A DNA stretch of 64,000 bases, taken from an uncultured bacterium. Its GTDB lineage: Bacteria > Patescibacteriota > Minisyncoccia > Phycocordibacterales > UBA2100. The position numbers and the translations under genes were made by a program. This document shows positions 1-64,000 of the stretch, in pieces. Each line of letters starts with the position of its first letter. Positions within the stretch are counted from its first letter, which is position 1. Under the pieces are notes generated by a model. The model worked only from the letters and a program-made list of their open reading frames with translations, did no database searches and had not been told where the DNA came from. The stretch spans positions 40,697 to 104,696 of the forward strand of contig CAIJXH010000004.1 of NCBI GenBank assembly GCA_903824595.1. The letters are read 5' to 3'.

Positions 1-186
1 GCCGTCGTAAACAAGAAATCAAAAAACCCTAAGTAAAATGCAACCAACACAGAAAAAGCGACGACGAGCATCGTGTATTGTATCGTCTGGGTACGGGTCG
101 GCCATGCCACGTGCTGCAATTCTGCTCGCGTATCTTTTAGATAGGTGAAAAAACTCATACGAGACAACATTATATACTATGCAATA

Positions 187-208
187 ATAAAACCCCTCGC
201 GGGGTTTA
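187..208. terminator. Short GC hairpin (aaaaCCCCtcgcGGGGttt) flanked by A/T runs. Possible intrinsic terminator; the better U-run is on the minus-strand reading.
   Basis: Read directly: 4-bp GC stem extended by A·T pairs, T-rich tract on the minus-strand side. Upstream of the first plus-strand gene. Confidence 0.3.
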
Positions 209-347
209 CGCAATACTATACGAACGCGGGAGGAAGTCAAGCAACTTGCATATTTTTAGGAACATTGTACAATAGCACCCATATCAGCGTTATGTAATCA
301 TGTCGGGCGGGCAGAGCGCAGCTCACGCCACCCACCGCACATCAGAA

Positions 348-1778
348 ATGAACGCAATAAGTCTCGAAGAGACAATCCAAAAAAATAACAAGAGAAAGAA
401 GTCTCGTACTAAGAAAAAGAAAAACGGTTACAAAAAACTGTGGCTTCTTGGGCGAGAAGACGTGAATACTGGTCACTGCGACATCTCACCCGAGGGTGAG
501 CTTATCGTCCGCGAAGGCAACTTTCAATACAACATCCACGATATCATAAAAAAATACGGATCGCCTGCAAAAATATTTTTTCCGAGCATCATCAGTAATC
601 GAGTGCGCGATCTTATAGAAACATTCAACGCGTACATAAAAGTGACGGGGTATCGTGGTCGGTTTGCATATCATTACCCAATGAAAGCAAATCAAAATCG
701 CGAATTTGTACTGCCCGCCGTTGCCGAGGGTGCAAATTTGGAAACATCATCCGCCAATGAACTTTTTTTGGTGAAACGAATGATTGAGCAAGAAAAATTC
801 AACACGAGAATCAGAGTCATTTGCAATGGCCCAAAAACGGAACGGTATATCGAACTTATCGAGGAACTGCGCGCAAAGGGACTTTCGGTCATCCCCATTG
901 TCGAAAACGCCACAGAACTCGAACGTCTCAGTAAATTCAAGGGAGAAATCGGAGTGCGCGTCGACCTGAGCGTCAAGACAAATGGTCATTGGGACAAACA
1001 ATTCAGTCAGTTCGGATTTGCAGAACACGAAATTCTCGCGTTGGGAAAAGTGCGCAATCTTGCAGTATTGCACTATCATATTTCGAGCCAAATGCAGCAC
1101 ATCACCGATTTTATTCAACTCTTGAAACGCGCTCTCGAACTATACGCGAAGCTGCGCGAGAAAAATCCTGGACTTGATACTCTCAATATTGGCAGCGGCG
1201 CTTCTGTGCCATACGACAAACGAAAACGTCTCTATTCTGGAAAATCGCTCATAAGTCAAATCATTCGATCAGCAAAAAAACAATGCGAGACGCTCGGTAT
1301 ACGTCACCCCAATCTCATCGTTGAATGGGGGCAATACGTTATGGCACCTGCACAAATGACCATCTACAAAGTCATATCGGAAAAACAAGCATACAACAAA
1401 GGCGGTAACCACTGGTACACGATCGATGGCAGCTTCATCAACGACCTCACCGATACATGGGCGATCAAACAAAAATGGCACGTGGTTCCTGTCAACCATC
1501 TGCACAATCGTAAACTAACGCATACGTGGCTCGTTGGATCGACGTGCGATAGCGACGATCGGTATACGGCAGGCGGCTCATACATTCCGTTGCCTCGTCT
1601 TGAAGACTGCGATGAACTTTTCATTGCGCTCTTCGACACGGGAGCATATCAAGACACCCTTGCGTCACATCACTGTCTTTTGTCTGCTCCCATCAAACTC
1701 ATGGCGGCAAATGGCGAGGTCAAGGTCGTGCGCAAGCGCGAAACACCAGAAGATGTTGGCAAGCAATTTGGATGGTAG
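348..1778 (+). CDS. speA: Biosynthetic arginine decarboxylase (SpeA-like, alanine-racemase-fold PLP decarboxylase).
   Basis: Motifs HYPMKANQ (PLP-lysine region), LETSSANEL and VICNGPKTERYIEL parallel E. coli SpeA VYPIKVNQ / LEAGSKAEL / IVCNGYKDREYIRL. Start chosen at an internal Met (MNAISLEE); the ORF track starts at 300. Confidence 0.7.
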   Translation: MNAISLEETIQKNNKRKKSRTKKKKNGYKKLWLLGREDVNTGHCDISPEGELIVREGNFQYNIHDIIKKYGSPAKIFFPSIISNRVRDLIETFNAYIKVTGYRGRFAYHYPMKANQNREFVLPAVAEGANLETSSANELFLVKRMIEQEKFNTRIRVICNGPKTERYIELIEELRAKGLSVIPIVENATELERLSKFKGEIGVRVDLSVKTNGHWDKQFSQFGFAEHEILALGKVRNLAVLHYHISSQMQHITDFIQLLKRALELYAKLREKNPGLDTLNIGSGASVPYDKRKRLYSGKSLISQIIRSAKKQCETLGIRHPNLIVEWGQYVMAPAQMTIYKVISEKQAYNKGGNHWYTIDGSFINDLTDTWAIKQKWHVVPVNHLHNRKLTHTWLVGSTCDSDDRYTAGGSYIPLPRLEDCDELFIALFDTGAYQDTLASHHCLLSAPIKLMAANGEVKVVRKRETPEDVGKQFGW

Positions 1779-1833
1779 TATAGTGGAAGATTTGTACAAA
1801 TTTGATCGCATTATTTTGTAATTTTGTATCATC

Positions 1834-3066
1834 ATGACAAAAAATACCGGGTGCGTCCTTATTATCGGCGCGGGCGGCGTGGGAAGCGTTGTCGCGCACA
1901 AATGCGCACAAAATAAAGATGTATTCACCAAGATTCACCTCGCAAGTCGCTCGATCGGCAAACCCAACGCAATCAAAAAAGACATCAAGAAACGCTGGGG
2001 CGTTTCCATCACCACGCACATCGTCGACGCCGACAAATCCAAGCAGGTCGCCGCACTCATTCGCAAGATAAAGCCCGCGCTCGTCATCAACGTTGCGCTT
2101 CCCTACCAAGACCTCGCCATCATGGATGCGTGTCTTGCAACTGGCGTGCACTACGTCGACACCGCCAATTACGAACCGCGCGATAAAGCAAAGTTCGAGT
2201 ACAAGTGGCAGTGGGCGTACCAGAACAAATTCAAAAAGAAAGGCATCATGGCAGTCTTGGGAGCCGGATTTGATCCTGGCGTAAGCAACGCGTACTGTGC
2301 ATACGTCTTGAAAAAACACTTTGATACGGTGCGTTTCGTCGACATTCTCGACGCCAATGCCGGCAGCCACGAGAAGGCGTTTGCGACCAATTTCAACCCA
2401 GAGATCAACATTCGCGAAGTTACCCAAACCGTACGCCACTGGGCAAACGGGAAATGGATTGAAACTCCCGCGGTGATGGATAAAGGTAGCGTACATTTTT
2501 CTTTCGACTATCCAATCGCCGGACCAAAAGAAAGTTACCTGCTCTACCATGAGGAGATGGAATCGCTCGTCAAACATCTTCCCGGACTGGAACGCATGCG
2601 TTTCTGGATGACCTTCTCCGAAAATTACCTCAACCACTTGCGCGTCATGGAAAACATTGGTATCTCGAGCATCAAGCCAATCGACTTCCAAGGTAAAAAA
2701 ATAGTGCCGATTGAATTCCTGAAAGCGATCCTCCCCGATCCAGCTTCGCTCGCCACCAAATACACCGGCAAAACGGTAATCGGCTGCATCGTCACTGGAG
2801 TGAAAGACGGAAAAGAGAGCACGAAATACATTTACAACGTCTGCGACCACGAGGAATCATTCAAAGAAGTCGGCTCACAGGCGATCTCCTACACCACCGG
2901 CGTACCCGCGATGTCGGCAGCACTGATGGTGATGAAAGGCATCTGGAGCGGCAAAGGAGTGTTCAACATCGAACAGCTCGATCCCGAACCATTCCTCGAA
3001 ACAGTATCCAAGAACGGACTCCCCTTCACCGTCGTCGATTACACGCCATTGCCGGAGAAGATATAG
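1834..3066 (+). CDS. Carboxynorspermidine/carboxyspermidine dehydrogenase (saccharopine-dehydrogenase-like, NAD(P)-binding).
   Basis: N-terminal Rossmann motif VLIIGAGGVGSVVAHK. ~410 aa, the size of the CANSDH family. Sits between polyamine decarboxylases. Confidence 0.75.
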   Translation: MTKNTGCVLIIGAGGVGSVVAHKCAQNKDVFTKIHLASRSIGKPNAIKKDIKKRWGVSITTHIVDADKSKQVAALIRKIKPALVINVALPYQDLAIMDACLATGVHYVDTANYEPRDKAKFEYKWQWAYQNKFKKKGIMAVLGAGFDPGVSNAYCAYVLKKHFDTVRFVDILDANAGSHEKAFATNFNPEINIREVTQTVRHWANGKWIETPAVMDKGSVHFSFDYPIAGPKESYLLYHEEMESLVKHLPGLERMRFWMTFSENYLNHLRVMENIGISSIKPIDFQGKKIVPIEFLKAILPDPASLATKYTGKTVIGCIVTGVKDGKESTKYIYNVCDHEESFKEVGSQAISYTTGVPAMSAALMVMKGIWSGKGVFNIEQLDPEPFLETVSKNGLPFTVVDYTPLPEKI

Positions 3067-3089
3067 CGTGTTTGTGGTATAATACAGGG

Positions 3090-3314
3090 ATGGAATTCCG
3101 CCGCTCACTCTTCTGGGACGTTGATCCCTCGACCATCGACGAGGAGAAACATGCGCGCTACATCATCGAGCGCATTCTCGATTTCGGCACCGACAAAGAA
3201 GCCCGGTGGATGTATCAGCGGTATCCGCACACCATCATTCGCGACGTACTGAATCATTCTCGCGTGCTGATTCCAAAGACACGAGCGTTATGGAACGAAC
3301 TAATTCCTCAATGA
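3090..3314 (+). CDS. Small conserved protein (LFWDVDPSTID...YIIERILDFG). Putative cognate antitoxin/partner of the downstream AbiEii-type nucleotidyltransferase.
   Basis: 74-aa ORF whose stop overlaps the next start (ATGA). The motif resembles small partners seen next to DUF1814/AbiEii genes; function inferred from context only. Confidence 0.45.
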   Translation: MEFRRSLFWDVDPSTIDEEKHARYIIERILDFGTDKEARWMYQRYPHTIIRDVLNHSRVLIPKTRALWNELIPQ

Positions 3315-3976
3315 CATTACATCTTGATGCACTGCCGGCAGCCACGCAACGCGCGTTTGAGTTTTTCTCCAACGCAAAGTGGTTAGCCGACGACACATGG
3401 TACCTTGCGGGTGGCACCGCACTCACCCTTCAGGTCGGACACCGTAGTTCTGAAGATCTTGATTTCTTCACGCAACATAAAGAATTTTCACAAACAAGCG
3501 TATTGAATCATCTGTCTGAGCCGGATTGGGTGACGAACGACATGTGGGAAGGAACAATCTACGGCGCATATAAACATGCAAAGGTGAGCTTTATCGCCTA
3601 TCCATTTTTCGTGCCGAAAGCGGAAAAAATAGCTCATGGCGCGCTTTCAATGCTATCCATGCGCGACATCGCCGTCATGAAAATTATTGCGACCAGTCAG
3701 CGCGGACGCAAACGCGATTTCCTCGACCTCTATTGGTATGCAAAAAACGCCGAGCCGCTCCTTGACATCATCCTTCGCCTGCCGGAACAGTATCCGACAG
3801 TCGCACACGACTATCAGCATATTCTCAAAAGCATGCTGTATTTCTCCGACGCCGACAACGACCCGATGCCCACCCTCTTCTTCAAAGCCGACTGGGACGA
3901 AATCAAATCCTTCTTCCGTCGCGAGATTCCTCCGATTGCGAAACGATTGATGGGATTAGAAGAAAACAACATATGA
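3311..3976 (+). CDS. Nucleotidyltransferase AbiEii/AbiGii toxin-family protein (type IV TA toxin-like).
   Basis: Motifs LAGGTALTLQVGHRSSEDLDFF (GGTAL...R.SEDLDF) typical of the DUF1814/AbiEii NTase fold. Start at MTLHL, overlapping the upstream stop; its stop overlaps the nspC start (ATGA). Confidence 0.6.
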   Translation: MTLHLDALPAATQRAFEFFSNAKWLADDTWYLAGGTALTLQVGHRSSEDLDFFTQHKEFSQTSVLNHLSEPDWVTNDMWEGTIYGAYKHAKVSFIAYPFFVPKAEKIAHGALSMLSMRDIAVMKIIATSQRGRKRDFLDLYWYAKNAEPLLDIILRLPEQYPTVAHDYQHILKSMLYFSDADNDPMPTLFFKADWDEIKSFFRREIPPIAKRLMGLEENNI

Positions 3977-5196
3977 GTATTCGTCCCGCGTCTCGCTTAA
4001 TTCCAGAGCACGTACCCACCCCCGCCTTCGTCATCGAAGAACATGTACTTCGACATAATCTTTCGATTTTGAAGCGTGTGCGGGAGGCAACGGGCTGCAA
4101 GATGTTCCAAGCGCTCAAGACGTGGGCGACGTGGGAGCTATTCCCCATCGTGCGCGAGTACCTCGACGGCACGGAGGTGAGCTCGCTCAACGAAGCGCGG
4201 CTCGGCTACGATGAATTCAACCACAACGTGCACATGTACGCGCCCGCGTACAAAGATGAGGAATTTGCCGACATTCTGAAATACTGCTCAACCATCATTT
4301 TCAACTCCTTTGGTCAGTGGAAGAAATTCAAGCCGCAGGTGGAAGCATTCGAGAAAGAGACAGGGCAAAAGCGCGAGTGCGGCTTGCGCATCAATCCCGA
4401 GCACACCGGAAAAAATGAGCATGGCGGCTTGTGGAGTCCGTGCGCACCCGGCTCGCGTCTTGGCATCCGCATCAGCGAGTTTGAAACAGCGCTTGCGGCA
4501 GATCCGCACGCACTCGACGGCATCAGCGGATTCCATTTCCACATCTTCTTCGACAAGCAGCTACCCGACCTCGCCGATGCACTGCCAGTGATTGAAGAAA
4601 AATTTGGGAAATATTTCGCAGAGATGCAGTGGATCAACTTTGGCGGCGGTCAGCAGATCACCAACGACGAGTACGACGTGGAAGGACTCATCACACTGAT
4701 TACTGAGTTTCAGAAAAAACACGGCGTTGTCGCCCACCTCGAACCGGGTGCCGCCACTGTAAAACTCGTCGGCGCACTAGTCGCTTCCGTGCTCGACATC
4801 GTGCATCGCGACGATGTTCCGTATAAAATCGCCGTGCTCGACATGTCGTTCAATGCGCACACGCCCGACTTCCTCCTCTCCCCCGATCTCGATATGCCGA
4901 TACGTGGTGCACGCATCGTGCGCACCGCTTCCGACATCACGCAGGACGAGCACGCCTACCAGCTCGCCGGAGGCACCTGTGTGACCGGCGACAAACTCGC
5001 ACAGTTCCACATCTTCGACCAGCCACTCAAGCACGGCGACCGTATCGTGATGGAAGACGGCATCCAATACAACATGGTACAGTGCACAATGTTCAACGGC
5101 GTCCAGCATCCCGCAATCTACTTTCTGAAGGAAACCGGCGAAATGCACTTGATTCGCCGCTTTACGTACGACGATTTCCGCGCGAGAATGGGCTGA
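3973..5196 (+). CDS. nspC: Carboxynorspermidine decarboxylase (NspC/CANSDC; PLP-dependent, Orn/DAP/Arg decarboxylase fold).
   Basis: ~407 aa. N-terminal PAFVIEEHVLRHNL and GGGQQ / HLEPGAA motifs of the fold III decarboxylases. Adjacent to CANSDH. Confidence 0.75.
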   Translation: MSIRPASRLIPEHVPTPAFVIEEHVLRHNLSILKRVREATGCKMFQALKTWATWELFPIVREYLDGTEVSSLNEARLGYDEFNHNVHMYAPAYKDEEFADILKYCSTIIFNSFGQWKKFKPQVEAFEKETGQKRECGLRINPEHTGKNEHGGLWSPCAPGSRLGIRISEFETALAADPHALDGISGFHFHIFFDKQLPDLADALPVIEEKFGKYFAEMQWINFGGGQQITNDEYDVEGLITLITEFQKKHGVVAHLEPGAATVKLVGALVASVLDIVHRDDVPYKIAVLDMSFNAHTPDFLLSPDLDMPIRGARIVRTASDITQDEHAYQLAGGTCVTGDKLAQFHIFDQPLKHGDRIVMEDGIQYNMVQCTMFNGVQHPAIYFLKETGEMHLIRRFTYDDFRARMG

Positions 5197-6245
5197 TGGA
5201 AAAAGATTTTGATCCCAATGGAATCGGGCAAGAAAACGCAGGCATATTTGGATTACCATTCTCACCGAGCGAAGCGCAATTGGTACTTATCCCCGCACCG
5301 TGGGGCGTGACAGTTTCATATGGTGGAGGAACGCAAGAAGGACCGCGGGCAATCTATAAAGCGTCGCCGCAAATAGATTTCTACCACCCGAGCTATGGAT
5401 CAGATTCATGGAAACTCGGTATCGCGATGCTGCCACTACACGAGTGGGACGACGCATACCAGAAAGGACTCGCGCTGCGCACGCGCGCCGAGGCATACAT
5501 TGAAGAGCTCGGTCGCGGCACACCGAGCGATATGGAAGATGCGCTCGCCTCGATCAACACAGGATGTGGAGAATTCCACGCGCGCATAGAACGCACCGCT
5601 ATTGATCTCCTCAACCAAAACAAACTCGTCGGAATTGTGGGAGGCGATCACTCCACATCACTCGGACTCATGCGGGCACTCGCCAAGAAGCACGGCGACT
5701 TCGGCATTCTTCAAATCGACGCACACTGCGATCTGCGCGACGCGTACGAAGGATTCACGTACTCACATGCCTCGATTATGCACAACGCCCTGAAAATGAA
5801 CGGGGTGCAAAAACTCACACAGGTCGGTATTCGTGATTATTCTATCGGCGAGTACGAAACCATCGCCACATCCAACGGCCGCATCCACACGTTCTTCGAC
5901 ACCGATCTCACACAGCGGCAGTTCCGCGGAGAATCCTGGCACACGATCGTGGAGAGTATCGTGGAGACACTGCCGCAAAACGTATACGTCAGTTTCGACA
6001 TCGACGGACTTGATCCTGCGCTTTGTCCGCACACCGGCACTCCTGTACCGGGCGGATTGCAATTCCATGAAGCACTGTATCTTATCCGAGCTGTCGCGGA
6101 GTCTGGAAAACACATGATTGGCTTTGATGTGAACGAAGTGTCCCCGTCGCACGCAAACGAGTGGGACGCCAACGTCGGCATGCGCATCCTCTGGAACATT
6201 GCGCTCTGGGCGGCAAAGTCCAATGGACTCAACCCGCTTTCATGA
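5196..6245 (+). CDS. speB: Agmatinase (ureohydrolase/arginase family).
   Basis: Mn-binding motifs GGDHSTSLG, DAHCDLRD, SFDIDGLDP. Start at MEKDF overlaps the nspC stop (ATGA). Confidence 0.8.
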   Translation: MEKDFDPNGIGQENAGIFGLPFSPSEAQLVLIPAPWGVTVSYGGGTQEGPRAIYKASPQIDFYHPSYGSDSWKLGIAMLPLHEWDDAYQKGLALRTRAEAYIEELGRGTPSDMEDALASINTGCGEFHARIERTAIDLLNQNKLVGIVGGDHSTSLGLMRALAKKHGDFGILQIDAHCDLRDAYEGFTYSHASIMHNALKMNGVQKLTQVGIRDYSIGEYETIATSNGRIHTFFDTDLTQRQFRGESWHTIVESIVETLPQNVYVSFDIDGLDPALCPHTGTPVPGGLQFHEALYLIRAVAESGKHMIGFDVNEVSPSHANEWDANVGMRILWNIALWAAKSNGLNPLS

Positions 6246-6301
6246 CCTCACGCGCCCATACATTGATCTCGTCGCTTGAAAATGTTGTTCGCATATTCTT
6301 T

Positions 6302-6333
6302 TCTTTTGTTAATTGACTAAGGTTAACAAAAGA
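6302..6333. other. AT-rich perfect hairpin (TCTTTTGTTAA-10 nt-TTAACAAAAGA) between speB and tRNA-Ser. Possible terminator or structured spacer.
   Basis: 11-bp perfect inverted repeat read directly. No clean U-run follows, so terminator function is uncertain. Confidence 0.25.
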
Positions 6334-6372
6334 AAGCTGTGCCCCGTGTCCACTTTTTGGGGTACAGATCAC

Positions 6373-6460
6373 TGGCGGAGGGGGTGGGATTCGAACCCAC
6401 GGTGCCTTGCGACACACCTGTTTTCAAGACAGGAGCACTAGACCACTATGCGACCCCTCC
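6373..6460 (-). tRNA. tRNA-Ser (anticodon TGA) with long variable arm and encoded CCA.
   Basis: Reverse complement folds as acceptor GGAGGGG/CCCCTCC, anticodon stem CCTGT/ACAGG with loop CTTGAAA, long variable arm, T-arm GTGGGTTCGAATCCCAC, discriminator G, CCA. Confidence 0.8.
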
Positions 6461-6503
6461 TACGAGTCTTTTGTACCATACAACCACCCACCCCACCACT
6501 GCT

Positions 6504-8477
6504 CTACCGCACCGTTACCAATGCCGTCGCGCTTCGCGTGTTGCCGCCGAGCGTCGCGCATTGAATGGCAAACGTGGTCGATGTGGCAAGAGCAGGGGTG
6601 ATCACCGTCCCGTTGACCGCAGTATTGCTTGCGTTGGAGGCAGTGAAGCTGGGCAGATCGGGACTCGACACCACGCACGAGCTCATCCCCGACGTAACCC
6701 ACCCGAGCGTCGATTTGTCGCCCGCGACGATCGCTGCTGGATTTGCCACAAATATCAGTGACACGCGCGCCACCTGCACCGAACACTGCGCCGTACCCGT
6801 GAGCCCACTGTCTGTACACGTGAGACCAAACGTCGCCGTGTTGCTGCCTGCGAGAGGATTGGGCGCTGCCACCGTAACAGGACTCGAGCTTGCCGCCGAA
6901 AACCCTCCGCCCACCGCCGTCCCCGACGAACACGAATACGATACCGTAACAGGCGCGCCCACATCCGCCACGCTTGGCGCACACGCAATAGATGCCGTCG
7001 GGGTCGTTTTGGCTGCCACCGTTGCCGACGCAGCACCAGGCACACACTGCCATCCCGATATGCACGATCCGCTATACGTCGCACGCCACGCTCCACCTGT
7101 GCACGAGCTACTATCGGGCTGCGAGGGCTGATTACCACACGACGAAGCGGAAGGATAGGGAGAATACCCATACCCGCTATTGGCATTCTTGTTGCCAGAA
7201 AAGAGCCCCGATACCATGCTTCCTATCGCATATATGCCCGCCCCCTGAATGATGCCGTTCATCAACCCTCCGCTCTCACCACCCAAAAAGCCCGAGTAGT
7301 TGCCCTTCCCAAAGTCACCGCCAGGTCCTGCACCTATCTTGATGCAATCTTTGCCAATGAGCGAGTAGCCGTCGAGCAACGTACACGCGCCTGATTGCTT
7401 GTTCCTTTTCATACACGGCACATCGGGTGTACACGCTCCACCCGTGGCACCTTCAGCAATACTCTTTCTTTCTCCATCACCATTCAACTTTGGAGGAGGT
7501 TGATTGGGATTAGCTGGAGCAGCTGGATCAGGTGAGGCTGGAGATTGAGCGGGCTTCGGTTGAATGTTTTCTGCCTGCGTGCCATTGTCTGCTTGTGTAT
7601 CACCAAGGTAAGTCTCGCGTACGTAAGATCCCTGAGGGGTCCTGCTGTTAGGATTGGTGCAGACTCCCTCTCCATTATTAGCATGATCTTTGCACACAAG
7701 TTGTGCCGGCGGAACAACGGGAGCCGGTGGACGCAAGAAATCTCCACATGTTCCTGCTGTGCGACTGGAGATTCGACTAACCGGTTCTTTTCCGTCTCCT
7801 GTGTAACGGCCTTCTTTATTATAATCTGGAATATTTGTAAACTCACACACCGTGCTAGCTCCTGAGTTGTCCTTCACCAACAATCTGCATTCTGTTGCGT
7901 TAATGTCTGCACAATCGTTGTCTTGTTTCGCACGTTCACATCTAGCTTCAAGAATATCTTTTGAATTTGAAGAAGGTGGTGTGCAGGAAACGTTTCCAAA
8001 ACTACAATAATTATTCTGATATTTTTTCCACTCCCCCCCCGTAAATACACCTCTGGAGTTCTCGCTTTCGTAGGTAACGTTGCCTAGAGTACACCTTTCG
8101 TTCCGAGAATTAGCGCTCCATTCAGGAATTAGGTTCTGATTTCCTTTTACATAATAGAAACATTGTGTCGATCTGGCTTTTGCAATAATACAATTGTTCA
8201 TTGTATCAGGTGTGTCACTTGCGAGACACTCAGTAAATTTCTGCTTGTAAATAACTCGCACCTCTCCAGGAAAACAATTCTTGATTGTAATTTTATCGTT
8301 GTTTGATATCGACGCGGCCTCTGCGGCCGCGGTCTGCGACGCGCGGTTGAGCTGTGCAAACTGCGCAGTGGCGGTGGCGCCGAGCATGCCGACAAGCATG
8401 ATACCTCCCAAGATCGAAGACCCGCGCGCTACCCGAGATGAACACCGATACATCTCGTCATGATCGCGCGAAAGCAC
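6504..8477 (-). CDS. Large secreted/membrane-anchored Gly/Ser/Thr/Cys-rich low-complexity protein (hypothetical).
   Basis: 657-aa ORF with N-terminal hydrophobic segment and many Cys. Its C-terminal ~80 aa share a module with ORF 33387..34841 (see findings). Confidence 0.5.
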   Translation of the reverse strand: MLSRDHDEMYRCSSRVARGSSILGGIMLVGMLGATATAQFAQLNRASQTAAAEAASISNNDKITIKNCFPGEVRVIYKQKFTECLASDTPDTMNNCIIAKARSTQCFYYVKGNQNLIPEWSANSRNERCTLGNVTYESENSRGVFTGGEWKKYQNNYCSFGNVSCTPPSSNSKDILEARCERAKQDNDCADINATECRLLVKDNSGASTVCEFTNIPDYNKEGRYTGDGKEPVSRISSRTAGTCGDFLRPPAPVVPPAQLVCKDHANNGEGVCTNPNSRTPQGSYVRETYLGDTQADNGTQAENIQPKPAQSPASPDPAAPANPNQPPPKLNGDGERKSIAEGATGGACTPDVPCMKRNKQSGACTLLDGYSLIGKDCIKIGAGPGGDFGKGNYSGFLGGESGGLMNGIIQGAGIYAIGSMVSGLFSGNKNANSGYGYSPYPSASSCGNQPSQPDSSSCTGGAWRATYSGSCISGWQCVPGAASATVAAKTTPTASIACAPSVADVGAPVTVSYSCSSGTAVGGGFSAASSSPVTVAAPNPLAGSNTATFGLTCTDSGLTGTAQCSVQVARVSLIFVANPAAIVAGDKSTLGWVTSGMSSCVVSSPDLPSFTASNASNTAVNGTVITPALATSTTFAIQCATLGGNTRSATALVTVR

Positions 8478-8806
8478 CGCAAGCGCAATACCACCCCAGT
8501 GGAAATCCTAGGGCGTATCCCCTCACGACATGTTCAATGATCCCGATCGTTGACATCTGTCGTATCCCCTTGCCTAATTCAAACCCCCTTGACCCGCAGG
8601 TGCAGGGGGGGTAGGGTGAACAGGTTGGGAGCGTTTCTGCATCTCGGTACCGTGTGGTGTGCCTCCGTGACAGCGAGGCATAGCGACACAATTTCTGCTT
8701 TCCCCTACGCGCAACCACACAAAAAAGGCTTATCATCGTCGGCACACAACATCCTTCCACGAGCGTGGCATGCTCGCGTGCAAGGAACCATACAGTCGGG
8801 CACGTC

Positions 8807-9850
8807 ATGCGGCGAGCTTTTTTGCTTGTGTCGATACTACTCGTATGCGGATCCGTCGTCCCATCCACGACGCACGCTTCGGCACTTTCCGACATCCTCG
8901 ACTCACTGCAAAAGAACATCCTTCCCATGCAATCGAGCACCTCATCGGATGGTAATTTGCAGACCATATCCGTTTTGAAACCTGCTTCCAACATCGACCC
9001 CGCAGCGACGCGCAACACGAGCACCGTTACCATTGTGGATGATTCGGCATTGCTGCCCGACGAAGGACCTGCGGGCACAATGGCAAGCATTGACGGATCG
9101 AGAGGCGGCACCATCAGCACATACACCGTGCGCACGGGCGATACCCTGTCGAGCATTGCGGCGATGTTCAAAATCCCCGTCAACACGATCCTCTGGGCAA
9201 ACGATCTCTCGCGGTCGTCATCGTTGCGCGTGGGTGAAACACTCACGATTCTCCCCATTCCTGGAGTGCCGTATACCGTCAAGAAGGGCGACACCATTGC
9301 GCGCATTGCCACGCGATACGGAGGTGATCCTGCTGAAATCATGAGCTACAACGGGATCGACGAAACCACGCTCGCCGTCGGCACACAGATCATCATTCCA
9401 GATGGCGAAGCACCCGCGACACCACCCAAACAAAATACGAAAGCCACGCGAAGCAACAATGAGCCTGCACACAACGTGGGACCAGCGGGCACGTTGACAC
9501 AGATTGGCTACTACATTCGCCCGATCGTTGGCGGAGTGAAGACGCAAGGCATTCACGGCTACAACGCGGTCGACCTCGCCGCTCCTATCGGCACACCTAT
9601 CCTTGCTTCTGCCGAAGGCGATGTGATCGTCGCAAAAGAAGGCGGGTGGAACGGAGGCTACGGCAGCTACATCGTCATCCAGCACGACAACGGCAGCCAG
9701 ACGCTCTATGGACACGCATCGGGCGTCGTTGTAAACAGTGGGCAGCACGTGCGGCAAGGACAAGTGATCGGCTATGTAGGATCGACAGGCAAATCGACAG
9801 GTTCGCATGTTCACTTCGAGATTCGCAACGGGATTAGGAATCCGTTCTAG
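8807..9850 (+). CDS. Secreted LysM-domain M23 family metallopeptidase (peptidoglycan hydrolase).
   Basis: Signal peptide MRRAFLLVSILLVCGS. Two LysM repeats (YTVRTGDTLSSIAAMF / YTVKKGDTIARIATRY). M23 catalytic motifs HGYNAVDLAAPIGTPI and GSTGKSTGSHVHFEI. Confidence 0.8.
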   Translation: MRRAFLLVSILLVCGSVVPSTTHASALSDILDSLQKNILPMQSSTSSDGNLQTISVLKPASNIDPAATRNTSTVTIVDDSALLPDEGPAGTMASIDGSRGGTISTYTVRTGDTLSSIAAMFKIPVNTILWANDLSRSSSLRVGETLTILPIPGVPYTVKKGDTIARIATRYGGDPAEIMSYNGIDETTLAVGTQIIIPDGEAPATPPKQNTKATRSNNEPAHNVGPAGTLTQIGYYIRPIVGGVKTQGIHGYNAVDLAAPIGTPILASAEGDVIVAKEGGWNGGYGSYIVIQHDNGSQTLYGHASGVVVNSGQHVRQGQVIGYVGSTGKSTGSHVHFEIRNGIRNPF

Positions 9851-9954
9851 CGTTCATGCGCTAAAGTACTGATTTTGTTGCCCAAACATATCTCGCTTGC
9901 TATGGTTGTCGCGGAGCGTTCTTTTGCTCTTTGACACCGTATGGGAGAAACGCG

Positions 9955-11457
9955 ATGATCGGGTTTACAAAAGATCGCACTACCATCGCCGTTGTCGGCG
10001 CACAGTGGGGCGATGAGGGCAAAGGGAAAATTGCGGACATACTCGCGAGAGACGCGCACATCGTCGCGCGAGGCACTGGAGGCAGCAATGCGGGACACAC
10101 CATCATTCACGAAGGAACTGCACACGTACTCCACCAGTTGCCATGCGGAATTCTCTACCCAAACACGTTGAGTGTTATCGGGAGAGGTGCGGCGGTAAAT
10201 CCACTCGCGCTGACGCGCGAGATCAATGCCGCCACAGACGCGGGCATGTCGTGCCACGGATTACGTATCTCAAACCATGCGCGATTAGTGACACCGATCG
10301 AGATATTGATCGACAGAATCACTGAAGCAGAGGGCAGCGCGATAGGGACGACAGGTCGCGGCATCGGTCCGACCTATACAGCGCACGTGGAACGCCGCGG
10401 ACTGTTCGTCAATGACACGCTCAACAAGGAGGAGCTGAAAAAGAAACTGCAACATTCGGTAGAGGCAGTGATGCCCTTCTTGCGAGCATTTCATCCTGGA
10501 ACTACAAGACGTATCCTTGGCGCCGACGACATGGAGAAAGGCGCATTCTACAAAGACCCAGACTCTATATTCAACATCGACGCGATTATTGATGTATATC
10601 GTGAATTCGCGCGGCGCTTCAGAGAAAGAATCGTTAATACGGACAGACTCATACAGTCCAACGTGGGGAAACAGAAAATACTGCTCGAAGGATCGCAAGG
10701 CATATTGCTTTCGATCGAGCATGGCACGTATCCATTCGTCACCTCGTCTGACAGTACGCTGCCCGGGCTTGCAGAAGGGGTCGGCATTCAGAGCAGAGAC
10801 GTTGATCACACCTATGTGGTAGCGAAAGCGCCCTACATGACTCGCGTCGGAGACGGTCCATTCCCCACCGAACTCGGCGGAAAGACCTCGGCACAGTGGT
10901 GCAAAAACAACACCAAAGAGCGAGAAATCGAGGAGTATCCCGAGCCCGATATCAATTCAGACGAAATGTTCGAGCGCGGCGTCGCCATACGCCGACTTGG
11001 TAACGAATATGGCTCTACGACGAAAAGACTTCGACGCATCGGATGGCTCGATATCCCTCTGTTGCATCATGCGCTCACGTGCGGCGGTGGATTTCAGAGC
11101 GGTCGCGCCAGCATAATACTTACCAAGCTCGACATGGGCGACACCATGGATGATGTGCGGCTATGCATTGCCTATCACTACGCTGGCAAAAAAGGATACG
11201 CCATAGGCAGCTCGCGCCTCCTCCCGGGAAAACGGATGTGCGTCGCACCTATGGATCAATACGCCCTCGCCAATTCAACACCACTCTATCGCGAGTGTCG
11301 TGGATGGAAATGTTCGTTGCGTGGCATAACCTCTGCCAATGATCTACCGCGCGCCCTGCTTGAATACATCGCGGCAATACAAGAATACGCAGGCGATGAC
11401 GTGAAGATCGATGCTATCTCTGTCGGCCCACGAGGACACGAGACAATCGCCCTATAA
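9955..11457 (+). CDS. purA: Adenylosuccinate synthetase.
   Basis: P-loop GAQWGDEGKGKI, GSNAGHT, TTGRGIGP motifs. Longer than typical PurA (~500 aa), so likely carries insertions. Confidence 0.85.
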   Translation: MIGFTKDRTTIAVVGAQWGDEGKGKIADILARDAHIVARGTGGSNAGHTIIHEGTAHVLHQLPCGILYPNTLSVIGRGAAVNPLALTREINAATDAGMSCHGLRISNHARLVTPIEILIDRITEAEGSAIGTTGRGIGPTYTAHVERRGLFVNDTLNKEELKKKLQHSVEAVMPFLRAFHPGTTRRILGADDMEKGAFYKDPDSIFNIDAIIDVYREFARRFRERIVNTDRLIQSNVGKQKILLEGSQGILLSIEHGTYPFVTSSDSTLPGLAEGVGIQSRDVDHTYVVAKAPYMTRVGDGPFPTELGGKTSAQWCKNNTKEREIEEYPEPDINSDEMFERGVAIRRLGNEYGSTTKRLRRIGWLDIPLLHHALTCGGGFQSGRASIILTKLDMGDTMDDVRLCIAYHYAGKKGYAIGSSRLLPGKRMCVAPMDQYALANSTPLYRECRGWKCSLRGITSANDLPRALLEYIAAIQEYAGDDVKIDAISVGPRGHETIAL

Positions 11458-11470
11458 CCAGTACACAAAA

Positions 11471-11500
11471 GCGGAGGACACAAACCTCCGCTTTTTCTTT
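11471..11500 (+). terminator. Intrinsic terminator after purA.
   Basis: GCGGAGG-acacaaa-CCTCCGC stem followed by TTTTTCTTT. Confidence 0.6.
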
Positions 11501-11534
11501 ACCATTCCCTCGCCCGATACTGAAGTGCTTCGAG
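11501..11534. repeat. Direct repeat copy A (33/34 nt). Duplicated 3' end of comM (encodes ...LEALQYRAREW*) delimiting an inserted segment.
   Basis: Sequence acCattccctcgcccgatactgaagtgcttcgag is identical (1 mismatch) to 12771..12804, which is the genuine comM 3' end. Confidence 0.8.
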
Positions 11535-11555
11535 CTGCGCCAATTGCATAATATT

Positions 11556-12686
11556 CTATTGCACAACATCTTCTCGCAAGAAATCGTCTGGAGTTACCAC
11601 TCGTGTGATCGCCTCGGGATAATATTTCAGGAACGTCGCAAAATTGACACTACCAGAAGTCAGCTTGCATTCGTAGGCACGCAACACACGACCATCCATT
11701 CGTATAAAATCGATTTCCTTCTTATCGCGCGTGCGCCAAAAATACGTCTTCGGCGGAAATGACACGAGAGTATCTCGTTTCATAAGCTCTATAAAGAATA
11801 GTGACTCAAATAGAATGCCGCGCTCCACGTCGTTTGTGCCACTCGAAAATCCGCCCACGAGTGCATTGCGTACGCCGAGATCCAAGAAATATACTTTGTA
11901 GGATTTCTTAAGTTCGTTGGCATAATTGCGCGCAAATGAATACACGCGCTTAATAACGAAGGACTGCTCCAAAAGCCGAATATATTTTTCCACTGTGACT
12001 TGCGTGATTCCAAGCTCTTTCGAGAGATCGTTGGTAGAAACCGTGCTTCCAATACGCATTGCCAGATGCGTGAGCAAATCTTCGAACGCTTTCGGATTGC
12101 GAATCGCCTCAAACGTAAAGACGTCTTTATACAAATAGTTCGTCGCAATGTTCTTAATCTCCTCCTGTTTTTCAAGAAAGGTGGGAGCTGTTACGACCGC
12201 AGGATACGAACCAAACGCCATAAGATCATCGAAAATTTTCTGGGTGATCTCACAAGCACGACGAATCTCGAGAAGCGACAATGGATACAATAAGTATTCC
12301 GAGGCACGGCCAGTCAATGGTTCTTTCACCTTATTGGCAAGATCAAACGCAGAAGAACCAGTCGCAATGATTTTTATATCAGGATATGTGTCATAGAATA
12401 TCTTTAATATCTTGCCTATATTTGTAATAGTTTGTGCTTCATCAAAGACCACAATTTTTTTGTCAGCTATAAGCTGCAAGAGCTTCTCTGGTTTACCAAG
12501 CGCGAAATGACGTCGGACGTCTGCATGTTCGCAATTGAAATATCCGCCACGGTCTCCGTATGGAACGAGTAGTTTTTTTGCAAGTGTTGTCTTGCCCGAC
12601 TGTCGCGGTCCTAAAATGATCACAATACCCTTCCCTTGAAGACGTTCTGTAATAGAGTTTTCTATTTCACGTTTGAAAATATGCAT
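11556..12686 (-). CDS. AAA-family ATPase with C-terminal DUF4143-like domain (ATP-binding protein often found as single-gene insertions).
   Basis: Walker A GPRQSGKTTLAK, Walker B IVVFDEAQ, C-terminal region typical of the DUF4143 ATPases. Lies between the two comM 3'-end repeats. Confidence 0.75.
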   Translation of the reverse strand: MHIFKREIENSITERLQGKGIVIILGPRQSGKTTLAKKLLVPYGDRGGYFNCEHADVRRHFALGKPEKLLQLIADKKIVVFDEAQTITNIGKILKIFYDTYPDIKIIATGSSAFDLANKVKEPLTGRASEYLLYPLSLLEIRRACEITQKIFDDLMAFGSYPAVVTAPTFLEKQEEIKNIATNYLYKDVFTFEAIRNPKAFEDLLTHLAMRIGSTVSTNDLSKELGITQVTVEKYIRLLEQSFVIKRVYSFARNYANELKKSYKVYFLDLGVRNALVGGFSSGTNDVERGILFESLFFIELMKRDTLVSFPPKTYFWRTRDKKEIDFIRMDGRVLRAYECKLTSGSVNFATFLKYYPEAITRVVTPDDFLREDVVQ

Positions 12687-12721
12687 ATTTCAACAAAAAC
12701 AACAATTTATGACTATACTCA

Positions 12722-12750
12722 TATATTGCTCTATCATCTATTTTTGTCAA
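12722..12750 (-). promoter_or_regulatory. Putative sigma70-like promoter for the AAA ATPase gene (-35 TTGACA, 17-nt spacer, -10 AATATA).
   Basis: Read on the minus strand: cTTGACAaaaatagatgatagagcAATATAtg, ~35 nt upstream of the ATG. Confidence 0.25.
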
Positions 12751-12768
12751 GCACTGTACTGTGCGTAA

Positions 12769-14313
12769 TTACAATTCCCTCGCCCGATACTGAAGTGCTT
12801 CGAGCATGTGCGCGGGCTCGATGGTGTCGGACGCGGCGAGATCGGCGACAGTACGCGCGAGTTTGATGGTGCGATGATATCCGCGTGCCGAAAGCTTCAT
12901 GGTGCGCGCCGCCTGCTGGAGTGTTTCTTCTGCCTTCCGCGACAGATTGGCAAGAGATTCGATATGTTTTGCTCTCATGTCGGCGTTGGTGGAAATGCCG
13001 GGAGACGACGCAAAGCGCGCTCGCTGACGCTCGCGCGCGCCTGCAACAGCGGCGCGCGCCGCATGCGTCTCTCCTCCTTTGCCCTTTGCATCCGCTTTGA
13101 GCGACTCGGGTGGCATCTCGCTCACATGTACCCACATGTCTATGCGGTCGGCGACAGGTCCTGAAATCTTGCGGCGATATTTTTCGATCGCATGGGGCAT
13201 GCAGCGGCAACGTGGTGTATGGGCAAATCCGCACGGACACGGATTGAGAGCAGCAATCAACATGAAGCTCGCGGGAAATATCGCGGAGCCCTTGGCGCGT
13301 GAAATGGATACAACGCGATCTTCGAGCGGCTCGCGCAACGCGTTGACCACATCGCGATGAAATTCCGGGAACTCGTCGCAAAAAAGCACTCCTCGATGTG
13401 CGAGCGTCGCTTCGCCCGGACGAATCCCCGACGATCCGCCGCCGATGAGCGACGCATAGGACGACGTGTGATGCGGAGAGCGAAAAGGAGGACGAAAGAT
13501 CGGCGCGCCCGAGAGGTTGCCAGAAAGCGAATGAATAGTCGTCACCTCGATCATTTCATCCTCAACAAGATCGGGAAGAATAGATGCAGCGGCGCGCGCG
13601 AGCAACGTCTTCCCCGTACCGGGCGGTCCGTAGAGCGCAATGTTGTGTCCGCCCGCGGCTGCGATGATCATGCCGCGTTTAGCGCTCCCTTGACCGCGAA
13701 TGTCATCGAAGGCGGTGTCGTCGAGCACACCGCGCACGGATGATTGCTTTGGCGCGTACTCTTCGTGTTCGCCTCCGAGCAACGAGAGCAATTGCTTGAG
13801 TGAAGAAACGGGATGAATACGAATGGTGGAGATGAGCGATGCTTCTTCGTAGTTATCTTCGGGAATGTAGAGATCGGTGAATCCCGCCTCGCGCGCGGCA
13901 CTCGAGATCGAGAGCGCGCCAAGAATTGGGCGCACGGTGCCATCAAGCCCCAACTCTCCTGCAAAAAGCTTGCCCGACGGATCAAACGCAACCTGCTCCG
14001 ACGCGAGCAGAAAAGCCAGCGCGAGCGACACGTCAAACACCGCGCCTTCTTTTTTGAGTGCAGCCGGCGCGAGCGAGAGGACGATTTTTTTATTGCTTCG
14101 TTTGGGCGATTCTAAATCATCGGTGTTCTTTATCGCCGCCGCAATGCGGTCTTTCGCTTCCTCAACCGATTTGTCAGGCAATCCTACGATCGTGAAGGCG
14201 TGCAATCCTTTCACAATATCGCACTCAACCGACACGACCGCCGCCTTGGGAAGCATCGGCTGCGCGCCATACACCCGCGCAAATCCCGACTCTATTTTCT
14301 GCTTCGCGTTCAC
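12769..14313 (-). CDS. comM: Mg-chelatase-like AAA+ ATPase ComM/YifB (competence-associated).
   Basis: N-terminal Lon-like domain, Walker A GPPGTGKT, FCDEFPEF, Cys cluster CPCG...C, C-terminal helix ...LEALQYRAREL. Confidence 0.85.
   Translation of the reverse strand: MNAKQKIESGFARVYGAQPMLPKAAVVSVECDIVKGLHAFTIVGLPDKSVEEAKDRIAAAIKNTDDLESPKRSNKKIVLSLAPAALKKEGAVFDVSLALAFLLASEQVAFDPSGKLFAGELGLDGTVRPILGALSISSAAREAGFTDLYIPEDNYEEASLISTIRIHPVSSLKQLLSLLGGEHEEYAPKQSSVRGVLDDTAFDDIRGQGSAKRGMIIAAAGGHNIALYGPPGTGKTLLARAAASILPDLVEDEMIEVTTIHSLSGNLSGAPIFRPPFRSPHHTSSYASLIGGGSSGIRPGEATLAHRGVLFCDEFPEFHRDVVNALREPLEDRVVSISRAKGSAIFPASFMLIAALNPCPCGFAHTPRCRCMPHAIEKYRRKISGPVADRIDMWVHVSEMPPESLKADAKGKGGETHAARAAVAGARERQRARFASSPGISTNADMRAKHIESLANLSRKAEETLQQAARTMKLSARGYHRTIKLARTVADLAASDTIEPAHMLEALQYRAREL
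12771..12804. repeat. Direct repeat copy B: the genuine 3' end of comM.
   Basis: Matches 11501..11534. Confidence 0.8.
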
Positions 14314-14334
14314 GCAAAGTATTGTACTACACGG

Positions 14335-14694
14335 TTACGCATGCGCCACGCACGTACGCGCGGCGGGATTGGCTTCGAGACGCTCGGTGGCGATTGGTTC
14401 GCCGCCCACTTCGCACACACCATAGGTGCCATTCTCAATTTTCTTGAGCGCGTCATTCACATCACCGCGACGCATTTCCAACTCTTCTACAAGTGGAACG
14501 TTGATCATCAATTCTTCTATGTTGTCGGCAGCGTCTGTCGGGTCAGCTTCTCCACCAGACACTCCGTGTATCGAACCTTGCCAATCGCCATTTTTCCGCG
14601 ACCCGTGTTGCATCAAATCTTCGTCGAGCGTATCGCGTTCCGTCAAAAGGCGCGCGCGGAACGCTTCTATATGTGCATGAGTACGTGTATTCAT
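14335..14694 (-). CDS. DksA/TraR-family protein with degenerate zinc finger.
   Basis: C-terminal GTYGVCEVGGEPIATERLEANPAARTC resembles the DksA zinc-finger region (only 2 Cys); coiled-coil N-terminal part. Start at MNTRTH. Confidence 0.5.
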   Translation of the reverse strand: MNTRTHAHIEAFRARLLTERDTLDEDLMQHGSRKNGDWQGSIHGVSGGEADPTDAADNIEELMINVPLVEELEMRRGDVNDALKKIENGTYGVCEVGGEPIATERLEANPAARTCVAHA

Positions 14695-14727
14695 ATGCTC
14701 ATATGATACCAGACTCGCGAACATCGT

Positions 14728-15990
14728 CTACAGCGCCTTCCCCACTCGCAAACGCGCCAATACTTCTTTGAGAGAATACGGGCTCTCACCTATGATCAGC
14801 AGGTGTTTTGTAGGAAACACGTAGTACAGCACGATGTCTCCAGAATCATCTTTGAGAGTGCGCGCATCATAATTTTCAAGCACGACATCACCAAAGCGAC
14901 GTTTTTCTGGCAGTCCGTTACTTCCTACAACTTGATCGGGCACGCCCGCACTTGCAGGCTGAAGATCGGCATTGATGGTTTGTTCCCACGCGAGCATACC
15001 CGCAAACGCACGCTCATACGATGTTACCGGCACCACAAACACCAACGCATTGCGATCGGTCGCATGAATGCCAAAGAAGAAGTCGTCGCCAAGCGCTCGC
15101 AAAAGATCGTCTGGAACATGGGTATCCAATGCCGTGATAAATTCTGAAAACGTCGCTGGTCGCGCCGCATTTTTACCAGAAACATCGTCTTCGGGAGACA
15201 CGGTGGGGACAATACGAACCAGTGATCCAAGCGATATGTTTGGATGTTGTCGCGCCTGCATCAGCATGTTCTTGAGATCAAATCCCGATCGATGTTGAAT
15301 AGGTAGCACCTCCGAGCGTTCGGCAAACATGAGTGAGCCATCCGACGGCGGAGGCGCTACATACAGCGACTGTATAATCCCCACACCCACAAGCAGCAGG
15401 ACGATCACACACACAATACCCATGACTTTCCACGCGATTCCCTTTTTCCCCTGTGGCACCTCGAGAGGGACTGATTGTTTTTTCTCACTATTGCGATCTT
15501 CTTCGAGTGTCGCGGCGCGCACGAGAGAAATTTTCTGTTCTTTGATGACCATCTGCAAATCATCCTTGAGCGTGTGGAGCGGGACAACCGATGAGTGATC
15601 TTGAGCGCTGCTGGCTTGTTCAACTGAATGCGCTTCATGCGCGATTGCCGTCGTACCATCTTCTGCTATCGCATGCTGATGCGGCTTTGTTGCGCCTAGT
15701 CGTGTATCGTAGACGACCATATCGCCCTGCGTGCCGACATCATCCGATACCGCACGCCTCTCTGGAAGCCGCGTCTCGCCAACCACACGTTTCATCTCGT
15801 CTTTTTCAGAGATCACGATCGGCGCGTCTATATTGACCACGTCGTTAGATTCTACGCCTAAAAGATTTTTCGCCGGTGTGTCTTGCATGATCGTGTCCTC
15901 CACCGCTATCGTCTGGGGTGAGCCCTTTGCGAGCAGCCCATTCAGGATCAGCAGCTTTGATAGAGAGATTATACCTCCCTTTTTCATCAA
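14728..15990 (-). CDS. Hypothetical membrane protein (one TM helix GIVCVIVLLLVGVGII). The track start overlaps the pnp 3' end, so the true start is probably internal (e.g. ~15795).
   Basis: Long ORF with a single TM. No recognisable motif. Confidence 0.4.
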   Translation of the reverse strand: MMKKGGIISLSKLLILNGLLAKGSPQTIAVEDTIMQDTPAKNLLGVESNDVVNIDAPIVISEKDEMKRVVGETRLPERRAVSDDVGTQGDMVVYDTRLGATKPHQHAIAEDGTTAIAHEAHSVEQASSAQDHSSVVPLHTLKDDLQMVIKEQKISLVRAATLEEDRNSEKKQSVPLEVPQGKKGIAWKVMGIVCVIVLLLVGVGIIQSLYVAPPPSDGSLMFAERSEVLPIQHRSGFDLKNMLMQARQHPNISLGSLVRIVPTVSPEDDVSGKNAARPATFSEFITALDTHVPDDLLRALGDDFFFGIHATDRNALVFVVPVTSYERAFAGMLAWEQTINADLQPASAGVPDQVVGSNGLPEKRRFGDVVLENYDARTLKDDSGDIVLYYVFPTKHLLIIGESPYSLKEVLARLRVGKAL

Positions 15991-18040
15991 TTTCTTTTAT
16001 GACAACGGGAACAATGTCACCGATCTGTACGGCATCGGTTATTTTGCCAATTCGGAATGGCGCAATCTCTGATACATGCACCAAGCCGTCGGCATTTGCT
16101 CCAATTTTCACAAACGCACCAAAGTCGAGCAAGCGTACCACCGGTCCCTCGAAACGGTCACCCACCATGTATTCGCGCGTGAGATCTTCCACCTCCTTGA
16201 GCGCTGCTTCCGCCGTGCCCTTGCTGCCGGTAATGAAGATGGTTCCGTCTTCTTCAATCGTGATGTCGTCGCACTTGGTACGCTCGCGGATACCGTTGAT
16301 CGTTTTGCCGCCAGGACCGATGACGAGTCCGATCTGATCGACTTTCACGTGCGTTGTGAGGATTTTTGGCGCACGCGGCGAAATATCGGCACGCGGCGCG
16401 GGGATCGCTTTCGTGATAACGTCAAGAATCTGGAGACGCGCTTTTTTCGCCTGCGCAAACGCCTGCGAGAGCACGAGGAGCGGCACACCTTCTACCTTTA
16501 CGTCCATCTGCACGCCCGTTACGCCTTCTGACGTACCTGCAACCTTGAAATCCATATCGCCATGATGGTCTTCTGGACCTTGGATGTCGGTGAGAACTTT
16601 GTACTGCTTTGAAGCCGCGTCCGACATCATACCCATCGCGATACCAGCCACAGGACGCGTGATCGGTACGCCCGCATCCATGAGCGCGAGCGTCCCTGCA
16701 CATACCGTTGCCATTGAAGTGGATCCATTTGACGCAAGACATTCCGAGACGATGCGGATGGTGTATGGGAAAACATCTTTCGTCGGCAATACCGAGCGCA
16801 GTGATTTTTCCGCGAGCGCACCATGCCCAATCATACGGCGATTCATGCCACCCACACGACCCGTTTCTCCCACGGAGAACGGCGGGAAGTTGTAGTGCAA
16901 CATGAACGTCTTTTTTGTCTCCTGAAATTCGATCGTATCGAGAAGCTGTGCGTCTCCAGGACCGCCCAAGGTAAGCGCAGCCAAGACGTGTGTTTGTCCG
17001 CGGAAGAAAAGTCCTGTGCCGTGGATCACTGGCGAGATGCCGCCTGCTTGTGCCGAGAGCTGTCGAATCTCATCAAAGGCGCGACCGTCCACGCGCTTGC
17101 CTTCTTTGATCGCAATATCGTGCACATACTCATCCATTTTCTGCTCGTACAAATCGCCGACGATTGAGGGCGAAGCCGTTGGAAATTTTTCGAGTGCGGC
17201 CTTCACCCATTCCTGTTTCCAGCCGGTGATGTCATTTTTCGCAATGAGACCGTTCGATGATTTCATTTTCGGCTCTACCAATTCCGCAAACGCTGCTTTC
17301 AGCTCATCGCTCGCTTCCGGCGTCTTGAAATCAATCTTCTTTTTACCCATCTCGGCGACGATTTTCGCCTGCCACACCTGGATTTTTTCTATTTCTTCGC
17401 TTGCTTTTGCGAGCGCTTTTTCAAGCACGTCCTCGCCCACTTCGCGAGAGTTTACCTCGATCATGTTGATCATGCCGTCTTTGCCGCAAACCGTGAGATC
17501 AATCTTGGCACGGGGCGGCAATTCTTCGCTGCGCTGCGCATACGTGGGCATGACGATCAGCTCGGGATTTTCTTCGTCGAGTCCGATACGGATTGCCGAC
17601 ACAGGACCGTTCCACGGTATGTTGGACGTGGCAAGCGCGAGTGACGCCGCGTTGACCGCGAGAATGTCGTTGTCGTACTCTTCCATCGAGAGCACCGTAA
17701 TGATCACTTGCACGTCGCGCTTGAGTCCTTTTGGAAAGAGCGGGCGGATCGTACGATCGACAATACGACCAGAGAGCACCGCTTCATCCGATGGACGACC
17801 TTCGCGGCGCATGAAACGGCTTCCGAGAATCGCGCCTGCGGCATAAAATTTCTCCTCGTATTCCACCGAGAGAGGAAAATAATCAAGATTCGACTCTTTA
17901 CTCCCCATTACGGCAGTCGCCAAAACAGCACTGTTGCCATACCGCACCAACACCGACCCGTTTGCCTGATCCGCCCACTCATTGAATTCAGCGGATAATT
18001 CTTTCCCCGCAATATCGAGGGAAAACACTTTTTTTTCCAT
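15845..18040 (-). CDS. pnp: Polyribonucleotide nucleotidyltransferase (PNPase).
   Basis: Two RNase PH-like domains plus C-terminal KH and S1 domains (GGKTINGIRE...; MVGDRFEGPVVRLLDFGAFVKI). Start at MEKKVF. Confidence 0.9.
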   Translation of the reverse strand: MEKKVFSLDIAGKELSAEFNEWADQANGSVLVRYGNSAVLATAVMGSKESNLDYFPLSVEYEEKFYAAGAILGSRFMRREGRPSDEAVLSGRIVDRTIRPLFPKGLKRDVQVIITVLSMEEYDNDILAVNAASLALATSNIPWNGPVSAIRIGLDEENPELIVMPTYAQRSEELPPRAKIDLTVCGKDGMINMIEVNSREVGEDVLEKALAKASEEIEKIQVWQAKIVAEMGKKKIDFKTPEASDELKAAFAELVEPKMKSSNGLIAKNDITGWKQEWVKAALEKFPTASPSIVGDLYEQKMDEYVHDIAIKEGKRVDGRAFDEIRQLSAQAGGISPVIHGTGLFFRGQTHVLAALTLGGPGDAQLLDTIEFQETKKTFMLHYNFPPFSVGETGRVGGMNRRMIGHGALAEKSLRSVLPTKDVFPYTIRIVSECLASNGSTSMATVCAGTLALMDAGVPITRPVAGIAMGMMSDAASKQYKVLTDIQGPEDHHGDMDFKVAGTSEGVTGVQMDVKVEGVPLLVLSQAFAQAKKARLQILDVITKAIPAPRADISPRAPKILTTHVKVDQIGLVIGPGGKTINGIRERTKCDDITIEEDGTIFITGSKGTAEAALKEVEDLTREYMVGDRFEGPVVRLLDFGAFVKIGANADGLVHVSEIAPFRIGKITDAVQIGDIVPVVIKEIDEKGRYNLSIKAADPEWAARKGLTPDDSGGGHDHARHTGEKSFRRRI

Positions 18041-18215
18041 TACTTTTTTGGGTGACGTTCGGATTTCAGCATGAGTTCTCGTGCTTTGCACTCAACTCAT
18101 TCTGCCTATCCGAGCGCCACGATTACAATAATACATGCACGATACCACGCCACCACCGATTCGCCAAAAACACCAGCACAGAATGCAAAATCCTCGAGCG
18201 CAACACATTCGACCG

Positions 18216-21200
18216 CTACATAAACTGTTCGGCAACATCATCGACAACTCGATTCACATCCACTGTTCTACCCGCGCGAATATCGGCGGAAAACGCCATG
18301 AGCATATCCTGAACACCCGTGATCACCGCGGGAAGCTTTTCTTCTTCTACTATACCCTTGAGTCTCGATGTCGCAATGGATGGTATCGATTCCCACAGAT
18401 TGGTAAAGGTTTTCTGCCACGGCGCGTCTGGATCCGCCACGATTGCGCGAACTTCCCTCGATTTCAGAAACGCCGCGGCTTTTCTCTGAAGCTCATCGTT
18501 TTTGCCTACCAACCGATCACGATCTTTGAGTGTGACCATCGGCGCGCGGGCGACTTCATCGCCAAATTCAGCCAGGCTTGCCAGAATTTCTTTTTTCTTC
18601 GCGACAACCTTGTTGGTCGCTTTTTGTATCTCTTCAACCTCCTTACTATACCCGCCCTCACGTTCTACTTTGACAGGAATCGCGCGCACAAGCGCTTCCG
18701 CCATCTTCACTTTGGACAATATTTCCGATCTTGCCTGTATCGCTTCGCGAGCTTCCACGCTCCGTTCGACGGAAGAAGACGCAACAACATCCGCACGGAT
18801 TGCCTCCGTCTTTGATGTCGCCTGCCCTTCTTGCTTGTCCCATTTTTTTGCGCGAGTGAAAGCTTCGGCAAACACTCCAGGTCCGCTCGTCCCCGCACTC
18901 GCGATCACTGTCCCCTCATCGCCCACATACCCAAGCCGCGCCGCGGCATGCGCGCCAACCGCACCACTATATCCCGCGAGCTCGCTCTGAAGTCGCATCA
19001 AGATGCGACGCGCTCCATCCGGATCAAACGCAACGCGAGCACGCAGCGACGCGTTCGGATCCAGGCGCTGCTGCGCCTCTTGCAAATCACTTCTCATGCG
19101 AGACTCTGTTTCCCCGTAGATGCCATACATAGGCGCATTGTTGAGTTTTCCGTTTGCAATCGCATATACCGAGTCATACAGAGAACGCGTGTCCGACAAT
19201 ATATTCATACGCCTTTCAACCTCACCCGGCATGGCACGAAGAGTCTGCTGTACTTCTTCAAATAGCGCGATGGCACCGCGAGGATCAGCATCTGCACGGA
19301 TGCGCCCGTGCCGTTCGAGCAACGCAACCGCTTTCGAATATAGTTGCGTCAATGCGAAAAAATCATCGGCAGTCATACCCGAACGATGAATCATCACAGG
19401 ATCAGCTTTTGCTTCAGCAACAGCATCTTCAACGGATTTCATGAGTGTGCGAGCCGGCTCGAGCAACACCTCCCTGTCTTTCCGCTGACGCTCTTGCTCA
19501 TTATCAGCTTCTTTTTGTTGTTCCGCATCGCGCTGATTACGCAACGCTTCTTCTTGTGTTTGGAAATATCGCACGATGTATCGATGTTCAAACACACCTG
19601 CCATGCTGTCGTACGTCTGATACGTGACGATTGCAGGATACGCATACAGCGCCTCACCACTGCGTCTCTCGGCGTATTTCATTGGAGACATGCCGAGACT
19701 CTCGACTGACGGCAGCGGACGCAACGCGACAGCCTCTACTACTTTCTCAGATCTGCCCGACCACCACGCTTCCCACTCCGCATTACATCGGTGCTCGTCA
19801 ATCGCATTTTTCAGCGACTCGATATCCTTCTGCTCGAAGCTCGTGCGTCCGATAGTGGTCCTATAGCGCACCTGCAAATCGGTGCCATGCACACCAATGA
19901 CTGGCATATCAGAATTCTCAATGCTCAGTACCGCATCAGCGGGAATAGTTATGACTGCACCGAATGTTTCCGGAGTGTTGTGCCACGGCGAATGGATAGC
20001 GGGAGTGAGATGATACTTCACCGAACATACGAAATCTCGCATGCGCACGCTTGTAGGATAGTAGTTGTTTAATTCCTCTTGCATCGTCTCATCGCAATAG
20101 TCTCGCAATGAAAGCCTGAGCCGATCATCGATACGCACCGCATCTTCTTTCGTCGAAATGCCGCCAAGACGATCTGCATACCATTGATCCATATTCGGCT
20201 TCTGTACGCGACCTCGCGAGCGAGCGTACAGCGCGTCAAGCTGTCCCAGCACATCACGATTGTATGATTCGCACGGGAGACCGATTATTCCGCTACTCAT
20301 CGCGCGCGCAAATACCTCAACAGCGCGCGCGCCCGCGATAACACGCTTCTCAACACCGAGCTGCACGCCACCACGTACCGTAGTGTACGTAACACTCGCA
20401 ACACATGTGTCCGTTGAAGGATCGTACGCTGGACTCGATTCTTGTTCGCGCACCAAATGCGGATGTATCTCACGCAGCAGCACTCCCGACACAGGATGTA
20501 CATCCGACGCGTAATTTCTCGTGATTTCGTGTCCACCGTGGGTGCCACGTCCCTCCGCTATAGAACCTGCCACACACAGCGCAGGTCTGGCATGAAACGC
20601 CGCCGATCCCGGCGAAAGCGTGATTTCTTGGTTGCCCCCCAGTGCTCGTATATAAGTCGGGAGACCGTATCCACTAGTCAGACACAACACATCAGCGGGA
20701 TATCCTGCCACAATCGCAGCTCCAAGGGACTCATCGTCGACCGTGCGCAACGAATCACCTAGCATCGAATAATCCAGACGCATCCCCGCATAGTGGGCAT
20801 AATCCTGGAGCCGATACGCGATATGCTCCAATGCTGATGCTTTTAGATAATACTTGTTGCACCACGCACGAAATTGATTTCGAGCAACTATTCCTTCGGG
20901 GATACCATCGCTTCGCATCGCCTCGATTACCCCGTTATCGATAGCAGCAATGAATATGTTGAGAGACTGGAGCAGATCGGAATTACCGCGCGAGAACACA
21001 TTTCGGATATCGCGGATGCGATCTTGCGCGCCCCGTCTCTTGTCCTGCCATGATACCCCCGCGGTACGCTCTATATCGGCATGCGATGGCAAAAGGAGTA
21101 CATTCTGCTCACGCTCAAACGCCGCAATGACCAACGCTGCCTCAATACATCCACGCCGCTGCGCTTCCACAACCATGCGGGCGATATGCGGCTCAAACGG

Positions 21201-22619
21201 CAGCTCCTTCATCTTCAATCCAATGTCGGTCAAGTGCTCCTGCTCATCAAGCGCGCCAACCATGATGAGTGTCTTGATGCCATGATCAATCGCCCCCTCC
21301 TGCGGCGCCTCCATAAATGGAAACGTACGAGGATCAATGCCCTCTCCCTTCAGACGCATCACCACCTGACTTAGATTTGCCCTCCTTATTTCCGACGCCG
21401 GATACTCCGGCAGCGCGTCGAATTCCTGCGCTGACAGTATGCGATAACACACCCCCGGCGCAACGCGACCAGCACGACCGGCGCGCTGAATCGCTTGAGA
21501 GCGAGAAATGAGCCCTGTCCCTCGCTCCACGATACCGGTGCTAGGATTGAAGACGACGGAGCGTTCGCGACAGGAGTCCACGACAATCTTGATACCGGGC
21601 ACCGTGACCGATGTCTCTGCGATATTCGTCGATACGATCACCCGCCTGCGACCGCCCTCATGTATCGACAATGCAAAATCGCGATCCTGCGGGCTCAAGC
21701 TGCCGTGAAGCGGCAATACGTCCGCCGCATCGGTCTGAATGCCAGCTCGCACGCCATTGATTACTTGCTGAATCTCACGCATACCAGGCATGAACACCAG
21801 CACATCTCCTTCTTGATCCGAACGACATACTTCAATCACCTTATCCACAACCAGGCTAATATATCCGTATTTGACACCACGATCATCCAATACCGGACGC
21901 TCGCCAGGCGAACAGTGCCGATGATCAATCGGATGCGATCTGCCCTCGACTTCCATGTGATCATCGCCTTGTGAACCAAAAAATGCATGCATTCGCTTCG
22001 CGTCAAACGTTGCACTTGTCAAGAGCACCGGCGGCGCACTACCTTGTTCGCGCATATATTTGATAAGACCGAGTGCAAGATGATTATCGAGTGAGCCTTC
22101 ATGCACTTCATCGAGTATCAAAGCGCCGATACTATCTTTTGAAACTGCACCTTCCTGGAGGTACCGGAGGAGAACACCCGGTGTCACAACCACAATGGCG
22201 CTATCCGACTTTCCAACCTTCGCTTCCGACGTACGAAATCCGACACCCTTGCCTAATTCTTCCCGCGACACTGCGGCAACTGCGCGAGCAATGCCACTTG
22301 CCGCATCGCGACGTGGCTGCATCATGAGTATTCGATCAGGCAATCCGAGCTGCTGTATTGCCGCGCGCACGGCAACGGGAGAAAAGACGGATTTTCCCGA
22401 CCCTGTGGGTGCAAGGAGTGTGAAAACACCAGATCCACAAGCGGCAGCTGCGAATCTATCGGTCAATTCGCGCATACGATGTCGTATCGGCAAGTCCTGC
22501 GCTTCAATGCGTCGCCGTAATTCTTCTTGACGATCGAAACTCGCGTACTTCATTTCTCCCGTCTCAAACGAAACCGTATTACGTCCCATTCTATTGGGTC
22601 TTGCCTCAAGTCCATCCAT
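18216..22619 (-). CDS. HrpA-like DEAH-box ATP-dependent helicase with long coiled-coil-rich C-terminal extension (~1470 aa).
   Basis: Motifs APTGSGKS (I), ILDEVHEGS (II, DEVH), SATFD (III), TNIAETSVTVPG (V), QRAGRAGR (VI), followed by an HA2-like region and ~650 aa of Glu/Arg/Gln-rich sequence. Start uncertain (22619 or 22679). Confidence 0.7.
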   Translation of the reverse strand: MDGLEARPNRMGRNTVSFETGEMKYASFDRQEELRRRIEAQDLPIRHRMRELTDRFAAAACGSGVFTLLAPTGSGKSVFSPVAVRAAIQQLGLPDRILMMQPRRDAASGIARAVAAVSREELGKGVGFRTSEAKVGKSDSAIVVVTPGVLLRYLQEGAVSKDSIGALILDEVHEGSLDNHLALGLIKYMREQGSAPPVLLTSATFDAKRMHAFFGSQGDDHMEVEGRSHPIDHRHCSPGERPVLDDRGVKYGYISLVVDKVIEVCRSDQEGDVLVFMPGMREIQQVINGVRAGIQTDAADVLPLHGSLSPQDRDFALSIHEGGRRRVIVSTNIAETSVTVPGIKIVVDSCRERSVVFNPSTGIVERGTGLISRSQAIQRAGRAGRVAPGVCYRILSAQEFDALPEYPASEIRRANLSQVVMRLKGEGIDPRTFPFMEAPQEGAIDHGIKTLIMVGALDEQEHLTDIGLKMKELPFEPHIARMVVEAQRRGCIEAALVIAAFEREQNVLLLPSHADIERTAGVSWQDKRRGAQDRIRDIRNVFSRGNSDLLQSLNIFIAAIDNGVIEAMRSDGIPEGIVARNQFRAWCNKYYLKASALEHIAYRLQDYAHYAGMRLDYSMLGDSLRTVDDESLGAAIVAGYPADVLCLTSGYGLPTYIRALGGNQEITLSPGSAAFHARPALCVAGSIAEGRGTHGGHEITRNYASDVHPVSGVLLREIHPHLVREQESSPAYDPSTDTCVASVTYTTVRGGVQLGVEKRVIAGARAVEVFARAMSSGIIGLPCESYNRDVLGQLDALYARSRGRVQKPNMDQWYADRLGGISTKEDAVRIDDRLRLSLRDYCDETMQEELNNYYPTSVRMRDFVCSVKYHLTPAIHSPWHNTPETFGAVITIPADAVLSIENSDMPVIGVHGTDLQVRYRTTIGRTSFEQKDIESLKNAIDEHRCNAEWEAWWSGRSEKVVEAVALRPLPSVESLGMSPMKYAERRSGEALYAYPAIVTYQTYDSMAGVFEHRYIVRYFQTQEEALRNQRDAEQQKEADNEQERQRKDREVLLEPARTLMKSVEDAVAEAKADPVMIHRSGMTADDFFALTQLYSKAVALLERHGRIRADADPRGAIALFEEVQQTLRAMPGEVERRMNILSDTRSLYDSVYAIANGKLNNAPMYGIYGETESRMRSDLQEAQQRLDPNASLRARVAFDPDGARRILMRLQSELAGYSGAVGAHAAARLGYVGDEGTVIASAGTSGPGVFAEAFTRAKKWDKQEGQATSKTEAIRADVVASSSVERSVEAREAIQARSEILSKVKMAEALVRAIPVKVEREGGYSKEVEEIQKATNKVVAKKKEILASLAEFGDEVARAPMVTLKDRDRLVGKNDELQRKAAAFLKSREVRAIVADPDAPWQKTFTNLWESIPSIATSRLKGIVEEEKLPAVITGVQDMLMAFSADIRAGRTVDVNRVVDDVAEQFM

Positions 22620-22621
22620 AC

Positions 22622-23284
22622 CTATTGCATCAGGATACTGTCTTCGTACCACACAGACTTCGACCCGACAGCAAACCAATCAAACGCGAGCAGCGCGGGT
22701 AGTGTCGGGCACACACCACGCAACATAACGTGCTCTTTGTATGGTGAGCTCTGATAGAGAATCGTGAGAAATGCACGCAGACGATCACCCGAACCACTCA
22801 TCCCTGCCTCATCCCATATTTCATGCAACAACATGACACATTCACCATTTTTCTTGTCGACATCTTGCGCCGCAACAAAGGAAAGCAGTTCGTCTTTCGT
22901 CCATTCTGTCGGGAGAATGACGTCAAGCGGCTGGATACATGCACCGGTATCCATCAGAGAATACAGCAGTGTGGCGGGGGCGGTGTCGGTATTTCGATAC
23001 GTGCACGCCGCCGCAATGTTCTTCACCGCAGCAAACAGCGGCATCATGAAGAGAAGCGGCGCATCACCACACAACTCAACCGCCTCGCTCGAAATTGAAC
23101 GCACGAGCATATCTATTTCATATCGCACGCGCGCCGCATCATGCACCCATGCACCTGCAACGCCAGGGATACGTACTGTACAGTATTCAACAAGAGACTC
23201 CGTACATACAGAATTCCCCATATCGCACCAGTATATCACGCACCGCTTGTGTCTCGAGTATTCTGCACCTCTCCGCCTCCACAC
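22622..23284 (-). CDS. Hypothetical protein (no recognisable motif), co-directional and overlapping upstream of the helicase.
   Basis: ORF only. The real start may be the internal Met at ~23221. Confidence 0.3.
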   Translation of the reverse strand: MWRRRGAEYSRHKRCVIYWCDMGNSVCTESLVEYCTVRIPGVAGAWVHDAARVRYEIDMLVRSISSEAVELCGDAPLLFMMPLFAAVKNIAAACTYRNTDTAPATLLYSLMDTGACIQPLDVILPTEWTKDELLSFVAAQDVDKKNGECVMLLHEIWDEAGMSGSGDRLRAFLTILYQSSPYKEHVMLRGVCPTLPALLAFDWFAVGSKSVWYEDSILMQ

Positions 23285-23835
23285 ATATTATCTTGATAAT
23301 ATCGGAACATCGGACTCTCGCGCAAATTTTGTTCAAGCTCCATAAAACGCTGGAACTTGTCGCAAAATTGCCGCGCGATGTTTTTGAACTCATCGCTTTG
23401 CCTCTCATCGACTTCGAGGAAAGAATCGTCAGCGCCACACGCAAGCTGGTCGCATTCTTCAGAAATCACAGCGATCTGTCTGATGTCTTTGCGAAACCTG
23501 AACAGTGTCCTCTGATTTACTGTCGTAGAACCATGAAGAGGATCGATAAAATTACCATTGACCATCTGGTACATCGGGAAGATTTCTTTCGCGAAAGACG
23601 ACATGTGTCGGATGCTTTCTACCATATGATCAAAAGCCTCAATAGGCCTCATGGTTTCCGGAATGGTCAGTTTCTCGGCGATCGAAGTCGATTCGCCCAT
23701 TTCGCTTTCCGGAACAGTACGCAAGTGACGTGCAGTATCCATCGTATGTGCACCAAGAGCTGCTGCTCCAAAACCAACCATACCAGCTGCCTTAATAAAC
23801 TGACGACGATTCAAATGTTCACCCTCAATACTCAT
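23236..23835 (-). CDS. Hypothetical exported protein with twin-arginine (Tat) signal peptide.
   Basis: N-terminus NRRQFIKAAGMVGFGAAALGAHT fits the S/T-R-R-x-F-L-K Tat consensus plus an h-region and AxA site. Confidence 0.45.
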   Translation of the reverse strand: MSIEGEHLNRRQFIKAAGMVGFGAAALGAHTMDTARHLRTVPESEMGESTSIAEKLTIPETMRPIEAFDHMVESIRHMSSFAKEIFPMYQMVNGNFIDPLHGSTTVNQRTLFRFRKDIRQIAVISEECDQLACGADDSFLEVDERQSDEFKNIARQFCDKFQRFMELEQNLRESPMFRYYQDNMCGGGEVQNTRDTSGA

Positions 23836-24086
23836 GCAATCATAGTATCATATAATTTCGCATCGATGAGTGCTGCCCGCATATCCCACGTGGAAGCAAA
23901 GACGAGCGCGGGCTGCGCGAGGATGAGGCAGAGGGCAAGGGTGGTGAGGTGAGGAAGGGTTTCGTTGGGTTATTTTCCGAATGTATTTTTGTATTCATCA
24001 GCATGTTTCTGAAAAAAGGTCAAAAATACTTCTATGGGGATAGTAGCATTGGAAAATACGGTGGGTTCTACGATAGATATCTCGCT

Positions 24087-24947
24087 CTACCGCTGTAATA
24101 CCTGCACTCTTTTGCCATCCGACTGAAACGTGATGGTACCCTGATCGCACGTATCAAGCGCCTGAACACCAAACCGATGGAAGATCGCTACCGTCTCCGC
24201 ATGCGGAAAACCATAGGTATTTTTGCATGCTCGCGAATACACCACATACTGCGGATCAACATATCCGACAAACAGAGGCGATGATGATGTTCTTGAACCA
24301 TGATGCCCTGCTTTGAGCACATTTGATTTGAGTGTCGCGCCGTCCAGAGAAGCTATGTAATTTTCAACCGCTCGCGGCGCGTCGCATGAAAACATGAACG
24401 ACGTCGTCCCATACACGAGCCGTGCGATCACGCATCCCACATTCGTGTCCACCGATGATACACGACGATCAGGCGACAGTATTTCGAGATACGCTCCCTT
24501 TCCTAAATCGATAATTTGTCCGCGCTGTGCCGTCACACGCAACGCACCCTCCTCATCTGCTTCTTTTTCAAACGTATTCCACGCCGCAGTACTACCCTGT
24601 ACGCTCGATTGCATAATCATGCCTATTCGATAACGAGGCAACACATCGATAAGTCCACCGATATGATCCATGTCTGGATGCGTCGCAATCATCACGTCTA
24701 TCGAGCGACTCCTCCAGGACATACGCGCACCGAGCTCGCGTACTACGCTCACATCCGGTCCGCCGTCGATAAGCACAGTCCTCCCAGACGGACTCACCAT
24801 AAACACCGCATCACCTTGCCCTACATCAAGAAACGATACGGTGAGCAATGTGCCATTTTCTTGCGACAATACGACATACCAAATACACACAACCCCCAAC
24901 GCCAATATCCCCACTACGATTCCTGCAACGCGAGCACTCGTGCGCAT
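24087..24947 (-). CDS. Membrane-anchored metallo-beta-lactamase-fold protein of the ComEC/Rec2 C-terminal type.
   Basis: One N-terminal TM, then VSFLDVGQGDAVFM...IDGG and the HPDMDHIGGL motif typical of the ComEC MBL domain. Confidence 0.65.
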   Translation of the reverse strand: MRTSARVAGIVVGILALGVVCIWYVVLSQENGTLLTVSFLDVGQGDAVFMVSPSGRTVLIDGGPDVSVVRELGARMSWRSRSIDVMIATHPDMDHIGGLIDVLPRYRIGMIMQSSVQGSTAAWNTFEKEADEEGALRVTAQRGQIIDLGKGAYLEILSPDRRVSSVDTNVGCVIARLVYGTTSFMFSCDAPRAVENYIASLDGATLKSNVLKAGHHGSRTSSSPLFVGYVDPQYVVYSRACKNTYGFPHAETVAIFHRFGVQALDTCDQGTITFQSDGKRVQVLQR

Positions 24948-24992
24948 CCTTGTATCATATACCCACGCGAACGCGAAACATCACCCAATCGC

Positions 24993-25259
24993 CTATTTCG
25001 TGATCACGGCAATGCGTTTCGTTATGCGCGATTTTATGCGTGCACCTGCGTTTTTCTTGATAAGACCCTGCTTTACCGCTTTATCTACCGCCTGATAGAG
25101 CGACGGGAGCTGTTTTTCTGCTTCGCTGCCTTTTTTGGAGACAATAGATTTTGAAACTTCTTTGATAGAAGTCTTCATGGTTTTCTTGCGGCGCGCATTG
25201 AATACGGCGCGGCGATCCGCCACGCGCTGTGCTTTCTTTGCCGAACTGGTATGTGCCAT
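24993..25259 (-). CDS. rpsT: 30S ribosomal protein S20.
   Basis: MAHTSSAKKAQRVADRRAVFNARRKK... basic, ~88 aa. Confidence 0.85.
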   Translation of the reverse strand: MAHTSSAKKAQRVADRRAVFNARRKKTMKTSIKEVSKSIVSKKGSEAEKQLPSLYQAVDKAVKQGLIKKNAGARIKSRITKRIAVITK

Positions 25260-25312
25260 GCCGAGACTGTACACGAAATGCGCTTCTCGCGCAACCGCGC
25301 TATGATAGTGGC

Positions 25313-25885
25313 ATGATCGGACACATACAGGGCACGGTTTTTGCCGCTCGAGCGGGGTTTGTTATTGTCTCCGCGGGGGACGTTGGATACAAAGTGGCAG
25401 CTACCAACGAAACCATACGCCAATCCCCCCCGGGGGCACGCGTCGGACTATGGACGTATCTTGCGGTACGCGAAACAGCGCTCGATCTCTACGGGTTTGC
25501 AGATGAATCGGAACTCCGCATATTTGAATTACTTCTCACCGTCTCCGGGATCGGCCCCAAGTCGGCACTTGCCATCCTAGACATTTCTCACGCTGAAACA
25601 CTTCGAAGCGCCATTGCCAGCGGTAACGCAGGATACCTTACGAAAGTCTCTGGTATCGGCAAGAAGACTGCCGAGAAGATCGTCCTTGAACTTCGCGACA
25701 AGATCGGTGCCAGCATCGATACACGCGGGCACACGCTGTCGGGCGACGAAGAAGCACTCGAAGCTATGAAGGCGCTTGGCTATGCGAGCACTGAAGCGCG
25801 CGATATATTACGAACCGTCCCCCCCACTTTCGTCACGGGAACAGAACGTTTGCGAGAAGCGCTTCGTATTGCAGGAAGAGCATAA
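25313..25885 (+). CDS. ruvA: Holliday junction branch migration protein RuvA.
   Basis: MIGHIQGTV...GYKVAATNET...LYGFADESELRIFELLLTVSGIGPKSALAIL (HhH motifs). Confidence 0.85.
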   Translation: MIGHIQGTVFAARAGFVIVSAGDVGYKVAATNETIRQSPPGARVGLWTYLAVRETALDLYGFADESELRIFELLLTVSGIGPKSALAILDISHAETLRSAIASGNAGYLTKVSGIGKKTAEKIVLELRDKIGASIDTRGHTLSGDEEALEAMKALGYASTEARDILRTVPPTFVTGTERLREALRIAGRA

Positions 25886-25892
25886 CCACGGT

Positions 25893-27167
25893 ATGCAACC
25901 CAACACCACCGCGTTCAAGAAAATCATTCACTCGTGCGGGCGCATGATTCAAACGGCATATCACTATGCGCTTGCGTGGCTTGGCGATGTCGTCTACGAA
26001 CATCCTTCCGCGTCGATCATGGTAATTGCAGTAACAGGCACCAAAGGCAAATCGAGTGTGACGGAAATGATCAATGCGATTCTTGAAGCCGATGGGCGCG
26101 TTACGGCAGTCTCAAATTCAATTCGTTTCAAAATCGCCCGTACATCTACACCCAACACAACACGCATGTCGATGCCGGGGCGTTTCGCTCTGCAGAGATT
26201 CCTCTCCGACGCAGTCGATGCGGGATGTTCGGTTGCTATCGTGGAAATGACATCGGAGGGTGCGCGACAATATCGGCATCGATTCATAGAGCTCGACGCG
26301 CTCGTATTTACCAATCTCGCGCCAGAACACATTGAATCGCACGGATCATTCAGTGCATACGCCGATGCAAAATATCGCATCGGATCCAATCTTGTTCGAT
26401 CGTCCAAGCGGCCGCGCATAGTGGTTGCAAATGCAGACGATCCAGAAAGCACGCGTTACCTCACCCTACCCATCGAGCAACCACTTCCCGTTACCCTCAA
26501 AGACGGCTCGCCCTATAGCGCCGATGGAAGAGGGGCGACGTTCACATTTGATAACACAAGCATTCATATTTCGTTTCCCGGGGAATTTTCGATTCGCAAC
26601 GCGCTCGCCGCAGCAACACTCACGCGCGCTCTTGGCATATCCACCGCAACAATCGCGCGTGGACTACGCGCGCTCACAATCATACCGGGCAGAGCAGAAC
26701 GCATCGAAGCGGGGCAGAACTTTACCGTCATCGTCGACTACGCGCACACGCCCGACTCGCTCGAGGCTCTCTATTCCGCGTATGGCAGCATGCGCAAAAT
26801 TTGCGTGCTTGGCTCATGCGGCGGCGGACGCGACACATGGAAAAGACCGCTCATGGGTCACATCGCGAGTACTCATTGCGATACCGTTATTCTCACCAAT
26901 GAAGATCCGTACGATGAGGATCCGAGAGTCATCGTAGGCGACCTCTCGCATGGCATGGGAAGCAAAACACCAGAGATCATCATGGATCGCCGTCTTGCCA
27001 TTCGCCGCGCGCTCGAACTCGCTCACGCCAGTGATGTGGTATTGATAACAGGCAAAGGAACCGACCCGTCGATCATGGGACCACGCGGCACTCACTCTCC
27101 ATGGAGTGACGCAGAAGTTACACGATCAGAAATAGAATCACTCCTCAAGAAAAGGAGCGCGCTATAA
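25893..27167 (+). CDS. Mur ligase family protein, MurE-like (UDP-MurNAc-tripeptide synthetase), short form.
   Basis: ATP-binding VIAVTGTKGKSS, DYAHTPDSLEAL, CGGGRDTWKRPLMG (MurE-type GGDRDKGKRP region). Confidence 0.65.
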   Translation: MQPNTTAFKKIIHSCGRMIQTAYHYALAWLGDVVYEHPSASIMVIAVTGTKGKSSVTEMINAILEADGRVTAVSNSIRFKIARTSTPNTTRMSMPGRFALQRFLSDAVDAGCSVAIVEMTSEGARQYRHRFIELDALVFTNLAPEHIESHGSFSAYADAKYRIGSNLVRSSKRPRIVVANADDPESTRYLTLPIEQPLPVTLKDGSPYSADGRGATFTFDNTSIHISFPGEFSIRNALAAATLTRALGISTATIARGLRALTIIPGRAERIEAGQNFTVIVDYAHTPDSLEALYSAYGSMRKICVLGSCGGGRDTWKRPLMGHIASTHCDTVILTNEDPYDEDPRVIVGDLSHGMGSKTPEIIMDRRLAIRRALELAHASDVVLITGKGTDPSIMGPRGTHSPWSDAEVTRSEIESLLKKRSAL

Positions 27168-27175
27168 TACGCACC

Positions 27176-27514
27176 ATGATACTCAAGATTTTGAAGTGGA
27201 TCGTTATCACCATAGTCGTCGGACTGTTTCTGCTGTGGCTCGGCACAGGAGGCTTCAGTGCCATAATTGCCAATGCAAAAAAATTCTCAAACCCGATACA
27301 AAGCGTACCCGATGTTGGCTCTCTCGTTGCCAAAGGATTGCAGTGGAATTTTGTATTGCCGTGGCAGCCCGACCTGACTCAACTCGGAGCCCACCTCTCT
27401 CCCGATACCACCGATTCGAGCACTTCCCTCGACAGCGCCGCGATTCAAGAAGAAGTGTCGTCCATAAAAAACCAGGTTGATTCCCTTGAGTCGTATATCA
27501 ACCACAAAAACTGA
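27176..27514 (+). CDS. Small hypothetical membrane protein (N-terminal TM).
   Basis: ORF with hydrophobic N-terminus WIVITIVVGLFLLWLG. Confidence 0.35.
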   Translation: MILKILKWIVITIVVGLFLLWLGTGGFSAIIANAKKFSNPIQSVPDVGSLVAKGLQWNFVLPWQPDLTQLGAHLSPDTTDSSTSLDSAAIQEEVSSIKNQVDSLESYINHKN

Positions 27515-27965
27515 AGAGAATAACGCCTGCCGCAACAGAAACATTGAGTGATTCCTTTTGCCCGTGCATGGGAATTTCGATGAGTGCGTCGCACCGATCG
27601 CGGAGTGCGGGAGCGATACCACGCACTTCGTTGCCAAAAATAAACAGTGTGCGCGCAGCGGCGACAAACTTCCGATAGTCGATTGATCGCGCGTCTTGCT
27701 CCACTCCCACGATTGTCCATCCTTCTTTCTTGAGTCGTTCAATAACGACGACAGGCGACGTGGCATATTCCCAGCGCATAGATGTCTCCGCACCGAGCGC
27801 CGTTTTTGCAATCTCCTTTTGCGGACGACCGAAGCGATCCACGGGCACTGGCGTATAGCCCGAAAGATAGACGGCAGACGCACCGGCGCCGTCGGCACTC
27901 CGAAGCACCGATCCCACATTGTGAGCGCTTCGCACATTATGCAACAGCACCGCGATTTCACGCAT
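27498..27965 (-). CDS. SpoU/TrmH-family RNA 2'-O-methyltransferase.
   Basis: LHNVRSAHNVGSVLRSADGAG, IFGNEVRGI, NVSVAAGVILF (SPOUT motifs). Start at MREIAV. Confidence 0.75.
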   Translation of the reverse strand: MREIAVLLHNVRSAHNVGSVLRSADGAGASAVYLSGYTPVPVDRFGRPQKEIAKTALGAETSMRWEYATSPVVVIERLKKEGWTIVGVEQDARSIDYRKFVAAARTLFIFGNEVRGIAPALRDRCDALIEIPMHGQKESLNVSVAAGVILFSFCG

Positions 27966-27999
27966 GGCGACACAGTACCATGCCGTGTATAATCGTGAC

Positions 28000-28335
28000 A
28001 TGTTTGCGATATTTCCAAATATTCTATTCCTCGCGCCGCTTGCGCCACTCATCATCCGCGTCGCTCTTGCGGTGGTTTTTGTCTACTGCGCATGGCAACA
28101 CATGAAAACACGCAGTCTCTTGGCGTCGGCACTCATTGAAACAATCATCGCCACCGCTCTTGCCGCCGGCGCATGGACACAGCCCGCCGCACTGCTCGCT
28201 CTTTTTGTCCTTGGCACTATGCTGTTGCAATCCAGTCGCCCCCTCGCCCGCCCCACTCTTTTCCTCGCACTCGTCATGTGCCTCTCCCTCATCCTCACCG
28301 GCGCAGGAGCGCTCGCTTTCGATCTACCGCTCTGA
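28000..28335 (+). CDS. Small polytopic membrane protein (DoxX-like, hypothetical).
   Basis: ~110 aa, 3-4 predicted TM helices. Confidence 0.35.
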   Translation: MFAIFPNILFLAPLAPLIIRVALAVVFVYCAWQHMKTRSLLASALIETIIATALAAGAWTQPAALLALFVLGTMLLQSSRPLARPTLFLALVMCLSLILTGAGALAFDLPL

Positions 28336-28350
28336 TTCGCGCCGACGCAA

Positions 28351-31300
28351 TCACGCCGCTTCTGTATGCACAGTCTGATTCTTCTGTCTGTCAGCGACGC
28401 TCTTTAGATACTCCTGAATGACGGGTATCTTGCTGATGTACTTTTCGTACATGTCGACATACTGGGAATTTTTGATATTGGGCGTGCCTGCATATTCACC
28501 CGCTTGATCGCTATACTCATACCGCGGAGTAACAAGATCTCCGGCTTCAACCCATTTGTTCTGAAGACCCATAGAATTTACCCGATTCGTTTTATTCACC
28601 TTCATCTCAATGTGACCTATCCACGCCCTGCCCGATTCATCTCGGCAAAACGTATATCGGAACCGCCCATCTTTCGAATCGAAAGTTTCCATGAACATTT
28701 TTCCATAAAGTTCATTGCTTACTTCCCAGCTACCGACCGGTTTAGCGAACACTGGGGATTCTTTTTCTTGTATCACGAGCTGTTCCGGTGCTATTTTGCC
28801 ATCACGCGAAATTGAGACATCTTTTAATTTCACGCTGTCATCTGTGACCTGACCATAGAACGTAGCTTCTTCCTCATCGCGAGCTATTGCCCTCGCAGTA
28901 CCGGCAAAGACAAACTCCGGATTAATATCCGAGAGTACTTTTTGTACTCCTTGTTTACTGATTCCGGACAGTGCTTTTTGCAGATCGGATGGCAACGTTA
29001 CACTTTCTTCTCGATAACCTTTACTGAACCAGCGCATAACGCCGTTCGTCGCAACATATTGCGGCAAGTACCGCCACATACTCTGCGAATTACTCAAATA
29101 ATATGACCGTGCGACATATTTATCTCTCTCCTCGGGTATATATGCAATCACGGCTACGCGACCGCCACCCAATTCATAACACGAAGAAAATCGTATCTTC
29201 TTATTACCACCAATAGTAACCTCGTATTTCGGACCAAGACCGGCACGAGCAATCGCGCCGGAATCCAACGTGACACCATTGAACGCACTACCATTGATTG
29301 AAAGTTTTTTCAGTATTCGAGAACTAACTTTTTCATCAATTTGTTTCGGTATCCCTGTGTTCAGGTTGTCATTTGCTTCGATACCGACCATCGATGTCCG
29401 TGGTGCGGATTCTTCGACAGGTGCCTCCACAGAAGACACGCGTGGGATATTATTCTCTGCAATATTTTCATTTCCTTCTGTGACAGACGCTTCCGATTGT
29501 TCCACCTGAGGTGGCGAAGACACATCTTGCGCTTCGACAGAAGGATTTACCCCGCGCACACGCTCCATCGCGCGACGCGACACAAACGGAATGAGCCACG
29601 GCGTCTCAATCGCGAGCCCGCGCGCAACGGGAATCTGCGGAGCCGGAGGCACTGGCAAAGACGGCGGGAGCGGTACGGTGGTTGTCTCTTGATGCGATTC
29701 GGTTATTGTGCTTGTGATAGTGCGTATCGCATTAGCTCCGCGATCAGTCGCCCATATACGCGCCGCAAGACCGCGCGGTGTATTCCTGAATTCCCCAACC
29801 TCCGCGGCTTTTCCTTGGAATTGGAAGATGTGCCGACCACCCGATCCAACATCCTTGAAAAGAAGCTTACCTGCTTCACTGTCTACCGGAATGCGCGCCC
29901 TACCATTGGCATCAAACTTGAAATCAAACGCTCTGCCCTGCGTATCACCCGAGAGTGTGAGCAGGAGTCTGAAATCCGCATGAGACTGGTGTAAGCGTGC
30001 CAAACCAGCGCGATGCATGCCGCGCATACTCATCTCGTAGTATTGCTTGCCGTCTGCACCGGTGATCAGCTTTGCCCCTTCCTTGCCCCCGCCACTCAGA
30101 CCAAGCTCGTCGAAATCGGGATGACGCGTCCCCCAATCCTGCCAGCCAAACCTGCGATTCACATCAATCATACCGTGCCTTTGAACGGCATACTGTTGTG
30201 GATTTAGAGATATGTCTCGAGTCGACTGTATGGTGACGGTACGCGTCGTCGGTGCTTGAACCGAAGCTTCAACCGAAACAACAGGTGCAGCATTGACTGT
30301 CGAATCTCCGTGAAGCCATGCGCCCAAGCTCTTCAAGAATGTCTGCTTGCCCGCGCCCGACTCAAACACCCCGACCTGATCCGCACTTACCGCCGCCACG
30401 GCTTCCTGCGCCGCCGTCCCCACCGTGAGACCAACCGCGGTACCGATCACCCCCATCTTCCACGCGCGCTTCTTGCGCATGGCGTCGAAGAGCTTGTCTT
30501 TTGCATTGATGCCTTTCTCGTGGCCGGTGAGATAATGCTTCGCATGGAAGATACGTTGATCAATACTCGTAGGCGTAAGACCTGGATACTCCTTGAGCCG
30601 GGCCTTTGCCGTCGCACGTGCTATATCGAGTGCCAGACGCTCCTGCGCGACACTTGATACACCCGAATACGATATCAGGTCTATCTTCTGACGATCAGAA
30701 AGCTGAATACGCGCTTCGATCTCGCACAGCGTTGCCAATACGCTCTCAGCATCGCCTTCGTCCACAGCCGTATTGAGCGTATTCGTGAGTACGATCGCGG
30801 GTATCATCTCGTGCGCATACCGCTCCATGTCGGCGCGACGCGGACGCATAGTCTCGGGAACACCCGCCACATCCTTGCCCACCGCCTTTTCACGCGCATG
30901 CATGCGACGTTCTTCCTTGAATCGCTTTGACTCCTGCGCATACGCCAACGCACCCGCTCCCGCGCCGGCGGCGCCAAATGTCGCCCACGCCATCGCCCTG
31001 CTGAATGCCGCCTTGCTCGCAATGGTCGCCACCGCCGCTGCAGCACCCACGGCAAGCGGACTTGCAATCGCCGCTCCAAATCGGGTGCTCTGCATTTTCT
31101 CGAGTATCCTATCGGCGGTATTGAATCCCGCTTCTGTACGCGCTCCCAATCGAGCACGCCCGATCACGATTTCGTAGTCCTTCTTGATGTCCTCGACTCC
31201 TTCGTAGTGAGCTATATTTGCGCGAATGTGAGTGGCGACCTCGACGATATTGTCGGCAAACATCGTTCCCTGATCCAACACATTCTTGTCGCCAAGCTGC

Positions 31301-31824
31301 TGGACAGCGATCTTTACATTCTCACGCAAATGATTCTTTATGACATCTTCCTGACCAGGATCAGTCGCATCAATCGGCCGCGTCGCGAAATCATAGAGCG
31401 CATTGTAAATCTGCTTCTGAAGTCTGCTCTCCTCCAAAACCTTTCTCATCTCGCCCGCCTCTTGATGAATAGCCGCCTCGACGGCATCCGAGCTAAACTG
31501 CTCGACCACCGCTTTCATGGTCGCCTCGTGCTGCTCTTCCGTACCACCATCTCTGACATAGATATTTCCTTTCTCGGCGATTTCCTTCCGCGCGGCGACG
31601 ATCTCCTTCTGGCGATAGTACTCGCGAGCAAGATTGTTCTTCCATATATTCCTCCCCATGTCTTTCCATCCCTTTGCCGTGAGAAGACTCGCCTTTTCAT
31701 TGGAATCGACGGTGAGCGACGCATCTGCCGCATCGCGTGCGGCACTCTCGAGCGCGTGCGATACGTCGGCGATGACGATTTTTTTCTTCACCCCCTCACG
31801 TTTGTTATACGAAGGTCTTTCCAT
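28351..31824 (-). CDS. Giant hypothetical protein (1157 aa) with central hydrophobic/TM segment. No identifiable catalytic motif.
   Basis: Continuous ORF with a central Ala/Gly-rich TM pair (AIASPLAVGAAAAVATIA...WATFGAAGAGAGALAYA). Confidence 0.55.
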   Translation of the reverse strand: MERPSYNKREGVKKKIVIADVSHALESAARDAADASLTVDSNEKASLLTAKGWKDMGRNIWKNNLAREYYRQKEIVAARKEIAEKGNIYVRDGGTEEQHEATMKAVVEQFSSDAVEAAIHQEAGEMRKVLEESRLQKQIYNALYDFATRPIDATDPGQEDVIKNHLRENVKIAVQQLGDKNVLDQGTMFADNIVEVATHIRANIAHYEGVEDIKKDYEIVIGRARLGARTEAGFNTADRILEKMQSTRFGAAIASPLAVGAAAAVATIASKAAFSRAMAWATFGAAGAGAGALAYAQESKRFKEERRMHAREKAVGKDVAGVPETMRPRRADMERYAHEMIPAIVLTNTLNTAVDEGDAESVLATLCEIEARIQLSDRQKIDLISYSGVSSVAQERLALDIARATAKARLKEYPGLTPTSIDQRIFHAKHYLTGHEKGINAKDKLFDAMRKKRAWKMGVIGTAVGLTVGTAAQEAVAAVSADQVGVFESGAGKQTFLKSLGAWLHGDSTVNAAPVVSVEASVQAPTTRTVTIQSTRDISLNPQQYAVQRHGMIDVNRRFGWQDWGTRHPDFDELGLSGGGKEGAKLITGADGKQYYEMSMRGMHRAGLARLHQSHADFRLLLTLSGDTQGRAFDFKFDANGRARIPVDSEAGKLLFKDVGSGGRHIFQFQGKAAEVGEFRNTPRGLAARIWATDRGANAIRTITSTITESHQETTTVPLPPSLPVPPAPQIPVARGLAIETPWLIPFVSRRAMERVRGVNPSVEAQDVSSPPQVEQSEASVTEGNENIAENNIPRVSSVEAPVEESAPRTSMVGIEANDNLNTGIPKQIDEKVSSRILKKLSINGSAFNGVTLDSGAIARAGLGPKYEVTIGGNKKIRFSSCYELGGGRVAVIAYIPEERDKYVARSYYLSNSQSMWRYLPQYVATNGVMRWFSKGYREESVTLPSDLQKALSGISKQGVQKVLSDINPEFVFAGTARAIARDEEEATFYGQVTDDSVKLKDVSISRDGKIAPEQLVIQEKESPVFAKPVGSWEVSNELYGKMFMETFDSKDGRFRYTFCRDESGRAWIGHIEMKVNKTNRVNSMGLQNKWVEAGDLVTPRYEYSDQAGEYAGTPNIKNSQYVDMYEKYISKIPVIQEYLKSVADRQKNQTVHTEAA

Positions 31825-31827
31825 ACC

Positions 31828-32139
31828 TCAAGCGATTCCCAAGTACGCGTTTCTAAAGACAAGCAGCTCTTGAGCGATCCGCTCTTCGAGATCGGGAATT
31901 GTGGTTTTGCAAAAAGCTTGCACGTCTTCTTCTTTGCCACTATCGAGCAGCGTCTCAAATTCTTCATGCTTGTCGGCTGGCATCTCGGCAACAATCATCG
32001 CATTGATCCGATCATGCACGCGCACAGCAAGATCAGACTCGAGCTGCGCTTTTACATCGACATCCATTTCGAGCTGATCGATACCCTGCTCGGCGAGAAG
32101 CTTTCTGACAAACACGTGTACATTTTCGTCTGGATTCAT
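31828..32139 (-). CDS. Small acidic hypothetical protein immediately upstream (co-transcribed) of the giant protein.
   Basis: 103-aa ORF whose stop abuts the giant ORF start (4-nt gap). Confidence 0.4.
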   Translation of the reverse strand: MNPDENVHVFVRKLLAEQGIDQLEMDVDVKAQLESDLAVRVHDRINAMIVAEMPADKHEEFETLLDSGKEEDVQAFCKTTIPDLEERIAQELLVFRNAYLGIA

Positions 32140-32289
32140 ACGTTATTCATTTTTATATAAACTCATAAAAATCACGAGAGCGACCTGTGACACAGGATAG
32201 CACCCCCCCCAATTTCAACAACGCAATTCTTCACACCTTGCTCCGCGAAAAATGCAAACCCGCCCGACAAGTGGTATATTCTTCCCTAT

Positions 32290-32362
32290 CCGCCCGTAGC
32301 TCAGTCGGTAGAGCAGCTCCCTTTTAAGGAGACGGTCGTTGGTTCGATTCCAACCGGGCGGA
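32290..32362 (+). tRNA. tRNA-Lys (anticodon TTT). 3'-CCA not encoded.
   Basis: Acceptor CCGCCCG/CGGGCGG, D-arm GCTCAGTCGGTAGAGC, anticodon stem-loop CTCC-CTTTTAA-GGAG, T-arm GTTGGTTCGATTCCAAC. Confidence 0.75.
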
Positions 32363-32433
32363 CAATCAGGAGCGAAGCGGATGATTGTCCGCCCGAGCAG
32401 GGTGCCTGCGCACCCTGCGTGTTGGAATCGAAG
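32352..32433. repeat. Inverted partial copy of the tRNA-Lys 3' half (T-arm + acceptor strand) with an inserted 9-bp-stem hairpin. Forms a 14-bp hairpin with the tRNA's own 3' end.
   Basis: cgggcggacaatca...tgattgtccgcccg; gttggaatcgaa is the revcomp of the T-arm ttcgattccaac; internal GCAGGGTGC/GCACCCTGC hairpin. Confidence 0.6.
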
Positions 32434-32451
32434 CCCGGAACTATTTCTAGT

Positions 32452-33390
32452 TTATTTTTTGTTGATCAATCCACCAACGGCAACAAGTAAATCTTTTGCC
32501 GAAGCCAAACTTGATTTCACCGACTCGATGAGTTTACTCACCAGAGCAAGACTTGCCGTAGCAATGCCGATGACAGATTGCGGCTGATTTGGAACACTAC
32601 CCGTTGATACGATTACACCCGATTGAGCAGTTCCTGCTGATGACACGCTTGTGGCTCCTGACAACGGACTTGTTTGAGATGATGCCCCATAATCAGACGG
32701 CATACTGTAATTGAGCATCGACGTCGAGAGCACCGAGGATACCGTCGCGGGCGCGGCGGCGGTAACGACAGACGTCGCGACAGTCGATACCGTCGTAGAA
32801 GAAACCGCAACACGTGAGGCGGTTGACCCTGATAATCCTCCCGATAACGAAGACAAAAGACTCGACACCGCACTGTTGGCATCAGATGCCGCTGATGAGC
32901 TATTGAGTAACGCGCTAGAACCAGAAACGTTTGCCGTGCTTCCAAGAAGTGTGCTTGCCACGCTATCGGCAAGAGGTTGGGGTCCGCCAAACGCCTGTAC
33001 CACCGCGTTGTTGGCATCGTTGGCGCTCGATCCAGAAAGACCGCCGCCGCTCAAACCCATAGCCAGCACACCTGCGCCGACCACATACGAAAGACCGAGA
33101 CAAAATTGTGGAAACGCGCAAATGCCAATCACTCCGAGCGGATCGTAACATGGAAGCTCTGGGCAAAACGGCGGAGTTTGTATTTCTGGATCCATTTGAC
33201 ACACGCACTGCGCATCTGCCACCGTACTCGCCGCCCCTCCCGCTGCACCAGAACTAACGCTAGTCATTGCCGCATCACCACCAGTCACGAAATTGCCACC
33301 ACCCACTAATGTAGGATTATACTGTGCGCATGTAATCATGGGCATCCCCACAAGCAAAAGCAGTGCGATGAATCGATGCGTCATACTCAA
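32452..33390 (-). CDS. Secreted Ser/Gly/Ala/Thr-rich low-complexity protein (hypothetical).
   Basis: Signal peptide MSMTHRFIALLLLVGMPMITCA, extreme S/G/A/T bias. Confidence 0.45.
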   Translation of the reverse strand: MSMTHRFIALLLLVGMPMITCAQYNPTLVGGGNFVTGGDAAMTSVSSGAAGGAASTVADAQCVCQMDPEIQTPPFCPELPCYDPLGVIGICAFPQFCLGLSYVVGAGVLAMGLSGGGLSGSSANDANNAVVQAFGGPQPLADSVASTLLGSTANVSGSSALLNSSSAASDANSAVSSLLSSLSGGLSGSTASRVAVSSTTVSTVATSVVTAAAPATVSSVLSTSMLNYSMPSDYGASSQTSPLSGATSVSSAGTAQSGVIVSTGSVPNQPQSVIGIATASLALVSKLIESVKSSLASAKDLLVAVGGLINKK

Positions 33391-34841
33391 ATCGCCAAAT
33401 CAACCTCCGTACTATCGGTAATCGTCGTCCCGTCGAGCGTCGTGCATGTTGCGGTAAATGTAGTAGCATCGGTGATAGGAACAGTCGATGCGCCACCCGA
33501 AAGTGTCGTTTCGTGAAAACTCCCGTCCGACGATGTCACCACGCATGATGCCGTATCTTTTGAATTCCAAAATATTGAGGTACGTCCCGAGAGCGCGACG
33601 TGGGTAGGCGAAGCCCATATGACAATCTCTGGATGCAGCCCTGTAGGAGTCGTGGTGGCAGTTGGCTTCGCGACGATTCTCTTGCGCGCGATAGATGGAG
33701 TGGTCGTCGCAGAGGAATCCCCCACGCGGTAGCCGCCCCATGAACACAGTCCGTCAAAAAATGAAGGAGGAATGACGAAAGAAATAATGGAGTTTGCCCA
33801 CGGTCGCCACTGACACAAACTGCCAATAAATCCTTTGGGAGTATCGCTCAATGTATCGCCGCCATAAAATCCAGCCACTTCGGTATTTGCATCAAGATCG
33901 CGCGAATTGGCAACAATAGTACCGCCTAGTTTCGTATATACAATCGAACCCGTGAGCTTGGAAACCACCGATGTGGTGCCGATGGCGCCCGCGGACACTC
34001 GCACTGCCGGCTGACCATTGGTGGTTGTCGCATCTTCTGCCGGAAGCCCCAACAAACTATCGCTCACCGAGCTCGCGTCGGATCCCGTGTCTGTATATTG
34101 TGAAAGATAGTCACTCGCGCCAGAGCTTGCGTCGACAAGATCGCTCGACACAGTCGTCGTGTCCAGACCTCCCAACAAATCGGACGACACGCCTCCCGTG
34201 CCTCCAGGGACATAGTAAGCGCACGGGTCTGCCGATGGCACCGACACGGCATAGTACGACGAGCATCCCGATTGAATGTCGGCGTAGGGATTTGATCCAT
34301 ATCCGCTCGTATCGTTACTTCCTTTCGACCCACTTCCGCTGAACAACGACATGAGTTGCGACGCGGCGACAGAACCAATGATTTGTCCGATGGTGCCACT
34401 AGAACCGCCCAAACCGAGAGAATCGAGAAAACTAAATCCAACAGCATGACACGTGAGTGGCGCCACGCATTCTCCCCACACTTTGCCTCCCGGCATCGTT
34501 TGACCACACGGACACAGGTGCATGTTTGCTTTTGGTCCTGCCGGCGATGACACACATCCACCGTTTCCTTCAATAAATCCACATGGACACTTTATATTTA
34601 CAACGGCACACTCCACATTTGCCGCCTGTTGGGCTGCTGTATCAATAGCTTGGCTCGCCGCAGCACTACTTGCGGCATCTCCCGCCGCAGCAGCAGGTGC
34701 TTGGGCTGCATTACTTACTCCTGGTACATATGTATATTGTTTGATGTCTACACTACTGATGAAAGGACTTGTGTCCGCAGCCCCTACAGTAGGAGGAAAA
34801 ATCATCATCAAAAAAAACAACACGCATATACGCATCCACAT
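33387..34841 (-). CDS. Secreted Gly/Ser/Thr-rich protein with conserved C-terminal ~80-aa module (hypothetical).
   Basis: Signal peptide MWMRICVLFFLMMIFPPTVGA. C-terminus (...WNSKDTASCVVTSS...TTFTATCTTLDG...) is shared with ORF 6504..8477. Confidence 0.45.
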   Translation of the reverse strand: MWMRICVLFFLMMIFPPTVGAADTSPFISSVDIKQYTYVPGVSNAAQAPAAAAGDAASSAAASQAIDTAAQQAANVECAVVNIKCPCGFIEGNGGCVSSPAGPKANMHLCPCGQTMPGGKVWGECVAPLTCHAVGFSFLDSLGLGGSSGTIGQIIGSVAASQLMSLFSGSGSKGSNDTSGYGSNPYADIQSGCSSYYAVSVPSADPCAYYVPGGTGGVSSDLLGGLDTTTVSSDLVDASSGASDYLSQYTDTGSDASSVSDSLLGLPAEDATTTNGQPAVRVSAGAIGTTSVVSKLTGSIVYTKLGGTIVANSRDLDANTEVAGFYGGDTLSDTPKGFIGSLCQWRPWANSIISFVIPPSFFDGLCSWGGYRVGDSSATTTPSIARKRIVAKPTATTTPTGLHPEIVIWASPTHVALSGRTSIFWNSKDTASCVVTSSDGSFHETTLSGGASTVPITDATTFTATCTTLDGTTITDSTEVDLAI

Positions 34842-34885
34842 ATCTTCATGCTACAAGACACAGGGCTTTCCGCAACGTACAAACA

Positions 34886-35524
34886 TTAGGCTTTGTTGAT
34901 ACCCAAAACATACCGTTCCAGCGCGTATTCAAGATCGCATCCGCGACGTCGTGCTTCATGCGGCAGCTCGGCGAGGGAGGCAATGAGGCGGGAGGCGCGA
35001 CCCCGCTCCGTGGGTCGCGACTTGAGGAACATGTCTTTCGCACCCCAAAAGAGCACCCCGTGAATCGCCTCTGGCACGTCGCCGCGAGCAAGTGCGCGCT
35101 GGTATTCCACCCAGAGCGTCTTTTTGTCGCCACGCTTGAGCGCATCCGCCAAAACAAAAATGCCACTGTCTTTTTTCTTTCCACCCGGCAGATCAAACAC
35201 TTCTATCTTCTCCGCATACTTCCCCACCGTTTTTTTCGTCACCGCATCCATCTTTTCTTCGAGAATGAAGAATTCATCGGGCGACGATTTCATCACGGGC
35301 ATCATGCCAAGGACGGTCCTTGATAAGTCGTCGTTGCACAGTACGCCGTCCAAGACCACCGCCCATTGCTCGCCAAACATTCCCGCGCCTTGCAATCCAG
35401 CGCGCACATCATCGAGAGAATGTGCATCGGTAATGCGCACAATTTTCAGTCCGCTTTTTTCCACCGCCGCATTCATCGCCGCGCGCGACTTCTCCCGATC
35501 GGTGCCTGTGTAGACATACAACAT
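34886..35524 (-). CDS. Possible DNA polymerase III delta subunit (HolA-like), short.
   Basis: N-terminal LYVYTGTD... and overall helical clamp-loader-like composition. Weak. Confidence 0.35.
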   Translation of the reverse strand: MLYVYTGTDREKSRAAMNAAVEKSGLKIVRITDAHSLDDVRAGLQGAGMFGEQWAVVLDGVLCNDDLSRTVLGMMPVMKSSPDEFFILEEKMDAVTKKTVGKYAEKIEVFDLPGGKKKDSGIFVLADALKRGDKKTLWVEYQRALARGDVPEAIHGVLFWGAKDMFLKSRPTERGRASRLIASLAELPHEARRRGCDLEYALERYVLGINKA

Positions 35525-35565
35525 ACCTCCATCATACCGCATCACATTCCCGCACGAAAAAAGAA

Positions 35566-35595
35566 AACCGCCTCCGAGGAGGCGGTTGAGTTTCG
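35566..35595 (-). terminator. Intrinsic terminator (minus strand) downstream of the small membrane protein gene 35667..36041.
   Basis: AACCGCCTCC-gag-GAGGCGGTT perfect stem followed on the minus strand by TTTTCTTTTTT. Confidence 0.55.
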
Positions 35596-35666
35596 CGAGG
35601 TAAGACAGCCAGCGAGAAGATATCAGATTTCTTTTTGAAAATCAAATTTATTACTAGCTACTTCGA

Positions 35667-36041
35667 TCAAACTCGCGCTCTTACCATCGCTGGTATGCTG
35701 TAGAAAGACACGATTCCCGTGCCAATCCACAGCCACGAAACCCACGACCCCACTCTACATACCATCACCACTCCTGTGATGGTCATGACTGTGCCCGCCA
35801 TAAGAGCGCATGTCATGAAAATCATAAACCGGAGGAAAATTTCACATTCACACCCGCCTATCCATGTTTCCATGGATTTCATTTCTAGATAGATGACCGC
35901 CGCTGACGCGACACTGCCAAACATCCACCAATACAAAAACCATGTAATTCCGCTTTGCGGAAGAACAAATACTCCACCGAGTGACCCGAGGATCACTTCC
36001 GCGACGACAAATGACACAAGTCCGCTCATCAAGCCCTCCAC
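35667..36041 (-). CDS. Small polytopic membrane protein (hypothetical).
   Basis: 124-aa ORF, 3-4 TM segments. Confidence 0.35.
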   Translation of the reverse strand: MEGLMSGLVSFVVAEVILGSLGGVFVLPQSGITWFLYWWMFGSVASAAVIYLEMKSMETWIGGCECEIFLRFMIFMTCALMAGTVMTITGVVMVCRVGSWVSWLWIGTGIVSFYSIPAMVRARV

Positions 36042-36134
36042 AGTTACCCATTGAAACTAAATACACTATGCCACGTATGCAATCATCTTGCAATCTTCCC
36101 CGCATCCATCCTAGAGGCGACACCTCTAGGATTT

Positions 36135-38522
36135 TCAGAATCTTGTCATCTCCCCCCAATTTTTCCCCACTGCAATCTCGGCGACGATGGGCACGCCGCC
36201 GAGCAGGGCGGGTGCGACGACGGATTCCATGATGCCGCGCAGCTCGCGTGCGATTGGTTCGGCTTCATTCTCCGCGACTTCGTAGACGAGTTCGTCGTGC
36301 ACTTGGAGAAGGAGTTTCGCTTTGTCGCGCCAGTCATTTTTTTCTATCAACGCATCGGTCGCTACCATCGCAAGCTTGATGATGTCGGCTTGCGTGCCTT
36401 GGATCGGCGCGTTGGTCGCCATACGTTCGGCTTGCGCACGCATGGTGGGCAACGCAGATGTGAGCGCAGGAAAATAGCGACGACGACCGAAAAGTGTCTC
36501 GGTGTAGCCGAGGCGCGCCGCGTCTTGTTTCGTCTTCTCGATGTATTTCTTCACACCAGAAAACCGCTCAAAATACTGCGCAAGAAAATCCGCCGCCTCC
36601 GCGCGGGTCACTTCCGCTCCCAAATTCGCGCGGAGCGCGTTGACACCCATGCCGTAGAGGATACCGAAGTTGATCACCTTGGCACGACGGCGCATTTCGT
36701 AGTCAACCTTCTCGTGTGGCACACCAAACACGCCAGATGCGACCGCCGTGTGCACGTCGCCACCCTCCTTGAACGTGTGAATCAGCGTCTCGTCGCCCGA
36801 AAGCCCCGCCGCGATGCGAAGCTCGATTTGCGAGTAATCAATCGCCGCGAACAGCTTGCCCTCGGGCGCGACAAACGCGCGGCGGATTTTTTTGCCGTGC
36901 TCGGTTTTCACGGGAATGTTCTGAAGATTTGGATTCTGGCTCGCCATGCGCCCTGTCGTCGTCCCCGCCTGCAAAAATTCCGCGTGCAACCTGCCATCGC
37001 TTGCCACGAGCCCGGGGATTTTTTCGATGTAGGTGGAGAGCAGTTTCTGCAGCTCGCGATACGCGAGCACATCGGCGATGATCGGATGCTGATCGCTTAT
37101 CTTGGCTAATTCTTCTTCGCGCGTGGTACGCGCGCCGGTTGCCGTTTTCTTTTGTTTTTCCGGCACGATTTTGAGCTCGTCGTACAGCACAACACCGAGC
37201 TGCTTGGGAGAATTGATGTTGAAATCATGCCCTGCATGCGCGACGATCTTCCCAACCGCATTACCAAGCTCTTTACCATACTCTTTTGCGAGCGTCGCAA
37301 GATAGGCAGTGTCGATCGCTACGCCGGTTGCGTTCATCCGCTCCACTACCGAAATAAGAGGTTTCTCGATGTCCTCGTACACTGCCGCGAGTCGCCCTGT
37401 CTTGTGTAGTTCCGCAAAGAGATTCTTGCGCGCCGTGGCAAAATCGTTCGCATGCCCATCGCGCAAAATATCGTCGAGCACCGGACTGGTCGTATCGGAA
37501 TGCAAAAGCCAAAGCGCGATCGCCGTTTCCTTCTGCTCGCGCGCATCAATCTCCTCCCTCATTACTGACTGCGGCTCCTGCGGCACGCCGGATGAGCGTT
37601 CCACGGCGGCGAACACGCGGCTCTTGAGCGAACCGAATTCCAGCTCTTCGCACAAAGCGATGATCGTGTCGACATGCTCACTCATACGCCACGAATGATC
37701 GGGCAGTGAGAATGAAATTGGCGCATCGGTGCGTATGGTAGCGAGATGTTTGGAAAGTTTCGCTGCCTCCTCGCCTTCGCGGATTTTATCCGCCATCTTT
37801 CCTTTCACACCCGACTCTTCGAGCGCCTTTGGATCGGCGTTGATCGCGCGGTACATATCTTCGATCGATCCGAATATCCCAATGAGCTCTTCGGCGGTCT
37901 TCTCACCTACGCCCTTGATGCCGGGGATATTGTCGGAAGGATCGCCGCGAAGCGCCTTGTAATCCACTACATGCTCCGGTCCAAAACCGTATCGTTCGCG
38001 CACACGATCAGCATCATAAAGAATCGTATCCGCCAAACCTTTGCGAAGCGTGTACACTCGCGCACGATCCGACACCAATTGCAGTGCATCGAGATCGCCC
38101 GTCGCAATGACTGATTCAATGTCGGCGCGATCTTTGAGCGCATGCACGATCGTCCCGATGCAGTCGTCTGCCTCAAACCCCGGTGCGGAGTACACAGGAA
38201 TGCCAAACGCCGTGAAGATCTCGGGCGCTTTCTGAAGCTGCGCGATGAGCTCTGGCTCGGCTTTCGCGCGCGTACCTTTGTAGTCTTCAAACACCTCGTG
38301 CCGCATCGTCTTCCCCGGCAGATCGCGACACGCCACCACATAGTCGGGCTTGAGATCGTCGATGATTTTCAGGAGCATGGAGACGAGTCCGTAGAGCGCA
38401 CCCGTCGGCTCGCCTTTAGATGTAGAAAAATCCGGCACCGCATGGTACGCGCGATGCAGAATCGCGTGCGAGTCGAGGATGACGAGGCGTTTGGTGTCAG
38501 TGCGTTTGTTAGTTGATTTCAT
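36135..38522 (-). CDS. polA: DNA polymerase I (5'-3' exonuclease + polymerase domains).
   Basis: N-terminal 5'-nuclease motifs (LVILDSHAILHRAYHA, GIPGIKGVGEKTA). C-terminal Pol A motifs (DYSQIELR, RRRAKVINFGILYG, QVHDELV). Confidence 0.9.
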   Translation of the reverse strand: MKSTNKRTDTKRLVILDSHAILHRAYHAVPDFSTSKGEPTGALYGLVSMLLKIIDDLKPDYVVACRDLPGKTMRHEVFEDYKGTRAKAEPELIAQLQKAPEIFTAFGIPVYSAPGFEADDCIGTIVHALKDRADIESVIATGDLDALQLVSDRARVYTLRKGLADTILYDADRVRERYGFGPEHVVDYKALRGDPSDNIPGIKGVGEKTAEELIGIFGSIEDMYRAINADPKALEESGVKGKMADKIREGEEAAKLSKHLATIRTDAPISFSLPDHSWRMSEHVDTIIALCEELEFGSLKSRVFAAVERSSGVPQEPQSVMREEIDAREQKETAIALWLLHSDTTSPVLDDILRDGHANDFATARKNLFAELHKTGRLAAVYEDIEKPLISVVERMNATGVAIDTAYLATLAKEYGKELGNAVGKIVAHAGHDFNINSPKQLGVVLYDELKIVPEKQKKTATGARTTREEELAKISDQHPIIADVLAYRELQKLLSTYIEKIPGLVASDGRLHAEFLQAGTTTGRMASQNPNLQNIPVKTEHGKKIRRAFVAPEGKLFAAIDYSQIELRIAAGLSGDETLIHTFKEGGDVHTAVASGVFGVPHEKVDYEMRRRAKVINFGILYGMGVNALRANLGAEVTRAEAADFLAQYFERFSGVKKYIEKTKQDAARLGYTETLFGRRRYFPALTSALPTMRAQAERMATNAPIQGTQADIIKLAMVATDALIEKNDWRDKAKLLLQVHDELVYEVAENEAEPIARELRGIMESVVAPALLGGVPIVAEIAVGKNWGEMTRF

Positions 38523-39012
38523 ACGAGAACGATCGCACAAACTCATCGAGCGTGTCGAGTGTCACGTACAGTGTACCAGGCGGCAATGCTTCACTCACCC
38601 TCTCCGGCCATTCGATGAGAATGAGATTGCCCGGATCGGCGAGTAATTCTGCCCAACCGAGCTTTTTCAATTCATGCGCGCCTTCGAGGCGATACGCGTC
38701 GACGTGCACGAGACGATCAAAAGATTGCCCTGCCGCGCGAGATTCCGCGCCGAGGACATTGTTCGAGCGAAGCGAGTCCCGCAGGCGCGGAATCTCGCGC
38801 GGCAGGGCATAGACTTTTTGTATGACAAACGTGGGACTCACGACCACCTCTTCCACCCCGAGCGCTCGCGCCACATGCTGCGTGAAGGTGGTCTTCCCCG
38901 CACCCAAATCGCCCGAGAGCGCGACCACCGTCGCCCGCTCCCCGCGCGCAAGTCGCGCGAGCAATGCTTCTGCTTCGGAAGCAAGATCGTCGTGATGGAC
39001 TCGTTTCTGCAT
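38509..39012 (-). CDS. tsaE: tRNA threonylcarbamoyladenosine biosynthesis protein TsaE.
   Basis: VVALSGDLGAGKTTF...SPTFVIQKVY...HVDAYRLE...LIEW. Start at MQKRVHH; the track ORF extends further as an unlikely N-terminal tail. Confidence 0.75.
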   Translation of the reverse strand: MQKRVHHDDLASEAEALLARLARGERATVVALSGDLGAGKTTFTQHVARALGVEEVVVSPTFVIQKVYALPREIPRLRDSLRSNNVLGAESRAAGQSFDRLVHVDAYRLEGAHELKKLGWAELLADPGNLILIEWPERVSEALPPGTLYVTLDTLDEFVRSFSYEIN

Positions 39013-39045
39013 GCGAGCAGTGTAGCGCAAAAAAGAAGCGGGCGC

Positions 39046-39080
39046 CTTCGGCGCCCGCTTCTTTTTTATATCATTCAAAA
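39046..39080. terminator. Strong bidirectional intrinsic terminator between rpsG and tsaE.
   Basis: GAAGCGGGCGCC-ttcg-GCGCCCGCTTC with A-run upstream and TTTTTTAT downstream. Confidence 0.6.
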
Positions 39081-39082
39081 CA

Positions 39083-39544
39083 TTACCACGCGAAGTGGGC
39101 AAACGCTTTGTTGGCTTCTGCCATCCTATGAGTCGTTTCTTTCTTGGTGACAGCGGCGCCTTCACCCTTGTGAGCGGCTTTGATTTCGGCGAGGAGTGAT
39201 TCGTGCATCGGTTTGCCCTTGGTGCCTTCTGCAGCATCAACGATCCAACGCAAACCAAGCGCCAAACGACGCTCCGGACGTACTTCGCGAGGAACTTGGT
39301 AATTTGCACCACCCACGCGACGCGAACGAACCTCGACGGTTGGCGACGCCTTATCAAGCGCTTCTTCGAGAATCACGAGCGGATCACCTTCTTTTTTTAG
39401 CTCATCCATCACCTTGTATACAATTTTTGTGGCGGTATCTTTCTTGCCACGTTCCATCACGTAGTTGATGAGCTTGGACACCTTCACCGAGCCATACACA
39501 GCATCTGGCGAAGGCATATTACGATTTTTTACGGGGCGACGCAT
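39083..39544 (-). CDS. rpsG: 30S ribosomal protein S7.
   Basis: ...VEVRSRRVGGANYQVP...LRWIV... canonical S7 sequence. Confidence 0.9.
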   Translation of the reverse strand: MRRPVKNRNMPSPDAVYGSVKVSKLINYVMERGKKDTATKIVYKVMDELKKEGDPLVILEEALDKASPTVEVRSRRVGGANYQVPREVRPERRLALGLRWIVDAAEGTKGKPMHESLLAEIKAAHKGEGAAVTKKETTHRMAEANKAFAHFAW

Positions 39545-39565
39545 AGGATTTTAGATTGTTTTACA

Positions 39566-39979
39566 TTATTTCGCCGCCTTCGGTTTCTTCGCTCCATAGA
39601 GCGAACGACCACGACGACGTTTCTCTATACCGGCAGTATCGAGCTTGCCACGGACGATTGTATAGCGCAAGCCGATGTCTTTTACGCGGCCACCGCGCAC
39701 TAAAACGACGGAGTGCTCCTGCAAGTTGTGCCCCTCTCCCGGAATGTACGCCGTGATTTCCATACCGTTGGTGAGACGCACGCGGGCGATTTTACGAATG
39801 GCGGAGTTTGGCTTGCGGGGCGTCTTGGTGGTAACGCGCGTACACACACCGCGCTTGAAAGGCGCAGGATAGAACGACGGACGGTTTTTGAGCGTATTGA
39901 AACCGCGCGAAAGCGCGATGGTCTTGGTGCGCCACGTCTTCTGTGTGCGACCTTTGCGAGCAAGTTGATTGATAGTTGA
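39566..39979 (-). CDS. rpsL: 30S ribosomal protein S12.
   Basis: [58 protein letters not shown]. Start at MSTINQL. Confidence 0.9.
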
Positions 39980-40257
39980 CATGATTGACAATGAAAAATC
40001 CCCATGAGGGTACGCGGAGCATACTATCAATCCATATTTCACGCAAGCTTCTCGCCAGACGGATCCTAAAAAGCTAGTGCACGTCGGTTATGCACGTGCG
40101 CGCGTAGGGAGAGCAAAGCTTGTAGTGCTGTCCTGTACTTTCGTAACGATATGCACTCATGTCGGCTGGAGGCAGCGCAACATCGGACATTTGAATATCT
40201 GAAGCAACAATACTCCAATCTGCAGCAAGTTTAGATAATGTCGTCCCAAAAAATCGT

Positions 40258-40276
40258 CCGCAGGTTTAACCTGCGG
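40258..40276. repeat. REP-like palindrome copy 1 (CCGCAGGTTTAACCTGCGG).
   Basis: Exact 19-nt hairpin-forming repeat, 13 nt upstream of the HuH transposase start. Confidence 0.8.
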
Positions 40277-40289
40277 AATTGGTGTTAGA

Positions 40290-40985
40290 ATGGATAGCAT
40301 GTCTACCCGACCACCCATGGCGATTGGCGAATGGTACCACTGCTACACTCGCGGGGTCGACAAGCGAAAAGTATTTGAATCGCAGGAAGATTATGATCGT
40401 TTTCTGGTGCATCTTTACGTCGCCAATGGAACGCGAAATATTCGCGTATCCGATATGCGCGACACGCGACTTAAGAGGGTTTTGGAGGATGAATCGCTCG
40501 ATCGAGGTCATCCGATTGTTGAAATTGGAGCGTACTCGCTCATGCCAACCCATGTTCATTTTCTGTTGCGGGAAATCAGAGACGGCGGTATTGCGCTTTT
40601 CATGCAAAAGACCTTCACCGGGTATACGATGTATTTCAATAACAAGAACGAGCGCACTGGGGCGCTTTTTTCCGGCACGTTCAAATCGAAACACGTAAAC
40701 GAAGATCGGTATCTGAAACAAGTCATTCCCTACATACTCCTCAACCCCGTGGAATTGTTCTATCCCGACTGGAAGAACGGCATCGGCGATATTGATTCCG
40801 TGGAGAAAAAATTGCTCGCGTACCCCTACTCAAGTTTGCAAGAGTTTCAGAGTGTTAGCATCGAACGCCCGCATAAAAAAATCGTGAACGGCTCCTTTGA
40901 AATGTATTACGAGCAACTCCCCACACTCTCACAAATGCTCAGTGACGCGCAAGAGTATTATCGGGAACGCCGTCCGCAGGTTTAA
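40290..40985 (+). mobile_element. IS200/IS605-family HuH (Y1) transposase of the REP-associated (RAYT, TnpA_REP) type.
   Basis: EWYHCYTRG...YSLMPTHVHFLL (HuH motif) and C-terminal Tyr-containing helix. 231 aa. Flanked by identical REP palindromes; its stop codon TAA is the loop of REP copy 2. Confidence 0.75.
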
Positions 40986-40993
40986 CCTGCGGA
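40975..40993. repeat. REP-like palindrome copy 2.
   Basis: Exact repeat; encodes the transposase C-terminus RPQV* (stop lies in the hairpin loop). Confidence 0.8.
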
Positions 40994-41071
40994 AGCTGAA
41001 AACTCTCCATGTTTTACTATCTATCATAAAACTACGACCTGGAACTTTCGTTCCAGGTCGCCTCCAATCTC

Positions 41072-41674
41072 TCAATCAGAGAGAGGAGCTAGTTTCCTCA
41101 ACACATCGAGGTCGTCTTCAATATCCCATCCGTGTTCACGCAGCCCTTCCGCGATTCGGATGACCAACTCGTGATCCATCAATTCAGACAACCCCGAGAA
41201 CGACAGAATGATCCACTCGGATATTCGACCCTCACCATGACGCGCGCACACGGTAATTGCACCGGCATATTTTTCAGTCGCCCGATCCCGCGATTGACAG
41301 GATGCTCGATGTTGCTCATTGAAAAACCCTCCATATAGGCGCAGAGCTTTTTCCGTCGCAAATCGGATATATTTTTCCATTTTGCCCCGGTTTACTCCAT
41401 CAAAACAACATGCGAACAAGGGCTCTGGGGTAGTGATCGAACCTCGATTGCATGGCACTGGGGTCACATGGAATACCTGCAAACAACCACCCTTACCTTG
41501 TTCTGTCTCGTTTCCTGCGACCAATTTAACCAGAGCTTGCTCGGCAACGTCTCGTACAAGACGAGACCGTTCTTCAGTGAGGCGCATATCCATCTCCTCC
41601 AAATCACAAAATGCCCAACCTCCACAGCTGGAGATTTCTCCAGCAACAATATCGCATAACGGCACATGGGTCAA
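41072..41674 (-). CDS. Hypothetical protein located between REP copies 2 and 3.
   Basis: 200-aa ORF, no recognisable motif. Confidence 0.35.
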   Translation of the reverse strand: MTHVPLCDIVAGEISSCGGWAFCDLEEMDMRLTEERSRLVRDVAEQALVKLVAGNETEQGKGGCLQVFHVTPVPCNRGSITTPEPLFACCFDGVNRGKMEKYIRFATEKALRLYGGFFNEQHRASCQSRDRATEKYAGAITVCARHGEGRISEWIILSFSGLSELMDHELVIRIAEGLREHGWDIEDDLDVLRKLAPLSD

Positions 41675-41687
41675 AACTACGAATCCT

Positions 41688-41706
41688 TTTCCCGCAGGTT
41701 TAACCT
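41688..41706. repeat. REP-like palindrome copy 3.
   Basis: Exact repeat. Confidence 0.8.
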
Positions 41707-41721
41707 GCGGATTTTGTTCAA

Positions 41722-41841
41722 CTTACTACCACTCAATCTCCTTCTGCCCGTGCTCTTTCAGGTACGCATTCGCCTTTGAAAAGGGTTTGGATCCGAAGAA
41801 ACCGGAGTGGGCGGAAAAGGGCGACGGGTGCGGCGATTCGA
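41722..41841 (-). pseudogene. Diverged duplicate of the ung 3' end (fragment encoding ...[39 protein letters not shown]).
   Basis: ~65 nt almost identical (ggtttggatccgaagaaaccggagtgggcggaaaagggcgacgg(g/a)tgcggcgattcgatgacga) to 43362..43425 inside ung, then ~55 nt of diverged but alignable sequence including a stop codon. Confidence 0.65.
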
Positions 41842-41855
41842 TGACGAAAGGAGTG

Positions 41856-43196
41856 TCAGTAGATCGGGACACAATTCGAGTCAAATTGAGATAAGTCGAC
41901 AGTCTGATTATTCCAGATCTTCAAGTCACCAGATCTCGGAAGACAGCAGTTACGACGCATAGTATTCGATGGATTGCTCTCCACGCGTGCCCGCTCTCGA
42001 CAACTTACTTGCCACTGGATGGAACCGACAAAATGGGCTAAGCAGTAATGCTCACCAGCTTGCCAATCGGACCAGGTAGCGTTTGCAAGATTATTTTCTT
42101 TAAATATACAGAGTGTTGGATCATTATTCTGAGTTGCTTTAAATGTTCGATTGCGAGAGACACATCTTATATAGTACCTCTGTGCATTCTTCATATTCAC
42201 CTCCATATCCTCGTTATCCATGTTATCAGCATCAATAATCGATACCGCAGGGTTGTTTTGAGGTACATCCTGTACTTGATCCCACCCATCTTTCATTATT
42301 ATCGTCGCCGATGGGATAACTTCGAGACCCGTCACGCCAGGATAAAGCGCTTCACAATTTGACTGCCCCGATTGTGCAGCAGCCTGTGATTTTGAATCCT
42401 TACAATTGAGATTATATTGATTGTCTCGCAGCGTACAGTCTTTTAGATTTTGTTCATACTGCGGATCCGCCTGATCAAGACACTGGGTCAACTGCCTGCG
42501 CCCTTCCTGAACCACCACGCCCTCCGTATCTCCACCCGAAAGATAGCATAGTGATGGCAGATGTATCTTCGTAGCAATGGCAAATATGAGATCTCGTCCC
42601 CCCATTACAGGTGCGAAAGGCCCCACGATCACTACGATCATGAGTGCGGTCAGGACGGACGCGTATTGTGTGCGTCGTATCGGATACTGCGCGCCACGTA
42701 TCACTCTCGATACTAGTATCGAAAGACCCGCAAAAAGCGCTATCAGCAAGCAAGCGGCCATGTTTCTAAAAACAAATACTACTTCACCGGCAGCAGCCAT
42801 TGCTGCAATGAGAGGAAATGGAAGTCTAGTGCCGCTGCCAAGACGTACATCTACATCTGCGAGGAGGAGGAATAAACATGAAGACAATACCAGCACCAAT
42901 AGAGTTAAGAAAACTGAAACCAATCCCCCAACTGAATAAACAAGTGCATCCGATACCGGACGGGAAGTATCAGGAGATATAGAGCGTGCGACGAGGAATG
43001 GTCCGCAGAGCGCCAATATGACTAAACCAAGATAATAAACTTCCTCCCCTATTACCCGATATAAGACAAGGTGTGCGATTGTATACACTGGCAAGAAAAC
43101 AAAGATAAAAAAGAAAGTTAGCGCGCTGAAAAAAAGTATGTGTCTATATTTTTTTTTCATCAGCACAAATATAGCACGGGTGCATGCACGAGACAA
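41856..43196 (-). CDS. Polytopic membrane protein with Cys-rich C-terminal extracellular domain (hypothetical). Cargo gene between the ung 3' fragment and ung.
   Basis: 446-aa ORF, ~6 N-terminal TM helices, C-terminal domain with ~10 Cys. Confidence 0.45.
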
Positions 43197-43252
43197 ACAT
43201 GACTCCCCTGTCGCCGCGCGACGATGAATCCCGCTTTCGTCCGCAGGTCGTC

Positions 43253-43271
43253 CGCAGGTTTAACCTGCGGT
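43253..43271. repeat. REP-like palindrome copy 4 (preceded by a partial tandem half-copy gtccgcaggtc).
   Basis: Exact repeat, 30 nt downstream of the ung stop. Confidence 0.8.
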
Positions 43272-43300
43272 TTTTGATCCGATACTTGAATGTGCAAAAG

Positions 43301-43966
43301 CTACCACTCTATGGGCGCTTTCCCGTGTTTGCCGAGGTCGGTATTTGCTCTGGAGAACGGTTTGGATCCGAAGAAACCGGAGTGGGCGGAAAAGGGCGAC
43401 GGATGCGGCGATTCGATGACGAGATGGCGCGCGCGGTCGATGTGCGCGCCTTTGTGCCTCGCGTAGTTGCCCCAGAGGATGAAGACGATATGTTCGCGCT
43501 CTTCGGCAAGTTTTTGTATCGCCGCGTCGGTGAATTGTTCCCAGCCTTTGCCTTGGTGCGAGCAGGCTACGCCGGCTCGCACCGTGAGCGTCGCATTCAG
43601 AAGCAGCACACCCTGCTTCGCCCAGCGCGACAGATCGGTATCGCGACTCACCGGATGCCCGAGGTCGGATGCTAGTTCCTTGAATATATTTTGAAGCGAT
43701 GGTGGCGTCGCTACACCCGAACGCACCGCAAAACACAGCCCGTTCGCCTGTCCTTCTCCATGATACGGATCTTGCCCGAGAATCACCACTTTCACCTCAT
43801 CAAACGGACACTCATCAAATGCACGGAACACCTGCTTGGGCGGCGGAAACACTCGCGCACTCTTGTATTCCTCACGCACGAAACTCGCAAGTGATTGAAA
43901 GTACGACTGTTCGAACTCTGCCGCCAGTCTCTCTCTCCATCCTCCACTTATTTTTACTTCTACCAT
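43301..43966 (-). CDS. ung: Uracil-DNA glycosylase, family 1.
   Basis: GQDPYH (water-activating loop), [11 protein letters not shown] (Leu-intercalation/His motif). Start at [10 protein letters not shown]. Confidence 0.85.
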
Positions 43967-44031
43967 CGTATCATCGTACGACACTCGACAAATTTTGCCA
44001 TGCCAATACACCAATGCTACACTCCCCGTAT

Positions 44032-44622
44032 ATGAACACCACAGCACAAATGCTCGTGCCGATGGTCGTCGAGAAGACGTCTATGGGCGAACGGGCGTAC
44101 GATATTTATTCGCGTTTGCTCAAGGAGCGCATTGTCTTTCTCGGCGGCCCCATCGACAGCGACGTCGCCAACCTCGTCGTTGCACAGCTCTTATTCCTCG
44201 CCAGCGAAGACCCTAAGAAAGATATTTCGTTCTACATAAATTCCCCGGGCGGACACGTCTCGGCAGGACTTGCCATTCTCGACACTATGAATCACATCCA
44301 GCCCGCAGTTTCTACGGTATGCGTTGGCATTGCCGCTTCTATGGGTGCCGTGTTGCTTTCTGCGGGCGAAAAAGGTAAGCGATTTGTGTTGCCCAATGCC
44401 GAAGTGATGATCCACCAACCATCGGGCGGCGCGGAAGGACAGGCGACCGATATCGAAATAACCGCCAAGCACATCATCGCCACACGCGCCCGTCTCAACA
44501 AAATCCTTGCAAAAAACACATCCCAGAAACTCGACAAGATAGAACAAGACGTTGATCGCGACTTTTTCATGACTGCCGAAGAGGCAGTTACATACGGCAT
44601 TGTGGATAGCGTGCTCGTATAA
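44032..44622 (+). CDS. clpP: ATP-dependent Clp protease proteolytic subunit.
   Basis: [20 protein letters not shown], catalytic Ser in GIAASMGA, His in MIHQP. Confidence 0.9.
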
Positions 44623-44683
44623 AACCACCCTCAACGTGCTGATGTGATTTTGAAAATAGCTCTACATATGGTACATAGACAGG

Positions 44684-45151
44684 ATGGAATCTAAATCTAT
44701 CCTAAAAGAATTGCTCGAATCTGCCGGATTGCTTCATTCCGACATCCTTATAACAGAGCTCGCGGGACAAACGATACTCACTATCGAGACCGAAGATGCG
44801 CCCGCTATTATCGGCTCACACGGTGACGCGCTGCACGCTCTCGATCATCTCGTGCGCAAGATTGTCGAGAAACGCACCGTTTCTTCCGAACATGCACCTC
44901 ACGACACGCATCATCCACTCGTAGACGTTGACGGGTATCGCACCAAACAAATCAAAGATTTGCAAGCAAAAGCAATCATGATGGCAGAGCGCGCTCGCTC
45001 GTTCCAATACGACGTCGAGCTGACACCCATGAGTTCCTACGAGCGTCTCATCGTGCACACCACACTTGCCGATGCCCCACACGTAAAGACAGAATCCCAA
45101 GGAGAAGGTCGCGACCGACGAGTCGTCATCCGATATCGCGAGCACGCATAA
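44684..45151 (+). CDS. khpB: Jag/KhpB-type RNA-binding protein (KH + R3H domains).
   Basis: IIGSHGDALHALDHLV (KH-like) and C-terminal R3H motif LTPMSSYERLIVHTTL. Confidence 0.65.
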   Translation: MESKSILKELLESAGLLHSDILITELAGQTILTIETEDAPAIIGSHGDALHALDHLVRKIVEKRTVSSEHAPHDTHHPLVDVDGYRTKQIKDLQAKAIMMAERARSFQYDVELTPMSSYERLIVHTTLADAPHVKTESQGEGRDRRVVIRYREHA

Positions 45152-45169
45152 CCAAAACCGTTACGGCAT

Positions 45170-45604
45170 TCACGTGCGCGCAGGCAAGTACGTCTGCAGA
45201 TCGAGTATGTGCGGATTGATTTGATTGAGAATAATCCATACCGCAATAAGAAGGACGATGCCGAGCATCGTGTCTTTGATTATTTGCTTTGCTTTTTCTT
45301 TGTCTGTCCACAAATCACTTGCCATATATTCATATCCTGCCCACACAAGACGAATGACCGCCAACATGCCACCAATCGAGATCGAGGCGAAGAAGAATCT
45401 GTTTACAAACCCGCTCAAATCGCCCATAGCGCCTTGGTTGTATAGCGCATCAAGCTTGGTTCCTGAATAACATACCAGCGACACAAATCCATCGGTCCTC
45501 TGATTTTCACATGAATCACCGTACACGCCGTATGGTATGCCACACAAGAATGAGGCGACACCTGTCATACAGAAGATCACAAAGTAATTGAGTGTCTTTT
45601 TCAT
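45170..45604 (-). CDS. TrbC/VirB2-like pilin-type membrane protein (putative T4SS pilin). Start assigned to an internal Met.
   Basis: Signal/TM segment, conserved central region, C-terminal TM (MLGIVLLIAVWIILNQI). First gene of a minus-strand T4SS-like cluster. Assignment by architecture and context. Confidence 0.4.
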   Translation of the reverse strand: MKKTLNYFVIFCMTGVASFLCGIPYGVYGDSCENQRTDGFVSLVCYSGTKLDALYNQGAMGDLSGFVNRFFFASISIGGMLAVIRLVWAGYEYMASDLWTDKEKAKQIIKDTMLGIVLLIAVWIILNQINPHILDLQTYLPART

Positions 45605-45608
45605 TGTG

Positions 45609-46814
45609 TTATGCGTCAATGCGCAGCGACCACAGAGATTGATCGATTGCATTCTTGAAGATAAGATACTTTCCGCGCACGTCAATAGAAGGGTCTTGCA
45701 CATCCACGGGCGTATCGGGCACAAACAAAGTTTCCACGACTCCCGTACGAACGTCAATCTTCCACCACTGATCAGCAAGATGCACCTCACCACGATACCA
45801 CATATCGAGAAAACCATGATTCATAATAGGTGGTGCTGCACAAAATACGACAAATTGATCCGTCGGCGACCATACACATTTATCAGCTATTGTCTTGAGC
45901 GAGACGGGTGTCGTCGTACCATTCACGCGAACAAACAGGGTTGGCTGCTCATCAAAGGTGCTGTACACCATTGACGTGGAAGAGGCGCGCGGCAATACCG
46001 CAAGACCATTACCTCGCGCAAGCGGAACAAGAACATTGTTTTTTTGTACCTCATACGCGTATCCCGCAACACCATCAGCAGGATTTTGTGCGACGATGAT
46101 ACGCCCGTCGGCAAGCCACCGTACGTTCCACCCTACAATATTTGATGAAAATATCTGCATAGGCTTCGATCCGTCGACCCCAGAACGCACGCCCACTAGT
46201 TTGCCTTGTGACGGCAAGAGCGCGACAATTTCTTTTCCAGAAGCACTAAACGCGACAGACTGTACAGTTTTGGCAAGCGGTTTGACGATGAGGGGAGCTA
46301 TTTCAGCGCTCGTGATCTGAACCGTGCCCATACTCGCGCCATCAGCGTTGCGTTCAATTACTCGTCCATCAGAGCTGATAATCGCATCGTATACCGATGG
46401 GACGAGGGTGTTGGTAACACGGACGACCGTGTTCGTATCTAAAAACGCATCAAACACGTTGCCCGTTGCCCGTTCCACAAATCTCACCCGTGTTGAAGAT
46501 GTACCCATGGCGACAAAACCATCCCCTGCGACTGGCTCCGCCGCAATATGCCACGCGCGCGGGAGCGTCGAAGACGCAACAACGTGCGGCGACACATCGC
46601 GCACAGACTGGGCACCACTCGACGATGAGACGAGTTCTTTCGTTCTTTGAGTAGGTCCAAATGACACATCGCCGCCAAGCGCACTCCCCGTGTGGTCATT
46701 CTGAATCCCACGAATTTTTGATTGCAAGAATATATACCACCCGGCAAGCGCCACCACACTCAACACCGTCATGCTGATGAGAAATATTTTTGAGTATTTG
46801 ATGAGAGATTCCAT
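45609..46814 (-). CDS. Membrane-anchored hypothetical protein (N-terminal TM), T4SS-cluster member.
   Basis: 401-aa ORF, single N-terminal TM, beta-rich repeat-like body. Confidence 0.4.
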   Translation of the reverse strand: MESLIKYSKIFLISMTVLSVVALAGWYIFLQSKIRGIQNDHTGSALGGDVSFGPTQRTKELVSSSSGAQSVRDVSPHVVASSTLPRAWHIAAEPVAGDGFVAMGTSSTRVRFVERATGNVFDAFLDTNTVVRVTNTLVPSVYDAIISSDGRVIERNADGASMGTVQITSAEIAPLIVKPLAKTVQSVAFSASGKEIVALLPSQGKLVGVRSGVDGSKPMQIFSSNIVGWNVRWLADGRIIVAQNPADGVAGYAYEVQKNNVLVPLARGNGLAVLPRASSTSMVYSTFDEQPTLFVRVNGTTTPVSLKTIADKCVWSPTDQFVVFCAAPPIMNHGFLDMWYRGEVHLADQWWKIDVRTGVVETLFVPDTPVDVQDPSIDVRGKYLIFKNAIDQSLWSLRIDA

Positions 46815-46824
46815 ACGCTGAGTA

Positions 46825-47877
46825 TTATCGTGCTACGTTCGAAAATAAAATAGTTCCCGCGCCCGATGAATTGAGAAACATGTTGGCGGAAGACGTGAGA
46901 GATACACGCACTTGAGCTTCGTGAGTCTTTGCTCCCTCCGCGCCAATAGTCAGACGATTTGGCTGTGAGCGATTGAAAGGCACCTGCGCACCATTGAGCG
47001 TCCAATCGTACTGAAGCGATGCGTCTCTGGGATCAGATGCAAGATAATACGGGACCGCCACAAGCGACATTTCCACATCATGTGCATCTTCTTGCGCGCC
47101 AATGGCACGATAATAGGTAACGCCGAGCAACGGATCGTCCTGATATAAAACAATATATGGCTCTTTCGATGCAATACGCACCGATGATTCTGTGGCAAGC
47201 GTCCCATCTGTCGTGTGCGCCTCCACCGAAATAGTGTCCGATCCAAACAACACGGGACTTGGAATAATCGCTGATGATTTTCCCACACCAGATACCGACT
47301 GAAGCACCGACACCCCTTTGCGCCACGTAAATATAATGTCTTGTAGCGGCACGAGATGACCATCAGGACGCTTGAAACGCGGGATTGCTTCGAGATGAAG
47401 CATTGAACCAGCAGAAGGAAGCGCACGGCCGCGGAAAGCTTGCGGTACGTACGAGTCTGATTCCCACAATAAATCGAGTTCGGTGGGGCGAATCACCGTG
47501 CTCGCTCGCCCCACTCCATCGACTACTGCATCGACTGCTGTCTCCGATCCAAGGGGACCTGCGGTTACGTCGATTGCGCGCGAGGTGTTTGCGCTTTTTT
47601 TTCCATTGACAACCCATGTCACCGTTCCACTTCCAGCGCCATCAGTAACACTATCAACCGTGATATGAACACTATCACCGGGCCGCGGATATTTCGGCGA
47701 TACTGTCAAAGACACGTCGCCCCCGTCAATCGCTTGCGCATGTGCCAATACAGTCAACATCGCCCACATAAACACACCGTACATCATCATCTGTCGTCTT
47801 CGTGCCATGCGTCTAGTATATCGCGCCGCCAGCAATACCGAGTGATAGGTAAAGTCAAATAGGGTAACTGTGCCCAT
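46825..47877 (-). CDS. Secreted hypothetical protein, T4SS-cluster member.
   Basis: 350-aa ORF with hydrophobic N-terminus MMYGVFMWAMLTVLAHA. Confidence 0.4.
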   Translation of the reverse strand: MGTVTLFDFTYHSVLLAARYTRRMARRRQMMMYGVFMWAMLTVLAHAQAIDGGDVSLTVSPKYPRPGDSVHITVDSVTDGAGSGTVTWVVNGKKSANTSRAIDVTAGPLGSETAVDAVVDGVGRASTVIRPTELDLLWESDSYVPQAFRGRALPSAGSMLHLEAIPRFKRPDGHLVPLQDIIFTWRKGVSVLQSVSGVGKSSAIIPSPVLFGSDTISVEAHTTDGTLATESSVRIASKEPYIVLYQDDPLLGVTYYRAIGAQEDAHDVEMSLVAVPYYLASDPRDASLQYDWTLNGAQVPFNRSQPNRLTIGAEGAKTHEAQVRVSLTSSANMFLNSSGAGTILFSNVAR

Positions 47878-47884
47878 CTACACA

Positions 47885-49111
47885 TTATTGTACTGTGCAA
47901 AGATGGTTTATTCTGCTTACACTGAACCGAAAAGATTGCAAAAATGTACACCTTGGCAATGAAGCAGGGACAGTTCCATCAATATAGGTAAAAGTACCCT
48001 CAGTCAAACTACCTGTTGTTCCTGATAATGGTTTATAAGAATACGTGTTCGGTTGCTGTTTTGGAACACTCACAGAATCGCCAATGTTCACAACATCTCC
48101 AACAAAATATCTTTGTGTTAAATCTCTCAGACCAGATCCGTTTTGCATTGATTGAACTGTTTGCAATCCCACAATCCCATCTACTGTTAAATTATGTGCT
48201 TGTTGATATTGCCTTACCGCTGCTTCAGTTTTTGGACCAAATACACCATCTGATTTGCCGGTATTATATCCATTAGCTGTCAGAAAATCTTGCAAATTAG
48301 ATACATTTTTACCACGATCCCCAACACTCAACACATCCCCGTTGTTCTGGATATCGTTTAGAGTTTGCCCTATGGCACTTGGAGAAACTGGCTTCGCTGT
48401 TCTGGCAGCTTGTGGTATCGGGGCGAATCCCGCCTTCTTGCACTGCGCATCCACCAAAGCCTGGACTTGTTTGATACACGTCGCACACACAGTATTAATC
48501 TCCCTGAATTCTTCTTTAAAACCATTGCCTTTGTACACACCATTCTCCGATCCATCGGTACACCTACACTCCTCGGCGGTTGAATCTGATAACACGGCGA
48601 CATTTGGCTTGAGCCACAAAAACCACACCGCTCCATATCCTTGTTGCGCTTGCTCTTCGGAAAGGTGGTACTGGGTGCCACATAGATCCATGCTCTCTTT
48701 GCTTATCATGGCCCCTGCTTCATTATTCGACAATGTCAGACGACTTTTTATATTTGTATTCTTGTCAGCCCGATACGCACCTTTCGCATCACGAGATGAG
48801 ACACGAAAACACTCAAGATTCTTTGCTAAGCTAGCTGGCCTATCCTGAAAATCCCTTGAAACAGCAACTACTCTCCCCACCTTGATTCCGACAGACTTTC
48901 CCTCAAAATTCTCCGCAATATGTTCGTGACACCTGAACAAGCTCTGGAGCAGATTCGCATCAACACCCGATGTACTCGCCCCCCCCGCCACCTGACCCGC
49001 ACTCGGCACCGACTGCGAAGAAACGGCGATGGTGAAGAAAAGCGCGGCGGCAATGATACCAGCGGGGAGCGTGGGAAGGATGGTGGTTTTATATCGCACG
49101 GTGTTACTCAT
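47885..49111 (-). CDS. Secreted protein with C-terminal peptidoglycan-binding (PG_binding_1-like) domain.
   Basis: LQDFLTANGYNTGKSDGVFGPKTEAAVRQYQQAHNLTVDGIVGLQT matches the PGRP/PG-binding_1 repeat consensus. Confidence 0.5.
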   Translation of the reverse strand: MSNTVRYKTTILPTLPAGIIAAALFFTIAVSSQSVPSAGQVAGGASTSGVDANLLQSLFRCHEHIAENFEGKSVGIKVGRVVAVSRDFQDRPASLAKNLECFRVSSRDAKGAYRADKNTNIKSRLTLSNNEAGAMISKESMDLCGTQYHLSEEQAQQGYGAVWFLWLKPNVAVLSDSTAEECRCTDGSENGVYKGNGFKEEFREINTVCATCIKQVQALVDAQCKKAGFAPIPQAARTAKPVSPSAIGQTLNDIQNNGDVLSVGDRGKNVSNLQDFLTANGYNTGKSDGVFGPKTEAAVRQYQQAHNLTVDGIVGLQTVQSMQNGSGLRDLTQRYFVGDVVNIGDSVSVPKQQPNTYSYKPLSGTTGSLTEGTFTYIDGTVPASLPRCTFLQSFRFSVSRINHLCTVQ

Positions 49112-49166
49112 GCCGTATATACTATCATTGTTGCGCTCGCGCTACCACCCCCATGTGTATTACGAA

Positions 49167-49286
49167 GTGCCTATCCCCTCACGACATGTTCGACGAGGTC
49201 TTTGCAGCGCGACGGCGCGAAACAGAGGGATTTTTCAGCAGAAAAATCCCGACCTCGGAGAATCGTGTCGTGAGGGGATAGGCACC
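49167..49286. mobile_element. MITE-like palindromic element copy 1 (120 bp; 21-bp terminal inverted repeats GTGCCTATCCCCTCACGACA; flanked by TATTACGAa / TATTACGAc).
   Basis: Near-perfect long hairpin with nested stems. A second near-identical copy at 52489..52608 has a different flanking duplication. Confidence 0.7.
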
Positions 49287-49307
49287 TATTACGACACGCG
49301 TATCCCA

Positions 49308-51272
49308 TTACGACGTGGGAGCAGTATCAGCGCGCGCCACTTTTGCCGCTGACGCAATGTTCCCACTGTCGGGAACAGCAGAAAGACGTGAGTGTGGAGG
49401 TTGTATGCGCGAAGAAGAAATCGGAGCGGAAGAGGTCTCTACAGCTGCTGCGTTCGTTTCTTGCGTCGCTTCCATTTCTTGTTTTGCTTTTTTGATTGCG
49501 AGAATCTGCGACGGATCGGAGGTTATGATCTGATCTTCGGTGTACGATGCGACCACCTTGATCGCGACATGCTTCAATCCCGCAAAGAAAATCCCCTCTC
49601 CCACATCACTTTCGAGCAGAAGGTACTTCTCTTCATCGGAAAGCTTGAAGGTGCTCTGTACAAGATCCACCGAAGTCGGCGACTGACGCAACAGCATCTG
49701 GATTGAGGAGTTGGTAATCATCGGGACGCCGTACGGAGAATTGAGGAAGTCGGAGACGTCTTGCGTGATCGTGGAGACGCCGAGGAAATATTTGCGTCCG
49801 CGCTTGATGATGCCGAAAAGGAATGAGGCGGTATCTTGGCTTCTCATCATCCACCATGCCTCGTCGATGATGAGGAGGCGTTTGCGTAGCTCTTTTCTCA
49901 CCGTGTTCCAAATATGATGCGTGATGATGTACATGGCGACCGGCTTGAGATCGTCTTCCATGTCGCGCACCGAGAAGACGACGAGCTTTTTGTTCATGTC
50001 GACATTGGTCGGACGATTCATAAAGCCAGACCACGTGCCTTTTGTATATTTCGAGAGGCGCGCAACGAGCGAGTCACTCCCCTCCATACCCGACAGCACG
50101 AGTTCGAAATCGGAGAGAAGAGGCGGTTCGACTGCGGCAAAATTAGAATCCGGGGTTATGTCTTTGAGCGCGTAGGTCTCGGTGATGGCTTTATCGATCA
50201 CGGCATCTTCTTCTGGAGTGAGTCCGCCGAGCATGATGCGGAAAAGTCCCACAAGCGTGATAATGTTGTTGCGCAACACATCGGACGGAGCTTCGTCTTC
50301 GCGCGGGATCGGAAGATCGAAAGGATTGATATGGTGTTCGGACGAAAGCGAAATATTGAAGTAACGTCCGCCCACCGTCTCGGCGAGATACTCATACTCA
50401 CGCTCTGGGTCGATGACGATCACCTCCACGTCAAACATGAGCGAGCGCAAAATCTCGAGCTTGGTCATGTATGACTTCCCTGCGCCCGATTTCGCAAAGG
50501 TGACGGAGTTGTAGTTTTCGAGCGAGAAACGATCGAACAGGATGAGTGAAGAATTGTGACGATTGATGCCGTAGAGAATGCCGCGATCCGAGGTGAGGTC
50601 AAAAGATATGAAAGGAAAGATCGACGACAATGGCGCTGAATTTAGTTTTGTATGCACGTCAAGCTCATCAGTACCAAGCGGCAACGTGGAACGAAATCCC
50701 TGCTCCTGCTGAAACAGCGCCGGACGTATATACACAAGCCGCGACTCCAAAACCGATCGCACATCACTTTCTATTTTGTCGAGCTCGTCTCGCGTTGCCG
50801 CGTAAATCGTGATGTACAAACCAACATCAAAGATACGTTCCTGTGCTTGCTGTAAACTATCGCGAAGCTGTTCAATATCCGCATACGCCGTGTCGAGCAT
50901 CGGATCACGCACCATGCCCGATTCTTCACGCGTGGAAATCTGACTTTGCACCTCCGCCACCTTTTTCTGGAATTTGCGCAACATTTCATTGGTATCCATG
51001 GGGTGAATGAACACTGAAATATCTATCACCTTGTCCATGTTGATGATCGGCGCAAACCATCCTGTCGTGAGAAAACGCGGATACGAGATGACAAAAAATG
51101 TACGAGCTATTTTTTCGCCAAGATCAAGCTCGCGCGAATGTATCTTGAGCGCATGCGGCGCAATAACATCTTGTAAATCCAAAATACCCGTGCGATAAAT
51201 CTCCTCGGGCAATATAGGCAATATCTTCGCCGTATCCTGCTTCTTTGTGACAAATAAATCAAGAAATGACAT
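49308..51272 (-). CDS. VirB4/TrbE/CagE-like type IV secretion ATPase (ATPase domain; N-terminal domain encoded by the separate upstream ORF).
   Basis: Walker A FAKSGAGKSYMTK, Walker B VIVIDPEREYEY..., C-terminal motifs of the VirB4 family. Confidence 0.7.
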   Translation of the reverse strand: MSFLDLFVTKKQDTAKILPILPEEIYRTGILDLQDVIAPHALKIHSRELDLGEKIARTFFVISYPRFLTTGWFAPIINMDKVIDISVFIHPMDTNEMLRKFQKKVAEVQSQISTREESGMVRDPMLDTAYADIEQLRDSLQQAQERIFDVGLYITIYAATRDELDKIESDVRSVLESRLVYIRPALFQQEQGFRSTLPLGTDELDVHTKLNSAPLSSIFPFISFDLTSDRGILYGINRHNSSLILFDRFSLENYNSVTFAKSGAGKSYMTKLEILRSLMFDVEVIVIDPEREYEYLAETVGGRYFNISLSSEHHINPFDLPIPREDEAPSDVLRNNIITLVGLFRIMLGGLTPEEDAVIDKAITETYALKDITPDSNFAAVEPPLLSDFELVLSGMEGSDSLVARLSKYTKGTWSGFMNRPTNVDMNKKLVVFSVRDMEDDLKPVAMYIITHHIWNTVRKELRKRLLIIDEAWWMMRSQDTASFLFGIIKRGRKYFLGVSTITQDVSDFLNSPYGVPMITNSSIQMLLRQSPTSVDLVQSTFKLSDEEKYLLLESDVGEGIFFAGLKHVAIKVVASYTEDQIITSDPSQILAIKKAKQEMEATQETNAAAVETSSAPISSSRIQPPHSRLSAVPDSGNIASAAKVARADTAPTS

Positions 51273-51289
51273 ACGGTAATGATAACGTA

Positions 51290-51934
51290 TTACGCTTCAA
51301 GCGGCATCGGTTTTCCTTCTTCTCCAGGATTGAACATTTTGTAGAGGAGCTCGATCGTCTCTTCAGTCCCCAAACGCACCGTGCGCACTCCCGTGCGTAT
51401 CAGCCCCTGTTGCACAACACTGATTCGCTGCTCAAGCTGAGAAAGCTGTTCTTCGAACGATCGATTTGCAGCCTCTGTGCTGCTTTCTTTTTTGAACGAG
51501 AAAAACGACGCCGCTTCCGCGACAGTCGTCGCGCCGCCCGCATAAGGAATGACGACAAAGAAATTCTTGGTCATGATACTTGCTGCTTCAGTGAAGTTTT
51601 TTATGAACTCGATGTATTCGCGGATTTGAATGCGCATGAGGTCGTTGAGCTGTGCTTTGTATGCTTCCTCCAGCGTGGCAACATACGGACGGATGTCGAG
51701 CATGCGCGATTGCACAAAAATTTGTATGGTGAAATCGAGCGCATTGAGACAATTTTGAAACTGCACGATGAACGCCGTCTGCTCGTCTTCAGACTTGAGT
51801 GCGAAGTTGATCGACGACGCAAGAAGAATGGCGCGGAGACTCCCGTCTTTCAAAACGATGATCCCATCACGGACTTCACGCACAGGGACGAAATCTTGAG
51901 TCGATTTGCTTGCGTTTGTGGTGGAATGCGGCAT
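51290..51934 (-). CDS. VirB4 N-terminal-domain-like protein (split from the ATPase domain by a 17-nt gap and a frame change).
   Basis: DFVPVREVRDGIIVLKDGSLRAILLASSINFALKSEDE matches the conserved N-terminal CagE/TrbE/VirB4 segment. Confidence 0.5.
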   Translation of the reverse strand: MPHSTTNASKSTQDFVPVREVRDGIIVLKDGSLRAILLASSINFALKSEDEQTAFIVQFQNCLNALDFTIQIFVQSRMLDIRPYVATLEEAYKAQLNDLMRIQIREYIEFIKNFTEAASIMTKNFFVVIPYAGGATTVAEAASFFSFKKESSTEAANRSFEEQLSQLEQRISVVQQGLIRTGVRTVRLGTEETIELLYKMFNPGEEGKPMPLEA

Positions 51935-51946
51935 AGGTATATACGA

Positions 51947-52435
51947 TTATACACGCATCGTCCGCGATGCTGGCAATGGCACGCCATCCATGCCGCGCTC
52001 CTCGTCTCGCGCAATACCCCCCGCGACTCGCTCCTTGATATCGAGTGACCACGCCAAATCACGAAGCTTGCTTTCAGACAGTTTGGGCACATACGTTTCC
52101 GTCGTAACGATCCCCGCTTTTTTCTGCTCCCCCACGCCATCTTTCCACTTCATGCGACGCTGATTGCTCCAGAGGTAGAATTTTGTTCGCATAAGGTACC
52201 GCAAACCATTTTCGAGCGCGTCGATAAACGGGCGATCGTTGTATGTGATAAACGCAAGCGCAAGCGCGAAAGCTGCGAGTATAATCATGCACGGGATCGC
52301 GATCAAAGACGGGAGCAACCTCCACACCAGGTACGACGCCCCCGCCCCTCCCACCACAAACACAAACTGCTTGAACGTAAGAGGACCAAAAATCTTGTCC
52401 TCGACTTCAATAAACTGCGGAACCTGAAACTGCAT
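51947..52435 (-). CDS. VirB3/PrgI-like small membrane protein (putative).
   Basis: MQFQVPQFIEVEDKIFGPLTFKQFVFVVGGAGASYLVW: N-terminal motif plus two TM helices, as in VirB3-like proteins preceding VirB4. Confidence 0.4.
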   Translation of the reverse strand: MQFQVPQFIEVEDKIFGPLTFKQFVFVVGGAGASYLVWRLLPSLIAIPCMIILAAFALALAFITYNDRPFIDALENGLRYLMRTKFYLWSNQRRMKWKDGVGEQKKAGIVTTETYVPKLSESKLRDLAWSLDIKERVAGGIARDEERGMDGVPLPASRTMRV

Positions 52436-52488
52436 ATTGCCAGTATACCAAGCGTATCGACGTGCTCATGACCTGTTTGTGCGTATCA

Positions 52489-52608
52489 GTGCCTATACCC
52501 TCACGACATGTTCGACGAGGTCTTTGCAGCGCGACGGCGCGAAACAGAGGGATTTTTCAGCAGAAAAATCCCGACCTCGGAGAATCGTGTCGTGAGGGTA
52601 TAGGCACC
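52489..52608. mobile_element. MITE-like palindromic element copy 2 (flanked by a perfect 9-bp duplication TGCGTATCA). An adjacent partial third copy lies at ~52623..52666.
   Basis: Identical to copy 1 except one compensatory pair of substitutions in the terminal stem (C->A on the left arm, G->T on the right arm). Confidence 0.7.
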
Positions 52609-52671
52609 TGCGTATCACCATCACACGACGCGTTCGACGAGGTCTTTGCAGTGCGACGACGCACAGGTTAT

Positions 52672-53202
52672 TCACGCCGCTTCTCGATACGGGTCGTCGG
52701 CGACCGAGGCACGCGACACACTCGTCTCTCCCGGTCGATACCCATCGTTGACTATCGGCACACGCATGACACGCATGGCGTGAGGCGCGGGAGGGGGTGT
52801 CGCGGGCACAGGAGGAGCTGGCGCGACCACCGACTCACGCGACGAAACGGGCGCGCTCGGCAATGGTGCCGCCTCTTTCTTTTCAAGCTCATGTTCAAGC
52901 GCTACGCGAATCGGCTCGAACACAACGCGTGAAATATCTCGCACAAGCGCGGTTGCCACATCGGCAGGAACGCCCACTTCCTTTTCCACGTTTGCCGCGA
53001 GAGCATCTACCGACTGAATGCCCAGCATCGCGAGCATCACCTCGTTCTCGAGTTGCTCCCATTGATCAATATGAAGTTTGTATAGAGTGGAAAGCTCGCG
53101 CAAATGATGCTCGACATCGGCAGACACAATCGCCTCTTGCACAATGCGTGGCAACGTGGAGAAACGCTCTTGCAATTGTTGTTGAATATCCGACGTGGTC
53201 AT
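52672..53202 (-). CDS. Hypothetical helical protein with Pro/Ala-rich tail (T4SS cluster).
   Basis: 176-aa ORF. Confidence 0.35.
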   Translation of the reverse strand: MTTSDIQQQLQERFSTLPRIVQEAIVSADVEHHLRELSTLYKLHIDQWEQLENEVMLAMLGIQSVDALAANVEKEVGVPADVATALVRDISRVVFEPIRVALEHELEKKEAAPLPSAPVSSRESVVAPAPPVPATPPPAPHAMRVMRVPIVNDGYRPGETSVSRASVADDPYREAA

Positions 53203-53225
53203 AGAAGATGAATATGGTAAGTATA

Positions 53226-55514
53226 TTATTTTTTAGCGGACGTTGGGTCTTTGGTCTCTTTCAGTTTCTCTCTCAATCCTTCGAGAAGTCTGTCCGCCTC
53301 TTTCTTCTCCTTACCCTTTTTTACCTGATCGCGTGCAAGCTGCGCCAGAGAATCATCAGACTCGTTGCCGAGAAGCCCAAATAATCTCGCGGCGCGCCCA
53401 TGCGCCAGTGTAGCAGCGTTGTCTGCAACGGAGTACTCCAGATTACCTCCTTCGGTGACCCGTAGCGCACGATACTTGTCTGCAACCGCATTTTTGAGTA
53501 CGTCTGTTTCAACACGCGTCTTGTCGCGTTGCGCATTCTCGTATATTTTCTGCGCATTCTCGAGTACCTGCTTCGTTGCCGCAGACGCGTCTTCAATATT
53601 TTTTGCTGCGGCTTTTATCCTGCTATCAACTGCGTCAATTTCGCCTTGCTTTTTGCTTATTGTTTTTTTATCCGCACCATTACGCTTGAGCTTGAGGTCG
53701 TTGAGCTCCGCTTCTTTTTTATTTTTCTCCAATTCGGCAGCCGCCTTTTCTGATTTATGTTGCCGAACTTCACGACTAGATTCGACATCATCGTGAGCCG
53801 CTCTTACGGTCACCAGATTTTTCGCGGCTTGTTCGAGGTGTGTACTTGCAACGCCAAGTCTCTCGTCATGTGATTGTTTGATAATTTTATCCCGAATCAC
53901 CTGTGTATTTGGCTTGAGACGTTCCGCTTGAGCGGCATATCCCTTCGCCTTCTCCGTGCGTACACCCTTGAACCCTCCATACGTGGTGATACCCGCGCCA
54001 TCCAAGCCCGAGAGTTTGGCAAGCTGTTTGCCCGCGGCGGTGTTCATGAAATTGAAATCGCTTTTGGCAACCGCACTGGTCGGTTTATGAAACAATTCAT
54101 CGACCATGCGTGCGCGCACGTTTTTCCCTTGTCCTGCAAGGTTACCTCTCCACCTCTCCGTTCTATTTGCTAAGCTCGAGCTCATCCCCCCCAGTACCGT
54201 ACGACCCGCAAACCCGCCAAACTTTGCCGCACCAAGCACGGGCACCATCAGCGACGCGGCACTCAGTACGCGCGAAAGCCCCCCGCCCGCCACACTGCCC
54301 GACACCATACTGGCGACGCGAAGCGAGACGAACAAGAGTGCAATAATAATCGTTGCGTTGACCAGCGCAGGGACCGATTGTTCCGCTTGCCCCGACGCCA
54401 GCAACTGACCAAGCGTCGACACGTTCCACGTACTATGCGCGTAATCTGAAAAAGCGTGCGCGATCATCAAGTTTGCCCACAAAAGCATCATGAGCAGCGG
54501 GGCGAGTACGGCGTTGTGAATAAGCGATCTCCACCATCGTTCCCACCCAAGCTCGATAAAGTCACCGGGAATAAGCCAGCTTGCAAACGCGATCGCCGAT
54601 ACCAACATGAGAAAAATAAGTGACACCGCTCGATACACGAGAAGAAATGATCCAAACACAAACACACACGCAATTGCCGCGAGAATGACGAACGATACAA
54701 GACCATACAGCAGACCGACCCACGCGTTTTGCGCCGAATATCCTACGCTAATCGCACTGCTATCGAATATGCCATTCACTCCTATGTATTGCATGAATTT
54801 CGCCGCAATGCCGCCCGTACCGGGAGACACAACGGTATTGGACGACGTGCGAGTGACGGGAGTGGCGATGTCATCACTTTTCAACATGCTCGTGTAAAAT
54901 TGCGCCGCGGTGAAATTGGAAACATCGACAATCATCTTGGTAAACAAAAGACTGAAATTGAGCAAGATTGCGATAATGAGCACGCGCGCGATGCGACGCT
55001 TGTCACCAAACTGAGTTATACCGAGAATGAGACACACGGCGGTAAATACGAACATACCAATGATGATAATGTCGGCAATATCGCGGAAAAATGTCCACCC
55101 CACGTCGATTCCGTTGGTAATAGCGCTGAACAACGAACCGAATCCGACCACCACGTGTCCCAGTAAAAACTCAAACATTCTTCCCGAAAATTCCGCAAAA
55201 AATACACCGACGGCGACAAGAATATTCCCGATCCCTCCTGTGATCCATCGCAGCCAACACCCCCCATCTACCCAACTCTTTGCACCAGTACACGCGCTCG
55301 ACGAAAGCACAGACGACGCATCGGCAGTATTGTAGTTAGCCGATCCTGTGCCGTTTGGGTCGAATGGTGTTTCCTGGGCTTGAGATTGCGTCTGTGCATA
55401 TGCAACGCGTGCGGGCACGAGTACCACGCTTGCAAACAAGAACGCAAGTATCACAAGCACAAAACCAGCTCGTATTCGCACTGCTCTCGTCGCGTGTGTC
55501 GTCATAATTTCCAT
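53226..55514 (-). CDS. Large polytopic membrane protein, VirB6/TrbL-like (putative T4SS inner-membrane channel component) with C-terminal coiled-coil.
   Basis: >=8 TM helices over ~450 aa followed by a Lys/Glu/Ala-rich coiled-coil tail. The topology and position next to VirB4 fit VirB6-like proteins. Confidence 0.45.
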   Translation of the reverse strand: MEIMTTHATRAVRIRAGFVLVILAFLFASVVLVPARVAYAQTQSQAQETPFDPNGTGSANYNTADASSVLSSSACTGAKSWVDGGCWLRWITGGIGNILVAVGVFFAEFSGRMFEFLLGHVVVGFGSLFSAITNGIDVGWTFFRDIADIIIIGMFVFTAVCLILGITQFGDKRRIARVLIIAILLNFSLLFTKMIVDVSNFTAAQFYTSMLKSDDIATPVTRTSSNTVVSPGTGGIAAKFMQYIGVNGIFDSSAISVGYSAQNAWVGLLYGLVSFVILAAIACVFVFGSFLLVYRAVSLIFLMLVSAIAFASWLIPGDFIELGWERWWRSLIHNAVLAPLLMMLLWANLMIAHAFSDYAHSTWNVSTLGQLLASGQAEQSVPALVNATIIIALLFVSLRVASMVSGSVAGGGLSRVLSAASLMVPVLGAAKFGGFAGRTVLGGMSSSLANRTERWRGNLAGQGKNVRARMVDELFHKPTSAVAKSDFNFMNTAAGKQLAKLSGLDGAGITTYGGFKGVRTEKAKGYAAQAERLKPNTQVIRDKIIKQSHDERLGVASTHLEQAAKNLVTVRAAHDDVESSREVRQHKSEKAAAELEKNKKEAELNDLKLKRNGADKKTISKKQGEIDAVDSRIKAAAKNIEDASAATKQVLENAQKIYENAQRDKTRVETDVLKNAVADKYRALRVTEGGNLEYSVADNAATLAHGRAARLFGLLGNESDDSLAQLARDQVKKGKEKKEADRLLEGLREKLKETKDPTSAKK

Positions 55515-57130
55515 GCCGCCGACCATCGGTTTATCACCGCAGGATTTTTGATGTTGCACCAGCCAACCGTCGCGTCGGTGTTGTCTCCCCATGCCGTGAC
55601 CGTATCTTTGAGGAGCGTGTTCATGGCATTTTGCGTATCGCTTTGTTTTTGTGCAGCGTTCTGTGCATCATACTGCGTATGCAGAGCCCCTTGCGCGACA
55701 AGCTGATCGAGCATCTGCAGCGATGCCTGCTGTTCGGCAACCGTCTTTGCATTGGCTATACCCGAGATCATCGTGTTGATTCTTGCGAGTGCCGTTTGTG
55801 ATGTGTGAATGTTGTCGATCGTTGTCGAAGCAAGAGGAGCAATTTGCGCGTCGATGACGCCTTGCGACGCGAGTGTCGACGTTGCGATCTTTTCTTTCGG
55901 AGCTTCTTGCGAAACACTTCCATCGGAAGCAGGTGTTGTCGAACCCATACACACGCTGTCTACAGGAGGCGCAACACACACATGCCTTTCTGGATGATCA
56001 TCTTTCTGATACGTGATCAAATCCCAGCATTTCGTTTCTGCAGCTCGTAACTGCCCGATTGTTTGCGTAAGATTTTGTGCGGTTGCATTCATTGCCGACA
56101 AATACTTGAGTTCATTCTGACGCGCCGCTGTCAGAATGCCAAGCGCCGCGTTGCCTGTGGCACCCACGACACCATTGCTCGATGCGGTGGTCATAGCATC
56201 CAGGAACGATGGTCCGCCGTTGTTTTGTGCAAGTCCTTTTAGTCCTTGCGCACTTGTCATCACTTGCGTCGAAACACCTGCGTACAGCGAACTAATCATC
56301 TGTCCGATATCGGTAGCATTTTCGAGTTGAGAAAACCCTGACTGTACGAGCTGATTTGCATTGCTCGCAACCATCGCACCAGGCGTAACCGTGATGGTAT
56401 TTCCATTATCGTCAAGCTGTTCGACTCCATAAATGCCATTGCCCGTTTGGAGTTTGAACAGCATCTGACCAACCGAGGTGTCTACTTGACGGTCGACCGC
56501 ATTTCGCACCAGCGATGCCGCACCCAATGGATTACATGCGGGATTCATGAAATTGTGAAAATCGTCAAACGAGAACGGGCGCGACGTGGGGTTGGTAATG
56601 TCTGCTTTGAGATCACCGCCGTAATTGCATACCAGCTGGTTGTTGGTGCGTGTTTCTGCCATGTATTGACGCGCGACAGTTGAGCGCACTTGATTGCGGA
56701 ACGCTGGATTGACTTCGTTGATGTTCATAAGCTGTGAAAGCGCCGCCTTATCCCCTGCTGCCACAATATCGGCATTTAGATCGACAGGCCACATAGGATT
56801 GCCGTTACGACCCGTGAGGAATCCTGAAAGACCTTTTTTCGTGAACGAAGCGGTCGCGCTTTCACGCAGACGACTCACCAGCGGGCGCAAGACGCACTGG
56901 AGATAATCCATAATTCCAGAATTGAGCGTCACCGCCGCGTCGTTGACAGGGACGAACGTGCCGCCCATCGCTGCAAACGTTCCAGAGCTTATACTCGCAC
57001 CACCAATGTTGCTGCACCCAAATATTCCATTACTTTGATACTGATACCCAGCGGTTTGCGCCGACACAGACGACGTCGTCAGCATCAAGCCGACCATTAT
57101 GATTCCCACGGTGCGAATGATCTGGCTCAT
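55502..57130 (-). CDS. Secreted hypothetical protein (signal peptide), T4SS-cluster member.
   Basis: MSQIIRTVGIIMVGLMLTTSSVSAQT signal. 542 aa, Asn/Gln/Ala-rich. Confidence 0.45.
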   Translation of the reverse strand: MSQIIRTVGIIMVGLMLTTSSVSAQTAGYQYQSNGIFGCSNIGGASISSGTFAAMGGTFVPVNDAAVTLNSGIMDYLQCVLRPLVSRLRESATASFTKKGLSGFLTGRNGNPMWPVDLNADIVAAGDKAALSQLMNINEVNPAFRNQVRSTVARQYMAETRTNNQLVCNYGGDLKADITNPTSRPFSFDDFHNFMNPACNPLGAASLVRNAVDRQVDTSVGQMLFKLQTGNGIYGVEQLDDNGNTITVTPGAMVASNANQLVQSGFSQLENATDIGQMISSLYAGVSTQVMTSAQGLKGLAQNNGGPSFLDAMTTASSNGVVGATGNAALGILTAARQNELKYLSAMNATAQNLTQTIGQLRAAETKCWDLITYQKDDHPERHVCVAPPVDSVCMGSTTPASDGSVSQEAPKEKIATSTLASQGVIDAQIAPLASTTIDNIHTSQTALARINTMISGIANAKTVAEQQASLQMLDQLVAQGALHTQYDAQNAAQKQSDTQNAMNTLLKDTVTAWGDNTDATVGWCNIKNPAVINRWSAAWKL

Positions 57131-58014
57131 GGTGTTCGTGAGCGCTCGTATTGCGCGAGGTCGTTGAACGCATTGAGCATCACTTGTTCCTTGTCCTGGT
57201 AGGTGCGCAAAAGCGCCGCGCTCGCAAACGGATCATCAACATGCGCGATCATCGCATCGAGTGTTGCCGAAAACGCCGCAAGCGCATTGATAATTGCAAC
57301 ATGGAACGAGAGAAGGTTTGCAGGGACGACAACAGCGCTCACGCCTCGAACAGCGAGCTGATAATTCGCAACCTCTTCCTTGAGCTGATCGAGATACGAA
57401 ACATCGTGTGACGCAATGTAATTGGCATAAAGCTTCAATTCGTAGTCGGGATTTTTGAGGAGTGGTGCGAGTGCCTCCCGCATATCACTCCGATACGTAA
57501 GCATGCGCTGATATGACGTATCGGGACTTGAAGAGAAGTCTGAAGCGGTATAAGTAGGATGCGAGACGTTTGCCTGAAGCGTCTGTGCAATATTTTGTGC
57601 AATAAGCGCTCCTTTTTCTGGAGTGAAACTGCCGCTTTTTTGCAGCACCGCATACGTTTCTGCGAACGTGCCCACCACATTGCCCGCAATGTTCGCAATG
57701 CCGTCAGGATCGTGAGTGTCGTGCAGCACAACAGGCGACGAACTTGAAATATCGAGCAGATCTCTCTGCCATGGCTCATCGTTTGATGGCGATGCTTCTT
57801 CAGACGTCACGCTTGATGTTGCCGCGAACACATTAGTGGCGACTACCATAGAACGTGCCGAAACAATGCGTCCCACAGCCACAATCAAAAGCGTGCAAAA
57901 AGAAATCGCGGCGAGAATTGCCATTGGAGAAAGCGCCTCGGTATGCGAGCGTTCGTCATTCATCTCCTGATTATACCAGTACAAGCACTGCAGTGCGTCT
58001 TCGCCCCAGAACAA
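57127..58014 (-). CDS. Membrane-anchored hypothetical protein, T4SS-cluster member.
   Basis: One TM (AILAAISFCTLLIVAV), 295 aa. Confidence 0.4.
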   Translation of the reverse strand: MFWGEDALQCLYWYNQEMNDERSHTEALSPMAILAAISFCTLLIVAVGRIVSARSMVVATNVFAATSSVTSEEASPSNDEPWQRDLLDISSSSPVVLHDTHDPDGIANIAGNVVGTFAETYAVLQKSGSFTPEKGALIAQNIAQTLQANVSHPTYTASDFSSSPDTSYQRMLTYRSDMREALAPLLKNPDYELKLYANYIASHDVSYLDQLKEEVANYQLAVRGVSAVVVPANLLSFHVAIINALAAFSATLDAMIAHVDDPFASAALLRTYQDKEQVMLNAFNDLAQYERSRTP

Positions 58015-58020
58015 GAACGC

Positions 58021-58869
58021 CTAAAATTGCGACGCGGAAAAAGAGAAAACCTTGCCGGGATCAGTGTCCCCGAACGACACGTCGTACGCCGAAAACATAT
58101 TCGCAAGCCCCACAACGGCACGTATATAATCATCCGCCGCTGTATCATAGGCGAGCATGGCATGTACGCGTTCGGTATCGGTCGTTGCGCGTGGAACCGA
58201 TGTGAGCTTTTCTGCCATGTGAACATATCCGACTGAAAGCTGCGTTGCAATCGACGTAATCTCGGGAGGCGCATCATACAGTGCAAGCGCGTGACCAAGA
58301 GACGCGTATTCGTCTGCGAGAGACTCCACCGCATGGCGAGCCGCACTATCGGCAGGGTGATCAATTTGATCTTTGATCGTCGAGAGAATGGCAGGGTGTG
58401 ACACCTCAAATTCATGAAGCTTCGCGCCTATCGCATTACCATACTCATAGAGTTTCTGTTGTTGCGGTGTACGCACTTTCTCAACAGGTATGGTCGCAAG
58501 CCCTCCAGGGATGAGCGCGTATTCTGGCATATCAAGACCAAAAGCAGCAGAACTCGATGCATGTTCAGAGGTGGAATCGTGCGTATGCACCATATCAGTG
58601 AGAGTTTCAGTATCGCCAGATACGATCGACACATGATCTGAATTGGTGGTGACAATTCCTACCGTGCGCACGTCTCCTACAACAGGAAGAGAAGGAGTGT
58701 GGTAGGTCTCTGATATCGTATGAGCAAATATCGCGTCGCTATGTTCCCATGACTGCACTGACGCAATCGGCACGGGAATTGTTTTCACAACAAAGATACA
58801 CAGAAACACCCCAAGTATTCCACCTATACCTACGCCATAGGGTCGCATGTATTTCCACGACATACACAC
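58021..58869 (-). CDS. Membrane-anchored hypothetical protein, first gene (5'-most) of the minus-strand T4SS-like cluster.
   Basis: N-terminal TM GVGIGGILGVFLCIFVV, 282 aa. Confidence 0.4.
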   Translation of the reverse strand: MCMSWKYMRPYGVGIGGILGVFLCIFVVKTIPVPIASVQSWEHSDAIFAHTISETYHTPSLPVVGDVRTVGIVTTNSDHVSIVSGDTETLTDMVHTHDSTSEHASSSAAFGLDMPEYALIPGGLATIPVEKVRTPQQQKLYEYGNAIGAKLHEFEVSHPAILSTIKDQIDHPADSAARHAVESLADEYASLGHALALYDAPPEITSIATQLSVGYVHMAEKLTSVPRATTDTERVHAMLAYDTAADDYIRAVVGLANMFSAYDVSFGDTDPGKVFSFSASQF

Positions 58870-58895
58870 AGTATATAGGAATTACAAATCAAGAC

Positions 58896-59243
58896 ATGGC
58901 GCGATGGTACAATGCACTCATGCAATGGATGCGCACAATGGGAATCACGCTACTTATGATCTTGTGTATAACCCCCTCAACGGCACGGGCTTTCCCCTTT
59001 GGCGGTACAGCAGGCGTTGTGCTCCCCTGCTTCAACGCGACCATCTACGTAGCCGTGGGACCTCCGCTTGGAGGCAGCTTCATCTGGACTACTGCAACAA
59101 AGACGTTCCCCAATGGCCCTCCCACACACAGCGGGCAAAAACTTCTCGGGCTTGCGGGACCTCCGTACTACTGCATTTTTTCTATCGCACCTGTTATTAC
59201 GTGGGCTGGCATTGCGATGACGATGGTCGGCACAAGCAAGTAA
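58896..59243 (+). CDS. Small secreted/membrane protein (possible pilin-like). Plus-strand ORF between the T4SS-like cluster and ksgA.
   Basis: N-terminal hydrophobic signal MGITLLMILCITPSTARA and a C-terminal hydrophobic segment. Overlaps the ksgA 3' end on the opposite strand. Confidence 0.3.
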   Translation: MARWYNALMQWMRTMGITLLMILCITPSTARAFPFGGTAGVVLPCFNATIYVAVGPPLGGSFIWTTATKTFPNGPPTHSGQKLLGLAGPPYYCIFSIAPVITWAGIAMTMVGTSK

Positions 59244-60039
59244 TAGAGGTGGTGAATCGTTTCCAATCAAGAATGGTGAGACGTTCAGCGCGTATGCACG
59301 GATCTATATTTACGCTACCACACGCGCGATGCACAATCTCCTTATCATAGAGGTGCGTCATATTACTTCCAAACATCTTCCGTTTTGCCGCAAATCCCGC
59401 GTGCACGATTTTGAAAAAATCACGCTCGGTGATGTCTGAAAAGAAATCGCGTGTAATGTCTTCGATGAGCAAAATCGCGGAATCCACCGATGGCGGTGGG
59501 GAGAAATTGCCGCGCCCGACTTTTGCGACAATCTTCGGCACACCATACACCTTTACCGAAAGTGACAGCATGCTTTCTTTCTTATCGCGCGCAATAATGC
59601 GTTCCGCGACTTCTTTCTGAACAAGCAGCGCCATCGCACGTGGCTGCATTTCCGCGGTGAGAAATTGTTTGATGATTTCGCCGGTAATGTAGTACGGAAT
59701 ATTCGCCGCAACAACATATGCTCCCGACGGCGTGAAATCGCGCACGTCACCTATCACAATAGTGAGCTTCCCCGCCACAACGTCTGACGCAAACGTTGTA
59801 TGTAGTTCTTCCGCAAGCGCCTCGTCTTTTTCTATCGCGATGACGCGCGCGCCCGTCGCGAGCAGTTTTTGTGTGAGAGCGCCCTTGCCAGGACCGATCT
59901 CGACGATCGTCTCCCCCTCGCGTACCGCCACCGACTTCGCAAGCACGTCCGCATAGTGCGTGTTCGTCAAAAAATGCTGCCCCAGCCGCGCACCCCGCTT
60001 TTTCACGGTTGCTTTATGACTTTGGTAAAGTCTGACCAT
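59197..60039 (-). CDS. rsmA: 16S rRNA (adenine1518/1519-N6)-dimethyltransferase.
   Basis: LGQHFL, IVEIGPGKGALT, AANIPYYIT motifs of KsgA/RsmA. Confidence 0.85.
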   Translation of the reverse strand: MVRLYQSHKATVKKRGARLGQHFLTNTHYADVLAKSVAVREGETIVEIGPGKGALTQKLLATGARVIAIEKDEALAEELHTTFASDVVAGKLTIVIGDVRDFTPSGAYVVAANIPYYITGEIIKQFLTAEMQPRAMALLVQKEVAERIIARDKKESMLSLSVKVYGVPKIVAKVGRGNFSPPPSVDSAILLIEDITRDFFSDITERDFFKIVHAGFAAKRKMFGSNMTHLYDKEIVHRACGSVNIDPCIRAERLTILDWKRFTTSITCLCRPSSSQCQPT

Positions 60040-60284
60040 TGTTCAATACGGAACGCGCGAATATCGCGCACGGAGAGCGTAAACCATGGCAGAGCTTTGA
60101 GCGCGATGATCGCCTGAAACAAATTCGCCATGTCTTCGCTCTTTGTTACATACACACTGCCCTGTATCCTCTCAAAATCAAAATGCTCAAGTGTCGCGGC
60201 GATGTCCGTGTATGCCTGCGTGACGTTCTTGGGATGATGCTTGCTCGCATCGGCGACGACAAGATCGAACGTAATGGCGAACAT
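60003..60284 (-). CDS. vapD: VapD-family endoribonuclease (Cas2-like fold).
   Basis: MFAITFDL...IQGSVYV...WF..SVRDIRAFRI...DFT parallels H. influenzae VapD (MYAIAFDL...TQGSVYV...WFKKSVRDIRAFKV..DFT). Confidence 0.75.
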   Translation of the reverse strand: MFAITFDLVVADASKHHPKNVTQAYTDIAATLEHFDFERIQGSVYVTKSEDMANLFQAIIALKALPWFTLSVRDIRAFRIEQWSDFTKVIKQP

Positions 60285-60286
60285 AC

Positions 60287-60466
60287 CTATTCGACGGGGT
60301 CTGTGGCAATGTCTTTGATCGGGTATGCTGTCTCCTCTCCGGTTTCCAATACGCGGATTCGCGCGGATTTTTCGTCTATTTCTTTCAACACTTCGTAAAG
60401 CACCCCGTAAGACCCGAAGCGCCGGATGGAACCGACAAGTCGATCAGAAGTTACAACGTGATTCAT
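60287..60466 (-). CDS. 59-aa ORF immediately upstream of vapD (not in the >=60-aa ORF track). Putative VapX-like partner/antitoxin.
   Basis: Translated by hand: MNHVVTSDRLVGSIRRFGSYGVLYEVLKEIDEKSARIRVLETGEETAYPIKDIATDPVE*. Ends 2 nt before the vapD start. Confidence 0.35.
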   Translation of the reverse strand: MNHVVTSDRLVGSIRRFGSYGVLYEVLKEIDEKSARIRVLETGEETAYPIKDIATDPVE

Positions 60467-60517
60467 ACGGTGAGTGTAGCATTGTCTTTGGTGGATGCAA
60501 TCTAATCGCCCAAAATT

Positions 60518-62419
60518 CTACAACAACTCAATCATCCGCTCGCCTTCTTCGGGACGTCGATTTGGACTCGCCCACTCGATGAGTCGTTGATCGATCTCGC
60601 CGAGGAATTCCGACGGAAGCGCGTGTTCGCGCGAACCGTACTTCATGCGCTCATTTGCATACGAGAGGAAAAGCCGCTTGCGCGCACGCGTAACGGCGAC
60701 ATAAAAGAGGCGGCGCTCTTCTTCGGAATCCCGATCGTTGTCGCTCTCACGCATGGAAGGGAAAAGCCCCTGCTCAAGCCCCGTGACAAACACCGCATCA
60801 AACTCCAACCCTTTTGACGCATGCACCGTCATGAGCGATACCGCATCTTGCCGCTCATCCAGATTGTCTTGATCACTCTGAAGTGCCGCTTCTTCAAGCA
60901 AACGCTCCACGCCTTCGGGCGGCGGAGCGTCGTTGTACCGGGCGGCGAGGTTGACCAATTCGTGGACGTTGCCGATGCGCTCCATTCCCTCTTCCGTATC
61001 TTTTTTCAAAAAAGCCTCGATGCCGCTGATTTCAAACGCAAAGCGCACCGCGTCGGCACACGGCACCGTCTCGATCGCTTTTTTGATCGCCGCAAGCATA
61101 TCGCGAAACGCTGCCGCCTTCGCACCCGCCGCGCCGGGAAGTGCCTCTCCGGCAATCATCTTATCGACCGTCACCTTGCCGATGCCGCGCGGCGGTACCG
61201 CAATGATGCGGCGGATGTCGACGCCGCTTTTCGGGTTGAGCGCCGCACGCAGATACGAGAGTACGTCTTTCACTTCTTTGCGCTCAAAGAATCGCGTGCC
61301 GAGAATCCGGTACGGAATCCCCGACGCAAGCAGTGCTTCTTCGAGTGCGCGCGACTGGAAATTCTCGCGGTACAGAACGGCGATTTCGCGCGGAGAAATC
61401 CCCTGCCGTATGAGCTCTTCCGTTTTCGCCGCGACGAACCACGCCTCATCCGTCTCATTGAATGCGCCATACAGGAGAATCGGGTCGCCGGTCGGATTCT
61501 CGGTGAAAAGATGCTTTGGCTTGCGGCGCACATTTTTCTCGATCACCGAATTTGCGGCGGAGAGAATCGTGCGCGTCGAGCGATAGTTCTGTTCGAGCAA
61601 CACAACGGCAGTGCCCGGAAACGCATCTTCAAATGATAAAAAGTTTTCAATATCTGCTCCACGCCACCCGTAGACCAGTTGGTCCCCATCGCCCACTACA
61701 CATAGATTCCGCCGCTCCCCGGCCAACAATCGCGCGATTTCGTACTGTGAACGATTCGTATCTTGATACTCGTCGATCGTAATATGCGTCCAGCGGTTTT
61801 GAAGAAGCGACAAAACCGACGGATTGTCGCGAAGCAGGGTGAGTGTCCGCAGGAGCAAATCGTCGAAATCCAGTGCACCCTCATCCCGCATCGTTTTCTC
61901 GTACGCATCCCACACCCGAGCGATCGTCTGTTCGCGGAAACTGCTCGCGCGTTCGGCATACGCCGCACCCGACATACCATCACCCTTCTTGCGCGAGATC
62001 ACGCCGAGCGCGCTCTTTGCCTGCAAATCCCCAAACCCAAGACTCTCGATAATTCTCTTGATCGCTTTCATACTGTCGTCGCGATCCCAGATGGAAAAAT
62101 TGCGCTCTATCCCTGCTTCCTGATGAAACTCGCGCAAAAGCCGCACGCCAAGTGAGTGAAACGTCGCCAGAAACGGCATCCCGCCCGATCGCTCCCCAAG
62201 TAATCGCATCACGCGTTCGCGCATTTCTCCCGCAGCCTTATTCGTAAAGGTGACCGCAAGTATATTTCTGCCCGGCACGCCGCTTTCTATGAGATGCGCG
62301 ATGCGGTGCGTAATTGTTTTTGTTTTCCCAGCTCCCGCACCCGCAACAATGAGAACGGGTCCTTCCATTTTCAACACAGCCTCTCGCTGGCGATCATTCA
62401 ATCCATCAACATACGTCAT
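60518..62419 (-). CDS. pcrA: UvrD/PcrA-type ATP-dependent DNA helicase.
   Basis: LNDRQREAV...GPVLIVAGAGAGKTKTITHRIAHLI (motif I), TFTNKAAGEMRER, DEYQDTN, VGDGDQLVYGWRGA, C-terminal VTRARK motifs. Start at MTYVDG. Confidence 0.85.
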   Translation of the reverse strand: MTYVDGLNDRQREAVLKMEGPVLIVAGAGAGKTKTITHRIAHLIESGVPGRNILAVTFTNKAAGEMRERVMRLLGERSGGMPFLATFHSLGVRLLREFHQEAGIERNFSIWDRDDSMKAIKRIIESLGFGDLQAKSALGVISRKKGDGMSGAAYAERASSFREQTIARVWDAYEKTMRDEGALDFDDLLLRTLTLLRDNPSVLSLLQNRWTHITIDEYQDTNRSQYEIARLLAGERRNLCVVGDGDQLVYGWRGADIENFLSFEDAFPGTAVVLLEQNYRSTRTILSAANSVIEKNVRRKPKHLFTENPTGDPILLYGAFNETDEAWFVAAKTEELIRQGISPREIAVLYRENFQSRALEEALLASGIPYRILGTRFFERKEVKDVLSYLRAALNPKSGVDIRRIIAVPPRGIGKVTVDKMIAGEALPGAAGAKAAAFRDMLAAIKKAIETVPCADAVRFAFEISGIEAFLKKDTEEGMERIGNVHELVNLAARYNDAPPPEGVERLLEEAALQSDQDNLDERQDAVSLMTVHASKGLEFDAVFVTGLEQGLFPSMRESDNDRDSEEERRLFYVAVTRARKRLFLSYANERMKYGSREHALPSEFLGEIDQRLIEWASPNRRPEEGERMIELL

Positions 62420-62494
62420 GGGCGTACTATACCAAACAAACCTATCTTGTGATTCACGATCTTCGTCGCATAACAAAAATGCTATCATGATTCT

Positions 62495-62962
62495 ATGAAC
62501 ACGGATGAGCATAGGCTTCGATGGAAAGCCCGAGAATACGAACATGTTGAACGTCCACGCGATTGGTATTGGGCACTGAGCATAGTTGCCTCCAGCCTCG
62601 CTCTCGTCAGCGTGTTTTTCAACGATTATTTTTTCGCCATCATCATACTTGTCTCTGCGGGCACATTTGCACTCCTGGCGCACCATCCATCACCTCTTGT
62701 CGACATCGAACTCCTCGAGCGCGGCATTATGATCGACGGTTCTTTGTATCTTTTTGAGGATATCGTCGCGTTTTGGATAACATATGAAGAGCCTGTTCCT
62801 CTCCTGCTCATCGACACTACCAAAATTTGGTCTCCAAATATCGTTATACCACTCGTTGATGTCGACCCTGATGAGGTGCAAGAATTTCTTGCCGAACGTT
62901 CCGAGGAGCGCCCCATGAAAGAGCCTATTCAGTACAAACTCATCGCCATGCTCGGACTGTGA
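62495..62962 (+). CDS. Hypothetical membrane protein (2 TM).
   Basis: 155-aa ORF, WYWALSIVASSLALVSVFF / FAIIILVSAGTFALLA. Confidence 0.35.
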   Translation: MNTDEHRLRWKAREYEHVERPRDWYWALSIVASSLALVSVFFNDYFFAIIILVSAGTFALLAHHPSPLVDIELLERGIMIDGSLYLFEDIVAFWITYEEPVPLLLIDTTKIWSPNIVIPLVDVDPDEVQEFLAERSEERPMKEPIQYKLIAMLGL

Positions 62963-63000
62963 TAGGAAAAAACAAAGTTTATGGTACATTAGTCAGCACT

Positions 63001-63077
63001 GCCCTCGTCGTTCAATGGATAGGACGCATCCTTGCGGAGGATGTAATGTGGGTTCGATTCCTGCCGAGGGCACCAAA
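63001..63077 (+). tRNA. tRNA-Arg with anticodon GCG (as read), encoded CCA.
   Basis: Acceptor GCCCTCG/CGAGGGC, D-arm GTTC-AATGGATA-GGAC, anticodon stem CATCC/GGATG with loop TTGCGGA, T-arm GTGGG-TTCGATT-CCTGC, discriminator A, CCA. Confidence 0.7.
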
Positions 63078-63110
63078 AGAAGAAGTGTTGCGCTGTGTTA
63101 TACTCAACGC

Positions 63111-63710
63111 ATGCAAGAATATCAGGTGCGTGATTTTCTATTACCTGCCCTTGAGGGGATTTCAGACACATCAGTAAAAGCTCATGTGGAATTGTATGCG
63201 GGATACGTAAAGAATTTCAATGCGATCACGACACTCATCAACACTCTTGCGACATCCAACGACACAAGCAGCACGCTTGCAATTGCTGAACTAACACGTC
63301 GGCAATCGTTTGAATGGGGAGGAATGCGCTTGCACGAGCTGTATTTCGAGCAATGTGAAGGTGGCGCAACCGCGCTATCAAAAGAAAGCGCATGCGCCAT
63401 GGCAATCAATACTCAATACGGAAATCTCGATACGCTCATTGCACAGCTAGTCCGCACGGGAATGATGCGCGGTCCTGGATGGTCCATAGCATATTACGAT
63501 GCACATGCGCAGAAGTTTCATATTGGCTTTTCCGAAGAACAGCACGTCGGTCATTTTGCTTCACTTCCTGTTATCCTCGCACTCGACGTATGGGAACACG
63601 CCTATCTTCTTGATCACGGAACACAAGGAAAGAGGGCGTACATCGACGCTTTTTTCAAGAATGTGAATTGGGAGGTGGTGGAGAAGAGGTTTGCGAAAGC
63701 GCAGCCGTAA
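63111..63710 (+). CDS. Fe/Mn superoxide dismutase.
   Basis: C-terminal DVWEHAYLLDHGTQGKRAYIDAFFKNVNWEVV (canonical DxWEHAYY...NW.VV). ~199 aa. Confidence 0.85.
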   Translation: MQEYQVRDFLLPALEGISDTSVKAHVELYAGYVKNFNAITTLINTLATSNDTSSTLAIAELTRRQSFEWGGMRLHELYFEQCEGGATALSKESACAMAINTQYGNLDTLIAQLVRTGMMRGPGWSIAYYDAHAQKFHIGFSEEQHVGHFASLPVILALDVWEHAYLLDHGTQGKRAYIDAFFKNVNWEVVEKRFAKAQP

Positions 63711-63996
63711 CACTGAACAGCATCCCGTAAACGATCGCGAGCCACCACGCGCCAAATGCGGGGATGGAAAGTGAGGCAAACGGAAGAGAGGCGAACAGTC
63801 GCGCAACTCCGATGACGTAGCCAAGGAGCGCATATGCAGGAAAGCCAATGAGCGGCGCGAGTGGACCAGCAGCCCATCCGGCAAGTGCGGCGATACCGGA
63901 GAAAAACATCGCGAGCGGCATTACAGGGAGAGCAAGAAGATTGGCAGGAAGTGCATACAGAGATAGCTGACCATTTTGATACAGAAGCAGCGGCAA
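63655..63996 (-). CDS. Polytopic membrane protein, probably partial (continues beyond the window end).
   Basis: Hydrophobic ORF running to the window edge. The first Met is at 63996 but the true start may be further right. Confidence 0.3.
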   Translation of the reverse strand: MPLLLYQNGQLSLYALPANLLALPVMPLAMFFSGIAALAGWAAGPLAPLIGFPAYALLGYVIGVARLFASLPFASLSIPAFGAWWLAIVYGMLFSVTAALSQTSSPPPPNSHS

Positions 63997-64000
63997 GACA

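Follow-up and report, generated by a model that had tools for sequence, protein, structure and literature searches.

The window is the whole 64-kb stretch of DNA analysed here, which comes from a small-genome bacterium of the Patescibacteria. Between positions 40257 and 43270 it holds a RAYT-like gene for a Y1 HUH protein, two ORFans and a duplicated 3' end of ung, set among four copies of one short palindrome. The features in and beside this interval are as follows.

40258-40276, + strand: hairpin copy 1 core, exact 19-mer; the 9-bp stem T-CCGCAGGT-tta-ACCTGCGG-A spans 40257..40277
40286..40291, + strand: presumptive extended -10 box TGT-TAGAAT, read from the sequence, 7 nt before ATG 40299
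40290..40985, + strand: RAYT-like Y1 HUH gene, longest ORF 231 aa, with HuH H88-V-H90 and Y148 in YILLNP
40974-40992, + strand: hairpin copy 2 core, exact 19-mer; the 9-bp stem (T...A) spans 40973..40993
41034..41061, - strand: unrelated terminator-like hairpin with an 11-12-bp stem, just downstream of orf200
41072..41674, - strand: orf200, an ORFan, longest ORF 200 aa; public gene calls give 171-173 aa
41692-41710, + strand: hairpin copy 3, exact 19-mer with an 8-bp stem; the stop of the ung 3' fragment is 15 nt away
41726..41847, - strand: orphan ung 3' fragment, the last ~40 codons, matching 43301-43422
41856..43160, - strand: orf434, an ORFan and predicted membrane protein of 434 aa, or 446 aa from an upstream TTG
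43238..43270, + strand: left-arm half-site CGTCCGCAGGT (43238-43248) together with hairpin copy 4
43252-43270, + strand: hairpin copy 4, exact 19-mer, preceded by the half-site
43301..43966, - strand: intact ung (uracil-DNA glycosylase), longest ORF to 44047; hairpin copy 4 lies 30 nt past its stop

The exact 19-mer CCGCAGGTTTAACCTGCGG occurs four times in the window, always on the + strand, and all four copies are confined to 3 kb. Shuffled sequences give an expectation of 0.00 matches, and no further copy was found in the 64 kb even at 3 mismatches. The - strand version has 1 mismatch, the middle loop base. A preliminary description of this DNA had reported four identical palindromes in the same orientation, and these exact matches bear it out; its position for copy 1 was correct and those for copies 2-4 were off by 1-4 nt. 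The 7-bp stem with a TTTAA loop that it proposed is better drawn as an 8-bp stem with a 3-nt TTA loop, reaching 9 bp (T...A) in copies 1 and 2. Folded as single-stranded DNA, the hairpin has an energy of -9.5 to -11.1 kcal/mol (z -4.3 to -7). The extra tandem half-site noted at copy 4 is a direct duplication of the left arm, CGTCCGCAGGT being present at 43238-43248 and again, as the left arm of copy 4, at 43249-43259. A consistent polarity of half-site duplications relative to the loop was sought by eye and not found. The half-sites that end in AGGT hint at a cut where stem and loop meet. Copies 1-2, 2-3 and 3-4 are spaced 716, 718 and 1560 nt apart with ORFs filling the intervals, whereas CRISPR arrays have 24-48-nt repeats with non-coding spacers of similar size. 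A CRISPR array was therefore rejected, as it had been before.

Transposases of the IS200/IS605 type use a guide sequence 5' of the hairpin. The 3 nt preceding the hairpin are CGT, CGT, TTC and CGT in copies 1-4; in other genomes the flanks are AA, TT or CT and mostly lengthen the stem. Neither a 5' GT[AG]G tag nor any other guide motif is conserved beside the hairpin in the window or in other genomes, so the suggested guide sequence, in the form of a GTAG tetranucleotide, did not materialise. Members of the CGTC-tagged REP superfamily carry an unpaired 5' CGTC, an A-T stem foot, a 4-5-nt loop and a CCA tail (PMC3733652). CGT precedes three of the four copies, but the C forms the first base pair, the stem lacks an A-T foot, the loop has 3 nt, the CCA tail is absent and CGT is missing in other genomes; membership in this superfamily was rejected.

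The ORF at 40290-40985 was examined by profile, alignment and fold. Its true start is likely ATG 40299, which gives a 228-aa protein beginning MSTRPPMAIGEWYHC. The 231-aa HuH Y1 ORF described earlier is present with HVHFLL at residues 88-93. Pfam Y1_Tnp scores 23.8 bits, just above its cut-off of 23, and the NCBIfam REP_Tyr_transpos equivalog scores 26.5 against a cut-off of 80. Among 30 homologues of 53-75% identity, H88, H90, Y148 and N152 are invariant and P153 is conserved in at least 90%. The catalytic tyrosine, whose absence together with only local palindromes would have counted against the earlier reading, is thus present. The tyrosine motif is Y148-ILL-N152-P153, and the 228-231-aa protein includes a 75-aa tail with a YPYSS motif whose residues Y178, Y180, S181 and S182 are each conserved in at least 90% of the same homologues. 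An AlphaFold2 model (pLDDT 90.6) was compared with the PDB using Foldseek. The top match was 4er8_A, TnpA-REP bound to a REP hairpin (E 1.7e-5, target-normalised TM 0.64), followed by the ISDra2 and IS608 TnpA proteins. Only the fold search was informative, as searches of PDB chains by sequence, with the protein and with the family profile, gave no significant match. A tblastn search of plasmids returned only distant Y1 transposases (26-44% identity), which did not help subclass placement. Class 2 TnpA-Y1 proteins are defined by Y---NP, as opposed to the Y---Q of IS200 transposases (PMC6006769). Motif and model together identify the product as a class-2 Y1 HUH protein of the RAYT type. By analogy, Y148 is the predicted catalytic tyrosine, acting with a HuH-bound metal, and the protein would bind and cleave single-stranded DNA.

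Hairpins lie at both ends of this gene. The ORF ends CCG CAG GTT TAA, with PQV encoded by the left arm of copy 2 and the TAA stop made of loop nucleotides 2-3 plus the first base of the right arm. The last codons and the stop do come from copy 2, as had been proposed; the further statement that the stop is the loop holds in part, since its third base lies in the right arm. Among 120 homologues the C-termini include PQV (24), PEV (21), PKV (7) and TEV (6), and a 57% identical protein (L004) also ends in PQV within an identical 19-mer. The overlap of stop codon and hairpin evidently recurs across the family. At the other end, copy 1 sits 13-22 nt before the RAYT start with its loop at the would-be -35 position. 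A strict consensus promoter scan did not return the -10 box at 40286, and the layout of hairpin, -10-like box and ATG is present in most related loci. Copy 1 therefore probably overlaps the RAYT promoter. As the presumptive -10 box lies only 7 nt from ATG 40299, the RAYT mRNA would be leaderless or nearly so.

The clade is large, with 757 clusters (50% identity, E<=1e-30), and mostly from Patescibacteria. Related metagenome loci were searched for the same 19-nt core with at most 2 mismatches. It lies on both sides of the gene in about 60 of 76 complete loci, with the two copies 683-796 nt apart, and the hairpin-gene-hairpin unit is compact (about 715-740 bp). L004 shows this bracketed arrangement as well. 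A perfect stem of at least 8 bp occurs at 63% of gene 3' ends but in only 3% of random 120-nt windows from the same loci. Aligning 55 distinct hairpins, each the best hairpin chosen near a stop codon, gave 88.9% of cells paired versus 62.8% after shuffling, with double changes at 12/12 pairs, a covariation that is blind to whether the hairpin forms in DNA or RNA. Differences in the stem between loci are compensatory and the apical AGG/CCT is nearly invariant.

If the palindromes were mainly terminators, insulators or mRNA-stabilising stem-loops, their link to the Y1 gene would be incidental. Such secondary roles are known for REPs (PMC3733652, PMC3479197), dispersed copies lie near gene ends, and copies 1 (- strand), 3 and 4 (both + strand) satisfy a simple consensus for terminators in which a T-run follows the stem. 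No T-run follows copy 2, however, and those of copies 3 and 4 fall on the other strand from the genes next to them. An upstream hairpin is also present in about 80% of related loci, in either orientation and at a fixed spacing. Some homologues contain the hairpin as an in-frame insertion within the gene (L098, L109, L110, L120, L129 and L130), before the HuH motif in four of the six, and the hairpin sequence follows the protein lineage. A mainly transcriptional or RNA role is therefore very improbable. The flanking position in about 60/76 loci, the compensatory stems, the dispersal described below and the recurrent stop overlap instead point to the hairpin as the cognate site of the RAYT protein.

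The right-hand half of the locus is shaped by a duplication of ung. The reported duplication is there: 41726-41847 matches 43301-43422. The fragment is a mosaic, 98% identical to intact ung over 41786-41847 and only 62% identical over 41726-41785, and has no homology to ung beyond 41848. Copies 3 and 4 evidently belong to one duplicated ung-3'-end block, so they do not represent independent REP insertions, and one duplication accounts for two of the four copies in the window. The two copies stand at the edges of strain-specific genes. orf200 fills a 718-bp segment bounded exactly by hairpins 2 and 3; an exact look-up of it as a 200-aa product was fruitless because the public gene call is 171 aa. 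Homologue searches with orf200 and orf434 gave self-matches only, and neither matched a family in Pfam or NCBIfam. The island has a GC content of 0.45-0.50 compared with 0.52-0.59 in the flanks. Scanning 38-46 kb with Rfam yielded nothing above threshold; the weaker matches fell on an unrelated rpsG terminator. To say that the REPs delimit cargo, as the preliminary description did, is fair as description; to count copies 3 and 4 as independent REP sites is not, as they share one ung block.

Because cargo lies between hairpins, we considered an integron-like platform built on an HUH nuclease, in which single-gene segments are inserted, excised or swapped at resident hairpins beside the nuclease gene. 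Three segments bounded by hairpins follow one another in the window, and the second and third carry low-GC ORFans. Locus L091 has six hairpins in 3.3 kb between a RAYT gene, two ParE-toxin modules and a second Y1 gene, and the related L079 differs from it by a 3-kb RCC1-repeat gene that starts at a hairpin. In L055 a 1.5-kb ORFan segment lies between two same-orientation copies with no RAYT gene nearby, and gene 3' fragments adjoin hairpins both in L068 and in the window. Against this, the two flanking hairpins are the only ones in most related loci, and no segment recurs in two different arrays or contexts. Five other assemblies of this population show exactly the layout of the window, and no structural polymorphism or presence-absence variant of the island was found among them. 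Recombination within the ung homology explains the orf434 segment better, and clusters of REPs next to tnpA-REP have already been described as REPtrons, with no cassette function (PMC3333891). We regard such a capture function as unlikely.

Beyond the window, three Patescibacteria MAGs each have 7-9 or more copies of the exact 19-mer, located on separate contigs. These copies are mostly intergenic, near gene ends, and carry genome-specific stem extensions. Their numbers (about 7-9 exact, roughly ten where countable) are far below those of classical REPs. In two of the three MAGs no RAYT gene was found within the 8-kb loci examined.

Dispersed hairpins and a compact unit could also be produced by an autonomous IS200-like insertion sequence that moves as a unit through a single-stranded circle, the solo hairpins being footprints of excision or favoured target sites. 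The unit matches IS200 in compactness, with promoter and stop within or beside the terminal hairpins. Three units from one metagenome (L080, L085 and L087) are 83-88% identical, have unrelated flanks and lose homology at the hairpins, and L091 has two paralogues, both flanked by the same hairpin. Yet these diverged units in different contexts are all that was seen; identical multi-copy units were not. Identical proteins instead stay in one context across many samples: P0078 (18 contigs) and P0076 (17 contigs) are each found in a single genomic context. This fits a resident single-copy RAYT gene rather than an active IS200-type element. The motif is Y---NP (class 2, RAYT) rather than Y---Q, the protein has about 225 aa compared with about 150 (PMC6006769), the same perfect hairpin stands at both ends in place of distinct left and right ends, and TnpA-REP is a better fold match than IS608 or ISDra2. 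An autonomous element of this kind is improbable. Of the earlier label IS200/RAYT-type, RAYT is retained; IS200 is dropped on account of the Y---NP motif and a gene that behaves as single-copy at a fixed locus.

We conclude, with a probability of roughly 75%, that the interval 40257-43270 is a REPtron-like locus, that its gene belongs to a large clade of class-2 Y1 HUH (RAYT/TnpA-REP) proteins found mostly in Patescibacteria, and that the 19-nt palindrome is the cognate site. The core of the preliminary reading, a REP/RAYT-like system, is upheld by the tyrosine motif, the TnpA-REP fold, the family-wide architecture with its covariation, and the dispersal of the 19-mer in other genomes. With copy 1 at the -35 position of its own promoter and copy 2 over the last three codons and stop, the unit, about 735 bp long, would read hairpin, leaderless gene, hairpin. 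The protein may work as E. coli TnpA-REP and IS608 TnpA do: it would bind the hairpin folded on single-stranded DNA, such as the lagging-strand template, cleave nearby through Y148 with the HuH-bound metal, and then rejoin the strands. The outcome would be solo hairpins seeded between genes and rearrangement or insertion promoted at existing hairpins. In L113 the RAYT gene, the hairpin and ung are arranged convergently, as they are in the window; here the RAYT-ung interval appears to have been enlarged by two low-GC ORFan segments. As for how this cargo arrived, orf434 may have come in together with a hairpin and an ung 3' end of its own, by recombination within the 62-nt identical ung stretch.

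To our knowledge, nearly all characterised REP/RAYT systems come from Proteobacteria, Cyanobacteria and Bacteroidetes. A literature search found no paper on REP/RAYT systems in the Candidate Phyla Radiation, and automatic pipelines already label some members of the clade 'RayT'. The anatomy is unusually clean and minimal, with an untagged perfect hairpin, an invariant apex, promoter and stop copies, and extensive covariation. This anatomy and natural covariation make the clade well suited to asking what lets a Y1 enzyme recognise its hairpin when no guide tetranucleotide is present, and whether the variable parts of very small genomes are shaped by Y1 enzymes. Should the segments between hairpins be mobile, genes would have a new route by which to move in organisms that have few classical mobile elements. 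Were the capture platform real, its segments would include ORFans, membrane or surface proteins, ParE toxin modules and even gene 3' fragments, and an integron-like function would depend on the single-strand chemistry of an HUH enzyme instead of a tyrosine recombinase.

Several known systems share parts of this design. The likeness to integron attC arrays is organisational only: short genes (ORFans, toxin-antitoxin) are separated by a folded palindromic site beside a recombinase gene. Integrons use the tyrosine recombinase IntI and imperfect attC sites of 57-141 nt, whereas the clade has an HUH nuclease and a short perfect hairpin. IS200/IS605 elements (IS608, ISDra2) also have a Y1 HUH enzyme, a compact unit, subterminal hairpins on one strand and presumed single-strand DNA chemistry. 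They differ in having a Y---Q motif, a shorter protein (about 150 aa), left and right ends that are distinct, imperfect and accompanied by guide sequences, several identical copies and, often, tnpB; none of these features was seen here.

Among TnpA-Y1 proteins, untagged atypical structures are known in subclasses 2.6 and 3 (PMC6006769). In TnpA-Y1 subclass 2.4 the cognate palindrome sometimes lies in frame inside tnpA (PMC6006769), as in six of our homologues, although four of the six in-frame hairpins here precede the HuH motif. TnpA-Y1 subclass 2.1 (Bertels Group 1 RAYTs; PMC6006769, PMC5581495) resembles the clade in its length of about 225-238 aa, NH[V]H-type HuH, Y[IV]xLNP, a C-terminal tail with a conserved SS motif, and flanking 16-mers that occur about a dozen times per replicon. 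By motif comparison, the clade would be placed near this subclass. Subclass 2.1 reportedly lacks REP-like structures beside the gene (some members have terminal inverted repeats) and often has a helix-turn-helix tail; in contrast, the hairpin brackets the gene in most loci of the clade.

The closest parallel is to REPtrons. E. coli TnpA-REP (RayT/YafM; PDB 4ER8; PMC3333891, PMC3479197) shares the Y1 HUH fold, as the best structural match, and the Y---NP motif, at about 11% sequence identity to the window protein. As in the E. coli REPtron, a single-copy gene lies between cognate palindromes; further copies cluster to one side of it, and others are dispersed between genes. E. coli REPs are imperfect, bulged, 30-40 nt long, require a 5' GTAG and number in the hundreds as BIME pairs, whereas the clade hairpin has a perfect 8-13-bp stem and a 3-nt loop, is untagged, occurs as single units, and overlaps the stop and probably the promoter. 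The REPtrons of Stenotrophomonas maltophilia and Marinomonas MWYL1 likewise have perfect palindromes, recognised by a co-evolved TnpA-REP (PMC8266576). Their REPs keep GTAG, which aids cleavage-site choice (PMC8266576), while the clade hairpin has no conserved GTAG. The locus is a little-described branch of the known REP/RAYT system, not a new kind of system.

The exact 19-mer CCGCAGGTTTAACCTGCGG occurs four times in the 64-kb window, on the + strand each time, confirming the four copies of the preliminary description; its coordinate for copy 1 was correct and those for copies 2–4 were off by 1–4 nt. The − strand differs from the + strand solely in the central loop base. Shuffling gave a chance expectation of 0.00 matches, and no fifth copy was found in the 64 kb with up to three mismatches allowed; all copies in the window are local. 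The 19-mer folds into an 8-bp stem (9 bp in copies 1 and 2) with a 3-nt loop, and its folding energy as single-stranded DNA is −9.5 to −11.1 kcal/mol (z −4.3 to −7).

Hairpins and intervening features of the island, in window coordinates
40258, +, hairpin copy 1
40283–40291, TGT-TAGAAT, a −10-like box
40290–40985, +, RAYT gene (Y1 HUH ORF), bracketed by copies 1 and 2, 716 nt apart
40974, +, hairpin copy 2
between copies 2 and 3 (718 nt apart), −, 200-aa ORF (orf200)
41692, +, hairpin copy 3
between copies 3 and 4 (1560 nt apart), orphan ung 3′ fragment and 434/446-aa membrane-protein ORF (orf434)
43238–43259, doubled left arm ahead of copy 4, CGTCCGCAGGT twice
43252, +, hairpin copy 4, 30 nt from the stop of intact ung

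The stop codon of the RAYT gene does lie inside the hairpin, as first described, since the ORF end CCG CAG GTT TAA falls within copy 2. Among 120 homologues the C-termini include PQV (24), PEV (21), PKV (7) and TEV (6), and the pattern x-[Q/E/K]-V-stop spells N-AGG-TT-TAA. Some other homologues end in VKP, corresponding to a flipped loop in an otherwise identical hairpin. The stop-codon/hairpin overlap is a family trait.

Eighty metagenome loci with relatives at 40–56% identity were compared. Of 76 complete genes, 63% have a perfect stem ≥8 bp long between −45 and +75 nt of the stop, vs 3% of random windows from the same contigs. In about 60 loci a second copy of the 19-nt core (≤2 mismatches) lies upstream of the gene, 683–796 nt away, in either loop orientation. 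The hairpin sequence varies between loci. Over 55 distinct hairpins 88.9% of positions are paired (62.8% when shuffled), a figure that is partly by construction because the best hairpin near each stop was picked, and double (compensatory) changes occur at 12/12 stem pairs. At the apex the three AGG/CCT pairs hardly vary, and the loop is closed by T-A or C-G. Independent support for a cognate hairpin is provided by the fixed-distance second copy and the random-window control. No guide motif, as raised in the preliminary description, lies next to the hairpin.

Six related loci carry an in-frame cognate hairpin within the RAYT-like gene (L130:6173, L110:775, L120:6152, L109:315, L129:6462 and L098:6535), echoing the REP-in-tnpA insertions described for TnpA-Y1 subclass 2.4. 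In 4/6 it lies in the variable region ahead of the HuH motif (e.g. ...QSSRQGPTLPEVL...). Near this site, the window's RAYT gene contains a perfect palindrome, ACGCGAAataTTCGCGT (40431–40447, codons ~48–53, 7-bp stem, 3-nt loop), unrelated to the 19-mer by sequence, which may be due to chance.

The upstream hairpin ends 11–30 nt before the ATG in most loci, and a −10-like box (TATACT, TATAAT, TAGAAT) stands ~7 nt ahead of the ATG. Judging from the family N-terminus, M-A/S-T-R-x-P...GEWYHC, the true start of the window's gene, 231 aa as its longest ORF, would be ATG 40299. A strict consensus promoter scan made no call at TGT-TAGAAT. The position of this box relative to ATG 40299 implies that the mRNA would be leaderless with the hairpin at the −35 position, and suggests possible autoregulation through hairpin binding.

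The RAYT protein scores just above threshold with Pfam Y1_Tnp (23.8 bits, threshold 23) and far under it with the NCBIfam RAYT equivalog (26.5, threshold 80); support from sequence models is only marginal. A search of 5.8 billion proteins returned 490 relatives of ~225 aa; most are Patescibacteria proteins (Kaiserbacteria, Adlerbacteria), and several bear the JGI name 'REP element-mobilizing transposase RayT'. Searching 1.84 billion representatives with a profile gave 757 clusters at E ≤ 1e-30. Residue conservation was scored in 30 homologues at 53–75% identity. The HuH histidines H88 and H90, Y148 and N152 are invariant and P153 nearly so, the last three forming a Y---NP motif; the tail has a conserved YPYSS motif. 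For the AlphaFold2 model (pLDDT 90.6) the top match is E. coli TnpA-REP in complex with its REP (4er8_A, E 1.7e-5), followed by the ISDra2 and IS608 transposases. The ORF therefore has the catalytic Tyr, Y148, and is no degenerate remnant.

The island at 40.2–43.2 kb has a GC content 5–10 points under its flanks. Among the 5.8 billion proteins orf200 and orf434 matched only themselves, and neither matched a family. The ung (uracil-DNA glycosylase) fragment is a mosaic: 41786–41847 is 98% identical to intact ung, 41726–41785 has 62% identity while still encoding a plausible Ung C-terminus, and homology ends at 41848. Hairpins 3 and 4, first described as two of four REP-like copies, thus belong to a single duplicated block made up of a hairpin and the ung 3′ end, each copy deriving from a different allele. 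Most simply, recombination in the 62-nt identical stretch would have brought in the orf434 segment along with its own ung end and hairpin. A hairpin directly beyond ung is therefore common to two lineages. A 45%-identical homologue (L113) has RAYT, hairpin and ung in convergent order, which suggests an ancestral order rpsL / hairpin-RAYT-hairpin / ung, expanded later at the hairpin. Where ung lies (window 43184–44622; L149:3485–4923), public gene calls for this population place an ORF of 163 aa and an extended ClpP of 307 aa on the other strand, and no ung. Since ung scores 312 bits against its NCBIfam equivalog, it appears to have been missed or overridden.

Hairpin arrays also occur elsewhere. 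L091 has six copies of one hairpin family in 3.3 kb (2707–6008) between a RAYT, two ParE toxin modules and a second divergent Y1 paralogue, an array partly common to L079 (4371–9488). There a 3-kb RCC1-repeat gene (977 aa) is inserted next to a hairpin and starts at it, and the upstream RAYT and its hairpin family differ from those of L091. At L068:1232–1297 the last 19 codons and stop of rpsG (ribosomal protein S7) directly follow the RAYT 3′ hairpin; the remainder of the gene is absent upstream, resembling the window's ung fragment. Hairpins thus often lie at the edges of strain-variable DNA. No hairpin-bounded segment was found in two different contexts among the compared loci, so these are no more than candidate mobile segments. 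An HUH-based gene-capture platform is an improbable reading.

Two homologues, one on 17 contigs and the other on 18 (many samples), have one context each, and the window's own population has an identical layout in six assemblies (99.7–100% identity). This fits a domesticated single-copy gene. Three units 83–88% identical from one metagenome (L080, L085, L087) have unrelated flanks, with homology stopping at the hairpins; the hairpin-gene-hairpin unit does relocate or transfer over longer times.

A scan of 185,579 species genomes, the source genome not among the hits, found the exact 19-mer at 66 loci. About half are single terminator-like matches in unrelated phyla and the remainder are Patescibacteria, including three MAGs with many copies on separate contigs.

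MAGs with many copies of the 19-mer
Adlerbacteria CAIRHB01, at least 9 copies; other-stem hairpins at L004, L005, L032, L048
CAINVT01, 7 copies; other-stem hairpins at L019, L062
JAUSIO01, 9 copies; other-stem hairpins at L003, L014

The copies are mostly intergenic, near gene ends, with genome-specific stem extensions (AA...TT, T...A or CT...AG), as would be expected had a master copy been amplified inside each genome. Among the exact-19-mer loci of these MAGs, only L004 has the gene adjoining its hairpins: two copies spaced 719 nt apart enclose a 57%-identical homologue, whose end, ...PQV*, likewise lies in the hairpin. The further perfect hairpins keep the AGGY-NNN-RCCT apex on different stems (e.g. 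CCGCCGAGGTtaaACCTCGGCGG twice), suggesting several sub-families within one genome. In a Ferruginibacter (Bacteroidota) locus, L007, the exact 19-mer (6299–6317) lies 3.8 kb from a distant Y1 homologue (2091–2498; 29% identity, E 1.7e-8), probably by coincidence.

In five independent genomes (the window; L008 ~5528–5557; L014 ~1429–1460; L080 ~64–96; L087 ~6690–6740) a full hairpin is directly preceded by a partial direct duplication of the left arm ending ...AGGT(T), with no consistent polarity relative to the loop across the five. These duplications could reflect nicking or rejoining where stem meets loop, or slippage during replication.

The window has other palindromes. A perfect 10-bp-stem palindrome, ATCCTAGAGGcgacaCCTCTAGGAT (36108–36132), lies 3 nt beyond the polA end; with AGG...CCT around a 5-nt loop (cgaca), its apex is similar to cognate hairpins from distant family members (L094, L133, L140), and the palindrome may belong to a second RAYT lineage as a solo hairpin or be just a terminator. 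Two identical 24-nt perfect palindromes, GGGATTTTTCagcaGAAAAATCCC (49227–49250 and 52549–52572), 3.3 kb apart, are unrelated to the 19-mer. An 18-bp-stem perfect palindrome between A6 and T6 downstream of rpsG (39029–39067) looks like a bidirectional terminator and explains all sub-threshold Rfam matches in the region.

Literature searches turned up nothing on REP/RAYT systems in the Candidate Phyla Radiation. In a REPtron a Y1 enzyme gene is bracketed by cognate palindromes that are also dispersed (PMC3333891), and judged by layout the window system would work alike. Unlike in the E. coli REPtron, the hairpins here are perfect, short and untagged, without GT[AG]G; they form single units rather than BIME pairs, have a low copy number, and overlap the stop codon and a predicted promoter. 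Perfect-palindrome REPs are already known, with GTAG retained (PMC8266576), and untagged atypical structures were reported for subclasses 2.6 and 3 (PMC6006769). In length and motifs the RAYT protein is closest to subclass 2.1, a putative placement; no REPs were found for that subclass (PMC6006769). Y---NP is the class 2 (RAYT-type) signature and Y---Q that of IS200 transposases (Quentin et al., PMC6006769). Because of its Y---NP motif the enzyme belongs to class 2, which supports a RAYT-like, not IS200-like, system: the HuH Y1 enzyme and REP/RAYT-like palindromes of the preliminary description stand, and its IS200/RAYT-type label narrows to RAYT-like.

Follow-up and report, generated by a model that had tools for sequence, protein, structure and literature searches.

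A duplicated ung 3' end around a single gene

In the window, by which we mean the whole stretch of 64,000 nucleotides analysed, a gene for uracil-DNA glycosylase (ung) is followed by a single gene in the same orientation (the cargo) and then by a second copy of the end of ung itself, which raises the questions of which of the two ends is the original one and of how the cargo came to lie between them. The features of the locus are the following:

43301..43966, minus strand: ung, family-1 uracil-DNA glycosylase, 221 aa from ATG, frame intact (Pfam UDG, E = 3.7e-18)
43356..43422, minus strand: repeated core, in-gene copy
43301..43355, minus strand: in-gene 3' tail, putatively imported with the cargo
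43252..43270, no strand: REP palindrome inside the insert, exact CCGCAGGTTTAACCTGCGG, with a half copy before it (~43241-43251)
43168..43196, minus strand: promoter-like site TTGTCT-17-TATATT, with TG, upstream of the cargo ATG
41856..43160, minus strand: cargo, orphan membrane protein, 434 aa from the ATG at 43160 (public gene call P0121)
41848..41855, no strand: junction from the cargo stop codon to the vestigial core, 8 nt, as read from the sequence
41781..41847, minus strand: core, vestigial copy (BLASTN, repeat search and codon comparison)
41726..41780, minus strand: vestigial tail, the displaced native ung 3' end
41692..41710, no strand: REP palindrome that follows the native tail and lies outside the insert, at a position homologous to the REP at 43252..43270
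41072..41674, minus strand: 200-aa ORF, function unassigned, downstream of the original ung end
40290..40985, plus strand: RAYT-like Y1 (IS200-like) transposase (Pfam Y1_Tnp, E = 5.2e-5, just above the cut-off), a neighbour and not part of the cassette

Homologues with 74-80% identity to the window ung are annotated as uracil-DNA glycosylase from Candidatus Kaiserbacteria or Parcubacteria; an exact look-up of the window protein itself returned no record. A BLASTN search of 43200-43600 within the window gave one non-self match, at 41692-41847 (E = 1e-29), so the 3'-end duplicate downstream of ung, which the sequence-only reading had aligned by eye, is real and its alignment is not spurious. The repeat search of the window delimits the pair as 41726-41847 and 43301-43422, 122 nt with 80% ungapped identity and a start-to-start distance of 1575, and the identity is distributed unevenly, with 65/67 positions in the core (43356-43422 / 41781-41847) and 33/55 in the tail. 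Over the 41 codons compared between the copies, 25 are identical, 7 differ synonymously and 9 non-synonymously, and both copies end in ...IEW and a stop codon. The earlier description of a diverged copy of ~120 bp with a 65-nt core was thus right as to the repeat and its core, but fell short of the alignable stretch: past the stop codons the similarity runs on, with gaps, up to the REP palindrome (43252-43270 / 41692-41710), and the alignable segment is therefore ~156-171 nt. At the other end, the similarity stops abruptly at 41847/43422.

The downstream fragment is the native ung end

The closest syntenic relative, L081 (T4SS-clpP-ung), lacks the cargo. The alignment of its ung to the in-gene ung stops at 43353, i.e. 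it reaches only the core (54/67 identical), and for the last 121 nt of L081 ung the counterpart is 41847..41727, with 83.5% identity. The L081 tail is matched at 47/55 positions by the vestigial tail versus 29/55 by the in-gene tail, and the latter identity is lower than in all 55-nt windows upstream of the core (minimum 0.55, mean 0.75). Of the 176 fetched loci, L008, L001, L166 and others likewise have ung tails to which the vestigial tail aligns, and this tail is identical to that of P0003 at 15/17 positions. For the in-gene tail no DNA alignment was obtained in any of the 176 loci, so no donor allele was matched; its best protein match is 13/17, and it has Asp where Tyr stands in 92/94 homologues. 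Since the L081 3' end matches the downstream fragment, this fragment is the displaced native end of ung, in agreement with the earlier proposal that it is a vestigial ung 3' end, and we infer that the in-gene tail was imported together with the cargo. The truncated copy resembles the orthologues and the functional gene carries the aberrant tail, which marks the locus as an insertion rather than a tandem paralogue decaying in place.

The single ung 3' end of L081 matches the vestigial copy and the shared core, not the in-gene tail. A two-sided empty-site alignment with L081 is precluded because the DNA downstream of ung is not conserved; a more distant relative, L183, has an empty ung-fusA slot. 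The search for a same-species empty site found none: the protein collection holds no other ung variant with >80% identity to that of the window, and all four additional contigs with the cargo gene also carry the insertion.

The cargo gene

The cargo had been described as a polytopic membrane protein of 446 aa with a Cys-rich C-terminus. An ORF of this length is present (41856..43196, with a TTG start at 43196), as is the Cys-rich end, with 12 of the 15 Cys in the C-terminal half, but the public calls give 434 aa. About six hydrophobic (TM) segments lie within residues 5-193. The protein has no Pfam match and among 5.8e9 proteins it matches only itself; in a search of 1.84e9 representatives its sole remote relative is P0242, with 33% identity. 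The GC and GC3 of the cargo are 45.4% and 42% versus 56% and 61% for ung, and both cargo genes of the window (the other one is at comM, see below) lie 11-15 GC points under their host genes; the composition of the cargo is foreign.

Before the cargo ATG, a consensus scan picked out a promoter-like site by pattern alone, and such sites are no more numerous than shuffling leads one to expect. Transcription of the cargo probably starts from this promoter of its own, in addition to read-through from ung. The 200-aa ORF on the far side of the native end (GC3 46%, no Pfam match) is probably an accessory gene; its kinship with the AAA_14 cargo described below was suggested by a 36-nt DNA match and was rejected, the protein comparison being not significant.

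The same architecture at comM and in other CPR contigs

A second event is found in the window:

12769..14313, minus strand: comM, Mg-chelatase-like AAA+ (Pfam Mg_chelatase, E = 4.9e-79), whose last 37 nt (12769-12805) are the in-gene repeat
11556..12686, minus strand: cargo, AAA_14 + DUF4143 ATPase (Pfam), with a TTGACA promoter-like site of its own and a palindromic motif in the 5' UTR
11499..11535, minus strand: vestigial comM 3' end, 36/37 identical, stop codon included

The 37-nt repeat around the AAA_14 + DUF4143 gene bears out the earlier claim that the architecture at comM is the same as at ung. The vestigial comM end is followed by a bidirectional terminator hairpin (11470-11493), the GC content is 43.4% in the AAA_14 cargo versus 58% in comM, and the 5' UTR motif of this cargo is common to L170 and L173. 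The inserts measure 1,575 bp at ung and 1,270 bp at comM, each with a single cargo ORF and no mobility gene. A nucleotide repeat search and tblastn with C-terminal peptides revealed no 3'-end duplications in the window other than those of ung and comM. A third long direct repeat (49166/52488) was rejected as a gene-end duplicate, as it is an intergenic palindromic element. An Rfam scan of the window returned three tRNAs and nothing else.

Related CPR contigs carry further events of this kind at ung, rpsG, fusA and a tyrosine-recombinase gene, so the suggestion of a wider family holds. The cargo types in these contigs are hicAB, phd/parE, Fic and AAA_14-DUF4143, in the following orders:

L092: ung, hicAB, ung fragment
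L008: ung, two ung fragments of unequal length
L166: rpsG, hicBA, rpsG fragment
L166: ung, AAA_14, ung fragment
L166: fusA, phd/parE, fusA fragment, Fic, fusA fragment
L170: recombinase gene, GT2 + AAA_14, recombinase-gene fragment

Different genomes carry homologous AAA_14 cargo (77-78% aa identity) at different genes, namely comM, ung and the recombinase gene. The repeats are 73-167 nt long in L092 and L166 and range from 37 to >340 nt across events, and their boundaries differ even at ung, where they start at codon 182 in the window, at 188 and at 108 or earlier in L008, and at ~197 in L092 and L166. The ung repeats of L092 and L166, which are independent events, both begin at TTCTTC codons, which could hint at a preferred site. 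In L166, the fusA tail and the first fusA fragment share ~30 identical codons followed by 19 synonymous-only and 2 non-synonymous differences, and this fragment is mosaic, its core being that of the gene and its tail that of the second fragment. The mostly synonymous differences and the mosaic structure indicate that these tails are functional alleles of different lineages, with recombination breakpoints within the repeat.

Restriction to genes of DNA metabolism, which the two events of the window had suggested, is not general, because rpsG and fusA have been struck too. Nor is the AAA_14 cargo always tied to a gene-end duplication, given that L173-L180 have AAA_14 genes without one. Among the AAA_14 cassettes no conserved cassette-end motif was found, and only the operator-like palindrome of the 5' UTR is common to them. 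In the direct-repeat screen of 165 loci, L007, L098, L116, L103, L045 and L152 were rejected as repeat cases, being terminators, paralogues or low-complexity sequence.

A probable homology-anchored route into ung

We favour, with moderate confidence, the interpretation that a horizontally acquired cassette recombined into ung, anchored by homology and without a recombinase, by a mechanism that we infer as follows. A 1,575-bp piece, comprising a foreign ung tail, a REP, a promoter-like site and one orphan membrane-protein gene, would have recombined into the 3' part of ung. The left junction would be a homologous exchange within ung, so that the gene now ends in the imported tail, and the right junction would lie 67 nt further upstream in ung, so that the last 122 nt of the host gene (core and native tail, with its REP) persist, 5'-truncated, just after the cargo. 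Integration would be carried out by the host RecA, either from a small circle bearing a gene 3' end and the cargo, which integrates Campbell-style, or from taken-up DNA by one-sided homology-facilitated illegitimate recombination. Once in place, the cassette could spread among relatives by ordinary double crossover, the gene and the vestigial fragment supplying one arm each. In addition, the cassette may loop out via its direct repeats, carrying one repeat (the tail) as a homing arm, and the circle junction would then read cargo end, CACTCCTT, core, imported tail. Neither a circle nor any other excised form was observed. Competence-related genes are represented by comM in the window and by ComEC in the relative L182.

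Simple Campbell integration of a diverged donor predicts divergence over the whole repeat, whereas a near-identical core and a diverged tail are seen. This pattern needs an extra assumption, be it duplication of the core at staggered junctions, repeated cycles of excision and integration, or later gene conversion, and at comM the repeat, with its 37 nt, is short for an exchange mediated by RecA. As a generalisation, which we put forward tentatively and hold to be doubtful, accessory gene gain in CPR (Kaiserbacteria-like) bacteria would follow a recombinase-free, homology-guided cassette cycle, RecA-dependent after uptake, in which the copy of a housekeeping 3' end serves as homing arm; the host end would be replaced, and the displaced end would provide the direct repeat for looping out or re-transfer. 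If so, the foreign tails, some of them with damaging substitutions (Tyr to Asp, Gly to Asp), would be fossils of earlier hosts and a hidden cost.

Alternative origins of the arrangement

One alternative is that ung, wholly or in its 3' part, was duplicated in tandem and decayed on the spot, and that the cargo entered between the copies in a separate event; this might find a parallel in L008, where an ung fragment is long (~114 codons), frameshifted and mutated in the catalytic motif, like a decaying partial paralogue. We judge this very unlikely, as the orthologue-like copy is the truncated one and the aberrant tail sits in the functional gene, the reverse of what decay produces; moreover, drift does not account for a fall in identity from 97% to 60% inside 122 nt, no trace of further 5' ung sequence is seen, the fusA tails of L166 differ almost only synonymously, and the cargo, whose composition is foreign, fills the interval to within 8 nt. 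An artefact of assembly or binning, such as a chimeric join of strain variants, is extremely improbable: the sequence is MAG-derived, the repeat spans 67 nt and one Logan contig breaks inside it, yet the arrangement is 99.97-100% identical in contigs of four other assemblies or samples, obtained with different assemblers, three of these four contigs span both repeat copies, and analogous structures occur in unrelated datasets. The identical structure in four further contigs of the same population therefore speaks against a one-contig assembly artefact.

Enzymatic mobilisation deserves more weight in one of its two forms. Integrative elements at the 3' ends of protein genes keep the host gene intact by an element-borne end and displace the native end, and CIMEs, e.g. 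at fda in Streptococcus thermophilus, are integrase-less derivatives without a recombinase in cis. The cassettes could accordingly be CIME-like remnants of integrase islands at the 3' ends of ung, comM, rpsG and fusA, with the replacement end in attP, either as islands reduced to one cargo gene or as mini-elements moved in trans, the integrase being encoded elsewhere. An intact gene with an element-borne end, the cargo and the displaced native end are the product expected of 3'-end-targeting integrases, the in-gene tail is foreign, the stacking of fragments after one gene (L166 fusA, L170, L008) is reminiscent of tandem accretion at an att site, and the ung repeats of L092 and L166 start at the same codons. 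We nevertheless regard this as unlikely. No recombinase lies within the ung or comM cassette, as the sequence-only reading had stated, and no integrase or recombinase was found in or beside any of the ~10 cassettes examined; in the window, a Pfam scan of 41 ORFs detected none except the RAYT, and tblastn with a Xer-like protein gave E values of 0.17 or worse. At least five target genes would demand as many specificities, homologous AAA_14 cargo sits at three targets, the cores of the different targets show no common motif by eye, and a fixed att core is absent at ung, where the starts vary, the coincidence of 2/5 being weak contrary evidence. The variation in repeat length and boundaries, even for ung (37 to >340 nt), together with the lack of an integrase, a shared end motif or a REP in the other CPR contigs, argues against site-specific integrases and against the RAYT, and the breakpoints behave as mosaics of homologous recombination; the proposed trans-mobilisation by a dedicated site-specific recombinase is thus disfavoured.

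The second form, transposition of a REP-bounded unit with the cargo by the Y1 transposase (40290-40985), had been suggested from REPs seen at both borders of the insert. All four REPs of the window do lie within 40.2-43.3 kb, two flanking the RAYT-like gene (40258-40276 and 40974-40992) and two adjoining the two ung ends, and 0.7 kb separate the RAYT gene from the vestigial fragment. However, the latter two are not insert borders. Each follows an ung tail, at homologous positions: the REP behind the imported tail is part of the insert, the one behind the native tail is not. A REP-to-REP unit would make the vestigial fragment foreign, yet this fragment matches the orthologues. The comM cassette has no REP and the REP consensus of the window has no match in any other fetched locus, which makes the RAYT an unlikely mobiliser; a half palindrome, AACCTGCGG, lies upstream of the AAA_14 gene in L173. 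To our knowledge, HUH single-strand transposition (IS200/IS605) does not duplicate a target of 67-122 nt, which also counts against this reading. It is largely refuted and we consider it highly improbable.

Significance and comparison with known systems

CPR bacteria have tiny genomes with few recognisable mobile elements, and the route by which they gain strain-specific genes is poorly understood. The footprint described here, an intact conserved gene, a cargo and a 5'-truncated copy of the gene's 3' end, can be searched automatically; it marks recent gene gain, tells which DNA was imported, and points to host recombination and DNA uptake, not to dedicated recombinases. It also carries a warning for annotation: housekeeping genes such as ung may have a chimeric end, and the short fragments behind them are scars rather than genes. 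Our literature search found nothing relevant on ung as an integration site or on integrative elements of CPR.

Among systems that could be compared, REP/RAYT systems have both components nearby here, but the REPs do not bound the inserts. Integron cassettes are similarly compact, mostly co-oriented and composed of one or two genes; here, in contrast, no attC-like ends were seen (inspection of the 8-20 nt from cargo stop codon to vestigial repeat showed no shared or palindromic end motif) and no IntI was found. For a diversity-generating retroelement, no RT is present among the annotated ORFs, the differences fall on all bases and are not adenine-specific, and the targets are housekeeping genes. 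The minimal mobile elements of Neisseria are alternative single-gene cassettes between conserved genes, moved by transformation and homologous recombination without a recombinase of their own; unlike the present cassettes, they use two different flanking genes as arms and duplicate no gene end. Neisseria minimal mobile elements are mentioned in PMC3787668. CIMEs share with our loci the intact host gene, the native 3' end beyond the cargo, the flanking direct repeats and the lack of a cis recombinase, and differ from them in that here no integrase was found, there is no fixed att core, the targets are many and each unit has one or two genes.

Campbell-type or homology-facilitated integration requires one homologous anchor in a conserved gene, is RecA-dependent and uses no enzyme of a mobile element. 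Insertion-duplication with a gene 3'-end fragment yields an intact gene, heterologous DNA and a 5'-truncated copy; we know of no description of such products as a recurrent natural route of gene gain for CPR. Unlike in plain insertion-duplication, the identical core and diverged tail call for an extra step. PMC3240628 and PMC3784515 give background on Campbell-type insertion-duplication and homology-facilitated illegitimate recombination in natural transformation.

Furuta, Abe and Kobayashi 2010 (PMC2853133) describe restriction-modification genes that are inserted with target duplications of 30-420 bp, in inserts of less than 20 kb, without mobility genes and mostly in naturally competent species. 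Relatives have one target sequence to which both direct repeats correspond, some repeats extend over the 3' end of a gene, and how the insertions arise is given as unknown. This pattern is called "insertion with long target duplication" (see also Nobusato et al. 2000, as cited in PMC2654758). Our pattern fits such a homology-anchored insertion, except that the cassette here bears a foreign gene end. The likeness lies in the small unit without integrase or transposase, direct repeats of >30 bp (here 122 nt at ung and 37 nt at comM), variable repeat lengths, some repeats at the 3' end of the upstream gene, and selfish or addictive cargo. The finding would widen insertion with long target duplication past restriction-modification systems, and adds evidence that the repeat moves between genomes together with the cargo. 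The differences concern the cargo, which in those cases is restriction-modification and here is an orphan membrane protein, an AAA_14-DUF4143 (PD-(D/E)XK-like) ATPase, hicAB, phd/parE or Fic (PMC3424549 lists DUF4143 among the PD-(D/E)XK families, with function unknown), and the host, which is here a CPR bacterium. Moreover, the repeat next to the gene copies the target only in part, since its distal portion is a foreign 3'-end allele, and several conserved genes in one small region have been struck, some of them repeatedly.

The duplicated ung 3′ end

When the ung 3′ region was used as a BLASTN query on the window, the single non-self match (E = 1e-29) was a fragment lying beyond one co-oriented gene, here called the cargo. 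The genes and fragments of this region are:

36135..38546: polA
38509..39000: tsaE
41726..41847: vestigial ung 3′ end, 122 nt, with its own stop codon, 8 nt past the cargo stop codon
41856..43160: cargo ORF, downstream of ung and in the same orientation, 434 aa from its ATG (446 aa from an upstream TTG)
43301..43966, minus strand: ung (Pfam UDG)

The copy of the ung end claimed in the sequence-only reading is thus real, and a repeat finder delimited it as a duplication of 122 nt (80% ungapped identity, spacing 1,575). It comprises a core, identical at 65 of 67 nt and coding for the conserved HPSP loop region, and a diverged 55-nt tail (33/55 nt and 9/17 residues the same), and with gaps the two ends can be aligned beyond their stop codons, as far as the REP, a perfectly palindromic sequence, CCGCAGGTTTAACCTGCGG. 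This arrangement recurs at 99.97-100% identity in contigs of the population from four other assemblies, so that an assembly accident can be discounted.

In the cargo protein, a Cys-rich domain comes after about six hydrophobic segments. Pfam gave no match; among 5.8 billion proteins the only homologue was the protein itself, and 1.84 billion representatives yielded one distant relative at 33% identity. Its gene has a GC content of 45% (GC3 42%), against 56% for both ung (GC3 61%) and polA (GC3 66%), and a pattern match places a promoter-like site 5′ of the ATG. The ung homologues of named source at 74-80% identity belong to Candidatus Kaiserbacteria or Parcubacteria, both members of the candidate phyla radiation (CPR).

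In L081, the closest syntenic relative among the loci fetched, the order T4SS-clpP-ung is shared with the window and the ung protein is 80% identical. The L081 alignment to the window's ung stops at 43353, the end of the core, and the last 121 nt of the L081 gene match the downstream fragment at 83.5%. Within the tail, the fragment agrees with L081 at 47/55 positions and the in-gene copy at 29/55, which is below every 55-nt window upstream of the core (mean 0.75, minimum 0.55). The fragment tail also aligns to the ung tails of L008, L001, L166 and other relatives, and at the protein level it is close to the family consensus (15/17 residues identical to the homologue P0003). In contrast, the in-gene tail aligns to none of the 176 fetched loci, and has Asp at a position that is Tyr in 92 of 94 homologues. 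Since it is the fragment that matches the relatives, the fragment is the displaced original end of ung. A tandem ung paralogue decaying in place, the alternative raised at the outset, would give the opposite, as here the orthologue-like copy is the displaced fragment and the foreign tail belongs to the intact gene. The insertion model proposed from the sequence is therefore well supported at this locus, and we consider an acquired cassette with a displaced native end highly probable; by these sequence comparisons, the tail now completing ung appears to have arrived together with the cargo.

The comM cassette and the AAA_14 cargo family

The window was also said to hold an insertion of the same architecture at comM, and we could confirm this event:

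11556..12686: AAA_14+DUF4143 gene, downstream of comM
12769..14313: comM

The AAA_14+DUF4143 gene has 43% GC, against 58% for comM, and 20 nt past its stop codon the last 37 nt of comM recur (36/37 identical, stop codon included), directly followed by a terminator hairpin. Homologues of this cargo, 77-80% identical, are found in many cases on contigs of 1.2-2.5 kb, suggesting assembly breaks, and strain-variable or repeated contexts. Homologous AAA_14 genes occupy comM, ung and a recombinase gene, each in a different genome. The AAA_14-DUF4143 genes of the window (upstream region 12687-12768), L170 and L173 have in common about 45 nt of 5′ UTR; the palindrome TATGAC..GTCATA, which directly precedes the ATG there, is probably an autoregulatory operator for the HTH of this protein. 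PMC3424549 lists DUF4143 among the PD-(D/E)XK families whose function is unknown; that this cargo might act as a nuclease to provoke insertion is speculation.

Gene-end cassettes in related genomes

Of 160 loci centred on ung, taken from genome and metagenome collections, only L008 and L092 had a second ung 3′ end; their ung genes are 65-68% identical to that of the window. Downstream of ung, L092 has a hicA toxin gene (Pfam), then a partner ORF at the place of hicB, then an 85-nt ung fragment. In L008, a fragment of 34 codons comes first after ung, then a gene for 311 aa, then an older, frameshifted fragment of about 114 codons (2084-2424), in which the catalytic His of HPSP is lost (it reads ESGPPSPLSA), showing that gene-end fragments decay as pseudogenes. 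Two further contigs carry such duplications at other genes, so that the cassettes do form the wider family foreseen in the sequence-only reading. In the 12-kb locus L166, four or five events (2836-11143) affect the adjacent rpsG, ung and fusA:

rpsG, hicBA, rpsG fragments
ung, AAA_14, ung fragment
fusA, phd/parE, fusA fragment, Fic, second fusA fragment (stacked)

L170 has a tyrosine-recombinase (Xer-like) gene with GT2 and AAA_14 genes downstream, and beyond these a piece of the recombinase gene's 3′ end at 97% identity. Three such fragments, successively more diverged (5935-5828, 3066-2850 and 1851-1717), occur in this locus (1717-8986), with GT2, AAA_14, TrmB, Fic and a Y1_Tnp remnant between them, as does an AAA_14 3′-end fragment (4506-4640). 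Further relatives, L081 and L181-L184, carry ung in a plain form, and in L183 fusA begins 83 nt after ung, an empty slot. When 2.0 Mb of the fetched loci were screened for C-terminal duplications, clear matches of the fragment type came essentially only from these CPR contigs. This is not an unbiased rate, as L166 and L170 were found via their AAA_14 cargo.

In the Kaiserbacteria-like relatives (L181-L184 and L166), ung lies in the str operon region, in the order rpsL-rpsG-[variable]-ung-[variable]-fusA-[variable]-tuf, with a different accessory gene per slot in each genome, whereas the window's ung is upstream of rpsL, beside clpP. In L092, a 342-aa gene upstream of dnaB lies between intergenic 49-nt direct repeats (2387-2435 and 3729-3776, 82% identical), and may be an insertion of the same kind at a site other than a gene 3′ end.

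In all three well-preserved ung events, the imported, in-gene end has a change at a conserved residue: in the window (43301-43355), with the Asp for Tyr given above, in L092 (10600-10660), with Asp for a nearly invariant Gly (90/94 homologues), and in L166 (5150-5230), where Gly is replaced by Ser in the FFGSKPF motif, as judged by eye. The displaced fragments of the window and L092 retain the conserved residue, and that of L166 is frameshifted there. These changes may be a cost of the process or reflect relaxed selection on cassette-borne tails.

Mechanism of insertion

The junctions vary between events. The ung repeat starts at codon 182, 188, about 197 (twice) and 108 or earlier, and the repeats measure between 37 and more than 340 nt. 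No motif is common to the cassette ends, the only conserved element being the 5′ UTR palindrome of some AAA_14 genes. In fusA of L166, the in-gene copy equals fragment 1 for about 30 codons, after which 21 of 26 codons differ, 19 synonymously, and fragment 1 combines, as a mosaic, the in-gene core with the tail of fragment 2. This synonymous divergence implies that the tails come from different lineages, where they evolved as functional gene ends, and the sharp switches in identity are best read as recombination breakpoints inside the repeat.

As had been noted, there is no recombinase in cis: no integrase or transposase was found in any cassette, nor, among the 41 ORFs of the window scanned against Pfam, besides the RAYT-like gene. 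The further proposal of trans-mobilisation by a dedicated recombinase is not supported, and site-specific recombination fits poorly with variable boundaries, motif-free ends, cassettes devoid of integrase and mosaic breakpoints. Mobilisation by the RAYT, suggested on the view that REP palindromes sit at both cassette borders, fails as well. The REP has four copies in the 64-kb window, all within 3 kb, two flanking the RAYT gene and one behind each ung end:

40290..40985: RAYT-like Y1 transposase gene (Pfam score 23.8, cut-off 23), in the REP-bracketed region 40258-40992

The latter two are at homologous positions behind each ung end and not at the insert borders, and a REP-to-REP unit would turn the orthologue-like fragment into the foreign part. 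There is no REP at the comM cassette, and the loci fetched for the other events gave no match to the REP consensus of the window.

The junctions overall fit homologous or illegitimate recombination of imported DNA, and a recombinase-free mechanism is the best reading, which we infer with moderate confidence. A foreign gene 3′ end and its neighbouring cargo gene would be imported and anchored by homology in the host gene, either by Campbell-type integration of a small circle or by one-sided, homology-facilitated illegitimate recombination following DNA uptake, and the joining would leave a stretch of host gene, the core, on both sides of the insert. Once established, the cassette could spread by double crossovers of the ordinary kind, for which the gene body and the vestigial fragment would serve as arms, or loop out via the repeats, retaining one as a homing arm. 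The weak point of this model is the near-identical core, which would need duplication of the host core, repeated cycles of excision and integration, or later gene conversion.

Other elements in the window

The third long direct repeat was rejected as a gene-end duplication, being an intergenic palindromic element. It is listed here with a toxin gene of the window:

49166-49287 and 52488-52609: 122-nt element, two copies 98% identical (partial copies at 52624-52662 and 8510-8540)
3206-3976: AbiEii toxin (type IV TA) gene and a small ORF before it

The element has terminal inverted repeats of about 21 nt, folds strongly, as one long hairpin (-48 kcal/mol, z = -11.7), and is without a match in Rfam; it may represent either a MITE-like repeat or a structured RNA. 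Its copies bracket T4SS-like genes (VirB4/TraG-like, 49308..51272; a 214-aa ORF; PrgI, 51947..52435). The AbiEii gene lies between saccharopine-dehydrogenase-like and decarboxylase genes, probably in a polyamine operon (the decarboxylase is matched in Pfam only via its C-terminal sheet domain), and no flanking duplication was found around it. The relatives L173 and L177 carry different cargo in the slot behind the dehydrogenase gene: an Asp-protease-like gene and hicB.

Comparison with known systems

The CPR cassettes share their architecture with CIME-like integrase-less elements, but no integrase was found in the cassettes or the neighbourhoods examined, and the insertions at ung do not share one fixed att core. 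Of the known systems, insertion with long target duplication comes closest. There, restriction-modification genes without mobility genes lie between direct repeats of 30-420 bp, the repeated target being single in relatives and some repeats overlapping gene 3′ ends (PMC2853133). Its cases come mostly from naturally competent species; the mechanism was described as unknown, with a virus-like cycle of insertion, amplification and release as a hypothesis (PMC2853133). The CPR cassettes differ in cargo and lineage, strike several housekeeping genes and carry a foreign allele in the gene-proximal repeat, a kind of evidence for movement between genomes that was previously missing.

Follow-up and report, generated by a model that had tools for sequence, protein, structure and literature searches.

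Type IV secretion systems (T4SSs) have been described in Patescibacteria, in which the VirB4 ATPases form a clade nested in the MPF_FATA class (PMC12102498). In these systems, genes for TrsD, PrgI, VirB6 and PF18895 pilins are found near virB4, ksgA lies nearby and a relaxase is absent, and the TrsD plus VirB4 arrangement is reported as the top-abundance T4SS component of the phylum (PMC12102498). Homologues of the type IV coupling protein (T4CP) are reported in the literature to be common elsewhere in Patescibacteria genomes. In the saccharibacterium Southlakia epibionticum, the only relative known to have been tested genetically, the T4SS and its pilins were found to be essential by Tn-seq (PMC10633639; PMC12857230); essentiality and host dependence have been demonstrated in Saccharimonadia only, not in Paceibacteria.

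We analysed a 64,000-nucleotide stretch of DNA from an uncultured, Kaiserbacteria-like bacterium of the Paceibacteria in the Patescibacteriota (hereafter, the window), in which positions 45170-58869 hold twelve co-directional ORFs on the minus strand, all present as a first-pass annotation had claimed. The gene coordinates given here assume the most plausible start codons, which are also those called on an identical public contig. For the pilin, the ORF begins at 45604, whereas 45817 had been listed. Not every spacer is tiny: two are long (196 and 236 nt). The cluster is preceded upstream by ksgA (PF00398, E 4.9e-46) and followed downstream by jag/khpB and clpP. We conclude with high confidence that it is a chromosomal, vertically inherited Patescibacteria T4SS in Paceibacteria gene order, which goes back to monoderm conjugation machinery of the MPF_FATA class (PrgJ/CD1110 type) and has lost the DNA-processing parts. 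The earlier reading was right in its core, namely that a small-genome bacterium here has a reduced T4SS that is not conjugative, with the pilin, the split VirB4, the VirB3-like and the PG-binding protein all recovered by HMMs. It is not, however, a minimal T4SS that had gone unrecognised: the type was already described in 2023-2025, including the pilin, the missing relaxase and T4CP and the ksgA neighbourhood, so that the observation is correct but largely explained.

The C-terminal two thirds of VirB4, carrying the P-loop domain, are encoded at 49308-51272. This part scored 366.2 bits with NF045971 (CD1110 family), the best NCBIfam model, over profile positions 185-733 (curated cut-off, 325 bits), and also matched PF19044 (82.9 bits), TIGR00929 (E 4.5e-33), TraC and VirB4_CagE. 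It aligned with pCF10 PrgJ at 99.6% by hhalign (residues 31-566 against 222-773), and both its P-loop (AKSGAGKS) and its Walker B motif (LLIIDE) are intact. These scores also address the possibility that a membrane ATPase system of the HerA/FtsK type, and not a T4SS, sits among secreted proteins by chance. While the ATPase does match Pfam DUF87/HerA (27.7 bits) and AAA_10, these matches are limited to the P-loop that such ATPases share, and it is flanked by PrgI and a T4SS pilin. A HerA/FtsK-type ATPase is refuted by the VirB4 profile scores, leaving this reading with a negligible probability; the grouping with FtsK/HerA that had been named as counting against a T4SS did not appear, the CD1110/PrgJ VirB4 score lying above the curated cut-off. 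The nearest source-named relatives of VirB4 carry CPR labels (Kaiserbacteria, Paceibacterota, Pacebacteria and Parcubacteria). Since the named close relatives are all Patescibacteria and VirB4 shows 72-91% identity among 80 Paceibacteria genomes, its membership in the monophyletic Patescibacteria clade is very likely, as judged from sequence.

The N-terminal VirB4 domain is a gene of its own (51290-51934), separated from virB4 by 17 nt. The encoded TrsD-like protein matched positions 2-164 of the CD1110 VirB4 profile, aligned to TIGR00929 positions 6-180 and hit NCBIfam TrsD/TraD NF041427 across positions 9-198 of 201 (E 4.4e-6; 26.7 bits, under the curated 200); for an identical protein, a match to PF26593 (TraC-like) is precomputed. 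The HMMs therefore support a VirB4 encoded as two ORFs, but the split is not peculiar to this locus: TrsD is separate and complete in each of the 76 related loci with a readable, complete ORF. The split is the ancestral TrsD plus VirB4 arrangement. Only 12 nt upstream of trsD lies prgI (51947-52435), encoding a PrgI-family membrane protein found in 79 of 82 loci; its PF12666 score (48.9 bits, cut-off 27) substantiates the VirB3-like call.

A comparison of synteny, which the first-pass annotation had proposed, revealed that the gene order recurs: the loci of 80 related genomes share uvrD-ksgA-G1-G2-G3-G4-G5-prgI-trsD-virB4-G10-G11-pilin-jag. Their records are labelled Kaiser-, Nomura-, Taylor-, Campbell-, Wolfe-, Adler- and Zambryskiibacteria, and about one third are filed as 'uncultured Candidatus Saccharibacteria'. 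Median identity in these loci was 77% for VirB4, 61% for TrsD, 52% for UvrD, 47% for KsgA and 42% for Jag; VirB4 being far better conserved than the flanking KsgA, UvrD and Jag argues for strong purifying selection. No integrase, att-like boundary or compositional break was found that would place the cluster in a mobile context. These observations bear on an alternative by which the cluster is a decayed conjugative element, i.e., an ICE or plasmid remnant with a frameshifted VirB4 that lost its relaxase and coupling protein. Its VirB4 belongs to the family known from ICEs and plasmids of Firmicutes (CD1110/PrgJ) and comes in two ORFs, and the window contains repeats and an IS200-like gene. However, the two-ORF VirB4 occurs in every related locus with both parts well conserved, TrsD plus TrsE is functional in the pGO1 class (PMC12102498), and the order is kept between housekeeping flanks in 80 genomes of several lineages. 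A decayed element is thus highly improbable, and effectively refuted because of the synteny. Taken together, the gene order in 80 genomes and the VirB4 split in every locus where it could be read point to a Patescibacteria-clade T4SS, and on this comparative evidence the cluster is conserved, chromosomal and vertically inherited, neither a plasmid remnant nor a pseudogene.

Beyond the ATPase and PrgI, the pilin (45170-45604, 4 nt from G11) was confirmed as VirB2-like by its PF18895 T4SS_pilin score of 36.2 bits (cut-off 26.6). It presents a signal peptide and then two hydrophobic helices in its TM pattern, and weakly matches the Mycoplasma ICE pilin-like family NF045849 (E 0.0024; curated cut-off 40). 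The pilin gene is present in 63 loci; here it shares an operon with virB4, from which it lies 3.7 kb downstream. G4 (53226-55514, overlapping G3 by 13 nt) is plausibly, although not provenly, a VirB6-like polytopic protein. In a TM scan it displayed a signal/TM and at least seven TM segments, i.e., at least eight hydrophobic segments, and it ends in a Lys/Glu-rich helical tail of ~280 aa ('extended VirB6'); its gene stands upstream of prgI, like prgH in pCF10. Its VirB6 identity is weak and at the family level: PF04610 TrbL/VirB6 was matched by five of 30 family members, with E 1.6e-4 at best, but not by the copy in the window, and hhalign aligned the central TM region of the family with R388 TrwI/VirB6 at E 1.3e-3 and 18% probability. 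In pCF10 PrgH and PDB sequences, G4 matched nothing.

G9 (47885-49111, 196 nt from virB4) is membrane-anchored and has one PG_binding_1 domain at residues 266-322 (PF01471, E 2e-20, 73.2 bits), in agreement with the PG-binding protein called earlier. It is missing at its post-virB4 position in 80 of 80 related loci. At full length, it matched only itself among 1.84 billion representative proteins, all other matches covering the PG-binding domain only. By these searches, G9 is a window-specific orphan insertion after virB4.

Six further proteins had been described as secreted or single-TM, which holds except for G5. G1 (58021-58848) is a bitopic membrane protein with an N-terminal TM segment (residues 13-31 of the long ORF in the TM scan) and no Pfam or NCBIfam match, located by tblastn at the same position in 19 related loci. 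The G1 and G2 families align over ~127 C-terminal residues (hhalign, 96.3% probability), making them paralogues. G2 (57127-57963, 57 nt from G1) is likewise bitopic: a disordered linker connects its TM helix to an extracytoplasmic four-helix bundle, a fold that ruled it out as a VirB8-like NTF2 protein. G3 (55502-57130, overlapping G2 by 4 nt) is a Sec-exported protein of 542 aa with very long helices, a conserved Cys and a C-terminal GWCN motif; it had no structural relative in the PDB, and could conceivably be a tip or translocator-like protein. G5 (52672-53202, 23 nt from G4; found in 56 of 82 loci searched) combines a conserved 110-aa N-terminal domain, a variable Pro-rich linker and a near-invariant C-terminal DPYRE motif, as seen in an alignment of 26 orthologues. 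It matched no Pfam family and, as the TM scan gave neither a signal peptide nor a TM segment, is probably cytoplasmic.

G10 (46825-47808), 76 nt from G9 (7 nt with the long ORF), directly follows virB4 in 80 of 80 related loci. It is secreted and contains three Ig-like (beta-sandwich) repeats, with a W-x-x-NG motif occurring three times in the family consensus; a PDB profile search matched the Ig-like domain of phage T4 Hoc (E 1.8e-4), and family members matched BiPBP_C (five), Ig_3 (three) and PKD-type domains. G11 (45609-46814, 10 nt from G10; gene in 71 loci) is N-terminally anchored (TM at 4-22) and carries a TolB-like beta-propeller: TolB led its PDB profile search (7mx5, E 1.5e-3) and filled 12 of the 13 best rows, and two family members have a PD40 repeat. 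The fold assignments for the unknown proteins gave neither a VirB5- nor a VirB8-like fold. The roles considered below for G1-G3, G5, G10 and G11 follow from topology, fold class and synteny only. Between G1 and ksgA, a divergent gene at 58896..59243 on the plus strand, also called on the identical contig, encodes a small secreted Cys-containing protein of 115 aa. Its position is kept in 21 related loci, and three longer orthologues have a C-terminal Lamin Tail Domain (E 3.6e-16); it is possibly associated with the T4SS cluster.

As for missing components, Pfam and NCBIfam searches found no VirD4, relaxase, VirB8-11 or VirB1 domain in the cluster genes; the Pfam scans of the large ORFs of the window likewise gave none of these, and no relaxase or T4CP (VirD4/TcpA) appeared among the 38 other large ORFs scanned, which bears out the initial remark that VirD4, relaxase, VirB11, VirB9/10 and VirB1 are absent. 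Farther away in the genome, beyond the window, a VirD4 or relaxase gene may still exist. Within the cluster we found neither a VirB8-like NTF2-fold bitopic protein (PrgL/TraM) nor a VirB1-like cell-wall hydrolase (PrgK/TrsG), G9 having PG_binding_1 only. A single hydrolase was seen in the window, a LysM-Peptidase_M23 protein encoded at 8765-9850, which is 35 kb from the cluster.

A T4SS of this kind could also serve competence, importing host or environmental DNA like Helicobacter ComB or archaeal Ced, with ComEC and ComM acting downstream. Relaxase and T4CP are absent, as in ComB; the window encodes ComM/YifB (478 bits) and a protein with the C-terminal MBL domain of ComEC (TIGR00361 positions 419-663, E 4.7e-31); the VirB4 P-loop weakly matches CedB; and in the class ABY1, T4SS loci co-localise with comF, recG and radA (PMC12102498). 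Yet the ComEC-like and ComM genes lie 21-33 kb from the cluster, outside the conserved synteny, no ComB-type VirB7-10 homologue or CedA-type component was found, and the CedB match reached 33.5 bits against a cut-off of 700, over the P-loop only. Moreover, S. epibionticum cells that have lost comEC are reported to be viable but no longer transformable, while the T4SS cannot be dispensed with (PMC12857230, citing Wang 2023), and competence in this species relies on type IV pili (PMC12857230). Of the DNA-uptake theme raised at first, the ComEC-like MBL protein and ComM/YifB are thus present, but uptake itself is unsupported, given their distance and the differing comEC and T4SS phenotypes, and we consider it unlikely.

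With no coupling protein or relaxase in the locus and window, and a homologous system that a saccharibacterium needs for its epibiotic growth, the analogy suggests that the Paceibacteria T4SS would most likely mediate contact with a host cell and the passage of protein or other material into or out of that cell, not conjugation. By what is established for T4SSs, VirB4 would act as a hexamer, which TrsD and PrgI tether to a putative VirB6-like polytopic platform (G4); using ATP, it would pull the Sec-inserted pilin out of the membrane and polymerise it into a pilus or conduit across the cell wall. More loosely, G10, G11, the G1/G2 anchors and G3, plus G9 in this genome only, may form a wall-spanning and contact module.

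An unexpected find was that each of the two long operon spacers contains one 122-nt palindromic, mobile-like element. Copy 1 (49166..49287, minus strand) lies in the virB4-G9 spacer and is flanked by the direct repeat TCGTAATA; copy 2 (52488..52609, minus strand) lies in the 236-nt spacer between G5 and prgI, where TGATACGCA is the flanking direct repeat, and a partial third piece of 39 nt is found at 52624-52662. The two copies are 98% identical, their only two differences forming a compensatory pair in the terminal stem. They scored 117.9 and 117.1 bits, respectively, with CM R1, and the RNA fold of copy 2 has a dG of -95.4 kcal/mol (z -8.3). The element, which has no Rfam entry and is dispersed in related genomes, displays target-site duplications, a conserved three-way-junction core, strongly covarying stems and a hypervariable closing stem. 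We tentatively propose, as one joint and rather doubtful reading, that it is a previously undescribed mobile structured element whose two copies cut the operon into three segments, and that the Paceibacteria T4SS is a distinct architectural subtype in which G1/G2, G3, G5, G10 and G11 stand in for the absent VirB8 and VirB1 and provide the wall-spanning and host-contact part. If so, the palindromic copies could serve as RNA processing or termination points in the operon.

Among known systems, Helicobacter ComB and Sulfolobales Ced resemble this cluster as T4SS-derived machines that work without a relaxase, but it has no ComB7-10 or CedA-type components, and its likeness to CedB is at the P-loop level only. 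The Mycoplasma ICE (Mbov_0395 pilin-like, Mbov_0397 VirB4) comes from another wall-less/monoderm lineage in which a pilin-like protein accompanies a FATA-type VirB4; the matches to NCBIfam VirB4_plasma (247 bits) and to the pilin-like family (E 0.0024) both fall short of the curated cut-offs (590 and 40), and the systems of Mycoplasma are conjugative and reside on ICEs. With the MPF_FATA T4SSs of Gram-positive plasmids (pCF10 Prg/Pcf; pGO1/pSK41 Trs), the cluster shares a PrgJ/CD1110-type VirB4, PrgI, the order putative VirB6-like protein, VirB3, VirB4 and cell-wall protein, the TrsD plus TrsE split of pGO1 and, as expected for a monoderm, no outer-membrane core. It differs in having no PcfC/VirD4, relaxase, PrgK-type hydrolase, PrgL/TraM VirB8-like protein or LPXTG adhesins, in not being on a mobile element and in its VirB2-like pilin; we know of no such pilin in Gram-positive T4SSs.

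The Patescibacteria-clade T4SS, described by Quinonero-Coronel et al. (2025; PMC12102498) and, for SEML1_0006-0019 of Southlakia epibionticum, by Wang et al. (2023; PMC10633639), comes from the same phylum. Like the present cluster, it has a TrsD-like gene apart from virB4, a VirB3 of the PrgI family and a VirB2-like pilin of PF18895, and its extended VirB6-like protein has a putative counterpart in G4; both systems are chromosomal and near ksgA, with no relaxase or T4CP nearby. In contrast to Southlakia, which has an array of six pilin genes and an NTF2/VirB8-like protein (SEML1_0012), the locus studied here has one pilin gene and no such protein was found in it. Two further features set it apart from the published Patescibacteria systems: the Paceibacteria-specific accessory set G1-G3, G5, G10 and G11, which is not characterised in PMC12102498 or PMC10633639, and the orphan PG-binding gene and two palindromic-element insertions, which are private to this genome.

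Profile matches supported a pilin, a VirB3-like protein, a VirB4 encoded as two ORFs and a peptidoglycan-binding protein in the cluster, all as the first-pass annotation had read them from sequence. The pilin, encoded by the last gene (45170-45604, minus strand), is 144 aa long when counted from an internal Met, carries a signal peptide and two hydrophobic helices, and matched PF18895 (T4SS_pilin) at 36.2 bits against a cut-off of 26.6. VirB3 is represented by a PrgI-family protein (51947-52435, minus strand; 48.9 bits vs a cut-off of 27). The C-terminal part of VirB4 (49308-51272, minus strand) matched PF19044 at 82.9 bits and positions 185-733 of the NCBIfam profile 'VirB4-like conjugal transfer ATPase, CD1110 family' at 366.2 bits (curated cut-off 325), with weaker matches to TraC, VirB4_CagE and Mycoplasma ICE VirB4; its P-loop (AKSGAGKS) is intact, as is its Walker B motif (LLIIDE). 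The 214-aa N-terminal part (51290-51934, minus strand), which lies 17 nt upstream, matched positions 2-164 of the CD1110 profile and the TrsD/TraD family (E 4.4e-6), and a database protein identical to it carries PF26593 (TraC-like). Because the two ORFs match complementary stretches of one profile, and in view of the TrsD/TraD and TraC-like matches, we concluded that they jointly constitute one VirB4. A HerA/DUF87 match (27.7 bits) could be taken to indicate the FtsK/HerA-type ATPase that the first-pass annotation had named as the alternative; this match was limited to the shared P-loop, and a HerA-type enzyme was rejected in favor of VirB4.

G4 (53226-55514, minus strand) is a VirB6-like protein with at least eight hydrophobic segments and a charged helical tail of ~280 aa. 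Its window copy had no Pfam or NCBIfam match of its own; five of 30 orthologues matched PF04610 (TrbL/VirB6; best E 1.6e-4), and the central TM region of the family profile aligned to R388 TrwI (E 1.3e-3, at a probability of only 18%). The gene lies just upstream of prgI, the same placement as in pCF10, and with this position as added support, a VirB6 identity for G4 is plausible, not proven. PDB profile searches with G4 and with G3, a long helical secreted protein, returned coiled-coil noise only, and VirB5 (R388 TrwJ) showed no similarity to the profiles of G3 or of G2, a member of the paired four-helix-bundle anchors G1/G2. When the family profiles were aligned by hhalign to single pCF10 Prg/Pcf proteins, only the VirB4-PrgJ pair was detected (99.6% probability); even PrgI vs PrgI was missed, and thus single-sequence templates are too insensitive for the non-matches of PrgH, PrgL, PrgK, PrgC and PrgF to be informative. 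No VirD4, relaxase, VirB8-11 or VirB1 domains were found in the window's other large ORFs.

The cluster (45170-58869, minus strand) comprises twelve consecutive ORFs, whose start codons were picked to match the gene calls of an identical public contig; with these starts, the spacers measure -13 to 76 nt, except for two of 196 and 236 nt. There is no compositional break relative to the window (G+C ~52%), and the flanks are housekeeping genes, namely KsgA/RsmA (PF00398, E 4.9e-46) and a UvrD/PcrA helicase upstream, and a Jag/KhpB-like KH-R3H protein and ClpP downstream on the opposite strand. Inspection of the 22 nt upstream of G2, prgI, trsD, G9, G10 and G11 revealed TATAAT/TATACT-like boxes ~5-12 nt before the ATG and no evident Shine-Dalgarno sequence, a combination that hints at internal promoters and leaderless or very short-leader mRNAs.

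Close relatives of the VirB4 part number in the thousands. The best 120 share 84-100% identity with it at lengths of 632-732 aa, i.e., without the N-domain, and the named ones among them belong to Candidatus Kaiserbacteria, Paceibacterota, Pacebacteria and Parcubacteria. A scan of one genome per species yielded 80 related loci (VirB4 identity 72-91%), with record labels of Kaiser-, Nomura-, Taylor-, Campbell-, Wolfe-, Adler- and Zambryskiibacteria and, for about a third, 'uncultured Candidatus Saccharibacteria'. Comparing all window proteins with these loci by tblastn, we found a fixed order of uvrD, ksgA, a small divergent gene, G1, G2, G3, G4 and G5, followed by prgI, trsD, virB4, G10, G11, pilin and jag, with G11 and the pilin swapped in more distant genomes. 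TrsD was a separate and complete ORF in 76 of the 76 readable loci; the split of VirB4 therefore represents the ancestral state, and its reading as a frameshift was rejected on the same grounds. In the same loci (L003-L082, compared with window positions 43699-62686), median identities were 77% for VirB4, 61% for TrsD and 48% for PrgI, vs 47% for KsgA, 52% for UvrD and 42% for Jag, indicating that the ATPase is unusually strongly constrained. Taken together, these results show that VirB4, intact and in two pieces, is encoded with PrgI, a VirB2-like pilin and a constant complement of envelope proteins at one fixed place on the chromosome, where all are under purifying selection.

Among the remaining proteins of the locus, G5 lacks a TM segment and belongs to no Pfam family; its conserved N-domain spans 110 aa and is followed by a Pro-rich linker and, at the C-terminus, the motif DPYRE, which is almost invariant. 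G10, which directly follows virB4 in all 80 related loci, contains three Ig-like repeats (Hoc Ig domain match, E 1.8e-4), and members of its family match BiPBP_C, Ig_3 and PKD. G11 is an anchored protein with a TolB-like beta-propeller: its PDB profile matches are mostly TolB chains (best E 1.5e-3), and PD40 was found in two family members. The small divergent gene (58896-59243, plus strand) occupies the same position in 21 related loci and encodes a secreted protein of 115 aa whose C-terminus is hydrophobic and which has two conserved Cys; it has no family assignment, and in three orthologues of greater length the C-terminus is a Lamin Tail Domain. G9, the peptidoglycan-binding protein (47885-49111, minus strand; PG_binding_1, E 2e-20), is missing at the same site in 80 of 80 related loci and, outside PG_binding_1, has no detectable relative among 1.84 billion representative proteins; these sequence searches mark it as an orphan insertion that only this organism has. 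That G9 is bracketed by two copies of a palindromic element was considered and rejected, as one copy is present, on the upstream side only.

This element, 122 nt long, occupies the two long spacers, one copy in each (49166-49287 and 52488-52609, with a partial piece at 52624-52662). The two copies are 98% identical and differ at two positions only, which compensate each other within the 20-bp terminal stem; each copy has its own short flanking direct repeat, TCGTAATA and TGATACGCA, and a related 20-mer lies at 8511-8530. Scanning metagenomes with a 26-nt pattern of arm plus core returned nothing, and the family was recovered by scanning for the central hairpin followed by blastn, which gave ~35 related copies, on contigs that carry no T4SS genes. 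R1, a covariance model of the element, found only the two copies in the window and five further ones in the 80 Paceibacteria loci, one of them within another T4SS cluster. Across both searches, related copies lie in L084-L157, L005:16791-16909, L018:2336-2496, L039, L016 and L075. At the center of every copy is a core of ~56 nt that hardly varies and forms two small hairpins, with loops UGCU and CGUC; a stem of 20-30 bp encloses it, and the sequence of this stem varies by copy, even on one contig, yet stays complementary. Across 24 copies, 90.5% of cells pair, vs 74% in shuffles and ~50% with slid partners, and double-sided changes number 129 vs 37 expected, a value reached by none of 500 shuffles. 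G-U pairs are rare, many stems are perfect, the inner hairpins also covary in more distant copies, and several copies show target duplications of 8-11 nt. No Rfam match was obtained, permissive thresholds included. MITEs, REPINs and attC sites have conserved ends and a variable center; the element, with its conserved center and variable arms, is the reverse and fits none of them simply. It is dispersed in Paceibacteria-like genomes without linkage to T4SS genes and probably represents a mobile element of these genomes that depends on its structure, a structured RNA or ssDNA being the alternative; its copies in the cluster may also punctuate the operon transcript.

Other repeats were observed in the window. 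A perfect palindrome of ~100 nt with a 26-bp stem (38718-38817; DNA fold z -9.6) lies in frame inside the TsaE domain of a tsaE-like ORF (38509-39357, minus strand), lengthening the stretch between two conserved segments of that domain by ~28 residues; the T4SS-spacer element has no relation to its loop. Rickettsia palindromic elements are known to insert in frame into genes, and the palindrome recalls them in this respect. A 37-nt direct repeat, 97% identical (11499-11535 and 12769-12805), surrounds an AAA_14/DUF4143 ATPase gene (11556-12686), and with one copy being the 3' end of comM/yifB, it looks like an insertion footprint beside comM. A 122-nt direct repeat, 80% identical (41726-41847 and 43301-43422) and also unrelated in sequence to the spacer element, surrounds an unannotated polytopic ORF of 446 aa (41856-43196). 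An IS200-like Y1 transposase domain (40290-40985, plus strand; PF01797, E 5.2e-5) may, from its sequence, belong to an enzyme of the RAYT/TnpA type; the genome carries several palindromic repeats. Elsewhere, a minus-strand run of large ORFs, of 1157, 103, 312 and 484 aa (28351-34841), and a separate 657-aa ORF (6504-8477, minus strand) matched nothing in Pfam or NCBIfam; signal peptides and a high Cys content mark several of them, and they may form another surface-protein block. Two small ORFs in the uvrD-ksgA interval (60003-60466, minus strand) may form a toxin-antitoxin pair; the annotation of the identical contig gives them as DUF5397 and as a weak Cas2-like fold. An AbiEii toxin-family gene lies at 3206-3976 (plus strand).

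In the first-pass annotation, a ComEC-like protein and ComM had been taken to reinforce a DNA-uptake theme. Both genes are real: ComM/YifB is present, and the metallo-beta-lactamase protein at 24087-24947 (minus strand) is a stand-alone MBL domain matching TIGR00361 positions 419-663, i.e., only the C-terminal nuclease part of ComEC, with no channel domain seen in neighboring ORFs. Since they lie 21-33 kb away, outside the conserved synteny, the theme has no specific support. Moreover, comEC deletion abolished competence and left viability unaffected (PMC12857230), and therefore the T4SS requirement does not run through ComEC. This requirement was established in Southlakia epibionticum, where Tn-seq showed the homologous cluster, SEML1_0006-0019 (including TrsD, PrgI, VirB6 and pilins), to be essential for epibiotic growth (PMC10633639). 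Following established T4SS biology, VirB4, tethered via TrsD and PrgI to the polytopic G4, would energize pilin extraction and polymerization into a pilus or conduit, and G10, G11, G1/G2, G3 and G9 might supply the wall-spanning, anchoring and contact functions that fall to VirB8, VirB1 and adhesins elsewhere. Conjugation is unlikely, because relaxase and T4CP are absent from the cluster and the window's other large ORFs; by analogy, host contact with transfer of protein or other cargo would be the role best supported by Saccharibacteria genetics.

Few machines are known to be indispensable for the epibiotic lifestyle of the ultra-small Patescibacteria, and their T4SS is one of these. Paceibacteria are, to our knowledge, a class without a cultivated representative. 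Our comparison defines their conserved set of twelve genes, six without sequence annotation, of which four now have fold-level descriptions, yielding a parts list usable for structural work. The interest of the locus is this list, with the palindromic element as a side observation; as a mobile or structured element of CPR genomes not described before, the element may be of interest in its own right.

The system itself very probably falls within the 'Patescibacteria clade', a monophyletic VirB4 group nested in monoderm MPF_FATA and present in about 80% of 3,035 genomes, in which TrsD is the component most often detected (PMC12102498). In this clade, PrgI-type VirB3, VirB6 and pilins of the PF18895/VirB2-like kind are encoded close to virB4, relaxases are nearly always missing, T4CP homologues have their genes elsewhere, and KsgA and replication genes are common neighbors (PMC12102498). 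A 2025 review lists the Patescibacteria T4SSs as the newest members of the superfamily (PMC12857230). The first-pass reading of a T4SS was thus right in kind, and the features it had deemed unusual are those already described for this clade (PMC12102498); the cluster adds no new kind of system and belongs to one already known.
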